From Takakia lepidozioides (taxonomy: Eukaryota; Plantae; Bryophyta), in contig CM060732.1 in assembly GCA_030704615.1 (NCBI GenBank), forward strand, positions 28,892,001 to 28,956,000: a stretch of 64,000 bases of DNA, read 5' to 3'. Position 1 is the first letter of the stretch. Each line of letters begins with the position of its first letter. Below the pieces are notes generated by a model. It was not told the DNA's origin, did not search any database, and worked only from the letters and a program-made list of their open reading frames with translations. The position numbers and the translations under genes were made by a program. Below, one piece after another: positions 1-64,000 of the stretch.

Positions 1-1095
1 ACAATTGCACCCTCTTTCGATCATGGGATTGGGCTACAGGTGGAGTCTTGACTTCGCAGGGCCGTTGCCACTGACCATGCGCCACAACAAGTACGTGTTG
101 GTGATGGTGGAGCACTTCTCCAAGTGGATTGAATTGGTTCCATTGCCTGATAAGGCTAGTGAGGGAGCTGCGTATGCATTCCTGGATTGTGTGCTTAGCC
201 GATTCGGTGCTCCAGCTGAGGTACTCACGGACCAAGGGAGAGAGTTCTTGGGGGAGTTTCAGGCTTTGTGTGACAAGGCCTTGATAGACCACCGCACCAC
301 TTCTCGGGATCATCCTGAAGCCGATGGCTTGGCAGAGAGAGTTGTTCAGACAGTAAAGAGGGGTTTGCGCAAGTATGGCTTGCAGAAGGGACACCTAGGA
401 GATTGGGACCTTCAGTTACCCTGGTTAGCCATGGGCTACAGGTTCAGCAGCAAGCATCATGCATCACTTCCTCCTTCTCACCATACTTTTTTCTCTTTGG
501 CCGAGAGCCGGATTTGCCTACATCCATTCGCAGAGAAGCTGCTACAGTTCTTAACCTTGACGATCCGGACGTGTGGGCACGTGCATGTGAGCAGCGTGCA
601 GAGTTGTTCAAGAGAGTCATGCCTATGGCTTTCGAGAACCTTGCCATTGCACAACACCGTGATACGTTGAGGTATGCTACCATACGTGGTGGGGGCTATC
701 GTCCTGGGGTTCGGAGATTCAACCCTGGTGACTATGTCTATCTGCAGCAGACTGCTCCTACGACCCTGGATGTGACTGCAGGACGTGTTATTTTGAGGGT
801 TCGAGAGGTCTTGCCCTCAGGCGTCTTGGTCTTGGAGGGTCGGGATGGCATAACTTGGAAGGACCATGTGCGTAATTGTGCGCCATGTCACCTTCCGAAT
901 GTCGATGGCAGGATTGACCCAAACCTGGCAGTGGTATCTGCAGGTTTGAGGTGCATGTTGTGTGGGTCTACTAAAGGGGCAGCCACCATGCTGGTATGTG
1001 ATCGGTGCTCTAGAGGTTGGCATATGGGATGCTTGACTCCACCTCTTGAGATGGTTCCGGATGGGGATTGGTTATGTCCACATTGCATTGGATAG
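1..1095 (+). pseudogene. Ty3/gypsy pol 3' end: integrase core plus C-terminal PHD finger (frameshift near 465; runs off the window start)
   Basis: ORF 5-670 has the rve core (WSLDFAGP, VLTDQGREF, HPEADGLAERVVQT). It continues in ORF 403-1095 (FSPYFFLFGREP...) and ends in C-x2-C...LVCDRCSRGWHMGCLTPPL...WLCPHC, a C4HC3 PHD. Confidence 0.9.
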
Positions 1096-1340
1096 TGGGA
1101 GTGGATACAACCATGGGAGGCTAACAAGAAACGCAAGGCCCAGCTACTAGGAGACCTTGAACACACGAGATCTTGGCTCAAGTTCATAGATTGCAAGACG
1201 GCGACTAACGATGGGGCTACTCTTGTACCCGGCCTCTTGGTTGATAGAGTTTGAGCACGATAAAGACAGTGATAGAGGCCTTAGTACGGCTGTGGCTATT
1301 ACATCTTGTAGCTATCAAGAGGTAGAGGGACCTATCCACC

Positions 1341-1788
1341 AGCTAGGGGGGCGATTGTGCTAGACTACTTTATTGTGCATATATGTGTGGTGTGGTTTGG
1401 ACAGCGATGTAGTTGTGTAGCGATATGTATGCGCACGACAGCTGTCAAGTTAAATAAGCACAGTGTGAAAACAGCTAGAATAAAACTAGTTATTTGTATT
1501 TAACAATTGGATTTAGGTCAAGTGTTAAATCAGGTGTCAAGTTTAGTTTGACACCTGGTCTGTCTTATCTTCACGAGAGCGGCAGTCGCGCAGCTCATCT
1601 CTCTCGAGTTGAGCCTGCGCGACCGAGCTCCTGCATCGTTTAGGACTGAGTGTGCTCATGATGGGAGTGTAGGTTGTTGTGGGGTGGAGTCCCCACAGCT
1701 TGGGGTGCCCCTGGCTCGACTTCTATTTCTAAGAGTGATGGTTTGGTTTTCATGCTTTGCATCGTGTGTGTCCTTAGCTTTCTTATCA
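1341..1788 (+). mobile_element. Polypurine tract and 3' LTR (1356-1788, TG...CA) of the PHD-integrase gypsy element
   Basis: AGCTAGGGGGGCGAT precedes TGTGCTAG at 1356. The segment ends in TCTTATCA at 1788 and is followed by a repeat of its own first ~85 bp. Confidence 0.7.
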
Positions 1789-1789
1789 T

Positions 1790-1874
1790 TGTGCTAGACT
1801 ACTTTATTGTGCATATATGTGTGGTGTGGTTTGGACAGCGATGTAGTTGTGTAGCGATATGTATGCGCACGACA
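1790..1874 (+). repeat. Exact duplicate of the first 85 bp of the LTR (1356-1440)
   Basis: TGTGCTAGACTAC...GCGCACGACA is identical at 1356-1440 and 1790-1874. Confidence 0.95.
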
Positions 1875-2893
1875 ATTCTCTCACGCTTCTTCGAGAGGTT
1901 TCCCAACTTGAGGTCCCCTCGCATGCTCTTCTTTTTACGTTTGACGTGGAATCTCTATATCCCAGCATCATCACCGAGCTCGGCTTGTATGAGCTCGAAT
2001 GTGCTATTGGAGGTAATTTCACCAAACACAAAAAAGACCTGATCATGACCCTCGCTGGATTAGTCTTGAAACACCATTACCTTGAGTTCAATGGTAGTTT
2101 TTGGCACCAAATTCGCGGGACGGCGATGGGGAGCAACTTTGCAGTTGTTTACGCTTGTTTGTTCCTCTGTCGGTTGGAGATGTACATGGAGTACGTGTGC
2201 CCATCGGAGCAAGAGCTGCTTTATCTTAAGCGCTATATCGACGATGGCTTTGGCATCTGGGTAGGCTCCGAAAAGAGCCTCCGGTCCTGGTTACGGAACT
2301 ACGGTTCCATGTTCGATGGCATCAAAATCACGACCGCCATAAGCCCGACGTCCGCCGACATCTTGGATATCACCTTCCTCAAAGGAGACGACTTCATCCA
2401 AACTTGACGGCTCTCTACTAGATGTCATCAAAAGGCCCAGAACAAGTATCAATACTTGCCTTGGTCCTCGTGGCATCCACATCACCAAAAGAAAGCTTTC
2501 GTCATCGGCGAGCTCCAACGGTACGTAATACGAGAAAGCACCATCCAAGGGTTCAACCATTTGCGACTTTTGTTTTACAAACGTCTTCAAGCCCGAGGTT
2601 ATCCGGCGGCGTTCATCCGGAGTTGCTTCACCAAGATCTCCTACGACCTCAGATCCGCTCTACTCGACCAACAGACGCAACGCGCAGTTGAGGGTAAACG
2701 GGCCCCCCTTGTTCTTAAGCTCGACTACTCTTCGTACACTCGAGCCTTGAACTTGGGGGCCACCCTAAACCCTAGACTCCACGAGTTGCTTCAGCAAGTC
2801 CCGGAGCTTCGGTTTCTTCCTCGAGCGATGATTTGTTGGAGGAATCCGCGAAAGCTGAGTTCATTCCTAGTTAAATCTAGAATGATAGGATGA
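1875..2893 (+). pseudogene. Penelope-like reverse transcriptase (family A), in-frame TGA at 2405-2407, no GIY-YIG domain
   Basis: Motifs FDVESLYPSI, QIRGTAMGSNFAVVYACLFL, RYIDDGFGIW, CHQKAQNKYQYLPWSSWHPHHQK...GELQRY; the ORF ends at WRNPRKLSSFLVKSRMIG*. The TGA corresponds to CGA in copy 2. Confidence 0.9.
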
Positions 2894-3104
2894 TCTTGTA
2901 GTGCAAATGTCCCTAGCATTATTAATTTTGCCTCTTTGATAGCCCTAGTGTTGATGTTAAAGTCAAAGGGTTCCAACAATTAATTTGGACCATTGACTAA
3001 TTAATGCAGTCTTGACTTGGAGGCTAAATTAGTGCTTTAGTGGCATTATTATTGCCTTGGGAATTATCCCATATCGTTTGCACATAGTGAGGGTGCTTTT
3101 CTAG

Positions 3105-3111
3105 TATATAA
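3105..3111 (+). promoter_or_regulatory. TATA box of the PLE-A pseudo-LTR
   Basis: TATATAA about 40 nt upstream of the hammerhead core; the same arrangement recurs at 5414, 37529 and 38837. Confidence 0.7.
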
Positions 3112-3142
3112 GGATAGGCTTGGCTCTTAGGACTTCATCTCT

Positions 3143-3199
3143 TGGTGTTCCACTGATGAGCTTGAGCAATCAAGCGAAACTTGTTTGGAATAAAACACC
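3143..3199 (+). ncRNA. Type I minimal hammerhead ribozyme (PLE-A)
   Basis: Stem I TGTTCCA/TGGAATA, core CTGATGA, stem II GCTTGA-GCAA-TCAAGC, GAAA, very short stem III, predicted cleavage after GTT (3185). Confidence 0.9.
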
Positions 3200-4019
3200 T
3201 TAACTCTTTTTGTGTCTCCACATTTAGAGAAGTCGAGAGTCTAGTCCTTGCCCGCCCGGGCAACTTGGATCGAAGGGGTGCTCGGCTCCGAGGGGAATCC
3301 CAACCCTTGGATACTTCCGAGGTCTTTTTTCTTTCCAAAGCACGGGCGTATAGAGCCTTCCGTTTGACGCCATCTTAGCCACCGCTTACAATGGGGAAGG
3401 CGGCTGGGGGTATATGGTAATCGTGTCGGGCAAGCTAATTTAGCCCCGACTACACGGTTCCCCCTGTCGTACGCCCGATGGTCGGAGAGAAGGGATTTGG
3501 TTGATCCTCCCTCGAGTTCATCTCGAGCGATCAGAGGACTATGGGCATGCGCAAGCCTCTGCCGACCTAACCTTCTCGTCGTCGATGACCTTATGCGGTA
3601 ATCCCTCCCATTCTTCCTTAGAGGTACGAACCTCTTTTTGAAGGTGGGGCATATAAGTTTTCCAACTAGGGGTTGAGACTTGACCCTATGTTTGTGAGTG
3701 CCTTGAGCGCATGCTTGCCCATAGTGAGCAAGATTTTTGTCGCTAAACAAGGAGAAGCAAACATAAAAAAGCTTACGGTTGGAGCGAAAGTGTCTCATTC
3801 TTCAATTAGAGAACCTTATCTCGTGAGGGCGGGAGTCCTTGCATAAGACATAATAGTCTTATAGCATCCCTTTAGGCACGATAGGCGCACTTTGTATGCA
3901 TTTGTCTTGGTTTCCATTGCATTTGTATTTGGGTCCTAACCGGGCCCCCTTAAAATTTACTGTGTCTTTTTCCAGTATTTTTTCTATTTTTTGTTATCTT
4001 TGCAAGCCTTTGTTGACCA

Positions 4020-4071
4020 CCCTAAACCCTAAACCCCAAACCCTAAACCCTAAACCCTAAACCCTAAACCC
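4020..4071 (-). repeat. Interstitial plant telomeric repeat, (CCCTAAA)7 on the + strand
   Basis: Seven 7-mers (one CCCCAAA variant) plus CCC, located exactly between two PLEs. Confidence 0.97.
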
Positions 4072-4073
4072 TT

Positions 4074-5165
4074 TTTGAGCACGCATCCAAGTGGTTGCAT
4101 CACCATCTGTTTCCCATTCTGCTCGAGGAAGATAACCATTTGGTAGATTCTATATCTTTGTTGAAAGATCTGTCGGATAGGCAACTTCCTGGCGACCTGC
4201 TTTTGTTCACCTTTGCTGTGGAGTCATTGTATCCTAGCATTCCTACTGGGGACGGGCTTCGACGATTGAAGGAGATGATTGCCGGCAAGCTCAAGTCACC
4301 TCGGTTTGAAAGATTCGTCCTGAGTCTTTCTCGCATGGTGTTGGAGAATAACTATCTTCAATTTGGCTCCAGCTATTGGCATCAGATCCGAGGCACGGCA
4401 ATGGGTAGCAACTTTGCTGTTGTTTATGCTTGTCTCTTTCTTTGCAGCTTAGAAAGAGAGTTGGCTGGTGCTGGAGGAGGCATGTGGCCTCTATACTACA
4501 AGAGATACATCGATGATGGATTTGGAATTTGGGCAGGATCTCAGGCAAGTTTGGAGGCTTGGCTCGATGGATACAACTCTCTTAGTCCCACAATTCGGAT
4601 TCAAAGGGTAATCTCTGAGTCTACGGTTGACATTCTTGATATTAAGTTCTTCAAGGGAGCTGATTTTGTCAACCATGGGATTTTATCTTCGAGATGTCAT
4701 CAAAAGGCACTCAACAGATACCAGTATTTGCCATGGACCTCGTGTCATCCACGACACCAAAAACGAGCATTCATCATTGGCGAATTACGACGTTACACTT
4801 TGAGGGAGAGCACACGGGCAGGTTTTTCTGAGATCAGGCAACTGTTCTATGAGCGACTGCGTGCTCGAGGCTATCCAAAGTCTTTTATCTTGGAGTGTTT
4901 TGTGCTTTGTGACTATGCACAACGTGCTACACTGTTGACTTCAGAGTCCACTCGTAAGTTGACGGGCAATCGGGCCCCCTTGGTTTTGAAACTTGAGCAT
5001 TCGCGTTATACTCAAGCTCTAAGCTTTGAGGGAGTCCTAAACCCTAAACTTCATGAGGGCTTTTTGAAAGTTCCGCAGTTAGCGTCTTTTGACAGACCTA
5101 TGGTATGTTGGAAGAGGGCACGGAACTTGCGTTCCTATCTAGTTCGTGCTATGTTACAAACCTAG
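4074..5165 (+). CDS. Penelope-like reverse transcriptase (family B), 5'-truncated, open frame, motif A Asp replaced by Ala, no endonuclease
   Basis: FTFAVESLYPSIP, QIRGTAMGSNFAVVYACLFL, RYIDDGFGIW, CHQKALNRYQYLPWTSCHPRHQK...GELRRY; ends WKRARNLRSYLVRAMLQT*. Confidence 0.88.
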   Translation, partial: FEHASKWLHHHLFPILLEEDNHLVDSISLLKDLSDRQLPGDLLLFTFAVESLYPSIPTGDGLRRLKEMIAGKLKSPRFERFVLSLSRMVLENNYLQFGSSYWHQIRGTAMGSNFAVVYACLFLCSLERELAGAGGGMWPLYYKRYIDDGFGIWAGSQASLEAWLDGYNSLSPTIRIQRVISESTVDILDIKFFKGADFVNHGILSSRCHQKALNRYQYLPWTSCHPRHQKRAFIIGELRRYTLRESTRAGFSEIRQLFYERLRARGYPKSFILECFVLCDYAQRATLLTSESTRKLTGNRAPLVLKLEHSRYTQALSFEGVLNPKLHEGFLKVPQLASFDRPMVCWKRARNLRSYLVRAMLQT

Positions 5166-5199
5166 AGGCTAGTTGTATTTGAGACATGCAGTTAGCTTC

Positions 5200-5372
5200 T
5201 AGTTTGGATGATTATCCATTTTGGAGAGAACATTAGGATGTTTTTCATCTAGATTTTCATGCGTTGGATATTTCTCCCCTGCCGAGAAAACTTTGGATGT
5301 TTTTCATCTAAGTTTTCATGTGTTGGACGATCTCTCCAGCCAAGACAATTTTGGATGTTTTCCATCCATTAG
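5200..5372 (+). repeat. Degenerate ~60-bp tandem repeat (about 2.5 units) upstream of the PLE-B TATA box
   Basis: GGATGTTTT(T/C)CATC recurs near 5236, 5296 and 5353. Confidence 0.6.
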
Positions 5373-5413
5373 GTATTTTCTCTCCCCCCCCGAGACAAGT
5401 TCACTTTCCGCAG

Positions 5414-5420
5414 TATATAA
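5414..5420 (+). promoter_or_regulatory. TATA box of the PLE-B pseudo-LTR
   Basis: CAGTATATAAG, about 40 nt upstream of the hammerhead. Confidence 0.7.
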
Positions 5421-5460
5421 GCGGGGCAAGGGGTGCACATTGTATCTCTTTTCCTTCTCT

Positions 5461-5504
5461 TTCCCACTGATGAGCTCACGCGCTGAGCGAAACTAGTTTG
5501 GGGA
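5461..5504 (+). ncRNA. Type I minimal hammerhead ribozyme (PLE-B)
   Basis: Stem I TTCCCA/TGGGGA, CTGATGA, stem II GCTCA-CGCGC-TGAGC, GAAA, palindromic AAACTAGTTT in place of a stable stem III, predicted cleavage after GTT (5498). Confidence 0.92.
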
Positions 5505-5560
5505 TTATAGAGATTCGCTTTGCTGCATCTTGTGTTCTTGTCTCTTTGTCTCATTGGCGG

Positions 5561-5583
5561 CGTTGTTGTTGTTGTTGTTGTTG
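5561..5583 (+). repeat. (GTT)n microsatellite in the PLE-B leader
   Basis: About 7 GTT units. Confidence 0.9.
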
Positions 5584-6106
5584 AGTTTTAGATTTGATCT
5601 TCTGCATAGTTCATTGCATTCATTTGCTTTGTGTCTATTGTAGTGCATGTTTTAAACTCCTTTTCGAGTGTTACATGTTAGATCTCCTTCTAAGACTGCT
5701 CTTTAGTGTGTCTATTCTCTTTCTCAGAGATAGGTTACTATTCTCCTGTCCTTACAGTGAATTAGTTTCATCACACACACTTGCCTCTTGCATATACTTG
5801 CATTTGCACTTTAGAACGTTGCAACATCACTCCCACTCTGTTCTATTCTAGTTTTGTGTCTCAGGATCGATTCTTTTAGTTTTGATTCACAGGCTAGATA
5901 TTTCTACAAGCTTTCTAAGGTGTCCATAACTGGCCCCCCTAAAAACTTGTTTGCACTTTGCTACTAATGCACCCGGTGCATTCGCGGTTCGAACTCTGTT
6001 GCACTGCTACATGTATTTGTTTCCACTCTTTTGTAGACCCTAAACATTTGTTATGATGTTAGCTGCAACTTCTTAACCTTCTTCTTCCAAGCGTCCTAGG
6101 ATAGAG

Positions 6107-7249
6107 ATGAATAGTGATGGTGCTCCTGCAGAAGATCTACCGTCTTATTCGCCTCCAAGGGATTTATCTCCTACTCCAAGGCCGCAAGTTGGGATCTTTT
6201 TCAACCAGAATGATCATTCTCCAGACTTTGTGGATGCTATTCGCAAGTTGTTGGACAACTCTCTGGCGCAGTACAAGAAGGATTTCAAGAGACTTCAACG
6301 TCTCAAGGCAACTTCCGACAAACTCAGATCTCAAAAAGCTGCCGGTGAAATTCCTCATGCTTGTAGAGTTGCTTGTCCGAAGTTGGTCATCTCTTCTGCC
6401 TCTGTCCAGACGTCTTTGGATGCTACTGTCCTAGCAGCCACTGTTGCTTACCATTCAGCTTTGCAAACAGCTTTTATTCAAGCTCATTCCGATCTGGTAC
6501 AAGAAGTTGAAGCTGTTTTGAGCAAATCCTCTGATGTTTTCATTGCTCGACTCAGGGAGATCAACTTGCATGTGGATGTATCTTCTTGCACTGACCAGAT
6601 TCAGGATTCTTCTTGGCTCTTTGATGAACTTGACTTTGTGTGCACTCAAGCCACTACAGCCTGGTATGCCGGAATTTCTTGCTTTCGCGCCAACCACAAC
6701 CTCGGTACTGCAGTGAGGGATAAGGCGTTACATGAAAGGAACCAAGCTAGAGATCAGGCCATGGCAGATGCTGATGTTCTTCCTACTGAGCCTACCATTG
6801 CCGAGCTAGTAAGGAAAGAGGTGCAGAAACAACTTTCCCACTCACGAAAGAAAACTTCTCTCTCTCCTACTCGCCCTAAGCAACATCAACGAGCGCGTTC
6901 TTCCTCTCCTAACCACAAGAGGCGACAACAGCGTGGCCGCTCACCTGCTCGACGAGTCTCCAAGACTCAACCTACCAGCCGAGGCACTTCAGCAAATGCC
7001 AAGGTAACTTCCTCCAAGGCAAACTCTTCAAAGCAGCAGGGAAATGGCCAACAGCGGAATGGGACTGCTCGCACCCGTTTCGCTGCATCGCGTTCATCTT
7101 CTCCGAGCAAATCCGCCCTACGTTCTCAGACCCGTTCTGGTTCTGGACAACAAAAGTCGGGGCAAAACCAACAACAGAAGCTCAAGAAGAAGGTCACATG
7201 GGCAGATCCAAGCCGAAGAGAGCTCGCAAGCTCTTCTGGTGGCCGTTGA
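6107..7249 (+). CDS. PLE-B ORF1, 380 aa: helical/coiled-coil N-terminal part and basic Ser/Arg/Gln-rich C-terminal part (putative nucleic-acid chaperone)
   Basis: Uninterrupted ATG-initiated ORF between the hammerhead and the RT N-terminus. Function is inferred from position and composition only. Confidence 0.75.
   Translation: MNSDGAPAEDLPSYSPPRDLSPTPRPQVGIFFNQNDHSPDFVDAIRKLLDNSLAQYKKDFKRLQRLKATSDKLRSQKAAGEIPHACRVACPKLVISSASVQTSLDATVLAATVAYHSALQTAFIQAHSDLVQEVEAVLSKSSDVFIARLREINLHVDVSSCTDQIQDSSWLFDELDFVCTQATTAWYAGISCFRANHNLGTAVRDKALHERNQARDQAMADADVLPTEPTIAELVRKEVQKQLSHSRKKTSLSPTRPKQHQRARSSSPNHKRRQQRGRSPARRVSKTQPTSRGTSANAKVTSSKANSSKQQGNGQQRNGTARTRFAASRSSSPSKSALRSQTRSGSGQQKSGQNQQQKLKKKVTWADPSRRELASSSGGR
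7039..7109 (+). promoter_or_regulatory. Predicted -1 programmed ribosomal frameshift signal (G GGA AAT plus H-type pseudoknot)
   Basis: Heptamer 7039-7045 in X_XXY_YYZ register with ORF1; 6-nt spacer; 12-bp stem 7052-7063/7074-7085; loop TGCTCG (7066-7071) complementary to CGAGCA (7104-7109); the -1 frame is open from 6913 into the RT. Confidence 0.8.
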
Positions 7250-7592
7250 GGGATGTAGAAGGCTATAAGCTTTATCTTTTTTCTTGCAAGAGAGTCTCTC
7301 AGGCAGAGAACAGGTTAACCAACGTGGCCATCCACAACATGGCCAATCGTCCACTCTCTTGTTTTGAAAAGAAGCTTTTAGGCCTAGGTTTGAGTTTTAT
7401 TCCTCATCCTACTCCTCCTTCTCCCTCTTCTATTCTTGATGCTTATGACTCTTTGGCTCGATCTTTACGTCTTCGATATCACTTCAGGGATGCTAGAGAT
7501 AGACCCATTCCTCCTTTCAGAGTTCCTCAACCTTCTTGGGATCAGTGTGTGCGACTTCCTGCTCTGGAACGCATTATCATCGAGGGTCGCAA
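7045..7592 (+). CDS. N-terminal region of the PLE-B RT (in the -1 frame of ORF1), truncated
   Basis: IHNMANRPLSCFEKKLLGLGLSFIPHP...LARSLRLRYHF...PFRVPQPSW resembles the conserved N-terminal block of Penelope-like RTs. Confidence 0.75.
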
Positions 7593-9949
7593 CATTAGAT
7601 GGAGGGGGATGAGGAGCTCCTTCGAGGGAGGCTTTGTGGATTACAACGGGTCGCACCAACGATGGAGATCCACACAGACACTAGCATGGTCCAAATTACT
7701 CCAATTATATTTTCTCTTTGAAATCGACTGGTTTATAATAGACATTCCACAGTTTTTTCCAAATATAAATTTCCTCTTCGAAATTGGTTGGTTTAGGTCG
7801 GTGCCGACTATGCACTCTTTGACCATTGATTTTTACATGTGCACTAGTTTTTCTCACTTAAACTTGGAGCTCACATGAGCTCATATTTAACTGGAATTCG
7901 TATTAGTGTCTACTGCATGTCATACGATCCCAAGCATTTCTTCGAAATCGTGAGGGTCCAGTCGTTCGCATTTCTGTGGCTTTCTGTGGCTTTTGTGTTC
8001 ATGTAACAATGATTTCTTAAGGATACCGAGGAATCGTCGAGCGGATACTCGCTACCGACCGTGCCACTCTAGCCGAAACAGATAAGAGGACTTAGAAGTT
8101 GGTGCCGACTACCACCACATGAGGTCATCAAAACTGTCTTTTTTACATGTTCTCGGAGAAAATATGTAGTCGGCAACGACTACAGTCGAATTTGTCAGTA
8201 GCTATCATCATGTTGGCGAATAGTCGCTGCCGACTGCCCCCACGCCAGCAGAAAAAAGAGAAGAGGTCACAGAATTCAGTGCCGACTACCACCAACCGGG
8301 ACTATGGTTGCTTCGAAGTCAATTCACATCAAGGGAGGGACCGTGATCACGTGTTGGCCGTCAAGCTGACCACTTCAATTGTTACTAAATTTTTTAACAA
8401 GACGGATACACGCTTCAACAAAAACTATAACGGTGAAGAGAATTTACACGATCTAACAACTTACTGATCACCATAAACTTGAAATATGAACAACGATGAA
8501 AAACTGAAATATGAACGATGTCTGATTGCAGTTCTTCAATATATCACACAAAATAAATAGCTGATCATCACCGCTCATTATAGTTGGTGTACGTCCAAAG
8601 GCTAGACATATTTCTATCAGTATGAGTAAAAAGAGAATGGGAGGCAGAGCGAGCAAGGGAGGCAGAGCGAGCGAGGAAGAAAACTAGATTATGCTTATCG
8701 AGCTTTGAACGGGGCGTGGTGCAAATTCTTGTACTCTGGTTTTTAATTTTCCTTTCTTAATCACTTAGAGGCCAGTAGTCTGGGTGCATTTTGGCTAAGT
8801 CCCTTAATGAAATTTGTTGTTGGTTTCTGCGGATGAAATCGCGGTTTGTCATCCAATGCAAATTTCTGGATGAGAACTTATGCGGATAGATTCCACTCCT
8901 TCACGCGACATTCGGGCTATTAGTCTAGAGCTCCTAGCATAGACACGGGCTGCTCGAGAGGGAGAGTCATCACACCGGGCTTCAAGCACGAGGTTGTGCG
9001 CTTAAGGGATTTGAAGTATTTCGGCGCTCTCTCTATATTTGGCGGTATATTTAGAGCCTGAGGGGCTGCATCTTGTTTTGTGTCAGCAATGGTGTCTGGC
9101 GGGCATCAGATGAGCTGGGATGGGGGCAGTCAGCAACAGACAATGGCGGCGAGGAATTATGAGCGTGATGGAGCTCCAACGATATACAGGAAATGATGGC
9201 ACCGGATATTAGCTTTTGCAATGCCGCTCGACTTCCCTTGGAAAGTAGAGAGGGAGGGGAGAGATGGAGAGTTGTGGATGATCATGAGGAGGACCATAGT
9301 GGAGGAGGAGTGATTCAGCTGTAGGAAAAATATTCTCTTTTGGTTCGATTGTATTTTTGGGGCATGTGAAAGAGCAGTAATATGGAGGTTAAGGTCGTAG
9401 GGTGATGCCTGAGAGAATGCAACGAGACACGATCCGTGAGTTTTTGCCTTATGGCAGCCTACAGGCATGTAAAGGATTTAAATTTTTCCCTTCAATAATC
9501 TTGAATAAAATTCTCAAATGCTACCTCCCCTTTCAAAAAAATAAAATGAACCAAAGCCGGTGGACATCTACACGGCTGTCGGAAAGGTGGTTATTGCATG
9601 CGGGCCCACATGGCTATTGCCTTGGGAAAGTGGCAATTGCATGTGGGGCCCATTTGGCGGCTGCATGCAGCGCTAACCGCTAGGAGCCATCAGAACGGCA
9701 CGACGACGAACCGGTGGTCGATGTAGGGCCCCTGACCACTGCCATCTTGGAAGAGCACAGTAATATCTTTCTTGAAAGTTCAGTAAAAGCACACGTTTCT
9801 TGAGCAGAGTTTGGAGTTCGTTGTTCCTCATAGTGCAGAGCCCAATGGAGCCTAAAACAACTTGCATGAATGTTGTTGAAAGCTCACTAGCACCCCCCAG
9901 CAAAGGATCTTTGTCAAAATGTTGATGCTGTCAGATTTTCGAGCACAAC

Positions 9950-10400
9950 CCTCTACCTTCGAGCACGGAGCAGAGCCGGCACGAGTTTCTTAAAGATCCT
10001 TCACAATGGTGGGACAACCGCAATCGCAAGGTGTGGCTTTTTCTTCATATACGATGTGAAGAAGTTTGTCCATCCTGCAAATGTGGGCTCTTGGCTCCTG
10101 TTAGTACCATGATTTGGTATTCTTCCTTATGTTTACAAGGTTCTTGGGAGAGTAAGCTTGGTCTTAGCAGGCCGTGTGTCAATCTCTGCCTGCTCATCTG
10201 CACCGTGGTGGTTCTCACAGACCAATCCGAGATTACCTGACTACAGACACAAGCAGCACACACAAGATGTCATTTTGGGTTGATGGTCGGTCAAATCCTC
10301 CATGGGTCGTGACACAAGGTCAAGGACAATGTGGTGAGGGCACCTTCTTCTTTGACCTATTTCAGCCTGTTTTGCGCTCTCATCAGATTCGGCCCTGAAT
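9950..10400 (+). pseudogene. Fragment of a PDF-motif (OSB-like organellar ssDNA-binding) gene; inverted copy of ~14140-14790
   Basis: Exon TEQSRHEFLKDPSQWWDNRNRK followed by a GT donor at 10031; near-identical reverse complement at 14140-14790. Confidence 0.65.
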
Positions 10401-10737
10401 TTGCATATTGAATCTGATGTCTGCAAGTTGTAGCCTTTCATTCGCCATATGTTGCAGTGGATCTGTGGTGGTTGGAATGAATTTGACAAGTTAGTGCTGA
10501 TGTGGCAGCTGGGAAGTATCCAAAAACACCTAGTTATCATTCCTGACGTGACGTGGCGCTGACACGTCGGCCGTCACGTCCGACGTGCGTCATGTCACGT
10601 CGAATCCAGATGTTTACCCATGTAATTTTTTTTTTCATTTGACTTTTACGATATACTTCTACCCTTTGTAATGACATGGCAGCCATGGTGTAAAACAAAT
10701 GTGGCCAATTATTAATATTTATTAATTCTTTAAAAAA

Positions 10738-11062
10738 AATGAGTCCGCCTATATTGGCGGTCGCATATAATTTATTATTTTAGCGACCGCCCATATTGGC
10801 GGTCGCTTGTAATTTAATATTTTGTTAAATTAAGCGACAGCCAGTATTGGCGGTCGCCGGTAATTTATTTATTTATAAATGAAGCGACCGCCCATATTGG
10901 CGGTCGCTCGTAATTTATTTATTTTTAAATGAAGCGACCGCCCATATTGGCGGTCGCCCGTAATTTATTAATTTATTTATAAATGAAGCGACCTCCTATA
11001 TTGGCGGTCACCCGTAATTTATTTATTTTTAAATGAAGCGACCGCCCATATTGGCGGTCGCT
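10738..11062. repeat. Array of GCGACCGCC-N5-GGCGGTCGC hairpins separated by AT-rich spacers (about 7 units)
   Basis: Directly visible; same family as 32774-34365. Confidence 0.9.
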
Positions 11063-11247
11063 CTTCTTGTTTTTATACGCCACGTGTCATACTGCGACGC
11101 CATCCCGACTGCAGAGGAGGGAATCAGACGTCAACATGTGTCGCATCGTGATTTTGACACGTGGTTCCTCATGTCAATTGACACGCGCCGCTGTGGGTGG
11201 GGGGGGGGGGGTTTGGGGATTTAATTTATTGTTATTATAATTACTAT

Positions 11248-11555
11248 TGGACTAAGACCAGAGTTGCAAAAGAAAGTGGATATGTTACCCCATAATACAG
11301 TGGAGGCAGCATTTGAAACAACGAACAAAATTGAGCAATTGGGAATGCTCAGGAGAGAGAAAAGGGATGATGAAGACTCTGAGGATGAGGAAGAAGAGCA
11401 AGAGTTGAAAAGGAAGAGTAAGAGAAATGAGAAGTTGAAGAGGGATAACTATGAGAAAAGATTAGAAGAAATCTTGAAGAAGTATGCCACAGAGGCTGCA
11501 ACACATTGGAGGAAGGGTGTTTGGTGTGCAAAGTGCCAGAATGAAGGTCATACTC
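11248..11555 (+). pseudogene. Isolated fragment of the large gypsy family gag
   Basis: QKKVDMLPHNTVE...GVWCAKCQNEGHT is nearly identical to the gag at ~16060-16360 and ~63540-63860. Confidence 0.9.
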
Positions 11556-11619
11556 TTAGATAAAATATTTATTCGCTCAGATACCAAAACACACCCTTAC
11601 GGGGAAGGAGAGTTTGCCT

Positions 11620-12750
11620 TAGTGCCTATGCTGAATTGCGTCTGCTACTCTCTGTAATCTAACAGGCATTCATTTTTTTGCCTCTGTTGTTCCACCATTG
11701 ACTGGGGTCAGAAAAGTTCATTCCACAGCTTCTCCTCATCTCTGTTACCTGTTTATGGATACTTTTTTATTGTCACTTTGGCAGTATCATGTCAAAGTCA
11801 CTCCAAACTATCTACCATCTACCCATGCAGGTTTCTTGTAGCTATCCTTCCACAGGGAATCATCGGTAATCTGGACCTTGAAATCCGGCTTTCTTGGATG
11901 ATCTGGACCCACACTCTATCCTTGCTCCTTCAGCTATCCATGCCTCTGCACAGATCATGCATATATCCTTGCATTGCTGTTAGCAGCTGACAATGACAAC
12001 CTACATTTGTTCCAGCAAACACCCAACTCAACTTACCACACTAGTTCCTATTCTCAATTGCATCTGCTACTCTCTGTAATCCAACAGGCATTTACCTTTT
12101 TGCCTCGGTTGTCCTACCATTGACTGGGGCCAGAAAAGTATTCATTCCACAGCTTCCCCTCATCTCCGTTAACTATTTTTCGATACTTTCATGTTGTCAC
12201 ATTGGCAATATCATGTCAAAGTCACTCCAAACTAGATTCACTCAACCAGCTAACTTGCAGACATTGAAATTTAGGGCCGGTTCTGATAAGAGGGAAAAAC
12301 AGGGTGAAATGTGTTGAAGAAGGTGCCTTTATTAGCAGTGCTTGATTTTATCAATTGTGCCGCTACTCCTGCGACTTCCAGTTCACCATCTACCCATGCA
12401 GGTTTCTTATAGCTAAATCCACAGGTAATCATAGGTAATCATGTGCTTGAAATCTGGCCCTCTTGGATGAATCTGGACCCATACTCTATCCCTGCTCTTT
12501 CAGCTATCACTGCTTCTGCACAAATCATGCATACTTCCTTGCCTTGCAGCTGATAATGACAACCTAGATTTGTTCTAGGAAACACCCAACTCAGTTTATC
12601 ACACTAGTTCCTATGCTGAATTGCGTATGCCCTCTATAATCTAACAGGCATTAACCTTTTTCCCTCGGTTGTCCCACCATTCCACAACTTCTCCTCGTCT
12701 CTGTGACCTGTTTCTGGATACTTTCCTATTGTCACATTGGGTCATGTCAA
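11620..12750 (-). pseudogene. Tandemly duplicated exon/intron fragments encoding PDF motifs (OSB-like)
   Basis: Minus-strand exons DEGKLWNEYFSGPSQW*DNRGKK followed by GT, HPRKPDFKVQITDDSLWKDSYKKPAWVDG (~11810-11900) and PRGPDFKHMIT (~12440-12465); about three decayed units. Confidence 0.7.
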
Positions 12751-12759
12751 AGTTCAGAT

Positions 12760-13680
12760 CGACATCTTGTACAATTCCAGCTTGGACGATGTTACCACGA
12801 ACCTCTTTGCTATTTTGCACGGCTGCTAGGTTTGTACACATGTTGCAAATGTAACAAACGCGATGTGGTTGCGCTGCAGTATCCCTTCCCACACCACTTG
12901 CTCATAGACCTCTCCAAAGGGCCTCCATCCCGCGCCGCTGTTGTGCATATCCTGGGATCATCATCCTCCATGCACCCCAATTTGGCATACAAGTCCACAA
13001 GGGCATAGTTCAGAACAACATTTGTTTAATTCTAGCTTGGACGATGTCATCACAAACCCCGTCTTCACTCATTGCCTACTCTAGTTAAGTGCAATTATGG
13101 GCTAGGCTGGTACCACATCTCATTCAGCCATATTATCAAAACAGCAATGTATCCTTGTAGTTGCACCCTGCAACCTTGGCATACATGTCCATTACGACAA
13201 CGTTCAGAATCACGTCAGATATAATACCAGCTTTGATAATATCACCGTGGACCTCTGTACCCTTTTTCAGGGCTGCCAGGCATGCATTTGACATACATAT
13301 CCACCAAGGCAGTGTTTAGAGTGACATCTAGTGGTACAATTCCAGATTTGATAATGGACCTTTGCGTCCTTTCCAGGGCTACTAGGCTCGCATTTGACAT
13401 ACACACCAGGGGAATGTTCAGAATGACATCAGGTACAATTCCAGCTTTGATGATGTCACCATGAACCTCTTGGCCCCTTCCCAGGGCTGCCTTACTCCCA
13501 CACCTATGCTACACACACCTTACAATCATGGCAGTCCACAACACCACATCTCATTTAGCCATGTTGTCGAACTCTCCCTTTGCATCAGGCTTGTTGCACC
13601 CACATTTGGCATACATGTCCACTAGGGCAGTGGACATAATGACAACTAGTACAATTTCAGCTTTGACGATGGCACATGGC
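12760..13680 (-). pseudogene. PLS-class pentatricopeptide repeat gene fragments
   Basis: VIMSTALVDMYAKCGC...FDNMAK*DVVLWTAMI, GQEVHGDIIKAGIVPDV and LVDLYAKLGCME, with stops and frameshifts. Confidence 0.8.
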
Positions 13681-13729
13681 CAAGAGATATCCCAATATCC
13701 CGCTACCAATGGGTTCAATGCATACTCTT

Positions 13730-14880
13730 GTCACATTGGCAGTATCATGTCAAAGTCACTCCAACTAGATTCACTCAACCAGCTAACTTGCAGAATTGAA
13801 CATGAAAATTTAGGGCCGATTCTGATAAGAGGGGAAAATAGGGTGAAATGTGTTTCAGAAGGTGCCTTCATTAGCAGTGCTTGATTTTATCAATTGTGTC
13901 GCTGCTGCTGCGGCTTCCAATTGACCATCTACCCATGCAGGTTTCTTGTATCTATCCTTCCACATGGAATCATAGATAATCTGGAGCTTGAAATCTGGCC
14001 CTCTTCCACACTCTATCCCTGCTCCTTCAGCTATCTATGCCTCTGCACAAAATCATGCATACAACAATCATTCCAGCAAACACCCCCAACCCTACTTATC
14101 AATGAGCAACGAGCTAACTTACATAATTCAATATGCATCTCAAGGCCGAGTCTGATGAGAGGGCAAAACAGGCTGAAATAGGACGAAGAAGAACCCATAG
14201 AGGATTTGACCGACCATCAACCCAAAAGGACCTCTTGTGTGTGCTGTTTGTGTCTTGTAGTCAGGTAATGTCGGATTGGTCTGTGAGAACCAGCACGGTG
14301 TAGATGAACGGCCTACTAAGACCAAGCTGACTCTCCCAAGAACCTTGAAACATCAGGAAGAATACCAAATCATGGTACTAACAGGAGCCAACAGCCCACA
14401 TTTGCAGGATGAACAAACTTCTTCACATCGTACATTAAGGAAAAACCACACCTTGCCATTGCGGTTGTCGCACCATCGTGAAGGATCTTTAAAAATCTCA
14501 TGCCAACTCTGCTCCGTGCTGCAAATGAAGGGCCGAGTCTGATGAGAGGGCAAAACAGGCTGAAATAGGTCGAAGAAGAAGGTGTCCTCACCACATTGTC
14601 TTCGACCTTGTGTCATGACCCACGGAGGATTTGACTGACCATGAACCCAAGAGGACCTCTTCAGTGTGCTGCTTGTTTCTGTAGTCAGGTAATGTCGGAT
14701 TGGTCTGTGAGAACCACCACGGTGCAAACTGAGCGGGTAGAGATTGAAACACGGTCTGCTAAGACCAAGCTGACTCTCCCAAGAACGACGAGCTCCCAGC
14801 CAATACCCTAGCGTTTCTAGGGTTGCTTGCTTCAGATGCAAAGGTTGCTCCAACTGCGGCCTCCCATGCATGTTTGCTTT
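13730..14880 (-). pseudogene. Further PDF-motif gene fragments, possibly including the 5' end of the source gene
   Basis: WHEIFKDPSRWCDNRNGK followed by GT; NPTLPDY...NPPWV; 13730-14060 repeats ~12200-12530. Confidence 0.6.
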
Positions 14881-15359
14881 CCCTCCCGCTCGCTCTAAGT
14901 CCCAGCCCTCTCTCTCTATCTCCCTCCCTCCCGCTCACTCTAATTCTATTCACGGCTACCGTGATGGGCAACTTTTTAAGTTTTTTAACCTTCTTGCAAA
15001 CCCTATAAGCAATTTTTTGATTTTTTAAAAAAATAAATTAAAGTAAGCCTCAGGCCCTTGAGGAGGGGGAAAAATTAACCCCCTTTCATTTGGGCCATGA
15101 GACCTACAGGATGATCAACGCCCAAACATATCGTCACGAACAATCCCACACACGGGGTAGGGCAGCAGGTTTGAACCCCGAACCACCGGGGCGACACACT
15201 GTGCACCTCTAGCCAATGTGTTTTTTTCAAATCTTTTGCACTTTGATTTTTTTTTTTAAAAATTCATTCTAGTGGTTAGAGTCTTCGACATTTTTTCAAA
15301 ATATAAATATTGATATATTATATATATAACCAGAAAAACATGTGTCGACACGTGCAGTC

Positions 15360-15684
15360 ATGTAGTGATTCATCCATGTAATGATCTGGCAGAATGCATT
15401 AGAGTGAGAGTCATAAAGTCATATGTCCGTCTAGCAATTTGTACACGTCATTCCAGTGTAGGTATGACCGTGACTGGTAGTCATATCTGCCATGCCAATA
15501 TTTGTGGTCAAACATATTTGACCTGTGTTGCGCAGAGTCTGGAGTCATGCAATCGCATATATGCCTTCCCCGGACCTGCGTTATGACTTCAAAAGGTATC
15601 TACGACTTCAAATGGCATTTATTCCACAAATCTGTCATGACTGCGCAGCCATGGGAGTCATAAAAGCCGCAATCTGTTATAGTG
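15360..15684 (+). mobile_element. CACTA (En/Spm) transposon right terminus with subterminal ATGACT/AGTCAT repeats
   Basis: Ends ...AAAAGCCGCAATCTGTTATAGTG; the reverse complement matches the TIR at 27993 over ~30 bp; followed by CCA. Confidence 0.85.
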
Positions 15685-16770
15685 CCACCTTTTCCAATAC
15701 ATTCAGGAAAAGGGGATCATGATGTACACATTAGCCAATTTGAGCACATGTGTATTGTGAACAATGAGAATGGCGATGATGCCAATATGAGACTGTTTCC
15801 TTGTTCACTTATAAAGAAAGCAAGTGAATGGTATGCAAGATTCCCTGATAATCATTTCTTAACCTGGAATGGCTTGAATACATTCCGAAATAGGTTCAGG
15901 ACAAGTAAAACTGAGGATGAAGTATATGGAAGTCTACAACAGTTAAAGCAAAAGAAGCATGAAACTGTTGAGGAGTATATGGAAAAGATGGAATTGATGA
16001 TGAAAAAGCTGGCTGTTGTACCAGCACCAGGTTTACAGAAGACTTGGTTTGTGAGTGGACTAAGGACAGAGTTTCAAAAGAAAGTGGATATGTTACCCCA
16101 TAATACAGTGGAGGAGGCATTTGAAACAGCGAACAGAATTGAGCAATTGGGAATGCTCAGGAGAGAGAAAAGGGATGATGAAGACTCTGAGGATGAGTCA
16201 GATGAGGAAGAAGAGCAAGAGCTTAAAAAGAAGAGTAAGAGGAAGAGGGATAACTATGAGAAAAGATTAGAAGAAATCTTGAAGAAGTATGCCACAGAGG
16301 CTGCAACACATTGGAGGAAGGGTGTTTGGTGTGCAAATTGTCAGAATGAAGGCCATACCACCACTGAATGCCACATGAAGGAGAAACACTGTACTATCTG
16401 TAAAATGGATAACCATTCTACTGAGAATTGTTACTACAACAGAAGGACAACAGCAAGAGAACCTAGGCAAGTAAGGGTGCATCAAGTGCAGCCCCAACCA
16501 AGAAGAAACAGTGATCAGGACCACTATGGTAGGCCTGGTGGTTATAACAATGACATGGAAGGGAGAGGTAATCCAAGAGGGAATTACCAAGGAAATTCCA
16601 GAGGCAACTATCAGGGTAATCCAAGGGGGAATTACCAGCCAGGGAATCAGGATTACAGAAACAATCCCATAACAAACCAAGGACGAGGACCTAATGGGGA
16701 AGAACTGTGTTACTATTGTAATCAGGCAGGACATCGCAAGGCAGCCTGTCCATTCTGGATGAGACACTAG
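15685..16770 (+). pseudogene. gag with CCHC zinc knuckles; premature TAG
   Basis: Retrotransposon gag domain, CANCQNEGHTTTEC, CTICKMDNHSTENC, CYYCNQAGHRKAAC; the TAG is CAG in copy 2. Confidence 0.9.
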
Positions 16771-19700
16771 AATGAGATGAGAGCTCCAATGAATGAGGGG
16801 CCAGTGGTGGCAGCTCACATGGTTAGGCCATGTGTTGTACCAGAAGTAAGTACAATGATAGTAACCAGAAGCAAAGCCAAAATAATACCTCCAGTAGATG
16901 AGGAAGGTGATGATAATGAAGATGGCAGTGATGTGCCTGAAGATGATGAGGCTTGGAGAGATGAGAAGGAACTGCACAAAGAAGTGGCAGATACCATAAG
17001 GGAAATGCAGAAGAGTACTGATATTCCTATGGCAGATTCTTCTGATTCTGAAAGAGAAGAGGAAGTGAGTGAGGATGAAGGGAAGAAAGAAGCTGCAGAA
17101 ATGCAGAGTAATGAAGGGACTTTAGCTGAAGTAATATGCCAGTCCAAAGCGGAGATTACCATTGGACAGCTATTGGCTGTGGCACCTTATTGTAGACACA
17201 GGCTATATCAAGCAATCAATCGAATTGCCCATGTGACAGGGAACACAGACCTGAACAGCAAGGTGACCAGTGATAATGTGAAGCCGGAAGGGCGAGAAAC
17301 AGTCATGGACTTTGATGATTCTATGCCAGTAATCCAATTGAGAATTGGAAGCACAGAACTAACTGATGTACTGATAGATGGAGGCTCTGGAGTGAATATC
17401 ATGACAGACCAATTAAGGCAGAAGCTTGGTCTAAGTAACATGAAACCAGCCCCATTTACATTAACAATGGCAGATCAAAGAAGTGTCATGGAAGCTTACT
17501 CCTTATTGTTGGGTCGACCGTGGCTGAAACAGGCTAGGGTATTCCATGATTGGAATTCCCAGTTACTAACTGTGCATGATGGGATGCACAAGATACAAAT
17601 CACCACTAAGAAATCTAGTAGATTACCTACTACGAGAAGACCTCGAGGGGTCAGGGAGTATGACTGGAGGGGAGGACTTGATGAGGAGCAGGAAGCTACC
17701 CTGTTCGCTGCACACCCAGATTGGGAGCAGGTTGCAGAGATGCAACTAGAAGGCCTAAGTTGTTTAAAATGTATCTGCTGTGGTGTAGTGACAGCAACAC
17801 CAATTGAGGGTGAAACAAACAGTTATCCACCACATTTCTATGAAGAAAGAGAGGGAGAAATGGAAATCCTAGAGGAACCAGCCACTGTGAGTTTACAGGA
17901 TGAAGTGGTGACTGGTTGGACAATCATAGCTGATGAGCAGGTGAGAGAAGTGAATGTGGGAACTGAAGAGGAACCGAGGATGGTGAAGGTGGGGGCTGAT
18001 TTGGAGCCAGAATTCTTTGAGGAAGCTAAGAGTTTGTTCATCAAATACAGAGATGTATTTGCTTGGAGCTATGAGGATCTAAAAAAGATACCACCTGAGA
18101 TCTGTCAGCATAAGATTGAACTGGAACCAGGGTCAGTACCAATCAAACAGGCAAGGTACATAATGAATCCCAACTATGCACAGAAGGTTGGAGAAGAGAT
18201 CAAGAAGTTGGCTGAGGCTAAGTTTATATACCCGATAGAGTATACAACTTGGTTGTCAACCATTGTGATAGTTCCCAAGAAGAATGGTAAACTGAGAGTT
18301 TGTGTGAACTATAAGAAGTTGAATGCTTGCACGAAGAAAGATCCTTTCCCTTTGCCATTCACAGAAGCGGTATTGGACACTGTGGCAGGCCATGAGATGT
18401 ACTCATTCATGGATGGCTTCAGTGGTTATAATCAAGTGCAAGTGGCAGAAGAAGACCAGGGAAAGACAGCTTTCATCACACATTGGGGTGCTTATGCATA
18501 CAAAGTCATGCCTTTTGGACTTTGTAATGCACCAGCAACCTTTCAGAGAGTGATAAGTGAATCTTTTCATGAGTATCTGGATGATTTCAGTGTGTACAGC
18601 TCTAAGAATGAGCACTTGCATAAATTGGAGTTATGTTTGGCCAGATGTAGGATGAGAGGTTTGGGCCTAAACGCAGAGAAGTGTACTTTCTGTGTGAACT
18701 CATGGGTGCTTTTGGGACACATTGTGTGTAAGAGGGGACCAGAAAGACAGAGGCCATTAAAGCCTCTCCACCACTAGTAAATGTTAAGAGTCTAAGGAGA
18801 TTCCTTGGACAAACCAGTTATTACAGAAGATTTGTCAGACGGTATGCACAGATAGCAACACCATTGAGCAAGCTTCTGGAGAAAGATGCAGTGTTTGCAT
18901 GGACAGTTGAATGTCAACAGGCTTTTGAGGAACTTACATTGTCAGTAACAACTACACCTGTGCTGATTAACCCTCATTGGCATGTAGTATTTCATGTTCA
19001 CTATGATGCCTCAGGAGAAGCGTTGGGAGCAGTGTTAGCCCAAAATGTTACAGGAAATATAAATACACCTGTGTACTATGCTAGCAGGTTGATGAACAAT
19101 GCTGAAAGGAACTATAGCACAACTAAAAGAGAAGCACTGGCAATGATTTATGTAGTCAAGAAATTCAGGCATTACCTATTGGGAAGGAAGTTTATGTTTT
19201 ATGTGGATCACCAGGCTCTGATATATTTGGTGAACAAACTTTTGATTAAGTGGAAGGATAGCAAGGTGGTTAATAATCTTGCACGAGTTTGAGTTCGAAG
19301 TTGTTTACAAGCCTGGCCGTTTGCATCTTGTGGCAGATCATTTGTCACGCCTATCAACAAGAGAGCCCGCCACAGGAGTAGACGACCAATTACCTGATGC
19401 GAGTTTATTTGCAGTGGAGGTGCAGGGAAGTGCAGATGACTGGTTGGATTGGCAGTGGCCAATCAGATACTACCTTACTCATGGTCAGTGCCCACCTAGT
19501 TATGGAAAGGAGCAGAGTAAGAGAATCGCTATCAAGGCTTTACCTTATACTATGGTAGGGGGCAGAATGTATAAGCTAGGACCTGATGGAGTACTTAAAC
19601 GATGCTTGTACCACCATGAAGTAAATAAAGTTTTGGAGGAAGTTCATAAAGGAGTGGCTGGAGGTCATTTTGGAGAAAAGACTACCAGTAGGAAGATACT

Positions 19701-20800
19701 ACTTGCAGGTTACTGGTGGCCTACTTTGTTCAAAGATGTACACAAGTATTGTCAGAGTTGTGATGAGTGTCAGAGGCTAGGACCATTGCAGAGATCTGGA
19801 AAGATGGCTTTGCATCCTACAATGCCTACTGAACCATTTCAGAAAATGGGGACTAGACTTTGTTGGACCAATTAACCCACCAGCCAAGAATACACAGAAC
19901 AAGTATATAATCACAGCCACTGATTATACTACAAAGTGGGTGGAAGCTAAAGCTCTGAGGGACAACACAGCTAAGTCCACAGCAAGGTTCCTGTATGAGA
20001 ACATACTTACACGATTTGGCTGTCCCCTAGAATTTATCAGTGACCAGGGAAGTCACTTCATTAATGAGACCATTGAACTATTGACTAAAGAGTTCATGAT
20101 TGTGCATAAGAAGAGTACAACTTATTACCCACAGGGTAATGGGCGGGCAGAGGATACCAACATGTACTATCTTGGCAAAGATAGTCAATGCAAACAAAAT
20201 AGATTAGGATACAAAGCTGCTGACAGCTTTGTGGTCATACATGACTTCATATAAAGTCACCACTAAGTATACACCATTCCAATTAGTTTATGGTATGGAA
20301 GCTTTACTTCCAGTGGAATTCTTTGTTACCTACCATGAGAACTGAATGGGGAAGGAGAATGGAATTGGAAGATTCAATTAAGGTCAGGAAACATGAATTA
20401 TACCATGTGGAAGAAGTACGTGCTGATGCAGCTGATAACATGACCAGAATTCAGATGAAGGATCAGTTTGATAAAGGTAAATTAAAGACTTTTAAGTCGG
20501 GAGATTTGGTACTGTGGTCGCAGAAGAAGGGGAAGATTAAAGCTTATAAGCTTAAATCACCATGGAAATGACCTTATGTCATATAGAAGATGTATGATAA
20601 TAACACCGCCATGTTACAAACCATTAACAAAGAAATGATGGGAAGAGTCAATGCCAATAAGTTGAAGGGGTACAGTGGTATCCATGACAAACCATTGCAG
20701 CACGATTTGTATGTTGAAACGCAAAAACAGTCACGGGCTGCGCCAGTGATATCAATGGAGTACGGAGCACTTGTCGCTAAGTCGAGTGTGTATGACTAGG
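16771..20800 (+). pseudogene. pol (protease, RT, RNase H, integrase), disrupted
   Basis: LIDGGSG, DGFSGYNQV, YLDDF, DASGEALGAVL, HKGVAGGH...CDEC, SDQGSHF spread over several frames. Confidence 0.92.
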
Positions 20801-20825
20801 GCGGGAAGTACAGGTGTTTGAATAG

Positions 20826-20940
20826 ATATCACAGCCCATCACAACGTGACACAGCCTATCACAGCCCATCACAGTGTCACACAGCCTATCACAGCCCACC
20901 ACAGTGCCACACAGCCTATCACAGCCCAACACAGCCCATG
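20826..20940 (+). repeat. CACAGCC-rich minisatellite between pol and the extra ORF
   Basis: CACAGCCTATCACAGCCC units; homologous to 58585-58950 and to the LTR repeats. Confidence 0.85.
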
Positions 20941-20999
20941 CAAGTTACACAGTCCCTTAGGTCAGTGACAGGTGGACGCGGGTTAACGTCAGAAAAGTG

Positions 21000-22590
21000 G
21001 CCGTCAAGTAAAGAAGAACAAACTCGGAAAATATGCCACGCGGAGAGGGGAAGTCAGGGGCATGTCTAGAAATGGACACGTGGCCACTAAGGCGAAGCAC
21101 ACCGCACTGCATCGATTGTAAGAGTGGGTCTCATCATGCAAGAGGACAAATCGGGCTGTCAAAGTACCTACCCGGTACATCAGCTAAGACTATTTGTGGG
21201 CCCATTAATGCATTCAGCAAGGGTAACGGAACCCTTTCCGAGTAAAAAAAAAATGGACCTATGCCACATGTGCTGTCCTACTGGACATTCCAGGTGGGAA
21301 TGTCCACGGAGGGGGGTGGAATTAAGAAGTTACCTAAGCAGGCAACAGCCAATCAGGAATGCAAATTACATGCAGGTGGTTCCCTCCAAGAAACAAGAAC
21401 AAGAAATAAGAAGTGTTATGAGCGGAAGAGTCGGGGTGGCTTCGAATAGCCAGTGTCTCGACAGGAGGGGCAATCAAAGCACTAGCTTTGTAGCTATGGC
21501 GGATGTAACGGATTACACACTCGCTTTACTTCTCACGCAGTGGCGTAAGGACGGACGAATTGAGAGTACATTTTCTCTCACTCGATACTTGCAAGCCCCA
21601 CAGGCTTACACGCACTTACCTGTTCCATTCTGTGCCAACCATACCTTCATGCTCTGTGCCCTGCAAGCTTTCCTTCAGCTGTTTCAAACAAGGCCTTTTT
21701 GTTTGTCTAGAATGAAGAGAGTGAGGGGAATGGAGGATATCAGGGTGAAGAGCACCATGATTCTGCAGAAGTAAACAATTGCTACACCGCAGGCAGTGCA
21801 GCTGCTGAGGGAGTTGCGATTGGATGGGCTGCTACGCAAGGACTGGTCCTTGCATCATCGGCAGTATATGATTCAATTTCTTCAGAACTTTGAACCTCGG
21901 ACGGGAGTTACCCAGGTGAGGGGAGTAGATATAGAAATTACTCCCCAGTACTTGCAGCAATTGTTTGATTTGCCATCAGGTCATGTGGATGTGGATGAGC
22001 ACAGGGCAAGATTGCAGATAGGGAATTTGTTCCAAGAAGGGAGTTTCTTTAAGACTCAAGGTTACGCTTGTACCAAAGCCGAGTACCCAGGGCTCAGAGA
22101 AGTTGGCCAAATATTGAACGTTATGTTTGCCATGAAATAGAACCAACAATATTTGAGCAGGTCATTCACAGAGGAGATCCTGAAAGCTTTGAGGGGAGAG
22201 GATGTAGCTTGGGCGGAGTTAATGTACAATGGTCTGGTGGACGAGATGAAGAGGTTACAGGGCACTGCTGCTAAGTCTCCGATCATTGTGTCTGGTCCAG
22301 TCATTGCCCAAATCATTCTTGACTCTTGCATACTTGATACTCGGGAACGTAAGGAGATGGGAGTGTTTGAGGCAGTAACCACTGCAATTGAAGAGCAGGG
22401 CTCTTCACATAGTGAGGGTGGACTGGCAGGGCAACACCTATCTAAGAGACAGAAGCGGGGTATGACTGTAGTGGTGGATCCACTGGCTTCACGAAAACCG
22501 CAAGATGATGTTTCCCAAGCTCTTGTGCAGGATGGGGCACAACAACACATAGGGCTGTTATTATTGGAAGCACGGCCTTCGGAGAGGGAA
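21000..22590 (+). pseudogene. 3' extra ORF of the gypsy family (decayed, truncated)
   Basis: LRELRLDGLLRKDWSLHHRQYMIQFLQNFEPRTGVTQVRGVDIEITP is homologous to ORF 57512-58558. Confidence 0.8.
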
Positions 22591-23738
22591 CACATAATTT
22601 TGGGGACGAACAGAAGCATAAACTGGGAATTGGAGATAGAGGAAGAGTGGGACACAACAACAAGGATGACCAGCCACATCAAACCGGCCCAGAGGGAGGA
22701 GATACCATGAGGCGTTTTGCCGTCATGGATATCAGATGGCACAGTTTGTTCGATGTGTAGGAATCCATACGGCCCAGAGGGATGTCATGTACTTGGATCA
22801 TGTGGACATATGTTCCATCTCACATGTCTTATCCCGCAAGCCTTGCGGACGAGCGCTTGCCCAGAATGTCGTACACCAATCCATCGCCGTTTCTATGAGC
22901 TGGTGGGCTTGGAGGATCGGATGCCCATAGGTTTTGAATACAATCGACACAACCTCCCATTGGATGAGCTACCATACACATTTCTGAATTGTGTGCATTG
23001 GGGCAAGAACTTGGTATGGGATGCAGACAAAGAGATGCATGACATACATGCCGGAAACCCGGCATACATCAAAGATCCCCAGTATTTCTGGGTCACATCT
23101 GATTGGGAGATAACCATATGTGCGGGAGGTATTCGAGATTGGTGGGAGAGAGAGCAGTTTTGCTGCAATCTGGGAGGGGCATTGGAGTCAAAGAAGGTCC
23201 AGGTTTATCCAGCTCCCACAGGTTCCATGGGTGCCGGAGAAGAACGAATTGTATGACCGACAACCGATTGGGAGACATTTGTCACTGTCCCGAACTGAAA
23301 GATGCTATAATATGTCAACGTCAAATGAATGATGCGTACGAGGCGGCTTATCGTCGAGACGACACAATGATTAGGGTCAGGGCCCGTGAGAGGCAGTTGG
23401 AAAGTTTCAAAAGTACCATCAAGGCAGTTGTAGAGAAATGGAGGCGATTATGGACAGAACGTTATCATCGTGTTTCGGGGGCTGTATTGCCGGATGTGGA
23501 CGGCCTCGTTGCCGATTTGCATGCAGCCCGAGCACTTGTTCTCGATCCACCTCCGCCACGTCGTGAGAGTGAAGAAGAAAGTCAACTTTCGCTGCGAAGT
23601 AGACGGATGCAGGCCAGAATTGATCACATGTCATTGGGCCCCTCATTGACCACGAGATCACGGTCGCAAGCTCTGGCAATTGGCAGTGCAAATCAGGCCA
23701 CAACATCAAATTCCACATCCTCGGACAGTGACGACTAG
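22591..23738 (+). pseudogene. RING-H2 finger protein fragment, probably cargo of the CACTA element (one stop, one frameshift)
   Basis: CSMC...CGHMFHLTC...CPEC, a C3H2C3 pattern; the reading continues in ORF 23103-23738. Confidence 0.7.
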
Positions 23739-24164
23739 GCTTTTAATGACTGGCAGCGTAGTACATATACAATATGCATTTTTGTTGTACCTTGAATATT
23801 GTTGGAAAACACAGTGATGGCATTCCGCCAAGTTTGTATATCACCAATTTTGTTAATACACAATGCACATGTGTGGCACCACCTGCCAATTTCAATTGCA
23901 TGAGCAGCGTTTTCTTCACATTTACACTCATGTGATGGGGAAGAAGTAGTTCACCATGTAAACAAATTTACAATGGTGTCATATTTGGTCATGACATGTA
24001 TATGAGTGCAGAACAAGGAAAATTGATGTTAACAAATAAGTTATAACGAGTTACGAACGGTCCTCTTCCAAACAAATTTCGCCTGGTCCCTGTGTATTTC
24101 ATAATCATTTCGCAAAATCTATGATCTTTCTACGAACATACCCACAAAGTTCTCAAAGCACAAA

Positions 24165-25530
24165 ATAATTTCGATTGATCTCATATTACACTGGGACATA
24201 TCAGAGGGTACATTGAACACACTGGCCAAGTTTCAAATCAAACGAAAATCATTTGGATGGGCAACCATCCGTTGGCCCATTGAACGAATTTCAATTGAAC
24301 TCATATTACTCTGGGGCCTCTTACATGGCACATTGAACATAGTGCCCAAGTCTTAAAGCGAACCAAAATCATTTCGATGGCCAACCATCCGTTGAGCCAT
24401 CGAATGAATATTAGTCCGGGACCTGTGAAAGGGTGTCAGGAACGTGCTGGCAAAGTTTGGAAGCTAACAAAAATGATTTGGATGGGCAACCATCCGTTCA
24501 TCCGTTGAATGTATTCTGTTGGAGCTGCTATTGCTTTGGGACCTGTTGGACTGTGTTTCGCGTACTCACGATTTTTTTTTTCATTCTGTTTTTGAATGGG
24601 CGTGTAATGTAGCCATATGCAACGTGCATGCCAAATTTGGGAGCGATCAAAATTCATCTGGACCCAAAACCACAGTTTCTTCCCTGTTTTGAACTCCAAA
24701 CTTGATTTGTGTTCTACTTCGTGCACTCTTTATAGGAGAGTTCTGCAATAGTGAGCGAAAGAGAACACTTTTTTTTTGGGGCATTTTTTATTGGTCCAAA
24801 TTTTGGCGGAGAGTAGCCGTGGGATGCTGGAAGCCGCAGAACAAAATTGAGCCAAAAACAAAATCGATACGTGCCAGAAACCCCCAATGAAAGGCAGTGC
24901 AAACCTATTTATTGGCTTAAAATAAATTGAAATTCAATTAAATTGTGGAATGGCTTGAGGGGGGAGCGTGTCGATGGGGAGGCAAATGATTTATTCGTCT
25001 GTTGTGTCTCCGCACATGTGTCGCACACATGTTCAAGCACATGTGGGCAAAAGAAGGGCTTCAACCACATCCGTTCAATGGGTGCAATAGCCGTGCACGC
25101 ATTGCAAGATTTCTTTTTCGCATTGAACAAAAACCAGATGACAAGTGAACGCCTCATTGGACAATCGAACGATTTTCGATTGATCTCGTATTACACCGGG
25201 ACGTATCAGAGGGTACATTGAACACATTGGCCAAGTTTCAAAGCGAACGAAAATCATTTGGATGGGCAACCATCCGTTGGCCCATTGAACGAATTTCGAT
25301 TGAACTCATATTACTCTGGGGCCTCTTACATGGCACATTGAACATAGTGGCCAAGTCTCAAAGCGAACCAAAATCATTTCGATGGCCAACCATCCGTTGA
25401 GCCATCGAATGAATTTCGATTGATCTGATATTAGTCCGAGACCTGATACATGGTATGTTGAACATAGTGACAAAAATTGAAAGCAAACAAAAATCATTTG
25501 GATGGGCAACCATTCAATTGCCCATTGAAT
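24165..25530 (+). repeat. Two blocks (24165-24520 and 25170-25530) of ~120-bp tandem units
   Basis: AAAATCATTTGGATGGGCAACCATCCGTT and CATTGAACA...CCAAGT recur about three times per block. Confidence 0.8.
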
Positions 25531-28500
25531 GAATGGGGTTTCGTCTTCGATTATACTAGGACTTGTTACATGGTATGCCCTTTGAAGCTCTTTTTGTAGT
25601 GTCTCCTGCCTCGTAATGCGGTGCTTCTCCATGTCCACTTTATCCAATATGTTAATATTCTCCACCTGGAACAGATCCACATATGTGTGCAAAAATCCTT
25701 TAAAAAACAAATGACCATCTCATTATAAGCCTCATCCCCAGCTTCCAGTTTTGATGGTCATTTGTTTTTTTAAGTTATATACGCATGTGTGGGATATGTT
25801 CAAGATGAAAGATATTAGCATTGGAAAAATAAGAGTTGGAGAAGCACCTCATTATGAAGCAAGAGACATTACAGAAGACCTCAGCATGTTGAACATCTGG
25901 ATGAAGAACCTTGCCCATCGTCGCTTCAAAGTTGTAGCACTTCTGAAATGATCACATGTTTGTTGGTGGAAGCAGATCTCGTAGGCCACATTGATCTCGT
26001 ACCCATCGAAGACTCTCGTAGGCCACATGGAACGGTTCATGTGATACATTTTCACAAATGCGATGTGATACATTTGTGAAATGATATCACATCAACTGTT
26101 TAATGTGGCCAATGCACGTCTTCTGCACCATGGCGGAAATGTTCGCCACTTAAAAGCACAAACACAAATAATCCGTGCAAACAATTTCAAGAATCATATG
26201 TACTGCAAGGTGTTTCATACTCCCGATGTTTATATAGCAGAATTATTTAGGAATCGTATTGCTACTCCCATGCCAACAACATCAGGTCCATTGCGACTGC
26301 CATATTCCGAATTCCGTATCAGCCACCACGGACATGAAACCAAGAACTTCGCACAAAATTTCCAATTCATTCAATTTATGGTGGGCCATGGCTACAGCCT
26401 GCAAGCTGGCCGGAGTGGCTGGTACGTCCGTTTGAACATGACAGTCTCAGAGGACGTTGGCATGGGAATAGTAAAAAGAGTACTACAGAATTCAGCTAGA
26501 AGAACAACAATAGCATGAAACACCTTACCGTAAATATGATTGTTGACATTGGTTGTGACAGCTCAAATCAATAGAGAACTCGCACCATCAGTTGCGCTCC
26601 AATAGCAGTACCGGTCCCCCGAGTAAATAAAATTCCGTTGTAAATAATAAATTGCATACGCTCGAACCTCACAAATGTCATTTCAACAAAACCGGCCGTG
26701 TATTGTGGCACTGTTTGTAACTGCGAATGTTTCAATGTTTCTGAAAGGATACTTAGAAAATGATATATTGGATCCATAGGAGTTAGACAACAAACGTTCC
26801 ATATCTCATTTAACTGTGCGATACTACCATGAGTGGCATGGATTAAAATGTAATAGGTGTACATGCGACCTCCGCACGTTTAAATAGAGACCTAGTATCA
26901 AACGTTCGGAGGTCGCATGTGCACCTATTACTTTCCGATCCATGCCTCTCATGGTAGTGTTGCACAGTTGAATGAGAGGAGACGTTTGTTGTCTAACTCA
27001 TACGGAATAGCTTGTATATGGTGTTGGCCAGTGCTATGGGCCTATAATTACTGAGATCTGTAGGGTCGCCGTTTTCTCTTCCTCCGCCCCCCAGACGATC
27101 CCGCCCCAGAACTTGAATTCACAACCCCCGACATTGTATAAACCTTTGCCCACTACAGGGTCCAAAACCTCAAAAAAATGGCAATGAACGCATGTGGATG
27201 GTGTCTTCGTAGTTTTCTGCAAAAAAACAAGCCGCCGGAGATCCGGAAACGGCAAAATGGTGATACGATGATTGTACCGTGAACAAGTGTGTGGGACTGA
27301 CCAATAGAAAACCGACAAACCCTCCCCCCCCCAAATAATCACCTTTGCACCTCCCGTTGGCAGTGACAAACAACGAAGTCCGAAAGGACTACAGGATGCC
27401 AAAGAACCGCACCACAAGAGGGGCGAAAGTGATCAGAAAAGGAGGGGGGAATGGTTTATATAGGCGCCCACCAGCGCCCCCCCCCCAAAGAAATGGCATT
27501 ATGCTTGAAAAGGCGCGACAGGCCAGTCGCACCTCGCCACGCGCACCCACATGGGAGAGGTCAAGGGTTCAAAACCACCTCCCCCCATCCCATTTGTTTC
27601 GTTTAACCTGACCCGTGGCACCTTGCCACGTGGCTGGCCGAGGCGCCGCTTCATGATTAGAAATAAACAACAAAACACCACACGGCGGGTCTCTGGATTT
27701 CTAAGAAAAAAAAAAACACGCGACCACTGCATGGCGGTCGCTACTGTAGAGAGCACATGTCTCTCTTACACAGCGGCTGACATAGACCCGTTCAGTCATT
27801 CCGTAAAGCCAACGTGTATGACTACCCCCATAGCTGCTCAGGCGCCACATCACAACCAAGCTGGCGAGTCATATCTGCCATGCCACAACTGACTAGGGTT
27901 TTACGACTGCAGAGTCATGAAGTCGTAAATGGCTTTCATAACTGCATTTGCAGTCATAACATAGAGTTGTAAAAGCCGCAATCTGTTGTAGTGTGGTTTT
28001 GCCCGTGTTGGTTGTAACGCCATCTATGGCCCTACCTCCTGCCCACTGACAGGTGCTGGCCCCCTTGCTGGTGCTGGTCTTTGAGGACCTGTTGTAGTTG
28101 TGGTGGAACTTCCACCAAGTGTTGGCCCCTGAGCACTCCCTGCTACTGGCCCCACTATATTCACAGTATTCCCAGCTCCAGTTGCACTACTTCCCACACT
28201 CCCTGTCCCCCCAGAGCCAGATCCAGGCTGCCTGCCTGATCCCCCTGAGCCGACACCTTCGTTGGCCTGTGATCCAAGTGCTCCACTTGATCCAGGTCCA
28301 ATGGGTTGGGATGTCCTGGTTGTAGTCTCAACCTCAGCTCTTGGGTCTACTTCTTCATACTCTTCCTCTTCCAATTTCTTCTCTCTGTTTTCATCCTCCA
28401 AGTTCTGCCCTTGGGTTTCTTCTTCACTCATGTAACTCAATTTCTTGCTTTTGGTGTTCCATGCCAACTCTTATCAAAGATTTTTGTCAAATCTTTTATC

Positions 28501-29339
28501 CAGGGATGTACCTCAGATCTTTCACCTCATGGTTGATCTTCTTCCTCTACCAATTCCCTTAATCTTTCTTGCAAAGAAAAAGAAGGAGTGGCATCCAACT
28601 CTAGTTCTTCCGGTATGGATGATGTACTCTCTGATCTTAATGGTGTGAGAGGTCCAGATGATTCCCCTATGTCTATTCCTCTCTCCCAAAGATATGGATA
28701 ATTATCTTTCAGATAACTTTCTCTTTTTGCTGAATATCTCTGGAGTCTAGCTTCTCTTTCATCACTCATGTCCCATGTCTTTCATTTCTTTAATGTGGCA
28801 ATAACCAAAACTCTCTTCTGTAGTATCTCTCGTATATGCCGGGGTTTCTTTCAAGCTTCAATGCACCCTTGGCTATACTAGAAGTCTCTGTTACCATATA
28901 ACCATATGGCAAACAAGTCTAGAAAACCGTTCTTGGTGTGAGTTTCATCCACAGAATATCCTTTGGAATCCAATTCTTTACCAGTACAAGCTCCTCATGC
29001 ATATGAGTATAAACATTCACCTTCCTTTCCTCCCAGCCTTCAAACTCTACTCGCTTAATGGATAACAATGCTATCACATAAACCAGTGTTGGTAACCAAC
29101 GTACTCTTCCTCTACAGGCCACCTGATAAATCTTTATCACTCCTTTCTCCAGACCCCACTCAGGGTCAGCATCATGCACTATCTTAAGAATGTTTTCTTT
29201 ACAACCGTCTAGCAATTCCAAGAACCTCTGAAAGAATTGTTTGGACAATCTTTCCTTCTCAGTTTCACAGGGAATCTGATTCACATCAAGTTCTTTAATT
29301 CTCCAACCACCATGATCCCACCAGATGTCTGTCACATCT

Positions 29340-30043
29340 GGTTAGACGCGGCAGAGTTCTGTTATAATAACACAGAACACTCCGCAACGGGAGTTTCCCC
29401 TTTCGTATTGGTCTATGGAAAAGCACCTCTGGTGCCGACAAGTTGGGCCGCCCAGGACGTTGAGGAACCGGCAGTAGCGGCGGTACTGGAAGAACGCGAG
29501 CGTTTGTTGAAGCTCGCAAAGTACAACATTGCCAAAGCTAGGAAACGGTATGAAAGGCAGGCGAATCGGAAGCGGAGGGAAGTGAAGTTTGAGGTAGGCA
29601 CAGAGGTCTGGTTGAACATCAAGAATTTCCGACTACCTCCGGAAGTGAGTCTAAAGTTCGTACCTCCGTATGCGGGTCCCTTTCGCATTCGGAAGGTTAT
29701 GAAAGAGGATGTGTATGAATTGGAGCTGCCGGCAAACAGCAAGGTGCACCCAGTATTCCATGTCTCCCTTTTGAAGCCTTACTTCAAAGATGAAGCACGT
29801 CCGAATCGGCATCAAGTGTTGCGTCCGCCACCTATGCTGTTGGATCATGAAAATGAACCTGAGTACGAAGTGGAGGCAATACTTAAGTCGAGGAGGTTCA
29901 AGAATCGAGAAACGGAGTATCTCGTCAAATGGAAGGGCTATCATCATGTGGAGGCGTCTTGGGTGCGTGCCTCAGAAATGGGAAACGCATCCGAGGCAGT
30001 TGCAGCGTTCGAAGGGCGACCTCAAAAGCGGAAGAAACGTTGA
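29340..30043 (+). CDS. Chromovirus integrase C-terminus with GPY/F motif and chromodomain (5'-truncated)
   Basis: AEFCYNNTEHSATGVSPF, YAGPFRI, VHPVFHVSLLKPY, EYEVEAIL...YLVKWKGY...SW. Confidence 0.92.
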
Positions 30044-30077
30044 TGGGGACATCAACCTTGGAGCGTGGGGGAGGAAA

Positions 30078-31594
30078 TGCATGCTTAGCCTGGTTTAGCT
30101 AGCTCAGGAATCCGATTGCAAAAACTTGTATTGTACAAAAATTTGTTATAAAGGAAATGGGTTCCAAATATTGTGCGTCCTATTGTGTTTGGAATGGTGA
30201 TGCATGGTGTGGTTGGCTAGTGTGTAGAATGCATGCTAGCTTACAAAAGTGGGAGAGGTAAATTGGGTTAATCGTGTGTTTGCGCAGTGCCGAAATCAGG
30301 TGACTCCCATCCAAGGGGCAAGGAAACTTGCGCCTTCTTTGGGAGTTCACGTGCTAGTGCGCACCTGGCACGTGCGCGTACTATAACTGCGCTACCGAGG
30401 GGGTTGCCTTGTAGTGCGGGCTAACGCGAAAGCTACGTGCTTCCGTTCACGTACTATAATCATGTAGCCTCGGGACGAAGTCGTAGTGCGGCTTCGGCGT
30501 GTTCCCGTACCTCAGGCCAGCATTCCAAGGCGGACCCAATTGTAGTGATTGGGGCGCACGGTTGGTTCAAGGTTATCTTCTTAGTCAAAGAGGGTTCCAG
30601 GTGAACCCTTGCTCAAGGTGATGCCAAAAGCGGCATCATGAGCGATCGCAAGCAAATGTTGTTGCAGTAAGGCGATTCGATCCTCGGGGAGGATCGTTCC
30701 TTGGCCTTGAAGTAGGCCAAGAAGAGTGCACTGGGAGGAGCTGGAGAGGCTCCACCCTTGGCCGGGACTTGGAGGAAGTCGGCCGAACTAGCTAGTGGAG
30801 AGTAGAGTCAAGTGTGGGGTTTGGTTCTTTGCCATGGGACGCCATGGTACAGAAACAAACTCCTTGATGTGGGACGCCACAACTTGGATGTTCGTTTCTA
30901 CAAAATGGACAAGTCGATGAGGACATCGACTCCCTGTTGGTAAGGGTGTGTGTCGCGGCCCTTTGCCTTGAGGGCAGGGGGTCGGGACACATGAGGGGCT
31001 GCCCCTGTGGTGGGGGCAGTGGCAGCGATAGGTATGGGGGGGCTGAAGCACCCTTGAGTGCCCAAGGCACTCAGGGAAGCGGAGGCGCTCACTAGGTGGA
31101 GCCCCGCACACCGGGTTGCGGTGGGGGTGGCTCCACAAGGGGTGGTGGTAGCTTAGTGGGACTTAGTGGGGGTGGCATAGGACTCACCATGGGGGCGGAG
31201 ACCTCGTGGTGGGAGTCGTGGGGAGTCTTGGGACTCATCACGGTCCATAGGGGCCGTGGTGAGCGGGCCAAGACTCACTGCGACTCACCACCGGGAATCG
31301 AGGGTCTTCGTGGTGGTTCGCCATAAAATGGCATGGCTGGTTGTGAAACCCCCGCGGACAGCTACAGAAGTATATATAGGGAGTAGTAACCCCGAGAACG
31401 GTGCAAGCCCGTTGGTGACCAAAAACTAATGAGTAAGCGAGCGAGCCGGAAAGCGACCAAAGAGTGGGGACGTTATGTCCCGGTGAGCAGCCGAAGCTCC
31501 AAGTTGGCCCGGCGGCCGGTTGGGAGTCAGGCGCGTGCATCAAAGCGAGTAACTATGACTTGAGGGGGAGCTTACCGAAGTGAGGTGCGCGACA
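30078..31594 (+). mobile_element. 3' LTR of the chromovirus
   Basis: Follows the purine tract GGGGGAGGAAA; starts TG and ends GCGCGACA exactly where host gypsy sequence resumes. Confidence 0.7.
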
Positions 31595-31760
31595 GTTTTC
31601 TTTACAACCGTCTGGCAATTCCAAGAACCTCTGAAAGAATTGTTTGGACAATCTTTCCTTCTCAGTTTCACAAGGAATTTGATTCACATCAAATTCTTTA
31701 ATTCTCCAACCACCATGATCCCACCAGATGCCTGTCACATCTGGTTGTTCATGACCCAGT

Positions 31761-31778
31761 TCCCCAGTATGGTCGCCA
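31761..31778 (-). promoter_or_regulatory. Primer-binding site TGGCGACCATACTGGGGA (resembles tRNA-Arg-type PBSs)
   Basis: Starts 2 nt after the LTR end with TGG. The tRNA identity is from recollection and was not checked. Confidence 0.7.
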
Positions 31779-31780
31779 AA

Positions 31781-32688
31781 TGTCGAGCGGCTTTTACTCA
31801 CCCATCCCTTCGCTATCCGAGGTCGAAACTCCAAAGATAGAAGAGTTGGATATTTGTAAGCACTCAGCCCGCTCAGAACAATTAGCCATGACCTGCAGCT
31901 AGTGAATCATGGTTGTGCTTCCTATTTGTATTCCTTCTTGCCTTCATGTTATCAGTTTACCTTACCATGTATTCTGAAGCTTCAGATTGCTTTAGTAACT
32001 ACTAAGTTCCAGTTAATCATGCATTCATTCCACGGCTTCTCTCGTGTCTCTCTACATAGTATGTTTGTATCGATTCAGTATTGGATTAAGATTAATCACG
32101 TATCATGCCTATGTCATGATGTCTCTATTCTATCCTACTGTATAATTCTACATCTTGCATGAACTAAGCCTCATTCAAGTCATCATCTCTTCTACACGTC
32201 TCCCCCTCTCCTGAACAAGTCGCCCTCCTCCAGAGATGATCCCCGTCCCGTTGCCGCTCTCCTAATCTACCCGCAAGCTATCTAACCACCTAACTAACTA
32301 ACCGTCACCCCTGAAATAACACGTTCCCTCTGCAGACGTCGTTCCCTGTCAATGATAACTGTTCCCCATGTACTGTGACAGGCTGTGTCAAGCTGTGCCG
32401 AGCTGTGACTGGCTGTGTAAAGTTGTGTCGGGCTGTGACTGGCTGTGCGAAGATGTGTCAGGCTGTGATAGACTGTGACGGGTTGTGACTGGCTGTGCGA
32501 AGCTCTGTCGGGCTGTGACTAGCTGTGTCGGGCTGTGTCGGGCTGTGCGAAGCTGTGTCGGGCTGTGTGACCCCCGTAAAGCCTGCTTCTGCCACCCCTA
32601 AGACTCATGTTGGTCTCAGTCTGCGCAAAAATTAAGGGTACCCCATAGAATCCGTAAAAGCATCTAAGTCCCAAGCAGCCCTCTAACA
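31781..32688 (-). mobile_element. 5' LTR of the large gypsy family (TGTTAG...CGACA) with an internal CACAGC minisatellite (~32375-32570)
   Basis: Both termini match the LTR at 53232-54305. Confidence 0.9.
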
Positions 32689-32773
32689 ACTTGCTCATGT
32701 TTGTGTTCGGTGATTTGCTTGTGGAATGGAAAACAATTGTGCCATGCTTCCAACTGTGCATTCATTTTTATTT

Positions 32774-34365
32774 AAATGGAGCGACCGCCAAGGTGACGGT
32801 CGCTTCTACGAGGTTTGCACTCCGCGTGGAGCGAGGAATGAAGGGGGAGGGGTGGGCATATAAGCTCCCAGTCATTATTTTGGAAATGAAGTGACCGCCG
32901 TTACTGGCAGTCGCTTTTTTATTTTTTGGGAGCAAAATGGAGCGACCGCCATTAGCGGCGGTCGCCGTTATTGTTGTTTTTTGTAATGGCGGTCGTGGCG
33001 GTCGCTTTTATTGAAATTTGGTTAGAAATGGAGCGACCGCCGCTTATATTTTAATTGTTTTGAAAATGAAAATTGAGCGACTGCCAAGGTGGCGGTCACT
33101 TCTACGAAGTGTGACCTGCGCATGGAGCGAGGAGTGAGGCGGGGGGGAGGGGGGCATATAAGCTCCGGGACATTCTCCCCTCACTTCGCTTGAAGTTTTT
33201 TATTTTTATTTTAAAATGCAGCGACCGCCATTACTGGCGGTCGTTTTTTTTTTTTTTTTTGGGCGAAATGGAGCGACCGCCATTTGTGGCGGTCGTTTTT
33301 TTTTGTTTTTAAATGGAGCGACCGCCATGGTGGCGGTCGCTTCTACGAGGTCTGCCCTGCGCGTGGAGCGAGGATTGAGGGGGGGGGGGGGCATATAAGC
33401 CCCCAGTCATTCTCCCCTCACTTCCATTATTGGCAGTTTTTGTTTCTACAAAATACAGCGACCGCCATTTCTGGCAGTCGCTTTTATTTTAATTATTTTG
33501 GAAATGAAGCGACCGCCTATGTTGGCGGTCGCTTATTTTTTTTAAATGTTTTCAAAATGAAGCGACCGCCTATGCTGGCGGTCGCTTATTTTTTTTAAAT
33601 GTTTTGAAAATGAAACGACCGCCTATGCTGGCGGTCGTTTTTATTTTTATTTTATTATTAATTTAAATGAAGCGACCGCCTATGTTGGCGGTCGCTTATT
33701 TATTTTAAATGTTTTTGAAAATGAAGCGACCGCCTTTGCTGGCGGTTGCTTATTGTTTTTAAATTTTTTTTAAATGAAGCGACCGCCTATGTTTGCAGTC
33801 GCTTTTTTTGTTTTAAAGTTTTTGAAAATGAAGCGACCGCCTATGTTGGCGGTCGCTTATTGTTTTTCAATGTTTTGAAAATGAAGCGACCGCCTATGCT
33901 GGCAATCGCTTATTTATTTTATTTATTTTTTAAATGAAGCGACCGCCTATGTTGGCGGTCGCTTATTTTTTTTTAAGTTTTTGAAAATGAAGCGACCGCC
34001 TCTGTTGGCAGTCGTTTATTTATCTTAAATGTTTTGAAAATGAAGCGACCGCCTATGCTGGCGGTCGCTTATTTTTTTTAATTTTTTTAAAATGAAGCGA
34101 CCGCCTATGTTGGCGGTCGCTTATTTATTTTAAATGTTTTGAAAATGAAGCGACCGCCTATGCTGGCGGTCGATTATTATTTTTATTTATTTATAAATGA
34201 AGCGACCGCCTATGTCGGCGGCCGCTTATTTTTTTTAAAGTTTTTGAAAATGAAGCGACCGCCTATGTTGGCGGTCGCTTATTTATTTTAAATGTTTTGA
34301 AAATGAATCGACCGCCTATGCTGGCGGTCGCTTATTTTTTTTATTTCCGGAAGTTGGCGGTCGCT
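32774..34365. repeat. Large array (over 20 units) of AAATGAAGCGACCGCC-N5-GGCGGTCGC hairpins with AT-rich spacers
   Basis: Directly visible, period about 55-65 bp. Confidence 0.95.
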
Positions 34366-34735
34366 TCTAGAATATTCGTCCTGCACGTGGCCCGAGAAAT
34401 GAGGGCGGGGGGGATATAAGCCATGGGAGGCTTATTCTCCCCTCACTTCCTCTCCACACAACTTCTGTGTGCGTGACATTTCATTATTCCACGACAGGTA
34501 GTCACGAGGAGAAGGAGGCCATTGGTTAGGTGGGGGGTATTTTTTGCCGCGATTTCTGTGAGGTCGTTGCAAAATGTTCCCATAGGCCCTCCTCTGGCTT
34601 TCAGGATCATTTTATTCTACAAAATTAGCTTTTGGGAACTATTTTGACATCTACTCAAATCTACTTGACGGGGGAAGGGTTTAGAGTTACGTCTTTTTAG
34701 AAAACCTTGTTTAGTATTGCTCCGATTGTTGTAGA

Positions 34736-35488
34736 ATGATAGAGGGCCAGGACGATGACCGTCATGGAAGAGATGACCCCAATGAACATGGACCGCCCCC
34801 TAAGAAAATCAAAGGGTCAAGGCAAGACTTGAATTGGGAAGTATTTGGTGACCCTAACATACTAGCAGAAGAGGGTTGGGAGGATGTTCCGGAAGAGTTC
34901 CGGTGGCCGATGGCGAGATGCAAAAAATTCGTGAAATGGTACCACATCAATCGATTGTGGCCTTTGGATAGGCATGACGTGCAAACCCGAAACAATTACG
35001 CAGAGTCCAAGTCTTGCACGAACTTGCATTTCCAGCATAGGGCGAATGAGGTGCATTGCACATTGTGGGGTCAACCTCTCTTAAAAGGTCAAATCTCGTA
35101 CACCTTGGCAGCCATGTTATACGTGGAGGTCATACTCTTGCGTCCAATGAATTGGCAAACTGCTAGTAGGAGGAACGCAAGGTGGCTATACGATTTGGAA
35201 TACATCCCGGACACGTTTGGAATACAACCGGCTGCAACGTTAGAGGAACAACTGGCGGAAAGAGACCAGCGAATCAGGACCCTGCAGGACCAACTAGACT
35301 GGCAAACACTGCGCATAGCCGAGTTGGAAGCTAGATTGCAAGACATGCCTCCAAACAATGAAGGCACTGTTGTCCACAATGAGGATCGACATCGATCGAA
35401 CATAGAATCCACATCTGCCCAATTGGTATACCCGGCGAACACGCTTGATACGATGCAGAGATCGTTATACCTTTGCATGTTGGCATAA
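34736..35488 (+). CDS. Hypothetical 250-aa protein, probably transposon-encoded, with an NLS-like PPPKKIK and a C-terminal coiled coil
   Basis: ATG-initiated open ORF downstream of a TATA-like GATATAAG (~34415); no family recognised. Confidence 0.5.
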   Translation: MIEGQDDDRHGRDDPNEHGPPPKKIKGSRQDLNWEVFGDPNILAEEGWEDVPEEFRWPMARCKKFVKWYHINRLWPLDRHDVQTRNNYAESKSCTNLHFQHRANEVHCTLWGQPLLKGQISYTLAAMLYVEVILLRPMNWQTASRRNARWLYDLEYIPDTFGIQPAATLEEQLAERDQRIRTLQDQLDWQTLRIAELEARLQDMPPNNEGTVVHNEDRHRSNIESTSAQLVYPANTLDTMQRSLYLCMLA

Positions 35489-35976
35489 ATGCTATCCACG
35501 CTACGGTTCAACATGCGTGCGACACGTTGCAAGCCTGATTGTGCCCGCTCTACCCGTGCTTCTCTGGAGGCCAAATGGGTCGCCCATTGTACCCAATTCT
35601 CCCAATCGCCATTCAATGGGACCCATGCCTGAATCTCCAACGTTTTGGACAAACGCCATGCAGCTGCCATAACAATGTCCTGCTCCTTTGTAACGCGATC
35701 GACATCTAATATTGGGTTCATCTCCGATTGAATGGCGACCCTCGAGCATTCCCCGGTTTCCAGTACTGGTTCTTTTCTTTTCCTCTTTCTCTCATCTGCA
35801 ATTCGTTGTTCCTCAACCATGGTTTCATCGGCCACAGGGTCAAGGACGTCCGTAACTTCCTGAATGATGAGGTCAATACTGCGATCAGGCATCGCAAACT
35901 CCGTGTCCATGTCGTTAACTTTTACAAGACGAACAACCAGTGGATAAATGAAGTCAATTGTTTGGTGATGATGCAC
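35089..35976 (-). CDS. Hypothetical protein (probably coding only over ~35485-35976), convergent with the previous ORF
   Basis: Protein-like EEQRIADERKRKRKEPVLETGECS...WENWVQWATHLASREARV; no family recognised. Confidence 0.35.
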   Translation of the reverse strand: MHHHQTIDFIYPLVVRLVKVNDMDTEFAMPDRSIDLIIQEVTDVLDPVADETMVEEQRIADERKRKRKEPVLETGECSRVAIQSEMNPILDVDRVTKEQDIVMAAAWRLSKTLEIQAWVPLNGDWENWVQWATHLASREARVERAQSGLQRVARMLNRSVDSIYANMQRYNDLCIVSSVFAGYTNWADVDSMFDRCRSSLWTTVPSLFGGMSCNLASNSAMRSVCQSSWSCRVLIRWSLSASCSSNVAAGCIPNVSGMYSKSYSHLAFLLLAVCQFIGRKSMTSTYNMAAKVYEI

Positions 35977-37467
35977 AATACACGTTCCTGTCTAGCGAGG
36001 GTGTGAAGAGTTCTTCTCATATGGTTTCCTAGTGTGAATCTGCATTAAAGGTTTGTATTTGAAACTTGGGTTTTTAAGTCTACATTACAGACATGGAGCA
36101 GTGAGGATGATGACTTGTTTCTTCACTACATCTCAGTTTATGGCTGCATACTGATTGACTGTAGTGGTGTTGTAGCCTACCAAGAGGATAGCATAATTCA
36201 AGCTTGGGAGCAGACCGAGTCTTCTCCCATGTGGAGAGGGAGCTTGTTTTTGACATTGTGAATTTCTGGCCCTGATCTAAAAGTTCTATGTGCATGTGAC
36301 ACAAATATATCAACAAAAAAAGCATATGAGAAGACTGAAATTGTTGCCCATGAGAGAGAATGTACTCATTAGACGTTGTTTGCCTTTGCCCATGAGAGAG
36401 AGAAAGCCCATGGGACAAAATAGGATAGAAAAAATTAAAGCACAAATTCAGGACATCGGCTTTGTGATGCAACGCCAATCAGGGGGCTGCCCCTGCCCTT
36501 TCAAGGAAATAAAGCAGAAGAATGAAGCTGCGTGTCTGAGAGGGCATGTTGTCTTAAAGCTGTGCTGAAGGGGTTGTAGTTCTGGCAAGACATGACTGAC
36601 TATAATGACATTCGTCATTGTTGCAGCGGGGCAGATGTATGTCTGCAATGTTGGCCTCTCATGACAATTGCCATCAAAGTTATGGATATTGCTCTCAAAG
36701 GTCTAATCTTTTTTCCCCTCTTAGTTTGCTTCGTCAAGATCCCACAAGGTCTTATAATAGATTGTGCTTTGGCTCATTGGATGTCACTCTTTCATTGAAT
36801 GTACATGTATGCAGGTACATGCTATTCGCATGTTATCGTAGCTGATGATGTTATGCAATCAATACTTTTCGACGAAGAACTGTCATTTTCCCCATACACA
36901 TAGTTTTTTGGAGGTTCTGATAAGGGATGATTCTGGTTGAGATTGTAATTGTGGCTGAGGCATGCATGTGATTAAAAGTTTCAGAGTGCCCTTGTGTCTT
37001 GAAGCTACAACTAAGCTTCTCATGGCTGCACACATGAGGAATGGCTTCAATATGCTTTTGTTCATTTGTTCTTGCAGAGGACTTTGGATTTGAGCACATA
37101 CTATGGGTTTATAGGGGTCGACGTGGTGTCCATTGTTGGGTTTGTGATCCAAGAGCAGACAGGTGTCTACTCAACTTCTTTTAGTCACGTTGTCTTGGCT
37201 GTCATTTGTGGTCAGGGCTGCACATGATGCATAGCTATGTGAAAGAATTTCTCATAGACTTGTTGGTGAGCAGGGTCCTTGTAGTACACACCTACTCTCC
37301 CCTTAATGGGTTATCTCTGTGACTTGAAATGCTGGGCTGTCGGTGGGGAGCTTGCTTTGGGTGGACCCCACCCCATTCTCTGAACAGGTCTAGAAACTGT
37401 GGTCATATCAACAATTGTAGTATAGATTTCAAATTTGCGAAGAAAACTTCACGGGAGGGAACCATGA

Positions 37468-37505
37468 TTTAGGGTTTAGGGTTTAGGGTTAAACCCTATA
37501 CCCTA
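37468..37505. repeat. Head-to-head telomeric repeats (TTTAGGG)3-TT-AAACCCTA-TACCCTA
   Basis: Directly visible, immediately upstream of a PLE pseudo-LTR. Confidence 0.85.
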
Positions 37506-37688
37506 TTTGAGACAACCCCTTACAACAGTATATAAGCTGGGGGTGAGGCTCTGTGTACCTCATTCCATTTCTCGACCACTAATGAGCTCACTTGTTGAGC
37601 GAAGCTGGTTTGGGACTTTATATAGAGATTGGCAACTATTCTGCATCTAAGGGTTCTTGTCTCAATGTTTCATCTATGCTGTTGAGCC
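37506..37688 (+). mobile_element. PLE pseudo-LTR fragment related to family B (TATA at 37529-37535, degenerate hammerhead at ~37574-37615)
   Basis: CAGTATATAAGC...CCACTAATGAGCTCA-CTTGT-TGAGCGAAGCTGGTTTGGG...TATAGAGATT...GTTCTTGTCTC aligns with 5411-5545; the ribozyme core is mutated (CTAATGA, GAAG). Confidence 0.75.
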
Positions 37689-38982
37689 TTGTATCCCAAC
37701 ATCATCACCGAGCTCGGCTTGTATGAGCTCGAATGTGCTATTGGAGGTAATTTCACCAAACACAAAAAAGACCTGATCATGACCCTCGTTGGATTAGTCT
37801 TGAAACACCATTACCTTGAGTTCAGTGGTAGTTTTTGGCATCAAATTCGCGAGACGACGATGGGGAGCAACTTTGCAGTTGTTTATGCTTGTTTGTTCCT
37901 TTGTCGGTTGGAGATGTACATGGAGTACGTGTGCCCATCGGAGCAAGAGCTGTTTTATCTTAAGTGCTATATCGACGACGGCTTTGGCATCTGGTAGGCT
38001 CCGAAAAGAGCCTCCGGTCTTGGTTACGGAACTACGGTTCCATGTTTGATGGCATCAAAATCACGACCGCCATAAGCCCGACGTCCACCGACATCTTGGA
38101 TATCACCTTCTTCAAAGGAGACAACTTCATCCAAACTCGACGGCTCTCTACTAGATGTCATCAAAAGGCCCAGAACAAGTATCAATACTTGCCTTGGTCC
38201 TTGTGGCATCCACATCACCAAAAGAAAACTTTCCTCATCGACGAGCTCCAACGGTACGTAATACGAGAAAGCACCATCCAAGGGTTCAACCATTTGCGAC
38301 TTTTGTTTTACAAACGTCTTCAAGCCCGAGGTTATGCGGCGGCGTTCATCCGGAGTTGCTTCACCAAGATCTCCTACGACCTCAGATCTGCTCTACTCGA
38401 CCAACAGACGCAAGGCGCAGTTGAGGGTAAACGGGCCCCCTTGTTCTTAAGCTCGACTACTCTTTGTGCACTCGAGCTTTAAACTTGGGGGCCACCCTGA
38501 ACCCTAGACTCTACAAGTTGCTTCAGCAAGTCCCGGAGCTTCGGTTTCTTCCTCGAGCTACGATTTGTTGGAGGAATCCGCGAAAGCTTAGTTGAGTCCT
38601 AGTTAAATCTAGAATGATAGGATGATTTTGTAGTGCAAATGTCCTAGCATTATTAATTTTTGCCTCTTTTATAGCCCTAGTATTGATATTAAAGTCAAAG
38701 GGTTCCAACGATTAATTTGGACCATTGACTAATTAATGCAGTCTTGACTTGGAGGCTAAATTAGTGCTTTAGTGTCATTATTATTGCCTTGGGAATTATC
38801 CCATATCGTTTGCACGTAGTGAGGGTGCTTTTCTAGTATATAAGGATAGGTTTGGCTCTTAGGACTTCATCTCTTGGTGTTCCACTGATGAGCTTGAGCA
38901 ATCAAGCAAAACTTGTTCTAAATAAAACACCTTAACTCTTTTTGTGTCTCCACACTTAGAGAAGTCGAGAGTCTAGTCCTTG
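37689..38982 (+). mobile_element. PLE family A, copy 2: RT pseudogene 37689-38624, TATA at 38837, mutated hammerhead at ~38874-38932
   Basis: Near-identical to ~1955-3250; frameshifts near 37995 and 38440; hammerhead GAAA changed to AAAA. Confidence 0.92.
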
Positions 38983-38986
38983 GCGG

Positions 38987-39775
38987 TGTCATGGTTTTAG
39001 TCATGGTTAACTAGAATTACCTAATTCTAGTTAACTAGGACATTTTGGATATTTATATTTGTACTTTTTGTGTTGGAACTTCATTTGGTCTCATATGCCA
39101 AGTGAGGTGTCAAGCCTCACTTGGGACATGGGAAAGGGGTTTCCCCCTTGTGAGTGTTGAGGAGGGCTAATCTTCTTGTAGTTGAGCCTCCACGAGCTTC
39201 TCTCACCTCTATAGCTCTAGGTATTGAGAGGGAGTGTGTTGAGGGCTTTGTAGGGTGGATTCCCTTAGCAAGGGTGCCCTTGGATTGACTTAGTTTATGT
39301 GATAGAGTGGATTTCACTTGGAAGGACTAGGGCTTGTTCCTAGTGTGATTGCTTCATGATTTGAGAGTTTTCATTGTCTTCCACTTCTCTCATTTCTCAT
39401 TTTCTTATCACTACAAGAAGATCATCTTATGCTTGTGAGTGCGGAGTGTAAGGATTAGTTTTGCACTTGTATGTTAAAGAGGTGGAGAGCTAGGAGAATT
39501 TAGCTTTTGTATTACAAGGCTTGCAAGGGGTTGCAAGGAAAAGTGCTCGAGTGTTGCATGCACCAAGGAGTTGGAGAGCTTGAGAAGAAAACTCTTGAGT
39601 CACAAGATTTTGCAAAGATTGCAAGGAGGAAGTCGTGTGTGTAGAAGCATGGATTCTAGGGTTTGAGAATCCTCTGTATGCATTATGGAATCAATGGTGT
39701 GTGCCATGGCTTGTGGAGAGTGACTAAAGGCTTGTTAGTGCTCATTTCACTATCAAGCTAGGGTTAAGCAAGTTC
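38987..39775. mobile_element. LTR-like sequence starting TGTCATGG that truncates PLE-A copy 2 (end not determined)
   Basis: TG start a few bases after PLE homology ends; LTR-like composition; no matching partner or TSD found. Confidence 0.3.
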
Positions 39776-41149
39776 AAAGTGTGGATGTTGTGGAAAAGAA
39801 GCTTACATTGGCATCTGTCATTTGGGCACCCCTGGCCTCTTCAGCTGCCTTTTGTCTTTCCTCCTGGCTAGCATTCTGTCTCGTCTGTTCTTCTGCCCTC
39901 TCTTTTGCCCTCTCACGGGCTTTCTGTTTCTTACTAGGGCTAGCAGCAGGGGAGCCCTCTAGGACGACCACCTTTGATTGAGGCGAACTGACACCCTCGC
40001 GCGCACTGCTCACTCCCCCCTCCGCAGCCTGTGACTGCTCTCTCGCCGGGGATTGCATGTGCTTAGCTTTCTTCTTTTTCTTTGCGTGGGCGGGCCCTAC
40101 TGCATGTGCTGCAGCGCTCCGAATTACCTGCAGGATGGAAATCCGGCGCCGGAATTCCATCGTGCAGCGCTCCGAATTACCTCTTCGTTGGAAATTCCGG
40201 GACTGTTTACGTCGATTTTCATCCGACATGGAGGGCTTCATCCGACATTTAATTGCGCAGTTGGGCAATAAATGTCGACGGCCGTCGGTTATTATTCGGG
40301 CTGTCGACGCATGGCTTCCTGGACACGTACCCTAAATCTTATGCTAAACTTGGCTTAACATGGTATTCCAGGCATGTACCCCAAAAAAGGAGATCTTTTT
40401 GGCTGGGACTTATGCCGCCTGAAGGGCGTGGCTCTCCTGAGAGAGACCTCACATCCAGACCGCGGCGGAAGTTGAAAGCTTTGTACTACGGACGACGGCC
40501 AATCTCTCGCATGGCCAAACTGAAGCTTCAGCAGGAGATTCCAGTGTCTTGCTCACAACCTGCGCCAACTGAAGCCGAGTACTCTCAGGCAAGCCACTTC
40601 TGCTTTCGGTTTGTTCGATTTATTTTTTGCTTTCGCTTTGTTTTTGCATCTTCATCCTGGCTTTGCTGTATGAGTGAACTTTAGATAGTTGAGTGAACCT
40701 TAGATTGTTTGCAATTCGTGTGCAAATCCGGCAGCTCTGGAGAAGGCTGCTTGTGCATGTCATTCTTAGGCAATGGTTGCATTTGTTTTCATTGTTGTTG
40801 CATGGCTCTCCATACTTCCTAAACTTGTTATGTTTTCATTTTTGTTACATGATTGTTGCTATGGTGGTTGCGCTGCTCGTTGCGATGCTGTTTTTTGCAC
40901 CGATGTTGGTTTTCACGATTTTTGTCAATGACAGAGTGACGACGAGCCCGGCACGCTGGTGGTATCATCGACAGCTCCAACTCATCGCATGATTGAATCG
41001 CCCAACTTGGGGCTAGAGGGCAAACTTAAACCTTTTGTTGGTGGACGGGAGGACTTGCAACGAGATTACGACAGAGTAGGCATTGGGGAGGTTGGTGCAG
41101 GCGGCATGACAGGTGAAGGGCGTGAGGACATGAGGACAGCAGATCCGGC

Positions 41150-41600
41150 AATGGAGGTTGGATATCCGGCGCCGAATTTCCATCCGCGGAGGTAGAGCGG
41201 CGCTGGAAATTTCCCTCATGCAGGTAATTCGGAAGCGCGCGGATGGAAATCCGGCGCCGAATTTCCATCCGCGCAGGTAGGGCGGCGGTGGAAATTTCCC
41301 TCATGCAGGTAATTCGGAAGCGCGCGGATGGAAATCCGGCGCCGAATTTCCATCCGCGCAGGTAGGGCGGCGGTGGAAATTTCCCTCATGCAGGTAATTC
41401 GGAAGCGCGCGGATGGAAATCCGGCGCCGAATTTCCATCCGCGGAGGTAGGGCGGCGGTGGAAATTTCCCTCATGCAGGTAATTCGGAAGCGCGCGGATG
41501 GAAATCCGGCGCCGAATTTCCATCCGCGGAGGTAGGGCGGCGGTGGAAATTTCCCTCATGCAGGTAATTCGGAAGCGCGCGGATGGAGATTCGGCGCCGA
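41150..41600. repeat. ~73-bp tandem repeat (about 6 units) built on GGAAATCCGGCGCCGAATTTCC
   Basis: Near-perfect units visible. Confidence 0.95.
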
Positions 41601-41637
41601 ATTTCCCTCCTGCAGGTAATTCGAATCCCGGATGAAT

Positions 41638-42140
41638 GGAAATTCGGCGCCGAATTTCCATCCAGCAGGTAAGTCGAATCCCGCATAAATGGAAATTCGG
41701 CGCCGAATTTCCATCCTGCAGGTAATTCGAATCGGTGCCAAATGGATATTCGGCGCCGAATTTCCATTCGCCATGTATTTCTGAGCGTGGAATTACCTTC
41801 GTGCAGGTAATGCCCAGATGAGAATTACCTTCCTGCAGGTAATTCCAATCGATGTGAATTCCTCGTCCAGAATTACCTGCACGACGGTAATTCTCATCTG
41901 GAAATTACCTGCAAGAAGGTAATTCTCATCTGGGAATTACCTGCACAAAGGTAATTCTCATCTGGGCATTACCTGCACGAAGGTAATTCCACGCTCAGAA
42001 ATACATGGTGAATGGAAATTCGGCGCCGAATATCCATTTGGCACCAATTCGAATTACCTGCAGGATGGAAATTCGGCGCCGAATTTCCATTTATGCGGGA
42101 TTCGACTTACCTGCTGGATGGAAATTGGGCGCCGAATATC
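41638..42140. repeat. Long inverted repeat (arms ~41638-41846 and ~41933-42140) inside a palindrome array extending to ~42840
   Basis: Arms are near-perfect reverse complements (for example CATGTATTTCTGAGCGTGGAATTACC and GGTAATTCCACGCTCAGAAATACATG). Confidence 0.9.
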
Positions 42141-43136
42141 CATACGGCACCGATCCGACTTACCTGCTGGATGGAAATTCGGCGCCGAATATCCCTACGG
42201 CACCGATCCGACTTACCTGCTGGATGGAAATTCGGCGCCGAATCTCCATCCATCCGGGATTCCACTTACCTGCTGGATGGAAATTCGGCGCCGAATTTCC
42301 ATTCATCCGGTATTCGAATTACCTGCAGGATGCAAATTCGGCGCCGTTTTCCCATCTGTGGAAGTTTTTATGTCGGCCAGTTTTCGGTCTGACCCCCTGA
42401 CAAGACTTCCTTTGGGGGGGCCCGGATGGAAATTCGGCGCCGAATCTCCGTCCATGGGATGTTCTCTGTCGCACACTCGCCGGCCTCTGCGCCCGAGGCG
42501 ACTTCATCCGGGCGTCCCCTGTTCGATATTCGGTGCCGAATTTCCGTCCGGGGGTTGAAATGTGACGGCCAACTGCAGGCCACTCCCCCCTCCCCGACTG
42601 CATCCGAACCGCCCCGGATGGAAATTCGGCGCCGTTTTTCTATCTGGGGATGTTTTTATGCCGTCCAGTTTTCGGCCTGACCCCCCGACACGACTCCCTT
42701 TGGGGGGCCCGGATGGAAATTCGGCGCCGAATCTCCATCCAGGGGATATTCTCTGTCGCACACACTCCGGCCTCTACGCCCGAGGCGACTTCATCCGGGC
42801 TTCCTCTGTTGGATATTGGGTGCCGAATTTCCATTCGGGGGTAGTAATGTGAGGGCACGGTGCCGGCTTCTCCCCTTCAGCGTCATCATCCGGACGGCCC
42901 CCCACTTTCTGACTGCATACCGTTGGCAGTTATTGCGCAAAGACCAGGGGCCGCATTCCGGAGACAAGGTTCATTAACACTCTGACTGTGGATTTTTGAG
43001 ATAGTTGGCTCCCTGGATTTGGATCAGGCTTCGTCGCTCGGACAAATCGGCATCGCATTCATTCCCATCGCTGCACCCCCTTCTACCAGGGAGCTTCCCC
43101 GCACGCCATCCTGGCAGTCTTGTGTGCACATCTCCC

Positions 43137-46100
43137 ATGGCGGAAAACCCGAGCGCTACAGTGTACTGCCCTCCTCACGAGCATAGAGCTTCATTTCCGT
43201 GCAGAGGGGACACCTGCCGGGTGATGGAGAAATATTTGTGCGTTCGATACCACCTGAAACCGGGGTCGGTTTTTTTGGAGGAGGAAAGGAAGGACTCAAA
43301 CGGCCTTGTTGTCGAGAGTATTGTTGTGCTCCACGATGATTTCGGCGATGGCAGGGAATGGCGAGTTCCACCATCGGACAGCGTCATATACAGGGCTGTT
43401 GGGGACTTCATTTGCCCGCCAAATGCACCGTCTATCCTGGCGCCTTCCATGAAACAATCCGCGAATCAGAGAGTGGGTACCTCAAAGAGAGAAGTCCGCA
43501 ACGAAGTAAATCCAGAGCCGAACCCATCCATGAAGACGACCGAGAACCGGGTTGTTCACAACCTGTCCGACTCAGACGAGGTCATGGAAGTTCCGAGGTC
43601 GTCCTGGAGATCAGGCAAGTCCTCAATGGACGTCAGTGGAGGAGGGAGTCATATTCCCAGCACGAGCACCGCAGTTCGATCTATTCTAGAAATTCTGCGA
43701 GGGCTTCACCTGGAGGGACACCGGTCGGAGCTGGCCGGGCTGGACTACAGCAAGTTCGCAATTAAATCGGTTACATGCCTTCCCGCCGACGTCGACGGTA
43801 ATATCTTCTTTGAGTTCCCTCCTCGGGCGGACTACTCGAGGGCGTCCGGAATGTTGACAGATATGGATAGAAAACATGACGGTCATCCTTGGTGCGTTAC
43901 CAAAACCACCAGCATGAAGATGCTTGATGGTGTGCGGGTGCGCTACGTTGTTTGTGCGGGCGCGTTGCGGTGTTTCTCCCCAACTTGCTTCCTAGAGGTC
44001 ACAGGAACGAGACCGATTGGACAGGCACAGCTCACCAACCATTTCGAGCTCAGGAGAAGGTTCCGAACTCCACATTTAAGTGTGCGCATTGCAAAGAACC
44101 ACCACACTGCATGTCTGTTTGTAATGCCAAGCAGTTCTATGTGTTGCACCGTTTCCCTGACCTCACCCGAGCTTGCATACACGTTGGTTCCCATTGTCAC
44201 AAATTGGCGAGGGGGAACTCGCGGGAGGCTGCCCACGAAGCAGAGCAGCTCGTTCAGGAGGAGGTTAAGTTGAGACCGGGTGCCAAACCCAAACAGATAC
44301 AGCTCCAAGCCGCCCATAAGATGGCATTGGCCAGAATTATGTCGGAAGACGGCTCCGATAGAGTTCCTCTCGACGAGAAGGAAATGGAGGCATTGCTGGA
44401 GTCGGTGTCCCACGTATGTTCACCGAATGTCCGAAACCACATTGTCTCATGCAAACAGAAAATTGGGCGTGGCTCGGATATGCACTCCATTCTGGAGGTG
44501 AAGCGACGATGTGGATATGACTACATTCATGGAAGTAGGTTTCCAGGACAAGGGACTGAGGCAGATCGTTGTTTCGTATTCAAAATGTCCACGTGTGGAC
44601 CTGGCAGTGGCGTCGAACTGGTCGACAGGATGACGAGTGGGAACTTGTCAAACAGTTGGGTCATGTTCGACCATATCAAGCGAATTACAAATCACCAGTG
44701 GGTGACAATGGGTGCACATGTCTACGACACCCACTGCAGGATGCTAATGACAATTGCTATTTGTGAGATGAAAGGAGAGGACACACAATCGGAGATGCTT
44801 CTTTGGCAGGGAATAAACGAACAGATGGCCAAGGCGGGATTGCCCCCTCCCAATTTCCGTGGTTTCATGGCGGACAACGCACAAGCAAATTGGGCTGCCA
44901 TCCGAAGGGTGTACGGGCAAGACCCCAATGTTCCCATGGAAGGCAAGGAGAGATCTTGTGGGTTCCATTTTCTGCAGAGCCTTTCGCAGTACACAACCAG
45001 GCTCGTGGCGCCAGATTTCAGAGAGGAGCACCGTTCCATGTGCCTTGCGTGGAAGCGCGCTCCCACCTTGGATGATGCAGAGACACAGTTTGCATGCATA
45101 CGGGCTTGGTGGACATCGTCAGGTGCTGTAAGGAAATCAGACGAAGGAGCAATGGTCAGTTGGCTAGCATGGTGGCATTATCGTTTCCTCCAGTTCGGCG
45201 ACTATATGCGGGAGGTGAGTTGCACGAATTCGCGTCCCGTTGGATATTATTCTTGGCCATATTTGTAACTTGCTTGTAACCTCAACATGTGCTTGTGCAG
45301 GAAATGTGTCTCGACTCCGACACCGACATGCCCACGACAAACATGGCCGAATCAGTGCACTCTTCCTGGCGTGCCTCCTCTGCGGCGCATCTGGTGGACA
45401 TCCTCACTGCCACAACGGAGGACATTGTGAGGTCAATTATGCAGCAATGCAGGTACAACGAGTTCTTGAAAGAGAAACAGTGGGGCTTGGGGCCGGACAG
45501 GCAGGAAATGCTGATGCGGACTGCCTCCAGATCGAAGAATCCTCGGAAGTGGGCGGCGGCCTTGCGAGAGGGCCTTCGGGACACGCCATTGCTGCGAAGA
45601 GGCCAACATTTGGAAGGAGATGTTCATACCCGTCCAGTGAGACGAAGACTTGACGAGGCACCTGGCGGAGAAGAGGATTCATGGCGAGCTGACAAGAATA
45701 TTCGCACGCTCCCTCGTGGTCCGGTGATGTTGTCCGAGGAGGTCTCGTCGAGCACCGGAAGTCCTGCACGTTCAAGATCGCCATCTCCTTTGAGCACAGG
45801 GCGCGTGCCCCGGCAACATAACGAGCCATCTGTAGTAAAGCAATACAACATTCCCATTGTGGAGACAAGAGTGTCGGAGTCACAGTGGAGAATTGCGAGG
45901 ACATTGCCGGCATTTCGAGGGAAGTGTTGCGCCATCCGGGTGGATACGAGAGCACGCTGTGGTGAGATGATTCGGAGGAACCCACACGGTGCTGTACCTG
46001 CACCTTGTTTCAGCGGCAGATTTTTGACTCCCACATTTGCTCACGCCACAACGCAGACATTTTGGTTCTGTAGGCACGACATAATGACCTGTGTATTTGG

Positions 46101-46721
46101 CAAGCCCAAGTACGGGATTCAGGGAATGCCGGAGCCTCCGGGCGTCTGGCCTGTTGCACCGGGTTGCAGCCTCTCTCAGAATGAGGCGGATGCTCTATCT
46201 GCAGCAGGATTTCGAATGGTGCAACACGCACAGACATCCCGGCCCACGCATTTCCGGTTCCTCAGACCCAGCCATTGCAGACTGCTCGGTCCAGTAGAGA
46301 CGGATTGGACAATTCTGCACATCCCACAATGCGATTCGGAAGAGTGAAGAGACGACACCCTCCCAACAAGTTGAATGAGACTCGGATTGCCAATGCTCTT
46401 GGGATGGCTTGCACTATTCAGAGCTCCGTGGACGTACCCCCACCCGGCCTTGGGCGTGTGTATCGGATGGCAACGGCCGGCTCGGCTGTACGCGACGATG
46501 TATACACAATTACGATTGGAGTGGAGCCGACTTGCAACTGTACGGACTTCTCGTTGATGGAAGCAAAGAAGGGTTCGAAGTATTATCCGTGCAAGCATCT
46601 GTATTACATTTACCTGAAGAGGTTGAGGATGAACGTGACTATTGATGACTTTATTCATGCACCGGCGTTGAGCGTGAACGAGCTGCACAAACTCCTCCTT
46701 AGGGATTCCAGAAATCATTGA
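43137..46721 (+). pseudogene. Mutator-like (MULE) DDE transposase with N-terminal Cys/His-rich (GCM-like) domain and C-terminal SWIM finger; intron 45215-45300; frameshifts near 43995 and 46280
   Basis: WVMFDH (D), GFMADNAQANW (D), CGFH (CxxH), TTNMAESVH (E), CNCTDF...PCKHLYYIY (SWIM); the GTGAGT...TGCAG intron joins the frames. Confidence 0.8.
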
Positions 46722-46879
46722 TGGGGCAAACGGAATCCTCCATATGGATATTTTCAAATGCATTTTGCTGTATCAGACTTTTTTTTTGCAGTGTAATGAA
46801 ATGCACCCCAAAACTCCTGGAATGAGGCAATATTCCATTCAAACTGAGATCCAACAGAAGCAGTTGTGGGGCCATTTCT

Positions 46880-47240
46880 GGAAAAATGGCGCCGAATTTC
46901 TCTTTTTGGGGCCGAAAACTCGCTAAGTCCCAACATGCACTGGTACCTGTGTTCGGGAAAATGGCGCCGAATTTCTCTTTTTGGGGCCGAAAACTGGCTA
47001 AGTCCCAACATGCACTGGTACCGTGTCTGGAAAATGGCGCCGAATTTCTCTTTTTTGGGCCGAAAACTGGCTAAGTCCGAACATGCACTGGAAAAATGGC
47101 GCTGAATTACCTGTCATGAGGGGACCTATAGCCGCGGAATTCGGCACCATTTTTCGCCAGAGAGACCTATTGCCGCGAAATACGTCGCCGTTTTTTCAGG
47201 TTACGGACCCTATTACCGCGAAATTCGGCGCCATATTTGC
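46880..47240. repeat. GGCGCCGAATTT repeats downstream of the MULE transposase (candidate subterminal repeats)
   Basis: AAAATGGCGCCGAATTTCTC units of ~70 bp share the core of the upstream array. Confidence 0.8.
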
Positions 47241-47984
47241 ACATGTCGCTGGGAATTGGCATGAGCGGAAGACGAAATTTCATGAGCACAACTGTCAAAA
47301 GTGCAATTTTCCCTTCAAGGGGCCGAATAATATATTTGTTTTTCCTGACACATTGCATTAAATTATTGTTTTTTATTGTTTTTTATTTTCGAAATTTGTA
47401 CTTCTGCTCATGAAAACCGATTGTGTTACTACTCTGCTCATGCCGCTCATGCCGCTCATGCTCATGAAATAGCAAACCTCGGAAGCGCCATCAACATCAT
47501 TCTGAAACTACTTTTGGGCAGCATGGCGATATTGAAGGAGATATTGAATCTTACATTGTCAGATTCTCTACGTCCCCACCAGGTTCCTACACCCTCCCCC
47601 ATCTTTTCTATGATGTCACCCACTACAATCCTCTGAACACCATCAGAAAGCAGCCCTTCTCTCACATGTATCTCTCCTTCCACGAAGCATACCCTGGTAT
47701 CATTCGGCCAAGAGTGCCGGATTGCAACGTTATGATGCACCAGCAGCATCCTTGCCGACAGTCTCTCACCATCAGGGCCAGCCATGGCCAAGTCACCAAC
47801 ATTACAGCATCTGGTGGCAACTTTACTGCTGCTCAGGCTAGCCTCATCACGGCATGGACTATGTTTGCAACATGGCAATGGCCACACGACAACCACTACA
47901 ACCCGGGAGATCTCACCCTACCCCCTCCCCTCCTCACCCCACAGTACAATACCAGCAATACACACTCCAGATGGCAATTCATTC

Positions 47985-48122
47985 TACACACTACCCTGGC
48001 AGATCTGGAAAAGGGCAAAGAGGTCCATGGCGACATCTTCAGAGCTGAACAATACCCTGGCAGACATGTATGCAAAATGTGGGTGCATCGAGGATGCAAA
48101 GGGAGTGTTTGACACTGTGGCT
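47985..48122 (+). pseudogene. PLS-class PPR fragment
   Basis: LADLEKGKEVHGDIFRAE, then after a frameshift NTLADMYAKCGCIEDAKGVFD. Confidence 0.75.
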
Positions 48123-48611
48123 ACCTCTCCCCCTCACTTCAGATGCAATCTGCTGCTTTATATGCTTGCTACCTATATAATGAAATCTCTCACTCCACGA
48201 GTGTACGTCCTAGCAACTTACAGTAGACGTGCTTCAAATGCAATTCATGTGGATCAATAAAAACCTCATTGTGCCCTCTTTTTATTCTATTTTGTGTCCA
48301 TCGTTCCGAGAATGCGTCATTGCTCATTTCGTTTGGGATTGGGAGTGTGGGTGGATTTTGCAAGTGGCTGGTAGGCTGAAATGGGCCCCCATTGTACAGA
48401 GCAGTACCACCCTTCCATTTGCGAAATAACATTGCCGAACCTCCTTCATCGGGAGGTCCTTCTCCCCCTATGACCGTGGCACCCTAAACCCTATTCCCGC
48501 GGACACTCATTTCCGGAAAATAGTGCTGCTTATGTTTTTTTCCACACTTACGACTCTGCTCATGGCTCATGCCACTCATGGCTCATGGCTCATGAAAATA
48601 GCAGCCCCCTG

Positions 48612-51488
48612 CTTGAAGTATGGCATTTGGTATAAGATCGGGGCCCGGGGCTTTAGATTTTGATAGTTTTTTGAGGCATGATTCGTAGAGATCAATTGTA
48701 AATAAGTCTAGGATGCGGTCCGTTGAGGATCCTTTGTTGTCAATCGAGAAGCCATCTATATCATGCCATGGATAGTGTTTAGCTTTACATGCAGTTGGCA
48801 GTGTGGAAACTAGGGTGTCAGCAGTTTGTAACTGTGGGTGTGTAGGTTGAGGATGCTTGTGACCATATTTCTTGGTTGATGTCCGTGGATTGGTTAGCAA
48901 GTGGCCGTGCCTGTGTTTGAGACAGTCGATGGGTGGGTTGAGGGCAGGGTTAAAGATGGCTTTGTGAGCTTTTTTGGGATGGTCGCGTAGCAGTCAGTTA
49001 AAAGAAGAGACGATTTTTTTGTGATTGTCGGCAGCTTTTTGTTTGGTAATACTGTAGGCAGTTTTTTTGGCATCTCTTCCAACTTTGGAAAGATCAGCTG
49101 TCCAGTGAGGAATATCTTGGGGATTGGCGAGTGGGGGCATAAGTGCTTGACATGTTGTTAAGGTGTTTATGCAGGTGATACGTGGATCCGAAGGCCAATT
49201 GTTTCCCGGGTGGATGGGGGTAGTGGTAGGTATAATGGTGAGGGCACGCCTGATTGTGTGGTATGTGTTAAGATGTGATGTCCATATACGTTTTTGAGTA
49301 CGAGTAAGGTAGCCACCATTTTGTTTTGAGCGTGTAGTTTGTGGGATTTCAGGGGGGGCAGAGCAGGTGGCAACGACACTGTTGGTCATTTCTTTGATTG
49401 AAGTTGTGAGTATGGTCTCGGCTTCGGTCCAGGCTTTGTCAGGGGATTGCGCGAGGTTTGCTTCGGAGAGTATGTCGGAGAGTTGTATCATAAGGTGTAA
49501 GGATGTTGGTTGGAAATGCTTTAGGAAGGTGACTATGTTATTGTGGGGAAGTGGTTCTAGATTGTGGTAGAATAGGTCTAAAGGAAATGAGAGATGGTGG
49601 GATGGTTACTGACACAGGGTATTGGTCTGAGTTGCATAGACTACTGATGTGTACATGACTGCTGAGGTATGTGGGGATGTCGTTTTGTGTCTTGAGGTAG
49701 AAACCGTCAAGAAGGCTTAAGGATGAGTAGTTGAGTCCACCTTGTCTGGAATAGTGGTGATCGGCGGGTATATAACAAAGACGGTGTGAGTGAGTAAAAC
49801 TTGTCTATTCATGGTCAGCGGGGGATGGAGTTTTATGTATACCATTGTATGTGTGGCCCATGAGGGCAATGTCCCTGTTGAAATCGCCTGCTAGAATGTA
49901 GTGCTGGGAGTGGGTGGAAGGTTGTGTTAATGTTTTAGAGATGGTGAGCACGATATCAGGGATCAGGGGGAGATCTTCGCAGTGTGAGGGCATGTACAAG
50001 TGTATAAGGATAATAGGAAGCATGGCGGGAAATTGTAGTTTGATGATTTGAAGATGTGATCGTAGGGGGAGAGTGACAGGGATTTTGACCGTGGTGCTAG
50101 GGGAGTGATGTGTGCGGAGGATACCAAAAGCCACCCCTCCCCCAGTAGGGTGATATGGCGCGCAACGTCTGTTTAGGCACTGTGCGGTTGTGAGTGAGCT
50201 GCCATATAGCAGGTAGTAGGCTAGGAGGAGTTTGTTGATATATGGGCTGTTGGGGTTGTGTGCGCTGAGTTTAGTTTCTTGTAATAGAATGATATGCGGG
50301 GGTGTAGAGTCCGTTAGATGGAGAAGGCTTTGGATGCTGGTGGCAACTGATCCTACATTCCAGGTGAGTATGTTGAGTGCGTGTGCTGACTGGGAGGAGG
50401 AGGTGTGTGGGGGGATGTTGGATCTAGGGAATGTTGGAGGTGGGTCATTGGTGGAGCTGGGCATGCAGGGTGGGATGGTGGATGGAGGTATGGTGGGAGG
50501 GGGTTGATATCCAGGGATGCCTGTCGTGGCGTGGAGGGTTGCGGCGAGAATATTTTTGGAGAGGAATGGGAATTTGTTGGTGATAGTATCGAGCTCATGC
50601 ATGGTTGTAGTTGTGTGCGCCAGGTGTTCACCGAGAATCCTATGAACTTCTCCGGGCTTGGCTTTTAGTAGGTCAAGAGATTCGTGGAGGTTGTGTAGGT
50701 GGTGTAGGGGTGCTAGATATATGTGAGGTAGTGGGGGTAGATCATGCAATTGTTGTAGTAGCGAACAGATATGTGTGTTTGGTTGGGTTCGAAAGTAGTC
50801 GTTGCATATTGAGGGTATTGGACAGATGACAAGAATTAGTGAGAATAGGAGATGTTTGTGTAGGGTATGTGCTAAGTTTATGGGTGACACTGACTAGAAA
50901 TAGGTGTTCGCAGGCAGGAAGCCCAAAGGTGGCAATTGGGTGTGTGAGTTTGCGGTTATTGGTGGAAGGGTTGGGGAGGAAGGGAGAGAAGTGGTCACTA
51001 AGATGTTGGTATGCAGGCACGAGGGAGACAGTGTCTGTCTGGAAATATAGTGCATATCTATCTTTAGGATCCTTTGAGAGCTTGTTGATGATGCTAGTTA
51101 TGGTATTTGGGCCTGAGTTTGGGTGGATGTTGCTGCAACGGAGTAGTATGAGTGTGTCATAGGCAAGTTTATATGATGTAAAGTGGGATGGTGGGTGGTG
51201 GGCGGAGTATTTGGAGGTGAGAGGTTTCTGGTGATATCTCCCATGTGGGTAGTGGGTTATAAGTTGGGTTTTGATGGAATGGGGGGTGGGAAAGTGATTA
51301 GATAGATGTTGGTATGGGTGTGTGAGGGAGAGGGTGTTACTTTGGAAATATAATGCATATCTGTCTTGTGGGTCCATTGGCAATGGGCAGATGATGCCAT
51401 CAATAGAAGTGGGACCTGGGTTTGGGTGGATGTCACCACATCTTAGGAGTATGAGCTCGATACATGTGTCTGTGTATGCGGTGTCGGG

Positions 51489-51526
<38 letters not shown>

Positions 51527-52440
51527 GGGTAATAATGTCTGGATTTTAGGGGGTTTTGATGTCGGGTGCCGTGTGGGTAAACAGCGAGTGCAAGGGGTTC
51601 AGAGTGGGTACGGTAGGGTATTTTGGGATGGTGAGGAAAAAGAGGTGTGGATGGAATGTATGGATTGGAATGTTGGGGTTTGTAGAAGTGGAGCTAGTGG
51701 ATAGGAAGTGTACAGGGCGGATGGTCACGACGCTATTAATTTGATGGGTCGATATGGAGGAGGGTCGAATATTTAGGGAATAGTATATAGAGTGTAAGAA
51801 GTGGGGTTGCCTTAGATGTGAGCATTGCTTTTGACGACTATCGGGTGGAGGTCGGGCAAGAATCAAAGAGGTGGTGACAGAGAGACACCGTGTGCAAGAT
51901 TTTGCGGAGTGGGATGACATAGTTCCAGGCGTGGCGGGGGTTGATGAAACTTTAGCAGTAGTGTGAGAGGTGATGGTATGTGGGCTAAAGGGTTCAGGGG
52001 TGAAATATGTGTCATGAGCACTTAGGGCATATTGAATGAGAGAGTGTGATATTCCATTGTAAGGGATTTTGGGGTATGGGTGTCTGGGGAACGGATGTAG
52101 TAAAATTATTTGGACATAATGTGTCACGGTATGAGAATTGTGCAATAAGGCAAGTAGGGGATGGATGATAAATGTCTGGGAGACTATGACAAACAAAAGA
52201 TGGATAGTATATGCCTGGGAGGCGATGCCAAACAGAAGATGGATGGTATACATCAGGGAGACGATGATAAATATGATATGGATTGTGTACGTCTGGAAGT
52301 TGAAGAATAACAAAATGGCGGTAATACATTTTGTGGTAATCAATGAAGAAGATCACGGAGTAGAAATCTTTGTGTAAAATGTGGTAGAAGTCATTTGATA
52401 TGATCATGGAGTAAAAATCCTTGTGTAAAATCATGTGGGT
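48612..52440 (-). mobile_element. Decayed APE-type non-LTR retrotransposon (LINE), truncated at the start of the RT (upstream boundary approximate)
   Basis: APE motifs LNILTWNV, IILLQETKL, GGGVA, LYMPS, ILAGDFN in ORF 49805-50890; RT entry KAPGPDLIPNAIL near 48620-48655. Confidence 0.85.
51492..51525 (+). repeat. G34 homopolymer
   Basis: Directly visible. Confidence 0.9.
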
Positions 52441-53231
52441 AGAGTAACATGTAGGTGAAGATGTTTGAAATAGAGAGAGCCGGAGTGCCCGAACAGCTGG
52501 GGTAGAGGAGATTGAAAGTGCAGAGTTGTCCTCGCTTGAACGAGAGTCGTGGTTGGAGCTATGCTTCAGCTGACAAAGATTGAGAAGTCTTGTACCAGGG
52601 TAAGTGAATTGTGGTACCATGAGTGGCGACTGATAGAGGGCAACTTGCCCAAGGTATTGGTCTTGAGTCACAGCTCTGCGCCTGTGGGGTGTGTGTGGTA
52701 GATACTGCGGGGCAGTGGGATGCCATTTGAGGTCGGGGAGCCAGCTGGGGCAGAACAACAGTAAGTTAGAGAATGATGGCAGTTTAATGTACACAGTAGT
52801 GGATCTTGTGAACATAAAGGGGGAAGGGGGTGTCCAGGGTAGGGAAGAGGGTTGAGTGTGCTCCCTGGAAGTAAAATGACAGTGAAGCGGTTGTGGCCGG
52901 GTGGGGGGCAACATCTGCTGCCAACTCCAAGGCACTTGGATGTTGTGGTTGGCAGCTACATCATGGAATCCAAGTCCACCTTCCAAGTGCTGGCACCAGC
53001 TGAGAGCAGTCGGCCAGTCCATCTCAACGTGCATCTTCTGAGTTGTGGCCAGCAAAGCCTCCATGGGGGCAGCCCACTCTGCAGCCTGGTTTTGGTGTGT
53101 GGTGAGCAGGCCTCAAGTTCAAGAGATCTTTCACTGAGTTTGTTAGCACTGCCCTTATGGTGGGATGCCCTCCCCTCATCAATTCTTGCTTTCTCTGCCA
53201 GTGTAGTCGTCATTACTTGAGCTTGAAGTTG

Positions 53232-54305
53232 TGTCGCGCGGCTTTTACTCACCCATCCCTTCGCTATCCGAGGCGGAAACTCCAAGATAGAAGAGTTGGA
53301 AATCTCTAAGTACTCAGCCCGCGCAGAACAATCAGTCATGACCTACAGCTAGTGTATCATGGGGGTGTTTCCTATTTGTTTCCCTTTTCGCATTCATCTT
53401 AGCTACCTTACCATTGATAATTACGTATTAGTTTCCTTCACTCCTCCATTCAATCCACAGCTTCACTCAGATCTCTCTACACAGTGTGATTGTATCGTAT
53501 AAATATCAGATTATGATTTATCAGGTATCAGGCCGAAGCCATTGTATCTCTATTCTCCTCTACAATATCCCTACGGCTTTGCATCTAACAAGCATCTACT
53601 AATCCTCCTTCATCGTGCTCTCCGATCTCCGCTTCCGCCTGACTCCCAAGTCCTCCCCGAATAATGATCTCATCATAATCCCCGTTCTTCCCTTTATCCT
53701 CCTATCCGCGGTTCTAACCGTTTCCCTCTCTAACCGTCGTATGTGAACTAACATGTTCCCTTCTCTGGTGTTGTTCCCCACAGTCGTTCCCTGTCCTACT
53801 CTTCGTTCCCTATTATCGTGACAGCTGTGTCAAGCGGTGACTGGCTGTGTGGCTATGCCGGGCTGTGACTGGCTGTGTGGGCTGTGTCTGCTGTGACGAC
53901 TGTGACGGGCTGTGTGGGCTGTGTGGGCTGTGTCGGGCTGTGTGGGCTGTGACGACTATGACGGGCTGTGTGGGCTGTGACGGCTGTGACGGGCTGTGTT
54001 GGCTGTGACGGCTGTGACGGGCTGTGTTGGCTGTGACGGCTGTGTCGGGCTGTGTGGGCTGTGGGCTGTGTGGGCTGTGTCGGGCTGTGTCGGCTGTGAC
54101 GGGCTGTGTTGGCTGTGACGGCTGTGTCGGGCTGTGTGGGCTGTGTGGGCTGTGACGGCTGTGTCGGGCTGTGTGGGTTGTGTAACCCCCTTCTACAGTG
54201 CTCTGCTGTCACCCCTAAGGTTCCTGTTTGTCTCAGTCTGTGCAAAAATTAAGGGTACCCTACAGATCCCGTATAAGTGTCTAAGTCCCCTACAGTCCTC
54301 TAACA
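53232..54305 (-). mobile_element. 3' LTR (1074 bp) with CACAGC minisatellite (~53820-54180)
   Basis: TGTTAG...CGACA, a few bases after the PPT; matches 31781-32688. Confidence 0.92.
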
Positions 54306-54344
54306 TTTACCCCTTCCCCCCTCAAAAAGCCGTGTCCTCACGGT

Positions 54345-57300
54345 TTACTGTTTTCGAGTAGCAAACCTTTGTGAGTGATCACTTTGTTGACGTTGAGAGT
54401 TTCGTGGTGGGCTGTGTGTACGAGCCCGAGGTCTGTCTCTGGTTGATGGAGATGGTTGATTACTACCTGGATAAGTGAGGCCTTCTGGAGGCTGATATCG
54501 AGGTAATCTTTCCGGCAGAGGAGATCCCCTTTGTTTCTTCGCTTCCATCTGAATTGTATAGTCTTCTCCCATGTCAAAAGAATTTTGTGAAGAACCAGTT
54601 GTATCAGAATCGTCATCGCCTCTTAGGTGTTTTAATTTTCGAACTTTTTGTGGAATCATCTGGGGCATACAATGCTGTCCTACCATGTCTGGAAGTTTGC
54701 ATTTTACAACCTGGTGCAACCGTTGAACAGCAAAATTGGTGTAGACACTGAGCTCCTTGTCTGTCCAAATGAGTGGGGTACCAATTACTGGTGCCGCGTG
54801 CAAGTATTTCCATGCGATATGTCCCTTATAGAAAATGTCATCAAGTCCGAATTTCTGTGTTGACAAATTGTTGCAGGCTGCTTGAAACCATGAACGAATT
54901 TGAGAATCCTTCTGTATCATAACTTTTGGGTCATATAGGTACATATGAGGTGGCACCGAAGGTAATACCCAATGATCTCCACTGGAGTAACTTTGAAAGC
55001 GTGCTTGCATCTTTTGTTGCTCAATGTGGTAACGTATCAGAAAACAAGCAGCGTAGTATAGCCCGCACCCCATGACAATACTTGCTATCTCCTTGGTCTT
55101 GGTATAAATGAGTCCATGTACAACCTGGAAAGCAACCAATTCCCTCAACATTGTACCTGCCTCGTGCCAGTATTGTGCAAAGTGATGATCTTCAATATGT
55201 CGATTGTTTGGAAGAACTTTAGTCCTGGTTGCCACTGGCAGCCAAATACGCATGATTTGGTAGTAATGTGCGAATGACTGCGGAGGACTAAATTCTTTCC
55301 AAGCCAAATCCAACATGAATGGAATTTGGTTGAAGGGCATAATCATAGCCCTACTGTACTCCCTGGCAGCTGGAGTTTTAGGTGGGTTAAAAGCTGCATT
55401 GCCCCATACCTCCGGCTGTGGTGGCTGTGGTGTGGTTGTAGTAACCACAGGTTCAGTTACTGGTACACTGACCTGTTGTGGTGGTGGTGGTAGTGGTTCC
55501 TGTACCATTGGCATCTCTTGCACCTCCTGTGAAGACTGAAAAGCCAGAGTTCTGGCTTTCAAATAAGAAGCCATTAGCTGTTCCCGAGGGATATAGACTC
55601 TTTGGTCGATGTTTGAAGTGAGGTCTTCCACTTGAGTCTGGAGTCCGTCTACATCCTCTTGTAACTCTGCTATCCTACTATAGACATTGTCTATAGTAGT
55701 TGTGGCAATGTTCTGCACCTGCAGTCTAAGCTCATTCATCTCGCTTTGGGTGAGCTTCCGTGGGGCTTTGCCTTCTACTGGCCCTTGTGCTAGCCAGACC
55801 TGCATAAGGCTGTTATCCACCAAGCTGCTTGTGGTTCCCCTGAGAGTTTGCTCCTCTCTTAGCTTATACAATTCCAACTGCTGTTGTAAATCCTTCATGC
55901 GCTTCGCCTGTGGCTCAACCAATTGCGCATAGGCAACAAGTAGATTATTGGCTTCTTTCGAAGCCTTGTTACTGATTGAGATTTCATTTCTATTGGCCAC
56001 GATGTTTTGTTGCAACTCCACGATGTATTTCTCATTCTCAGCTTCCATCTGCCTGTATTGCTTGAGAGTATCTTCATTGCGACAGATTGTATTCTTCATA
56101 TCGACAATGAGCTTCATGTGCTCCGCATTCTCTTCTTCTGCCTTCGTACATTTTTCCGCTTGACTGTTTATTTCTTTTGTTGATTGGTCAAGCATAGTTG
56201 TAATTGTAGCGCATTGTATTGCCATCCTGTTATGCACTGTTTGCAACTCCGTATGTAGTGCATTCAGTTCTTGCAACTTGCTTTCATGCTGCACCTGCAT
56301 TTGGTATAGCTGTTGCTTATGTGCTTCGTGCAACTGGTCTTGCGCGAGGCCTGCCTCAATCAATTGTTGCTTGGCTAATTGCAAAGCCATTTCTGTATTG
56401 GCCAAGTCCTGCTTCATCTTGAGAGTGACCTCTTCATCGACCTTGTTTGCACACTCAGTGGCAAGTCGAGCCTCAAACTCCTTCCTGAGTTCTTCTTTCA
56501 AGGCTGTCAATTGGGTAATTGGAACATGGGTTTTGACATAAGTCCCCAACAAATTAAGTGTCCTGCCTATGGAACTCATCAGCATTTCCTGTTGAGGGTC
56601 ATCATGGTGAGGTTGCTGCTGTTCCTCCCGATCTTCAACAGTATGATGTCTCACTAACCATTCAGACCATTGTCCCACCGGATTTTCTTCCTGAACTACT
56701 TCATTCATGACCGGTGCTACAGTGTCATGGCCTTCTGCCTGTGGTACCTCCAACACAGGTGTGTGCATTATATGCACCTCAGGATTTCCTTTGGGCAACT
56801 GTTGCACCTCTGGGATTTCTGTCTCCTTTACCAGACCAGAATATTCATAGAGAAGGTCCCCTTTCTCTATTTCTGCCACTATCTGCTCTGTAGTTGGAAT
56901 CTCTATCCCTTCACTTTCCAAATCAATTATTTCGGTTTGAGCTGCATGGATAACTTGTGACCTTGTGACAAGTCGTTCAAGTGGCTGTGTTGGTTGTGAT
57001 GCAGAAGTAACTTCTTCCTCCCTCTCTGAAGGTCCTGCTTCCAGTAATAACATTCTTTTGTGCTGCTGTGCCCCTTCCTGGTTATGAGCTTGGGAAACAT
57101 TATCATGCGGAATCCGTGAAGCCAGTGGATCCGCCACTACAGTCTTTCCCCTTCTCTGCCTCTTAGTCTCTGGTTGTGCTGCTAGTCCACCCTCACTGTG
57201 TGAAGAGCCTTGCTCTTCCATTGCAGTTGTTTCTGGCTCAAACACTCCCATTTCCTTCCTTTCTTGTGCATTAAGTATGCCCGAACTAAGGATTATTTGA

Positions 57301-58558
57301 GCAATGATTGGGCCAGACACTATGATAGGAGATTTTGCGGTAGTACTTTGTAATCTTTTCATCTCCTCTACCAGTGCGTTGTACATTATGTCCGCCCATA
57401 GTACCTCTTGTCCCTTCAAGCCTTTGAGGATTTCCTCTGTGAAGGATTTGCTCAAATATTGTTGGTTCTGTTTCAGGGCAATCAGAACGTTCAATACTTG
57501 GCTTATGTCTTTTAACCCTGGGTACACAGCTTTGGTACAAGCATAACCCTGAGTTTTAAGAAACTCCCTTCTTGGAATAAATCCCCTATTTGCAGTCTTT
57601 CCCTGTGTTCTTCCACATACACATGACCTGCTGGCAATTGAAACAATTGCTGGAGGTATAGGGGAGTAATCATTAATTCAACTCCCTTCACCGTTGTTGT
57701 TCCTGTCTTTGGCTCAAAGTTCTGCAAAAATTGTAACATGTACTGTCTATGGTGTAGTGTCCAATCCTTGCTTTGCAATCCTTCCAATCTCAGCTCCTTC
57801 AGTATCTTTGTCGCCTGTGGGGTAGCCATCGTTTGTTTCTGCAGAATGGTGGTGCTCTTCACCCTGATTTCCTCCATTCCTCTCACTCTCTTCATCTTAG
57901 ACTCACCGAACTGCTTTGGCTGTAACAACTGCAGGAGTGCCTGTAGTGCACAAAGCAGAAACGTATGGTTGCCGCAGAAAGCTATGGGTAACCTCTTGTA
58001 AGCCTGCGGGGCTTGCAAGCATTGTTCAAGAGAAAAGCTCTGCTCTTTCGTTTCGTGTCTCTGCCACTGCGTAAGTAATATTGCGAGCGTAATGTCTGTT
58101 AGTTCCTCCATAGTTTCCAAGTTATAGCATTTATGGCCTGTCCTGTCGAGACGCCCGTTACTCTGAACGACGCCGCCTCTTGCGCTCAATTTCCCTCCAT
58201 TTTCTTGATCATTTTTCTGGTTTTCTATTGGCTGTGGCCGCTGTGACTGGATTTTAACTTTTATCTTCTTTAGTGGACTTTCCCTGTTGGATAGTCCACT
58301 AGGATCACACATGCGACATGAATTCGGCTTTTCTGTACTTGCCGTTCGTTCTGTTTCCCTTTTTCCGTAATCATTAATGGGTCCGCCTTTCATCCCTTTT
58401 GACGGCCGTTCTTGTCCTCTTTCTTTTTGACACCTGTCCTTGCACTTCATTCTCTGCTGTGTGTCGCACCCTGACCTCCACGTGTCTATTTTTAAATTAA
58501 TTTCCGTTTCTTCTTCCTTCAGCCATTTTACTGAAGTTTTTATGTGTCCACTTGTCAC
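54345..58558 (-). CDS. Gypsy 3' extra ORF (~1400 aa if the 1-nt frameshift near 57555 is repaired): plant-transposon-protein-like N-terminal domain plus long coiled coil
   Basis: ORFs 57512-58558 and 54345-57527 are in one frame in copy 1 (GSFFKTQGYACTKAEYPGL); FLQNF...VKGVELMITP...LFQLP motif; long E/Q/K-rich helical stretch. Confidence 0.8.
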
Positions 58559-58732
58559 TGATTCTATGGATCGTGTAACTTTAGTAGGCTGTCTTGAGCT
58601 GTGATAGGCTGTGTTGCACTGTGGTAAGCTGTGATAGGCTGTGACACGCTGCGGTAGGTTGTGATAGGCTGTGTCACGCCTTGCTGGGTGTAGTTGGCTG
58701 TGTCACGTCGTGACGGGCTGTGATAGGCTGTG

Positions 58733-61700
58733 TCACGTCGTGACGGGCTGTGGTAAGCTGTGTTGCGCCTGCTGCTGGGCTGTGGTTGGCTGTGTCACGT
58801 CGTGATGGGCTGTGATAGGCTGTGTCACGCCGTGATGGGCTGTGATAGGCTGTGGTGCGCCTTGCTGGGCTGTGTTGGCTGTGTCACGTCGTGATGGGCT
58901 GTGATAGGCTGTGTCACGCCTTGATGGGCTGTGATAGGCTGTGTCACGTTTGTTTTGCCCACCCCGGTCATATATACTGGGCCTAGCGACAAGTGTTCCA
59001 TACTCCGTTCGTAACACTGGTGCAGCCCGTGACTGCTCTTGCGGTTCAACATGCAAATCATGTTGCAGGGGTTTGTCATGGATACCACTGTACCCCTTCA
59101 ACTTATTTGCATTGACTCTTCCCAGCATTTCCTTGTTAATGGTTTGTAACATGGCTGTGTTGTTATCATACATCTTTTGTATGACATAAGGTCCTTTCCA
59201 TGGTGATTTAAGCTTAGAAGCTTGAATCTTTCCTTTCTTCTGCAACCATAAAACCAAATCCCCCGTCTTAAAAGTCTTTAATTTGCCTTTATCAAACTGT
59301 TCCTTTCGCTTCATCTGAATTCTGGTCATATTATCAGCTGCATCAGCACGTACTTCTTCCACATGGTATAATTCATGTTTCCTGACCTTGATGGAGTCTT
59401 GCAATTCCATTCTTTTTCCCCACTCTGTTCTCATGGTAGGTAACAGGAATTCCACTGGAAGTAAGGCTTCCATACCATAAACTAATTGGAATGGTGTATA
59501 CTTAGTGGTGACTTTATATGAAGTCCTGTATGACCACAAAGCTGTCAGCAGCTTTGTATCCCAATCCGTTCTGTTTGCATTGACTATCTTAGCCAAGATA
59601 GTACATAGTATTTTGTTGGTAGCCTCTGCCTGTCCATTACCCTGTGGGTAATATGTTGTACTCTTTCTATGCACAATCATAAACTCTTTAGTCAATAACT
59701 CAATGGTCTCATTCATGAAGTGACTTCCTTGATCACTGATAAATTCTAAGGGACATCCAAATCGTGTAAGTATGTTCTCGTACAGGAACCTTGCTGTGGA
59801 CTTGGCTGTGTTGTCCCTCAAAGCTTTAGCTTCCACCCACTTTGTAGTATAATCAGTGGCTGTAATTATGTACCTGTTTCGTGTATTCTTGGATGGTGGA
59901 TTAATTGGTCCAACAAAGTCTAGTCCCCATTTCTGAAATGGTTCCGTAGGCATTGTAGGATGCAAGGCCATTCTTCCAGATCTCTGCAAAGGTCCTAGCC
60001 TCTGACATTCATCACACTTCTGACAATACTCATGTACATCTTTGAACAACGTAGGCCACCAGTATCCTGCGAGTAGTATCTTTCTACTGGTAGTCTCTTC
60101 TCCAAAATGACCTCCAGCCACTCCTTTATGAACTTCCTCCAAGACTTTATTTACTTCATGGTGGTACAAGCATCGTTTTAGTACTCCATCAGGTCCTAAC
60201 TTATACATTCTGCTTCCTACCATAGTATAAGGTAAAGCTCTGATAGCAATTCTTTTCCTTTGCTCCTTACCATAACTAGGTGGGCACTGACCATGAGCAA
60301 GGTAGTATCTGATTGGCCATTGCCAATCTAACCATTCATCTGCACTTCCTTGCACCTCCATTACAAATAAACTCGCATCAGGTAACTGATCGTCCACTCC
60401 TGTGGCGGCCTCTCCTGTTGTTAGTCGTGACAAATGATCTGCCACAAGATGCAAACGGCCAGGCTTGTAAATAACCTCGAACTCAAACTCATGCAAGATT
60501 ATTAACCACCTCGCTATCCTTCCACTTATCAAAGGTTTGTTCACCAGATATATCAGAGCCTGGTGATCCACATAAAACATAAACTTTCTTCCCAATAGGT
60601 AATGCCTGAATTTCTTCACTGCATAGATCATTGCCAATGCTTCTCTTTCCGTTGTGCTATAGTTCCTCTCAGCACTGTTCATCAACCGGCTAGCATAGTA
60701 CACAGGTGAATCTATATTCCCTGTAACATTCTGGGCTAACACCGCTCCCAATGCTTCTCCTGATGCATCGCAGTGAACATGAAATACTACATGCCAGTGA
60801 GGGTTAATCAGCACAGGTGTAGTTGTTACTGACAGTGTAAGTTCCTCAAACGCCTGTTGACATTCAGCTGTCCATGCAAACACTGCATCTTTCTTCAGAA
60901 GCTTGCTCAATGGTGCTGCTATTTGTGCATACCTTTTGACAAATCTTCTGTAATAACTGGTTTGCCCAAGGAATCTCCTTAAACTCTTAACATTCACTGG
61001 TGGTGGAGAGACTTTAATGGACTCTGTCTTCCTGGGATCCACAAGAAGTCCCTTCTTACACACTATGTGTCCCAGAAGCACCCCTGAGTTCACACAGAAA
61101 GTACACTTCTCTGGATTCAAGCCCAGACCTCTCATCCTGCATCTGGCCAGGCATAACTCCAATTTATGCAAGTGCTCATTCTTAGAGCTGTACACACTGA
61201 AATCATCCAAAAACACCTGCATGAAATCATCCAGATACTCTTGAAAAGATTCACTTATCACTCTCTGAAAGGTCGCTGGTGCATTACAAAGTCCAAAGGG
61301 CATGACTTTGTATGCATAAGCCCCCCAGTCTGTGATGAAAGCTGTTTTCCCTTGGTCTTCTTCTGCCACTTGCACTTGATTATAACCACTGAAGCCATCC
61401 ATGAATGAGTACATCTCATGGCCTGCCACAGTGTCTAATACTGCTTCTGTGAATGGCAAAGGGAAAGGATCTTTCTTCGTACAAGCATTCAGCTTCTTAT
61501 AGTTCACACATACTCTTAGTTTGCCATTCTTCTTGGGAACTATAACAATGGGTGACAACCAAGTTGTATACTCTATTGGGTATATAAACTTAGCCTCAGC
61601 CAACTTCTTTATCTCTTCTCCAACCTTCTGTGCGTAGTTGGGATTCATTCTATACCTCGCCTGCTTGATTGGCACTGACCCTGGTTCCAGTTCAATTTTA

Positions 61701-62800
61701 TGCTGACAGACTTCAGGTGGTATCCCTTTTAGATCCTCATAGCTCCAAGCAAATACATCTCTGTATTTGATGAACAAGCTTTTAGCTTCTTCGAAGAATT
61801 CCGGCTCCAAATCAGCTCCTACTTTCACCATCCTTGGTTCCTCCGGAGTTCCCACATTTACTTCTCTCACCTGCTCATCAGCTGTGATTGTCCAACCAGT
61901 CACCACTTCATCCTGTAAGCTCACAGTGGCTGGTTCTTCTAGGATTTCTATTTCTCCTTCTCTTTCTTCATAGAAATGTGATGGGTAAATGCTGGTTTCT
62001 TCTTCCGTTGGTGTTGCTGTCACTACACCACAGCAGATACCTCTCAAACAACTTAGGCTTTCCAGCCGCATCTCTGCAACTTGCTCCCACTCTGGGTGTG
62101 CAGCAAATAGGGTAGCTTCCTGCTCCTCATCCAGTCCTCCCCTCCAGTCATACTCTCTGACTCCTCGAGGTCTTCTTGTAGCAGGTAATCTACTAGATTT
62201 CTTTGTGGTAATTTGTATCTCGTGCATCCCATTATGCACAGTTAGTAACTGAGAATTCCAGTCATGGAATACCCTGGCCTGTTTCAGCCACGGACGTCCC
62301 AATAATAAGGAATAAGCCTCCATGACTTCATCCATTTTTAATACAGTTACTGTGATCAGAAAGATCATTTTCTGTATCTGTATCTTAACTCCTCTTATTA
62401 ATCCCAATGGCTGTACACTTCTTTGATCTGCCATTGTTACTGTAAATGGGGCTGGTTTCATGTTACTTAGACCAAGCTTCTTCCTTAATTGGTCTGTCAT
62501 GATATTTACTCCAGAACCACCATCTATCAGTACATCAGTTAGTTCTGTGCTTCCAATTCTCAATTGGATTACTGGCATAGAATCATCAAAGTCCATGACT
62601 GGTTCTCGCCCTTCCGGCTTCACATTATAACTGGTCACCTTGCTGTTCAGGTCTGTGTTTCCTGTTTCTTGGGCAATTCGATTGATTGCCTGATACAGCC
62701 TGTGCCTACAATAAGGTGCCACAGCTAATAGCTGTCCAATGGTAATTTCTGCTTTGGTCTGACATATTACTTCAGCCAAAGTCTCTTCATTACTTTGCAT
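58733..62800 (-). CDS. pol polyprotein (protease, RT, RNase H, integrase), open frame
   Basis: LIDGGSG, FLDDF, CDASG, HHCC zinc finger, DFVGP, SDQGSHF, GNGQAE; no chromodomain. Confidence 0.96.
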   Translation of the reverse strand: MQSNEETLAEVICQTKAEITIGQLLAVAPYCRHRLYQAINRIAQETGNTDLNSKVTSYNVKPEGREPVMDFDDSMPVIQLRIGSTELTDVLIDGGSGVNIMTDQLRKKLGLSNMKPAPFTVTMADQRSVQPLGLIRGVKIQIQKMIFLITVTVLKMDEVMEAYSLLLGRPWLKQARVFHDWNSQLLTVHNGMHEIQITTKKSSRLPATRRPRGVREYDWRGGLDEEQEATLFAAHPEWEQVAEMRLESLSCLRGICCGVVTATPTEEETSIYPSHFYEEREGEIEILEEPATVSLQDEVVTGWTITADEQVREVNVGTPEEPRMVKVGADLEPEFFEEAKSLFIKYRDVFAWSYEDLKGIPPEVCQHKIELEPGSVPIKQARYRMNPNYAQKVGEEIKKLAEAKFIYPIEYTTWLSPIVIVPKKNGKLRVCVNYKKLNACTKKDPFPLPFTEAVLDTVAGHEMYSFMDGFSGYNQVQVAEEDQGKTAFITDWGAYAYKVMPFGLCNAPATFQRVISESFQEYLDDFMQVFLDDFSVYSSKNEHLHKLELCLARCRMRGLGLNPEKCTFCVNSGVLLGHIVCKKGLLVDPRKTESIKVSPPPVNVKSLRRFLGQTSYYRRFVKRYAQIAAPLSKLLKKDAVFAWTAECQQAFEELTLSVTTTPVLINPHWHVVFHVHCDASGEALGAVLAQNVTGNIDSPVYYASRLMNSAERNYSTTEREALAMIYAVKKFRHYLLGRKFMFYVDHQALIYLVNKPLISGRIARWLIILHEFEFEVIYKPGRLHLVADHLSRLTTGEAATGVDDQLPDASLFVMEVQGSADEWLDWQWPIRYYLAHGQCPPSYGKEQRKRIAIRALPYTMVGSRMYKLGPDGVLKRCLYHHEVNKVLEEVHKGVAGGHFGEETTSRKILLAGYWWPTLFKDVHEYCQKCDECQRLGPLQRSGRMALHPTMPTEPFQKWGLDFVGPINPPSKNTRNRYIITATDYTTKWVEAKALRDNTAKSTARFLYENILTRFGCPLEFISDQGSHFMNETIELLTKEFMIVHRKSTTYYPQGNGQAEATNKILCTILAKIVNANRTDWDTKLLTALWSYRTSYKVTTKYTPFQLVYGMEALLPVEFLLPTMRTEWGKRMELQDSIKVRKHELYHVEEVRADAADNMTRIQMKRKEQFDKGKLKTFKTGDLVLWLQKKGKIQASKLKSPWKGPYVIQKMYDNNTAMLQTINKEMLGRVNANKLKGYSGIHDKPLQHDLHVEPQEQSRAAPVLRTEYGTLVARPSIYDRGGQNKRDTAYHSPSRRDTAYHSPSRRDTANTAQQGAPQPITAHHGVTQPITAHHDVTQPTTAQQQAQHSLPQPVTT

Positions 62801-63933
62801 GTCTGCATCTTCTTTTCTCCTTTCTTCCTCACTCTCCTCTTTTTCTCATCCGAATCAGAGGAATCTGCCACAGGAATATCAGTACTCTTTTGCATTTCCC
62901 TTATAGTATCTGCCACTTCCTTGTGCAGTTCCTTCTCATCCTTCCAAGTCTCTTCCTCTTCAGGCATATCATTGCCACTTCCAGTCTCATCTTCTTCCTC
63001 TTCTACTGGAGGTATTAGTTTAGCTTTACTTCTTGTTACTATCATTGTACTTACTTCTGGTACAACACATGGCCTAACCATGTGAGCTGCCACCACTGGG
63101 CCCTCATTCACAGGAGCTCTCATCTCATTCTGGTGTCTTATCCAGAATGAACAGGCTGCCTTGCGATGTCCTGGCTGATTACAATAGTAACATAGCTCTT
63201 CACCATTGGGTCCTCGCCCTTGGTCTGGTCTTGGATTATTTCTATAATCCTGATTCCCGGGCTGGTAATTCCCCCTCGGATTACCCTGATAGTTGCCTCT
63301 GGAATTTCCTTGGTAATTCCCTCTTGAATTACCTCTTCCTTCCATGCCATTGTTATAACCACCAGACCTACCATAGTGGTCCTGATCATTGCTTCTTCTT
63401 GGCTGGGGTTGCACCTGATGCACCCTCACTTGCCTAGGTTCTCTGGCAGCTGTCCTTCTGTTGTAGTAACAATTCTCAGTAGAATGGTTATCCATTTTAC
63501 AGATAGTACAGTGTTTCTCCTTCATGTGGCATTCTGTAGTGGTATGGCCTTCATTCTGGCACTTTGCACACCATACACCCTTCCTCCAATGTGTTGCAGC
63601 CTCTGTGGCATACTTCTTCAAGATTTCTTCCAATCTTTTCTCATAGTTATCCCTCTTCAACTTTTCCTTTCTCTTACTCTTTCTTTTTAGTTCTTGCTCT
63701 TCTTCTTCATCTGACTCATCTTCAGAGTCCTCATCTTCCTTTTTCTCTCTCCTGAGCATTCCCAATTGCTCAATTCTGTTCGCAGTTTCAAATGCCTCCT
63801 CCACTGTATTATGGGGTAACATATCCACTTTCTTCTGCAACTCTGGTCTTAGTCCACTCACAAACCAAGTCTTCTGTAAACCGGGTGCTGGTACTGCAGC
63901 CAGCTTTTTCATCATCAATTCCATCTTCTCCAT
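62767..63933 (-). CDS. gag (partial) with three CCHC-type knuckles
   Basis: Highly similar to 15685-16770. Confidence 0.92.
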   Translation of the reverse strand: MEKMELMMKKLAAVPAPGLQKTWFVSGLRPELQKKVDMLPHNTVEEAFETANRIEQLGMLRREKKEDEDSEDESDEEEEQELKRKSKRKEKLKRDNYEKRLEEILKKYATEAATHWRKGVWCAKCQNEGHTTTECHMKEKHCTICKMDNHSTENCYYNRRTAAREPRQVRVHQVQPQPRRSNDQDHYGRSGGYNNGMEGRGNSRGNYQGNSRGNYQGNPRGNYQPGNQDYRNNPRPDQGRGPNGEELCYYCNQPGHRKAACSFWIRHQNEMRAPVNEGPVVAAHMVRPCVVPEVSTMIVTRSKAKLIPPVEEEEDETGSGNDMPEEEETWKDEKELHKEVADTIREMQKSTDIPVADSSDSDEKKRRVRKKGEKKMQTCKVMKRLWLK

Positions 63934-64000
63934 ATACTCTTCAACAGTTCATGCTTCTTCTGCTTCAGCTGTTGTAAACTTCCATACACTTCATCCTCAG

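Follow-up and report, generated by a model that had tools for sequence, protein, structure and literature searches.

A probable relic chain of endonuclease-less Penelope-like element copies, joined through telomere repeats, in the moss Takakia lepidozioides

INTRODUCTION

How did partial copies of two families of Penelope-like elements (PLEs) come to lie head to tail, with a short telomere tract between them, in the Takakia lepidozioides genome, and what does this arrangement say about the DNA end on which it formed? PLEs that lack an endonuclease (EN) attach to telomeric G-overhangs, have 5′-truncated ends that are capped by telomere repeats, and carry hammerhead ribozymes (PMC8557442, PMC4209133, PMC12477314, PMC13159263). 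Such chains are known in a land plant, Selaginella moellendorffii (PMC12477314, PMC4209133, PMC13159263). An earlier note on this DNA interpreted the locus as a former or nearby chromosome end and as part of a retroelement-assisted telomere system. Our analysis of the window (the whole 64-kb stretch of DNA) indicates that the block at 1875–7596 is probably a relic head-to-tail chain of partial, Coprina-type EN-less PLE copies that represent at least two families of a land-plant clade. The features discussed below are listed in Table 1.

Table 1. Positions of PLE-related features in the window
Feature	Position	Strand	Description
Left flank, outside element	1354–1874	+	LTR-like, downstream of integrase-PHD ORF
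A1, family A copy 1	1875–2893	+	5′-truncated RT, aa ~282–618 of full-length relatives
Telomere-like CCCTAAACCCTAGA in A RT ORF	2763–2776	+	Codons ACC CTA AAC CCT AGA = TLNPR; 131 nt before stop
Family A TATATAA box	3105–3111	+	48 nt 5′ of hammerhead core
Family A type-I hammerhead	3136–3200	+	CUGAUGA 3153–3159, helix II 3160–3175, GAAA 3176–3179
PLE 3′ tail	3251–4019	+	Final ~140 nt with GGCCCCC-TTAAA and ga-CCCTAAAC boxes
C-strand telomere tract	4020–4071	+	CCCTAAA ×7 plus CCC = 7.4 units; one CCCCAAA variant
B1, family B copy 1	4072–5165	+	5′-truncated RT, aa 257–618, frame open
Telomere-like TCCTAAACCCTAAA in B RT ORF	5035–5048	+	Codons GTC CTA AAC CCT AAA = VLNPK; 131 nt before stop
59-bp tandem repeat, 2.4 copies	5224–5366	+	B 3′ UTR
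Family B TATATAA box	5414–5420	+	~50 nt 5′ of hammerhead core
Family B type-I hammerhead	5449–5516	+	CUGAUGA 5467–5473, GAAA 5489–5492
B1 tail	5499–6045	+	Terminal motif CCCTAAAC at 6038–6045 = joint with B2
B2, family B copy 2	6046–7596	+	61-nt 5′ UTR, ORF1, RT N-terminus
B2 ORF1	6107–7249	+	380 aa: helical bundle, then basic disordered tail
Short head-to-head telomere-repeat junction	37468–37506	+	(TTTAGGG)3, then degenerate C-strand units TTAAACCCTATACCCTAT
C-like 3′ UTR fragment, third B-like family	37507–37691	+	72% identical to 5392–5554; ends CCTTG
A2, family A copy 2	37692–38982	+	96% identical to 1958–3250; frameshifted

RESULTS

A telomere tract lies between two PLE ends

A telomere 14-mer, with one mismatch permitted, has 10 matches in the window, whereas 0.02 are expected. 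The edges of the main tract coincide exactly with PLE ends, namely the conserved 3′-terminal motif on the left and a 5′ truncation point on the right. Directly to its left is the PLE 3′ terminus (...ttgttgacca) of the tail at 3251–4019. Its 3′ edge at 4071 meets base 4072, the first base of the truncated B1 RT, and the B1 reading frame opens in the final tract bases (LFEHASKW, corresponding to VFEHASKW of P0002). L015, a contig from a T. lepidozioides dataset, holds a near-identical intact copy that fixes the truncation point and confirms the proposal that the C-strand tract caps a 5′-truncated family B RT. The polarity likewise matches that of published telomere-primed EN-less PLEs, in which the C-strand repeat caps a 5′-truncated copy on one side and, on the other, meets the 3′ terminus of that copy's left neighbor.

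The companion proposal, of a fusion between the family A 3′ end and the tract, stands only in part: A PLE 3′ terminus is present there, but the segment 3251–4019 is not common to A2. The likeness of A1 and A2 stops at 3250/38982, after CCTTG in both, and the tail is absent from A2, the second family A copy in the window. Assignment of 3251–4019 to the family A 3′ end is therefore unproven, and the segment may be either the tail of family A itself or a separate tail-only copy. Its GGCCCCC-TTAAA and ga-CCCTAAAC boxes are also present at other PLE 3′ termini. Because the likeness ends at 3250 and no telomere repeat is found at 3250/3251, this joint would not have been telomere-primed if the tail is a separate copy.

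Two RT families lack a nuclease domain

The A and B RTs share 52.7% identity over 338 aa. Both are encoded on the + strand, and they occupy separate branches of a tree within a clade (support 100/99) that also holds Selaginella, Cryptomeria, and Ginkgo sequences. These comparisons mark A and B as distinct RT lineages, both in a land-plant clade, as the description of two divergent families in the same orientation had held. The tblastn matches with full-length relatives extend over 1874–2890 for A1 (aa 282–618 of P0002) and over 4071–5156 for B1 (aa 257–618). A1 has a single in-frame stop at 2405–2407, and its ORF ends at the usual C-terminus of the family.

Both ORFs end where relatives of 580–630 aa end. 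Pfam searches for GIY-YIG found none in the window RTs or in the ORFs beyond their stops, and none in two sets of full-length relatives (14 + 8). These results bear out the view that no GIY-YIG domain follows the RT and that the elements are EN-less PLEs. They are placed putatively as Coprina-type by their architecture, by the DKN motif, and by their kinship with Selaginella elements. Against the PDB, the family profile weakly matches TERT, group II intron, and retron RTs (E 0.004–0.2).

Both families carry a TATA-like box and a hammerhead

Rfam hammerhead scores are below threshold (19.6 bits for A and 16.7 bits for B), with nothing at the gathering score. In an alignment of 10 hammerhead sequences, 84.6% of cells are paired compared with 64.5% in shuffles, and none of 500 shuffles is as high. 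Moreover, compensatory changes occur at 11 of the 13 pairs, which supports the hammerhead that, as had been claimed, follows a TATA-like box in each family. Such a box lies 45–60 nt 5′ of the ribozyme in most relatives. The cores span 3153–3185 (A) and 5467–5498 (B), with predicted cleavage after 3185 and 5498, respectively. The helix III center is palindromic in family B (ACUAGU) and an imperfect palindrome in family A (ACUUGU); the palindromic variants ACUAGU, ACAUGU, ACCGGU, and AUCGAU occur in the alignment. Where transcription starts, where the ribozyme cleaves, and where the RNA ends are predictions from these features.

Family B is represented by two head-to-tail copies

The proposal of a single permuted family B copy does not hold: B1 and B2 are two copies that are joined head to tail at CCCTAAAC. 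The same joint, placed directly before ORF1 of the next unit, is found in L003, L012, L013, and Cryptomeria units 1–2. Nor is a frameshift between ORF1 and RT needed, since the B2 RT comes with an ATG of its own (7198; tblastn homology 7231–7596 = aa 1–122) and relatives have separate ORFs with 5–92 nt between them. B2 is interrupted within the RT at 7596/7597, where its 3′ two-thirds are missing and unrelated DNA follows. L015, which is 99.8% identical, reproduces 5568–7596 and links 7596 to 4072 across 415 nt that are missing in the window, KPADKNLG among them.

A second site contains shorter PLE remnants

About 300 bp past two primase exons, a short head-to-head telomere-repeat junction precedes a chimera of the C-like fragment and A2, which has no repeats at its internal joint. 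The C-like fragment has a TATA box at 37529–37535 and inactivating changes in its hammerhead core (CUAAUGA, GAAG). A2 has a 5′ truncation point different from that of A1 and a mutated hammerhead core (CAAAAC).

Related loci share the arrangement

Chains of the same kind and polarity are present in Selaginella (L001), Cryptomeria (L005), a metagenome (L013), and Closterium (L014). Terminal CCCTAAAC is followed by telomere repeats at L001 6464, L005 13146, and L014 12885, as it is at window position 4020. L013 opens with (CCCTAAA)7 that caps a 5′-truncated copy and is followed by a full unit, a layout like that of B1 and B2. Three Logan contigs from one relative (L002–L004) are circular permutations of a single 3.9-kb unit.

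The chain is internal

To the left of A1 are 1.9 kb of an LTR retrotransposon. An exact 87-bp direct repeat (1354–1440 = 1788–1874) is present there, and A1 is joined to base 87 of its second copy, in mid-LTR. No telomere repeats are found at this junction (1874/1875) or in the left flank, and A1 is thus uncapped. To the right of B2, from 7597 onwards within the window, there is no telomere or subtelomere. The window contains transposable elements, satellites, and gene exons, with no terminal tract, and every PLE copy in it is truncated or broken. The chain is now internal, between two non-canonical junctions, and non-functional.

DISCUSSION

A model for chain growth

The steps that follow are inferred from the anatomy of the block and from what has been published for Athena and Coprina. 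A complete unit would consist of a short 5′ UTR, ORF1 (helical bundle and basic tail), an RT without nuclease, and a 3′ region with a TATA-like promoter, a type-I hammerhead, a tail of 0.1–1.9 kb, and terminal CCCTAAAC. The C-rich terminal RNA motif would pair with a G-rich telomeric 3′ end, and this DNA end would prime cDNA, so that a nuclease is not needed. Synthesis would frequently halt early to give a 5′-truncated copy, telomerase would lengthen the new end, so that CCCTAAA repeats come to stand left of the copy, and the following element could prime on these repeats. The order of addition, from right to left, would be B2, B1 (via a single CCCTAAAC), the seven telomerase repeats, and finally the tail at 3251–4019 with A1. 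From the position of promoter and ribozyme in the 3′ region, we infer that a unit would transcribe its downstream neighbor. Such growth would take place on a free DNA end within reach of telomerase.

The nature of the free end

If that end was a natural chromosome end, at or near this site, then the block would have grown leftward by alternating retrotransposition and telomerase action, with cooperating PLE families that serve as a telomere maintenance system. The polarity is right for a left chromosome end, the Cryptomeria array runs to its contig end, the L013 contig begins in telomere repeats, and published EN-less PLEs are mostly terminal (PMC8557442, PMC13159263). Nevertheless, we regard this scenario as unlikely. 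The mid-LTR joint without repeats, the cut inside the B2 RT, and the mixed content of the window all speak against it. Given the non-canonical outer junctions and the other DNA that now surrounds the block, descent from a former chromosome end is unproven; a healed internal break fits equally well. As for a telomere system, nothing bears on host benefit or cooperation. The families merely co-occur, all copies are truncated or broken, and the repeats are ordinary, canonical telomerase repeats, whose presence means that telomerase is active. This locus gives no evidence for a new telomere system.

A somewhat better, if still doubtful, candidate is an internal double-strand break. Here one of the broken ends would have primed cDNA synthesis from some arbitrary point (7596) within a multi-unit B transcript; telomerase and more PLE RNAs would have extended this end, which would finally have been ligated to the other side (1874). 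Both outer junctions are non-canonical and lie in ordinary repeats, and a 3′-truncated B2 is impossible from reverse transcription that starts at the 3′ end but expected from internal priming. The second site resembles such a patch, with G-strand repeats that face degenerate C-strand repeats capping the C-like/A2 cDNA. However, the flanks (1–1874 and 7597 onwards) form no recognizable empty site, later deletion of a terminal chain accounts for the junctions equally well, and stepwise growth with seven telomerase repeats requires a long-lived free end. As seen from the window, either a natural chromosome end or a healed break may have been the free end.

The chain could also have formed elsewhere and reached this site secondarily as a copy, by segmental duplication (subtelomeric) or as one multi-member read-through cDNA. 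Promoters in the 3′ region would yield transcripts that cross the junctions, and the circular permutations of L002–L004 show that multi-unit templates exist, but the A1–tract–B1 joint has no second copy within the window, and we consider this origin distinctly improbable. It is very hard to credit that these are remnants of nuclease-encoding PLEs beside an unrelated interstitial telomere-like microsatellite, or an assembly chimera. Partial PLE tandems and interstitial telomere repeats are both widespread, and short repeats can mislead assemblers. Against this, the tract edges fall exactly on PLE ends, four independent relatives repeat the layout, a nuclease domain is absent from full-length relatives, and an independent dataset matches 5568–7596.

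Relation to known elements

The closest likeness is to the telomere-associated Coprina-type elements of S. moellendorffii, Repbase Sm1/Sm2 (Gladyshev and Arkhipova 2007, as described in PMC12477314 and PMC13159263). Shared traits are an RT-only ORF of ~620 aa that has a DKN motif but lacks GIY-YIG, a type-I hammerhead in a repeated 3′ region, head-to-tail chains, and C-strand telomere repeats at 5′-truncated ends and 3′ termini. The window RTs fall in one clade with a Selaginella protein, and the locus of that protein has the same layout. In contrast, the host lineage (moss) is new, the RTs match the Selaginella protein at only ~50% identity, the Takakia copies are internal and fragmentary, and there is an ORF1 separate from the RT ORF, whereas descriptions of Coprina usually give a single ORF (PMC13159263). 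Athena/Terminons of bdelloid rotifers are also EN-less PLEs with an upstream ORF, which attach to G-overhangs via reverse-complement telomeric repeats near the hammerhead and build up long chains at the ends of chromosomes (PMC8557442, PMC12477314). By description they differ as a rotifer-specific, most basal PLE clade with many extra ORFs and units that can exceed 40 kb.

Drosophila HeT-A, TART, and TAHRE form same-direction head-to-tail arrays of several mixed families at chromosome ends. In HeT-A, a promoter in the 3′ region drives the downstream neighbor; that promoter is known, whereas its Takakia counterpart is putative. Moreover, the Drosophila elements are non-LTR (LINE-like) and replace telomerase, whereas here telomerase repeats are interleaved with elements and nothing indicates host dependence. 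Nuclease-encoding PLEs (Penelope/Poseidon, Neptune, Nematis, Hydra, and, with an N-terminal nuclease, Naiad/Chlamys) share the related RT core and thumb, 5′-truncated copies, partial tandems (pLTRs), and, in most clades, hammerheads. They insert throughout chromosomes and have a C- or N-terminal GIY-YIG, a domain that is absent from the Takakia elements and their relatives. TERT, too, is primed by a G-rich telomeric 3′ end on a C-rich RNA template, but it copies a short template repeatedly, whereas the element would copy its own long RNA once. The element is without the TEN and TRBD domains of TERT, to which its sequence similarity is marginal. The Takakia chain thus adds a new host to a kind already known from Selaginella, fungi, and rotifers.

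A telomere tract between copies of two Penelope-like families

The tract at 4020-4071 consists of seven CCCTAAA units followed by CCC, and includes a single CCCCAAA unit. A search of the window with the 14-mer CCCTAAACCCTAAA, allowing at most one mismatch, gave 10 matches versus 0.02 expected. Reverse transcriptase (RT) pieces were located by tblastn with full-length relatives as queries, and four pieces were recovered, all on the plus strand (see the table). They represent two families of Penelope-like elements (PLEs), termed A and B, whose RTs share 52.7% identity over 338 residues. Copy A1 carries one in-frame stop (2405-2407) and the other family A copy, A2, is frameshifted. The RT of copy B1, ORF1 (6107-7249) and the RT start of copy B2 are open frames.

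Coordinates of RT pieces, CCTTG junctions and coding telomere motifs
Feature	Position	Strand	Basis
A1 RT piece	1874-2890	+	tblastn, aa 282-618 of relative protein P0002
B1 RT piece	4071-5156	+	tblastn, aa 257-618
B2 RT piece	7231-7596	+	tblastn, aa 1-122
A2	37692-38982	+	96% identity to 1958-3250
CCTTG at end of A1/A2 similarity	3246-3250		
CCTTG at right end of A2	38978-38982		
CCTTG at C-like/A2 joint	37687-37691		
Coding telomere motif, family A	2763-2776		
Coding telomere motif, family B	5035-5048		
Coding telomere motif, Selaginella locus L001	11616-11629		
Coding telomere motif, Cryptomeria locus L005	3564-3575		
Coding telomere motif, relative locus L011	3486-3499		

Copies A1, A2 and B1 are 5′ truncated at three different points, and B1 and B2 form a head-to-tail tandem of a kind that recurs in Cryptomeria and in two contigs of relatives (L005, L012 and L013). 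Frequent 5′ truncation and partial head-to-tail tandems are hallmarks of PLEs. Those that lack an endonuclease (EN-minus PLEs) are further marked by C-strand telomere repeats capping 5′-truncated ends, exactly as (CCCTAAA)7 at 4020-4071 caps B1. A second cap, made of degenerate C-strand telomere units (37489-37506), borders the C-like fragment, a piece of 3′ UTR (37507-37691) from a third, B-like family. The 5′ end of A1 has no telomere cap and is joined to LTR-like DNA. The tract, the two RT families and the exact capping described in the earlier note are real, and its core reading of these sequences as telomere-primed EN-minus PLEs is right.

Units are joined at a telomere-like motif upstream of ORF1

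In relatives, the 3′ terminus of the unit is a C-strand telomere-like motif. The tail of the Selaginella unit ends in ...tctttgaCCCTAAAC and is followed by ~250 bp of telomere-like repeats, which include a second, ~60-nt copy of the terminus alone, and then by the next unit. The Cryptomeria locus contains three units with a 4,339-bp period that are joined at AAACTCCTAAAC, 16 nt 5′ of the ORF1 ATG, and its last unit runs from the AAACTCCTAAAC point into >550 bp of telomere repeats. At a Closterium locus (L014), (CCCTAAA)n follows the tail at 12885. In L012/L013 and L003, CCCTAAACC lies 8-25 nt 5′ of the ORF1 ATG, and the L013 contig starts with (CCCTAAA)7 capping a 5′-truncated copy that is followed by a full unit.

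Judged by its sequence, the window matches this unit plan. The stretch to the left of the tract ends in ...ttgttgacca followed by CCCTAAACCC, and family B carries gtagaCCCTAAAC (6038-6045) 61 nt 5′ of the ORF1 ATG. The terminal CCCTAAAC occurs at 6038-6045 and again where the tract begins (4020). Short reverse-complement telomeric stretches of this type, at or near the 3′ end, are another hallmark of EN-minus PLEs. Because relatives join their units at a telomere-like motif just 5′ of ORF1, what had been taken for a permuted family B copy is instead two members of a chain, B1 (4072-6045) and B2 (6046-7596), and the 3′ tail of B1 accounts for the proposed family B leader.

A Logan contig (L015) bridges the two members. 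It is 99.8% identical to 5568-7596, continues with 415 nt that are missing from the window, IVIKPADKNLGLVI among them, and its next segment is 99% identical to 4072-4262. The bridge establishes that B1 and B2 belong to one family, and it pins the truncation to 4072 and the break to 7596/7597. The source dataset, SRR15431198, is a metagenome obtained by shotgun sequencing of washed Takakia lepidozioides plants (PMC9021317). A family B copy that is uninterrupted across the part missing from the window is present in these data. To judge by the 99.8% identity, the window most probably derives from Takakia or a very near relative.

Three other Logan contigs (L002, L003 and L004; 3,922-3,937 bp) are circular permutations of one ~3.9-kb unit of a single relative, and bases 1-30 of L003 are the same as bases 3908-3937. 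This permutation implies either tandem arrays or a circular molecule as the likely source. Given the hammerheads, it is conceivable that a circular RNA or a rolling-circle template lies behind these contigs.

The tails of the units have little in common. BLAST of the window tails (3187-4019 and 5500-6106) against all fetched loci gave no match, and by eye the tails of the window and of relatives share short terminal boxes alone.

RT relationships and absence of a nuclease domain

A database search returned 74 relatives, and an exhaustive search yielded 4,663 proteins at E ≤ 1e-10. Most matches in a cluster look-up of the relatives are from metagenomes; named relatives are from Selaginella moellendorffii, Cryptomeria japonica, Ginkgo and Closterium. 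The closest relatives are proteins of 580-630 aa whose C-terminus (...CWRNPRKL...) coincides with the end of the window ORFs. PLEs typically carry a DKG/DKN motif upstream of RT1, and the residues D-K-N are invariant in 14/14 full-length relatives. This part of the RT is missing from the window copies (B2 stops at aa 122, B1 begins at aa 257 and A1 at aa ~282), and KPADKNLG is present in L015, whose copy is 99.8% identical to family B.

The claim that these elements encode no GIY-YIG nuclease is borne out by Pfam searches, which found no such domain in the full-length relatives, where a weak RVT_1 match was the sole hit, or in ORFs 3′ of the window RT stops. There is also no extra N-terminal domain, as ~30 aa precede the first conserved motif of the RT N-terminus in the relatives. 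The C-terminal or N-terminal GIY-YIG fusion that defines nuclease-encoding PLEs is not found here. The RT fragments and ORF1 of the window gave no Pfam match. DUF8422 and HTH_animal are precomputed labels of the protein database, and in the PDB the family profile marginally matches RTs of group II introns, retrons and telomerase.

A maximum-likelihood tree of 38 sequences was built from the C-terminal 340-400 aa. The tree is internal to the family, leaving out other matches and named Athena, Coprina, Penelope, Neptune and TERT references. One clade (support 100/99) unites Selaginella, Cryptomeria, Ginkgo and both window RTs. The family A RT groups with relative protein P0001 (69% identity), and the family B RT stands alone on a deep branch. 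The neighboring group, joined at a weakly supported node (85/89), consists of Closterium and L012. On the sequences compared, A and B are old, separate lineages sharing one genome.

ORF1 is conserved and is not linked to RT by a frameshift

A separate ORF1 precedes the RT in the window and in L001, L003, L005, L011 and L012. It is kept across plant elements (E = 5e-23 versus L003), and seven sequences from six sources can be aligned. The structure model of ORF1 is a helical bundle (aa 39-250, pLDDT mostly >90) followed by a basic disordered tail; a PDB fold search with this model gave nothing below E 0.5.

The family B unit had been proposed to include a programmed frameshift between ORF1 and RT. 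We reject this proposal; the two frames overlap by 52 nt in the window, but the RT has its own ATG at 7198, and in relatives ORF1 and RT are separate ORFs 5-92 nt apart, so that no frameshift is needed. Two ORFs are typical of Athena, whereas Coprina elements usually have a single ORF, and the window elements have two. Coprina-1_Alen clusters with Coprina despite its two ORFs (PMC13159263), and therefore ORF number is a weak criterion for Coprina.

A hammerhead ribozyme and putative promoter in the 3′ region

No ribozyme was found in the window by Rfam at the gathering threshold; hammerhead matches appeared below threshold, with E values of ~3-5. We therefore turned to a covariation test with ten candidates, of which the window supplied four and L001, L003, L005, L011, L013 and L014 one each. 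In helices I-III, 84.6% of cells pair, versus 64.5% in shuffles, and none of 500 shuffles reached the observed value. Compensatory changes on both sides occur in 11 of the 13 pairs of this 10-sequence alignment. When the partner was slid by 1-3 columns as a control, 29-47% of cells paired. A CUGAUGA...GAAA core with helices I, II and III is present, and a hammerhead in the pLTR is a PLE hallmark.

The center of helix III varies yet remains self-complementary (ACUAGU, ACAUGU, ACCGGU, AUCGAU); that of family A, ACUUGU, is imperfect. A self-complementary helix III is the dimer-type architecture of canonical type-I and PLE hammerheads, and canonical type-I hammerheads have been described in Selaginella PLEs (PMC4209133). 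The cores of the A2 and C-like hammerheads are mutated. In most relatives, as in the window copies, a TATA-like box lies 45-60 nt 5′ of CUGAUGA, and from this position the transcript would begin just before helix I.

A telomere motif within the RT coding sequence

The codons ACC CTA AAC CCT A(A/G/C)A, which lie ~130 nt before the RT stop, encode T/V-L-N-P-K/R/T. Families A and B share this motif with Selaginella, Cryptomeria and L011; L003 carries a variant form, so that 5/6 land-plant lineages have kept it. Neither the Closterium/L012 group nor distant relatives have it. CTA accounts for 7.5% of Leu codons in these ORFs, and the chance of CTA-AAC-CCT given L-N-P is ~0.02 per lineage. Because the RTs share only ~50% of their residues, conservation of the motif seems to extend to the nucleotide level, synonymous positions included. 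The motif (TLNPK, ACC CTA AAC CCT AAA) could possibly serve as a second pairing site for the G-overhang.

Junctions and the origin of the internal copies

Location at chromosome termini is a further hallmark of EN-minus PLEs. The block at 1875-7596 is internal to the window, and several of its junctions do not fit a simple terminal chain. The 5′ end of A1 abuts base 87 of an LTR-like sequence, with no repeats at the joint; this sequence lies after an integrase-PHD ORF. It holds an exact 87-bp direct repeat (1354-1440 and 1788-1874), the second copy of which adjoins A1. Weak but real LTR-like similarity exists between 1445-1810 and 39026-39377, to the right of A2 (Smith-Waterman score of 50 versus a shuffle maximum of 26). 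At the other end, B2 is interrupted inside the RT and followed by unrelated DNA, and an empty-site comparison showed that the left flank does not continue after 7597. Since reverse transcription from the element 3′ end is excluded for a 3′-truncated copy, B2 points to either a later deletion or internal priming on a multi-unit transcript. The window lends no support to the earlier note's view that this is a former chromosome end, that the families cooperate or that they maintain telomeres.

Window positions 5-1095 encode the LTR-retrotransposon integrase (rve) together with a PHD finger at its C-terminal side (Pfam E = 4e-11); PHD fingers are accessory domains that read chromatin. The surrounding region is repeat-rich, with satellite arrays at 10782-11063, 33450-34343 and 41159-42856. 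A 50-53-bp palindrome-containing repeat occurs at two places, with 17 copies at 33.4 kb, and G+C-rich arrays of 53, 85 and 287 bp lie at 41-43 kb. A Ty3/gypsy-type retrotransposon is present as two large inverted copies (15911-20935 and 64000-58829, ~90% identity), one of which adjoins a 1,060-aa ORF (54345-57527, minus strand) that has no Pfam match. The LTR-retrotransposon polyprotein in the window is nearest to liverwort proteins (~50% identity).

A1 and A2 differ in their 5′ truncation points but stop resembling each other at one shared base (3250/38982), which directly follows CCTTG and lies 65 nt beyond the predicted ribozyme cut. CCTTG is also where the C-like fragment ends, 81 nt beyond its cut, and A2 is joined there without repeats. 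These junctions may reflect a discrete RNA 3′ end used in template switching. The 3′ end of the element RNA would lie either after CCUUG or at the CCCUAAAC motif, and 3251-4019 may be either family A's own tail or a separate tail-only copy. Exact-protein look-ups of ORFs at 3241-3795 (minus strand) and 2456-2890 (plus strand) found no record.

The second site (37468-38982) begins with a short head-to-head junction (37468-37506) in which (TTTAGGG)3 faces TTAAACCCTATACCCTAT, the latter made up of degenerate C-strand units. The C-like fragment follows, with its TATA box and dead hammerhead, and then the decayed A2. Just upstream of the junction, two plus-strand exons (~36590-36702, and 37078-37164 with Pfam E = 8e-9) belong to a DNA primase small-subunit gene, whose sequence includes ...DMTDYNDIRHCC...CLQCWPLMTIAIKVMDIALK. 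No primase exons were recognized downstream of the site within the window. The telomere-repeat junction may mark a truncation of the gene; equally, the gene may have very long introns or an insertion in an intron.

This arrangement resembles a break at which telomere repeats were added to both ends, at one end following PLE cDNA synthesis; alternatively, it may be a very short telomere-to-telomere fusion. If the site is a healing scar, telomerase would have added repeats to one broken end, and the other would have primed a template-switched, chimeric PLE cDNA that was then capped by telomerase. Such a scar would adjoin the possibly truncated primase gene. Opportunistic priming of this kind would be served by the coding telomere motif and by an RNA with a discrete 3′ end located 65-81 nt beyond the cut, after CCUUG. 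The second site shows that PLEs of these families also end up at internal sites. That EN-minus PLE RT and telomerase act jointly on internal breaks as well as natural ends in this moss lineage is a bolder proposal, which we consider unlikely.

Implications for EN-minus PLEs in plants

Among retroelements, EN-minus PLEs are the nearest relatives of telomerase, and they figure in arguments on the origin of that enzyme. Telomere-primed elements of this kind are already known, also from a land plant: in the literature searched, plant EN-minus PLEs are cited for Selaginella only, and no paper combined Takakia and Penelope. The host lineage is new, and the structure of the unit is more sharply defined. 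All loci examined share the order ORF1, RT, 3′ promoter with hammerhead, and tail, and most carry the terminal CCCTAAAC. The unit model is no evidence of a role in telomere maintenance. With the relatives found here, one land-plant clade now also includes a moss (probably Takakia), a conifer (Cryptomeria) and Ginkgo, and the streptophyte alga Closterium represents a probable sister group. For a lineage with normal telomerase, this offers a clear model, open to test, of how the unit is built and where it is primed.
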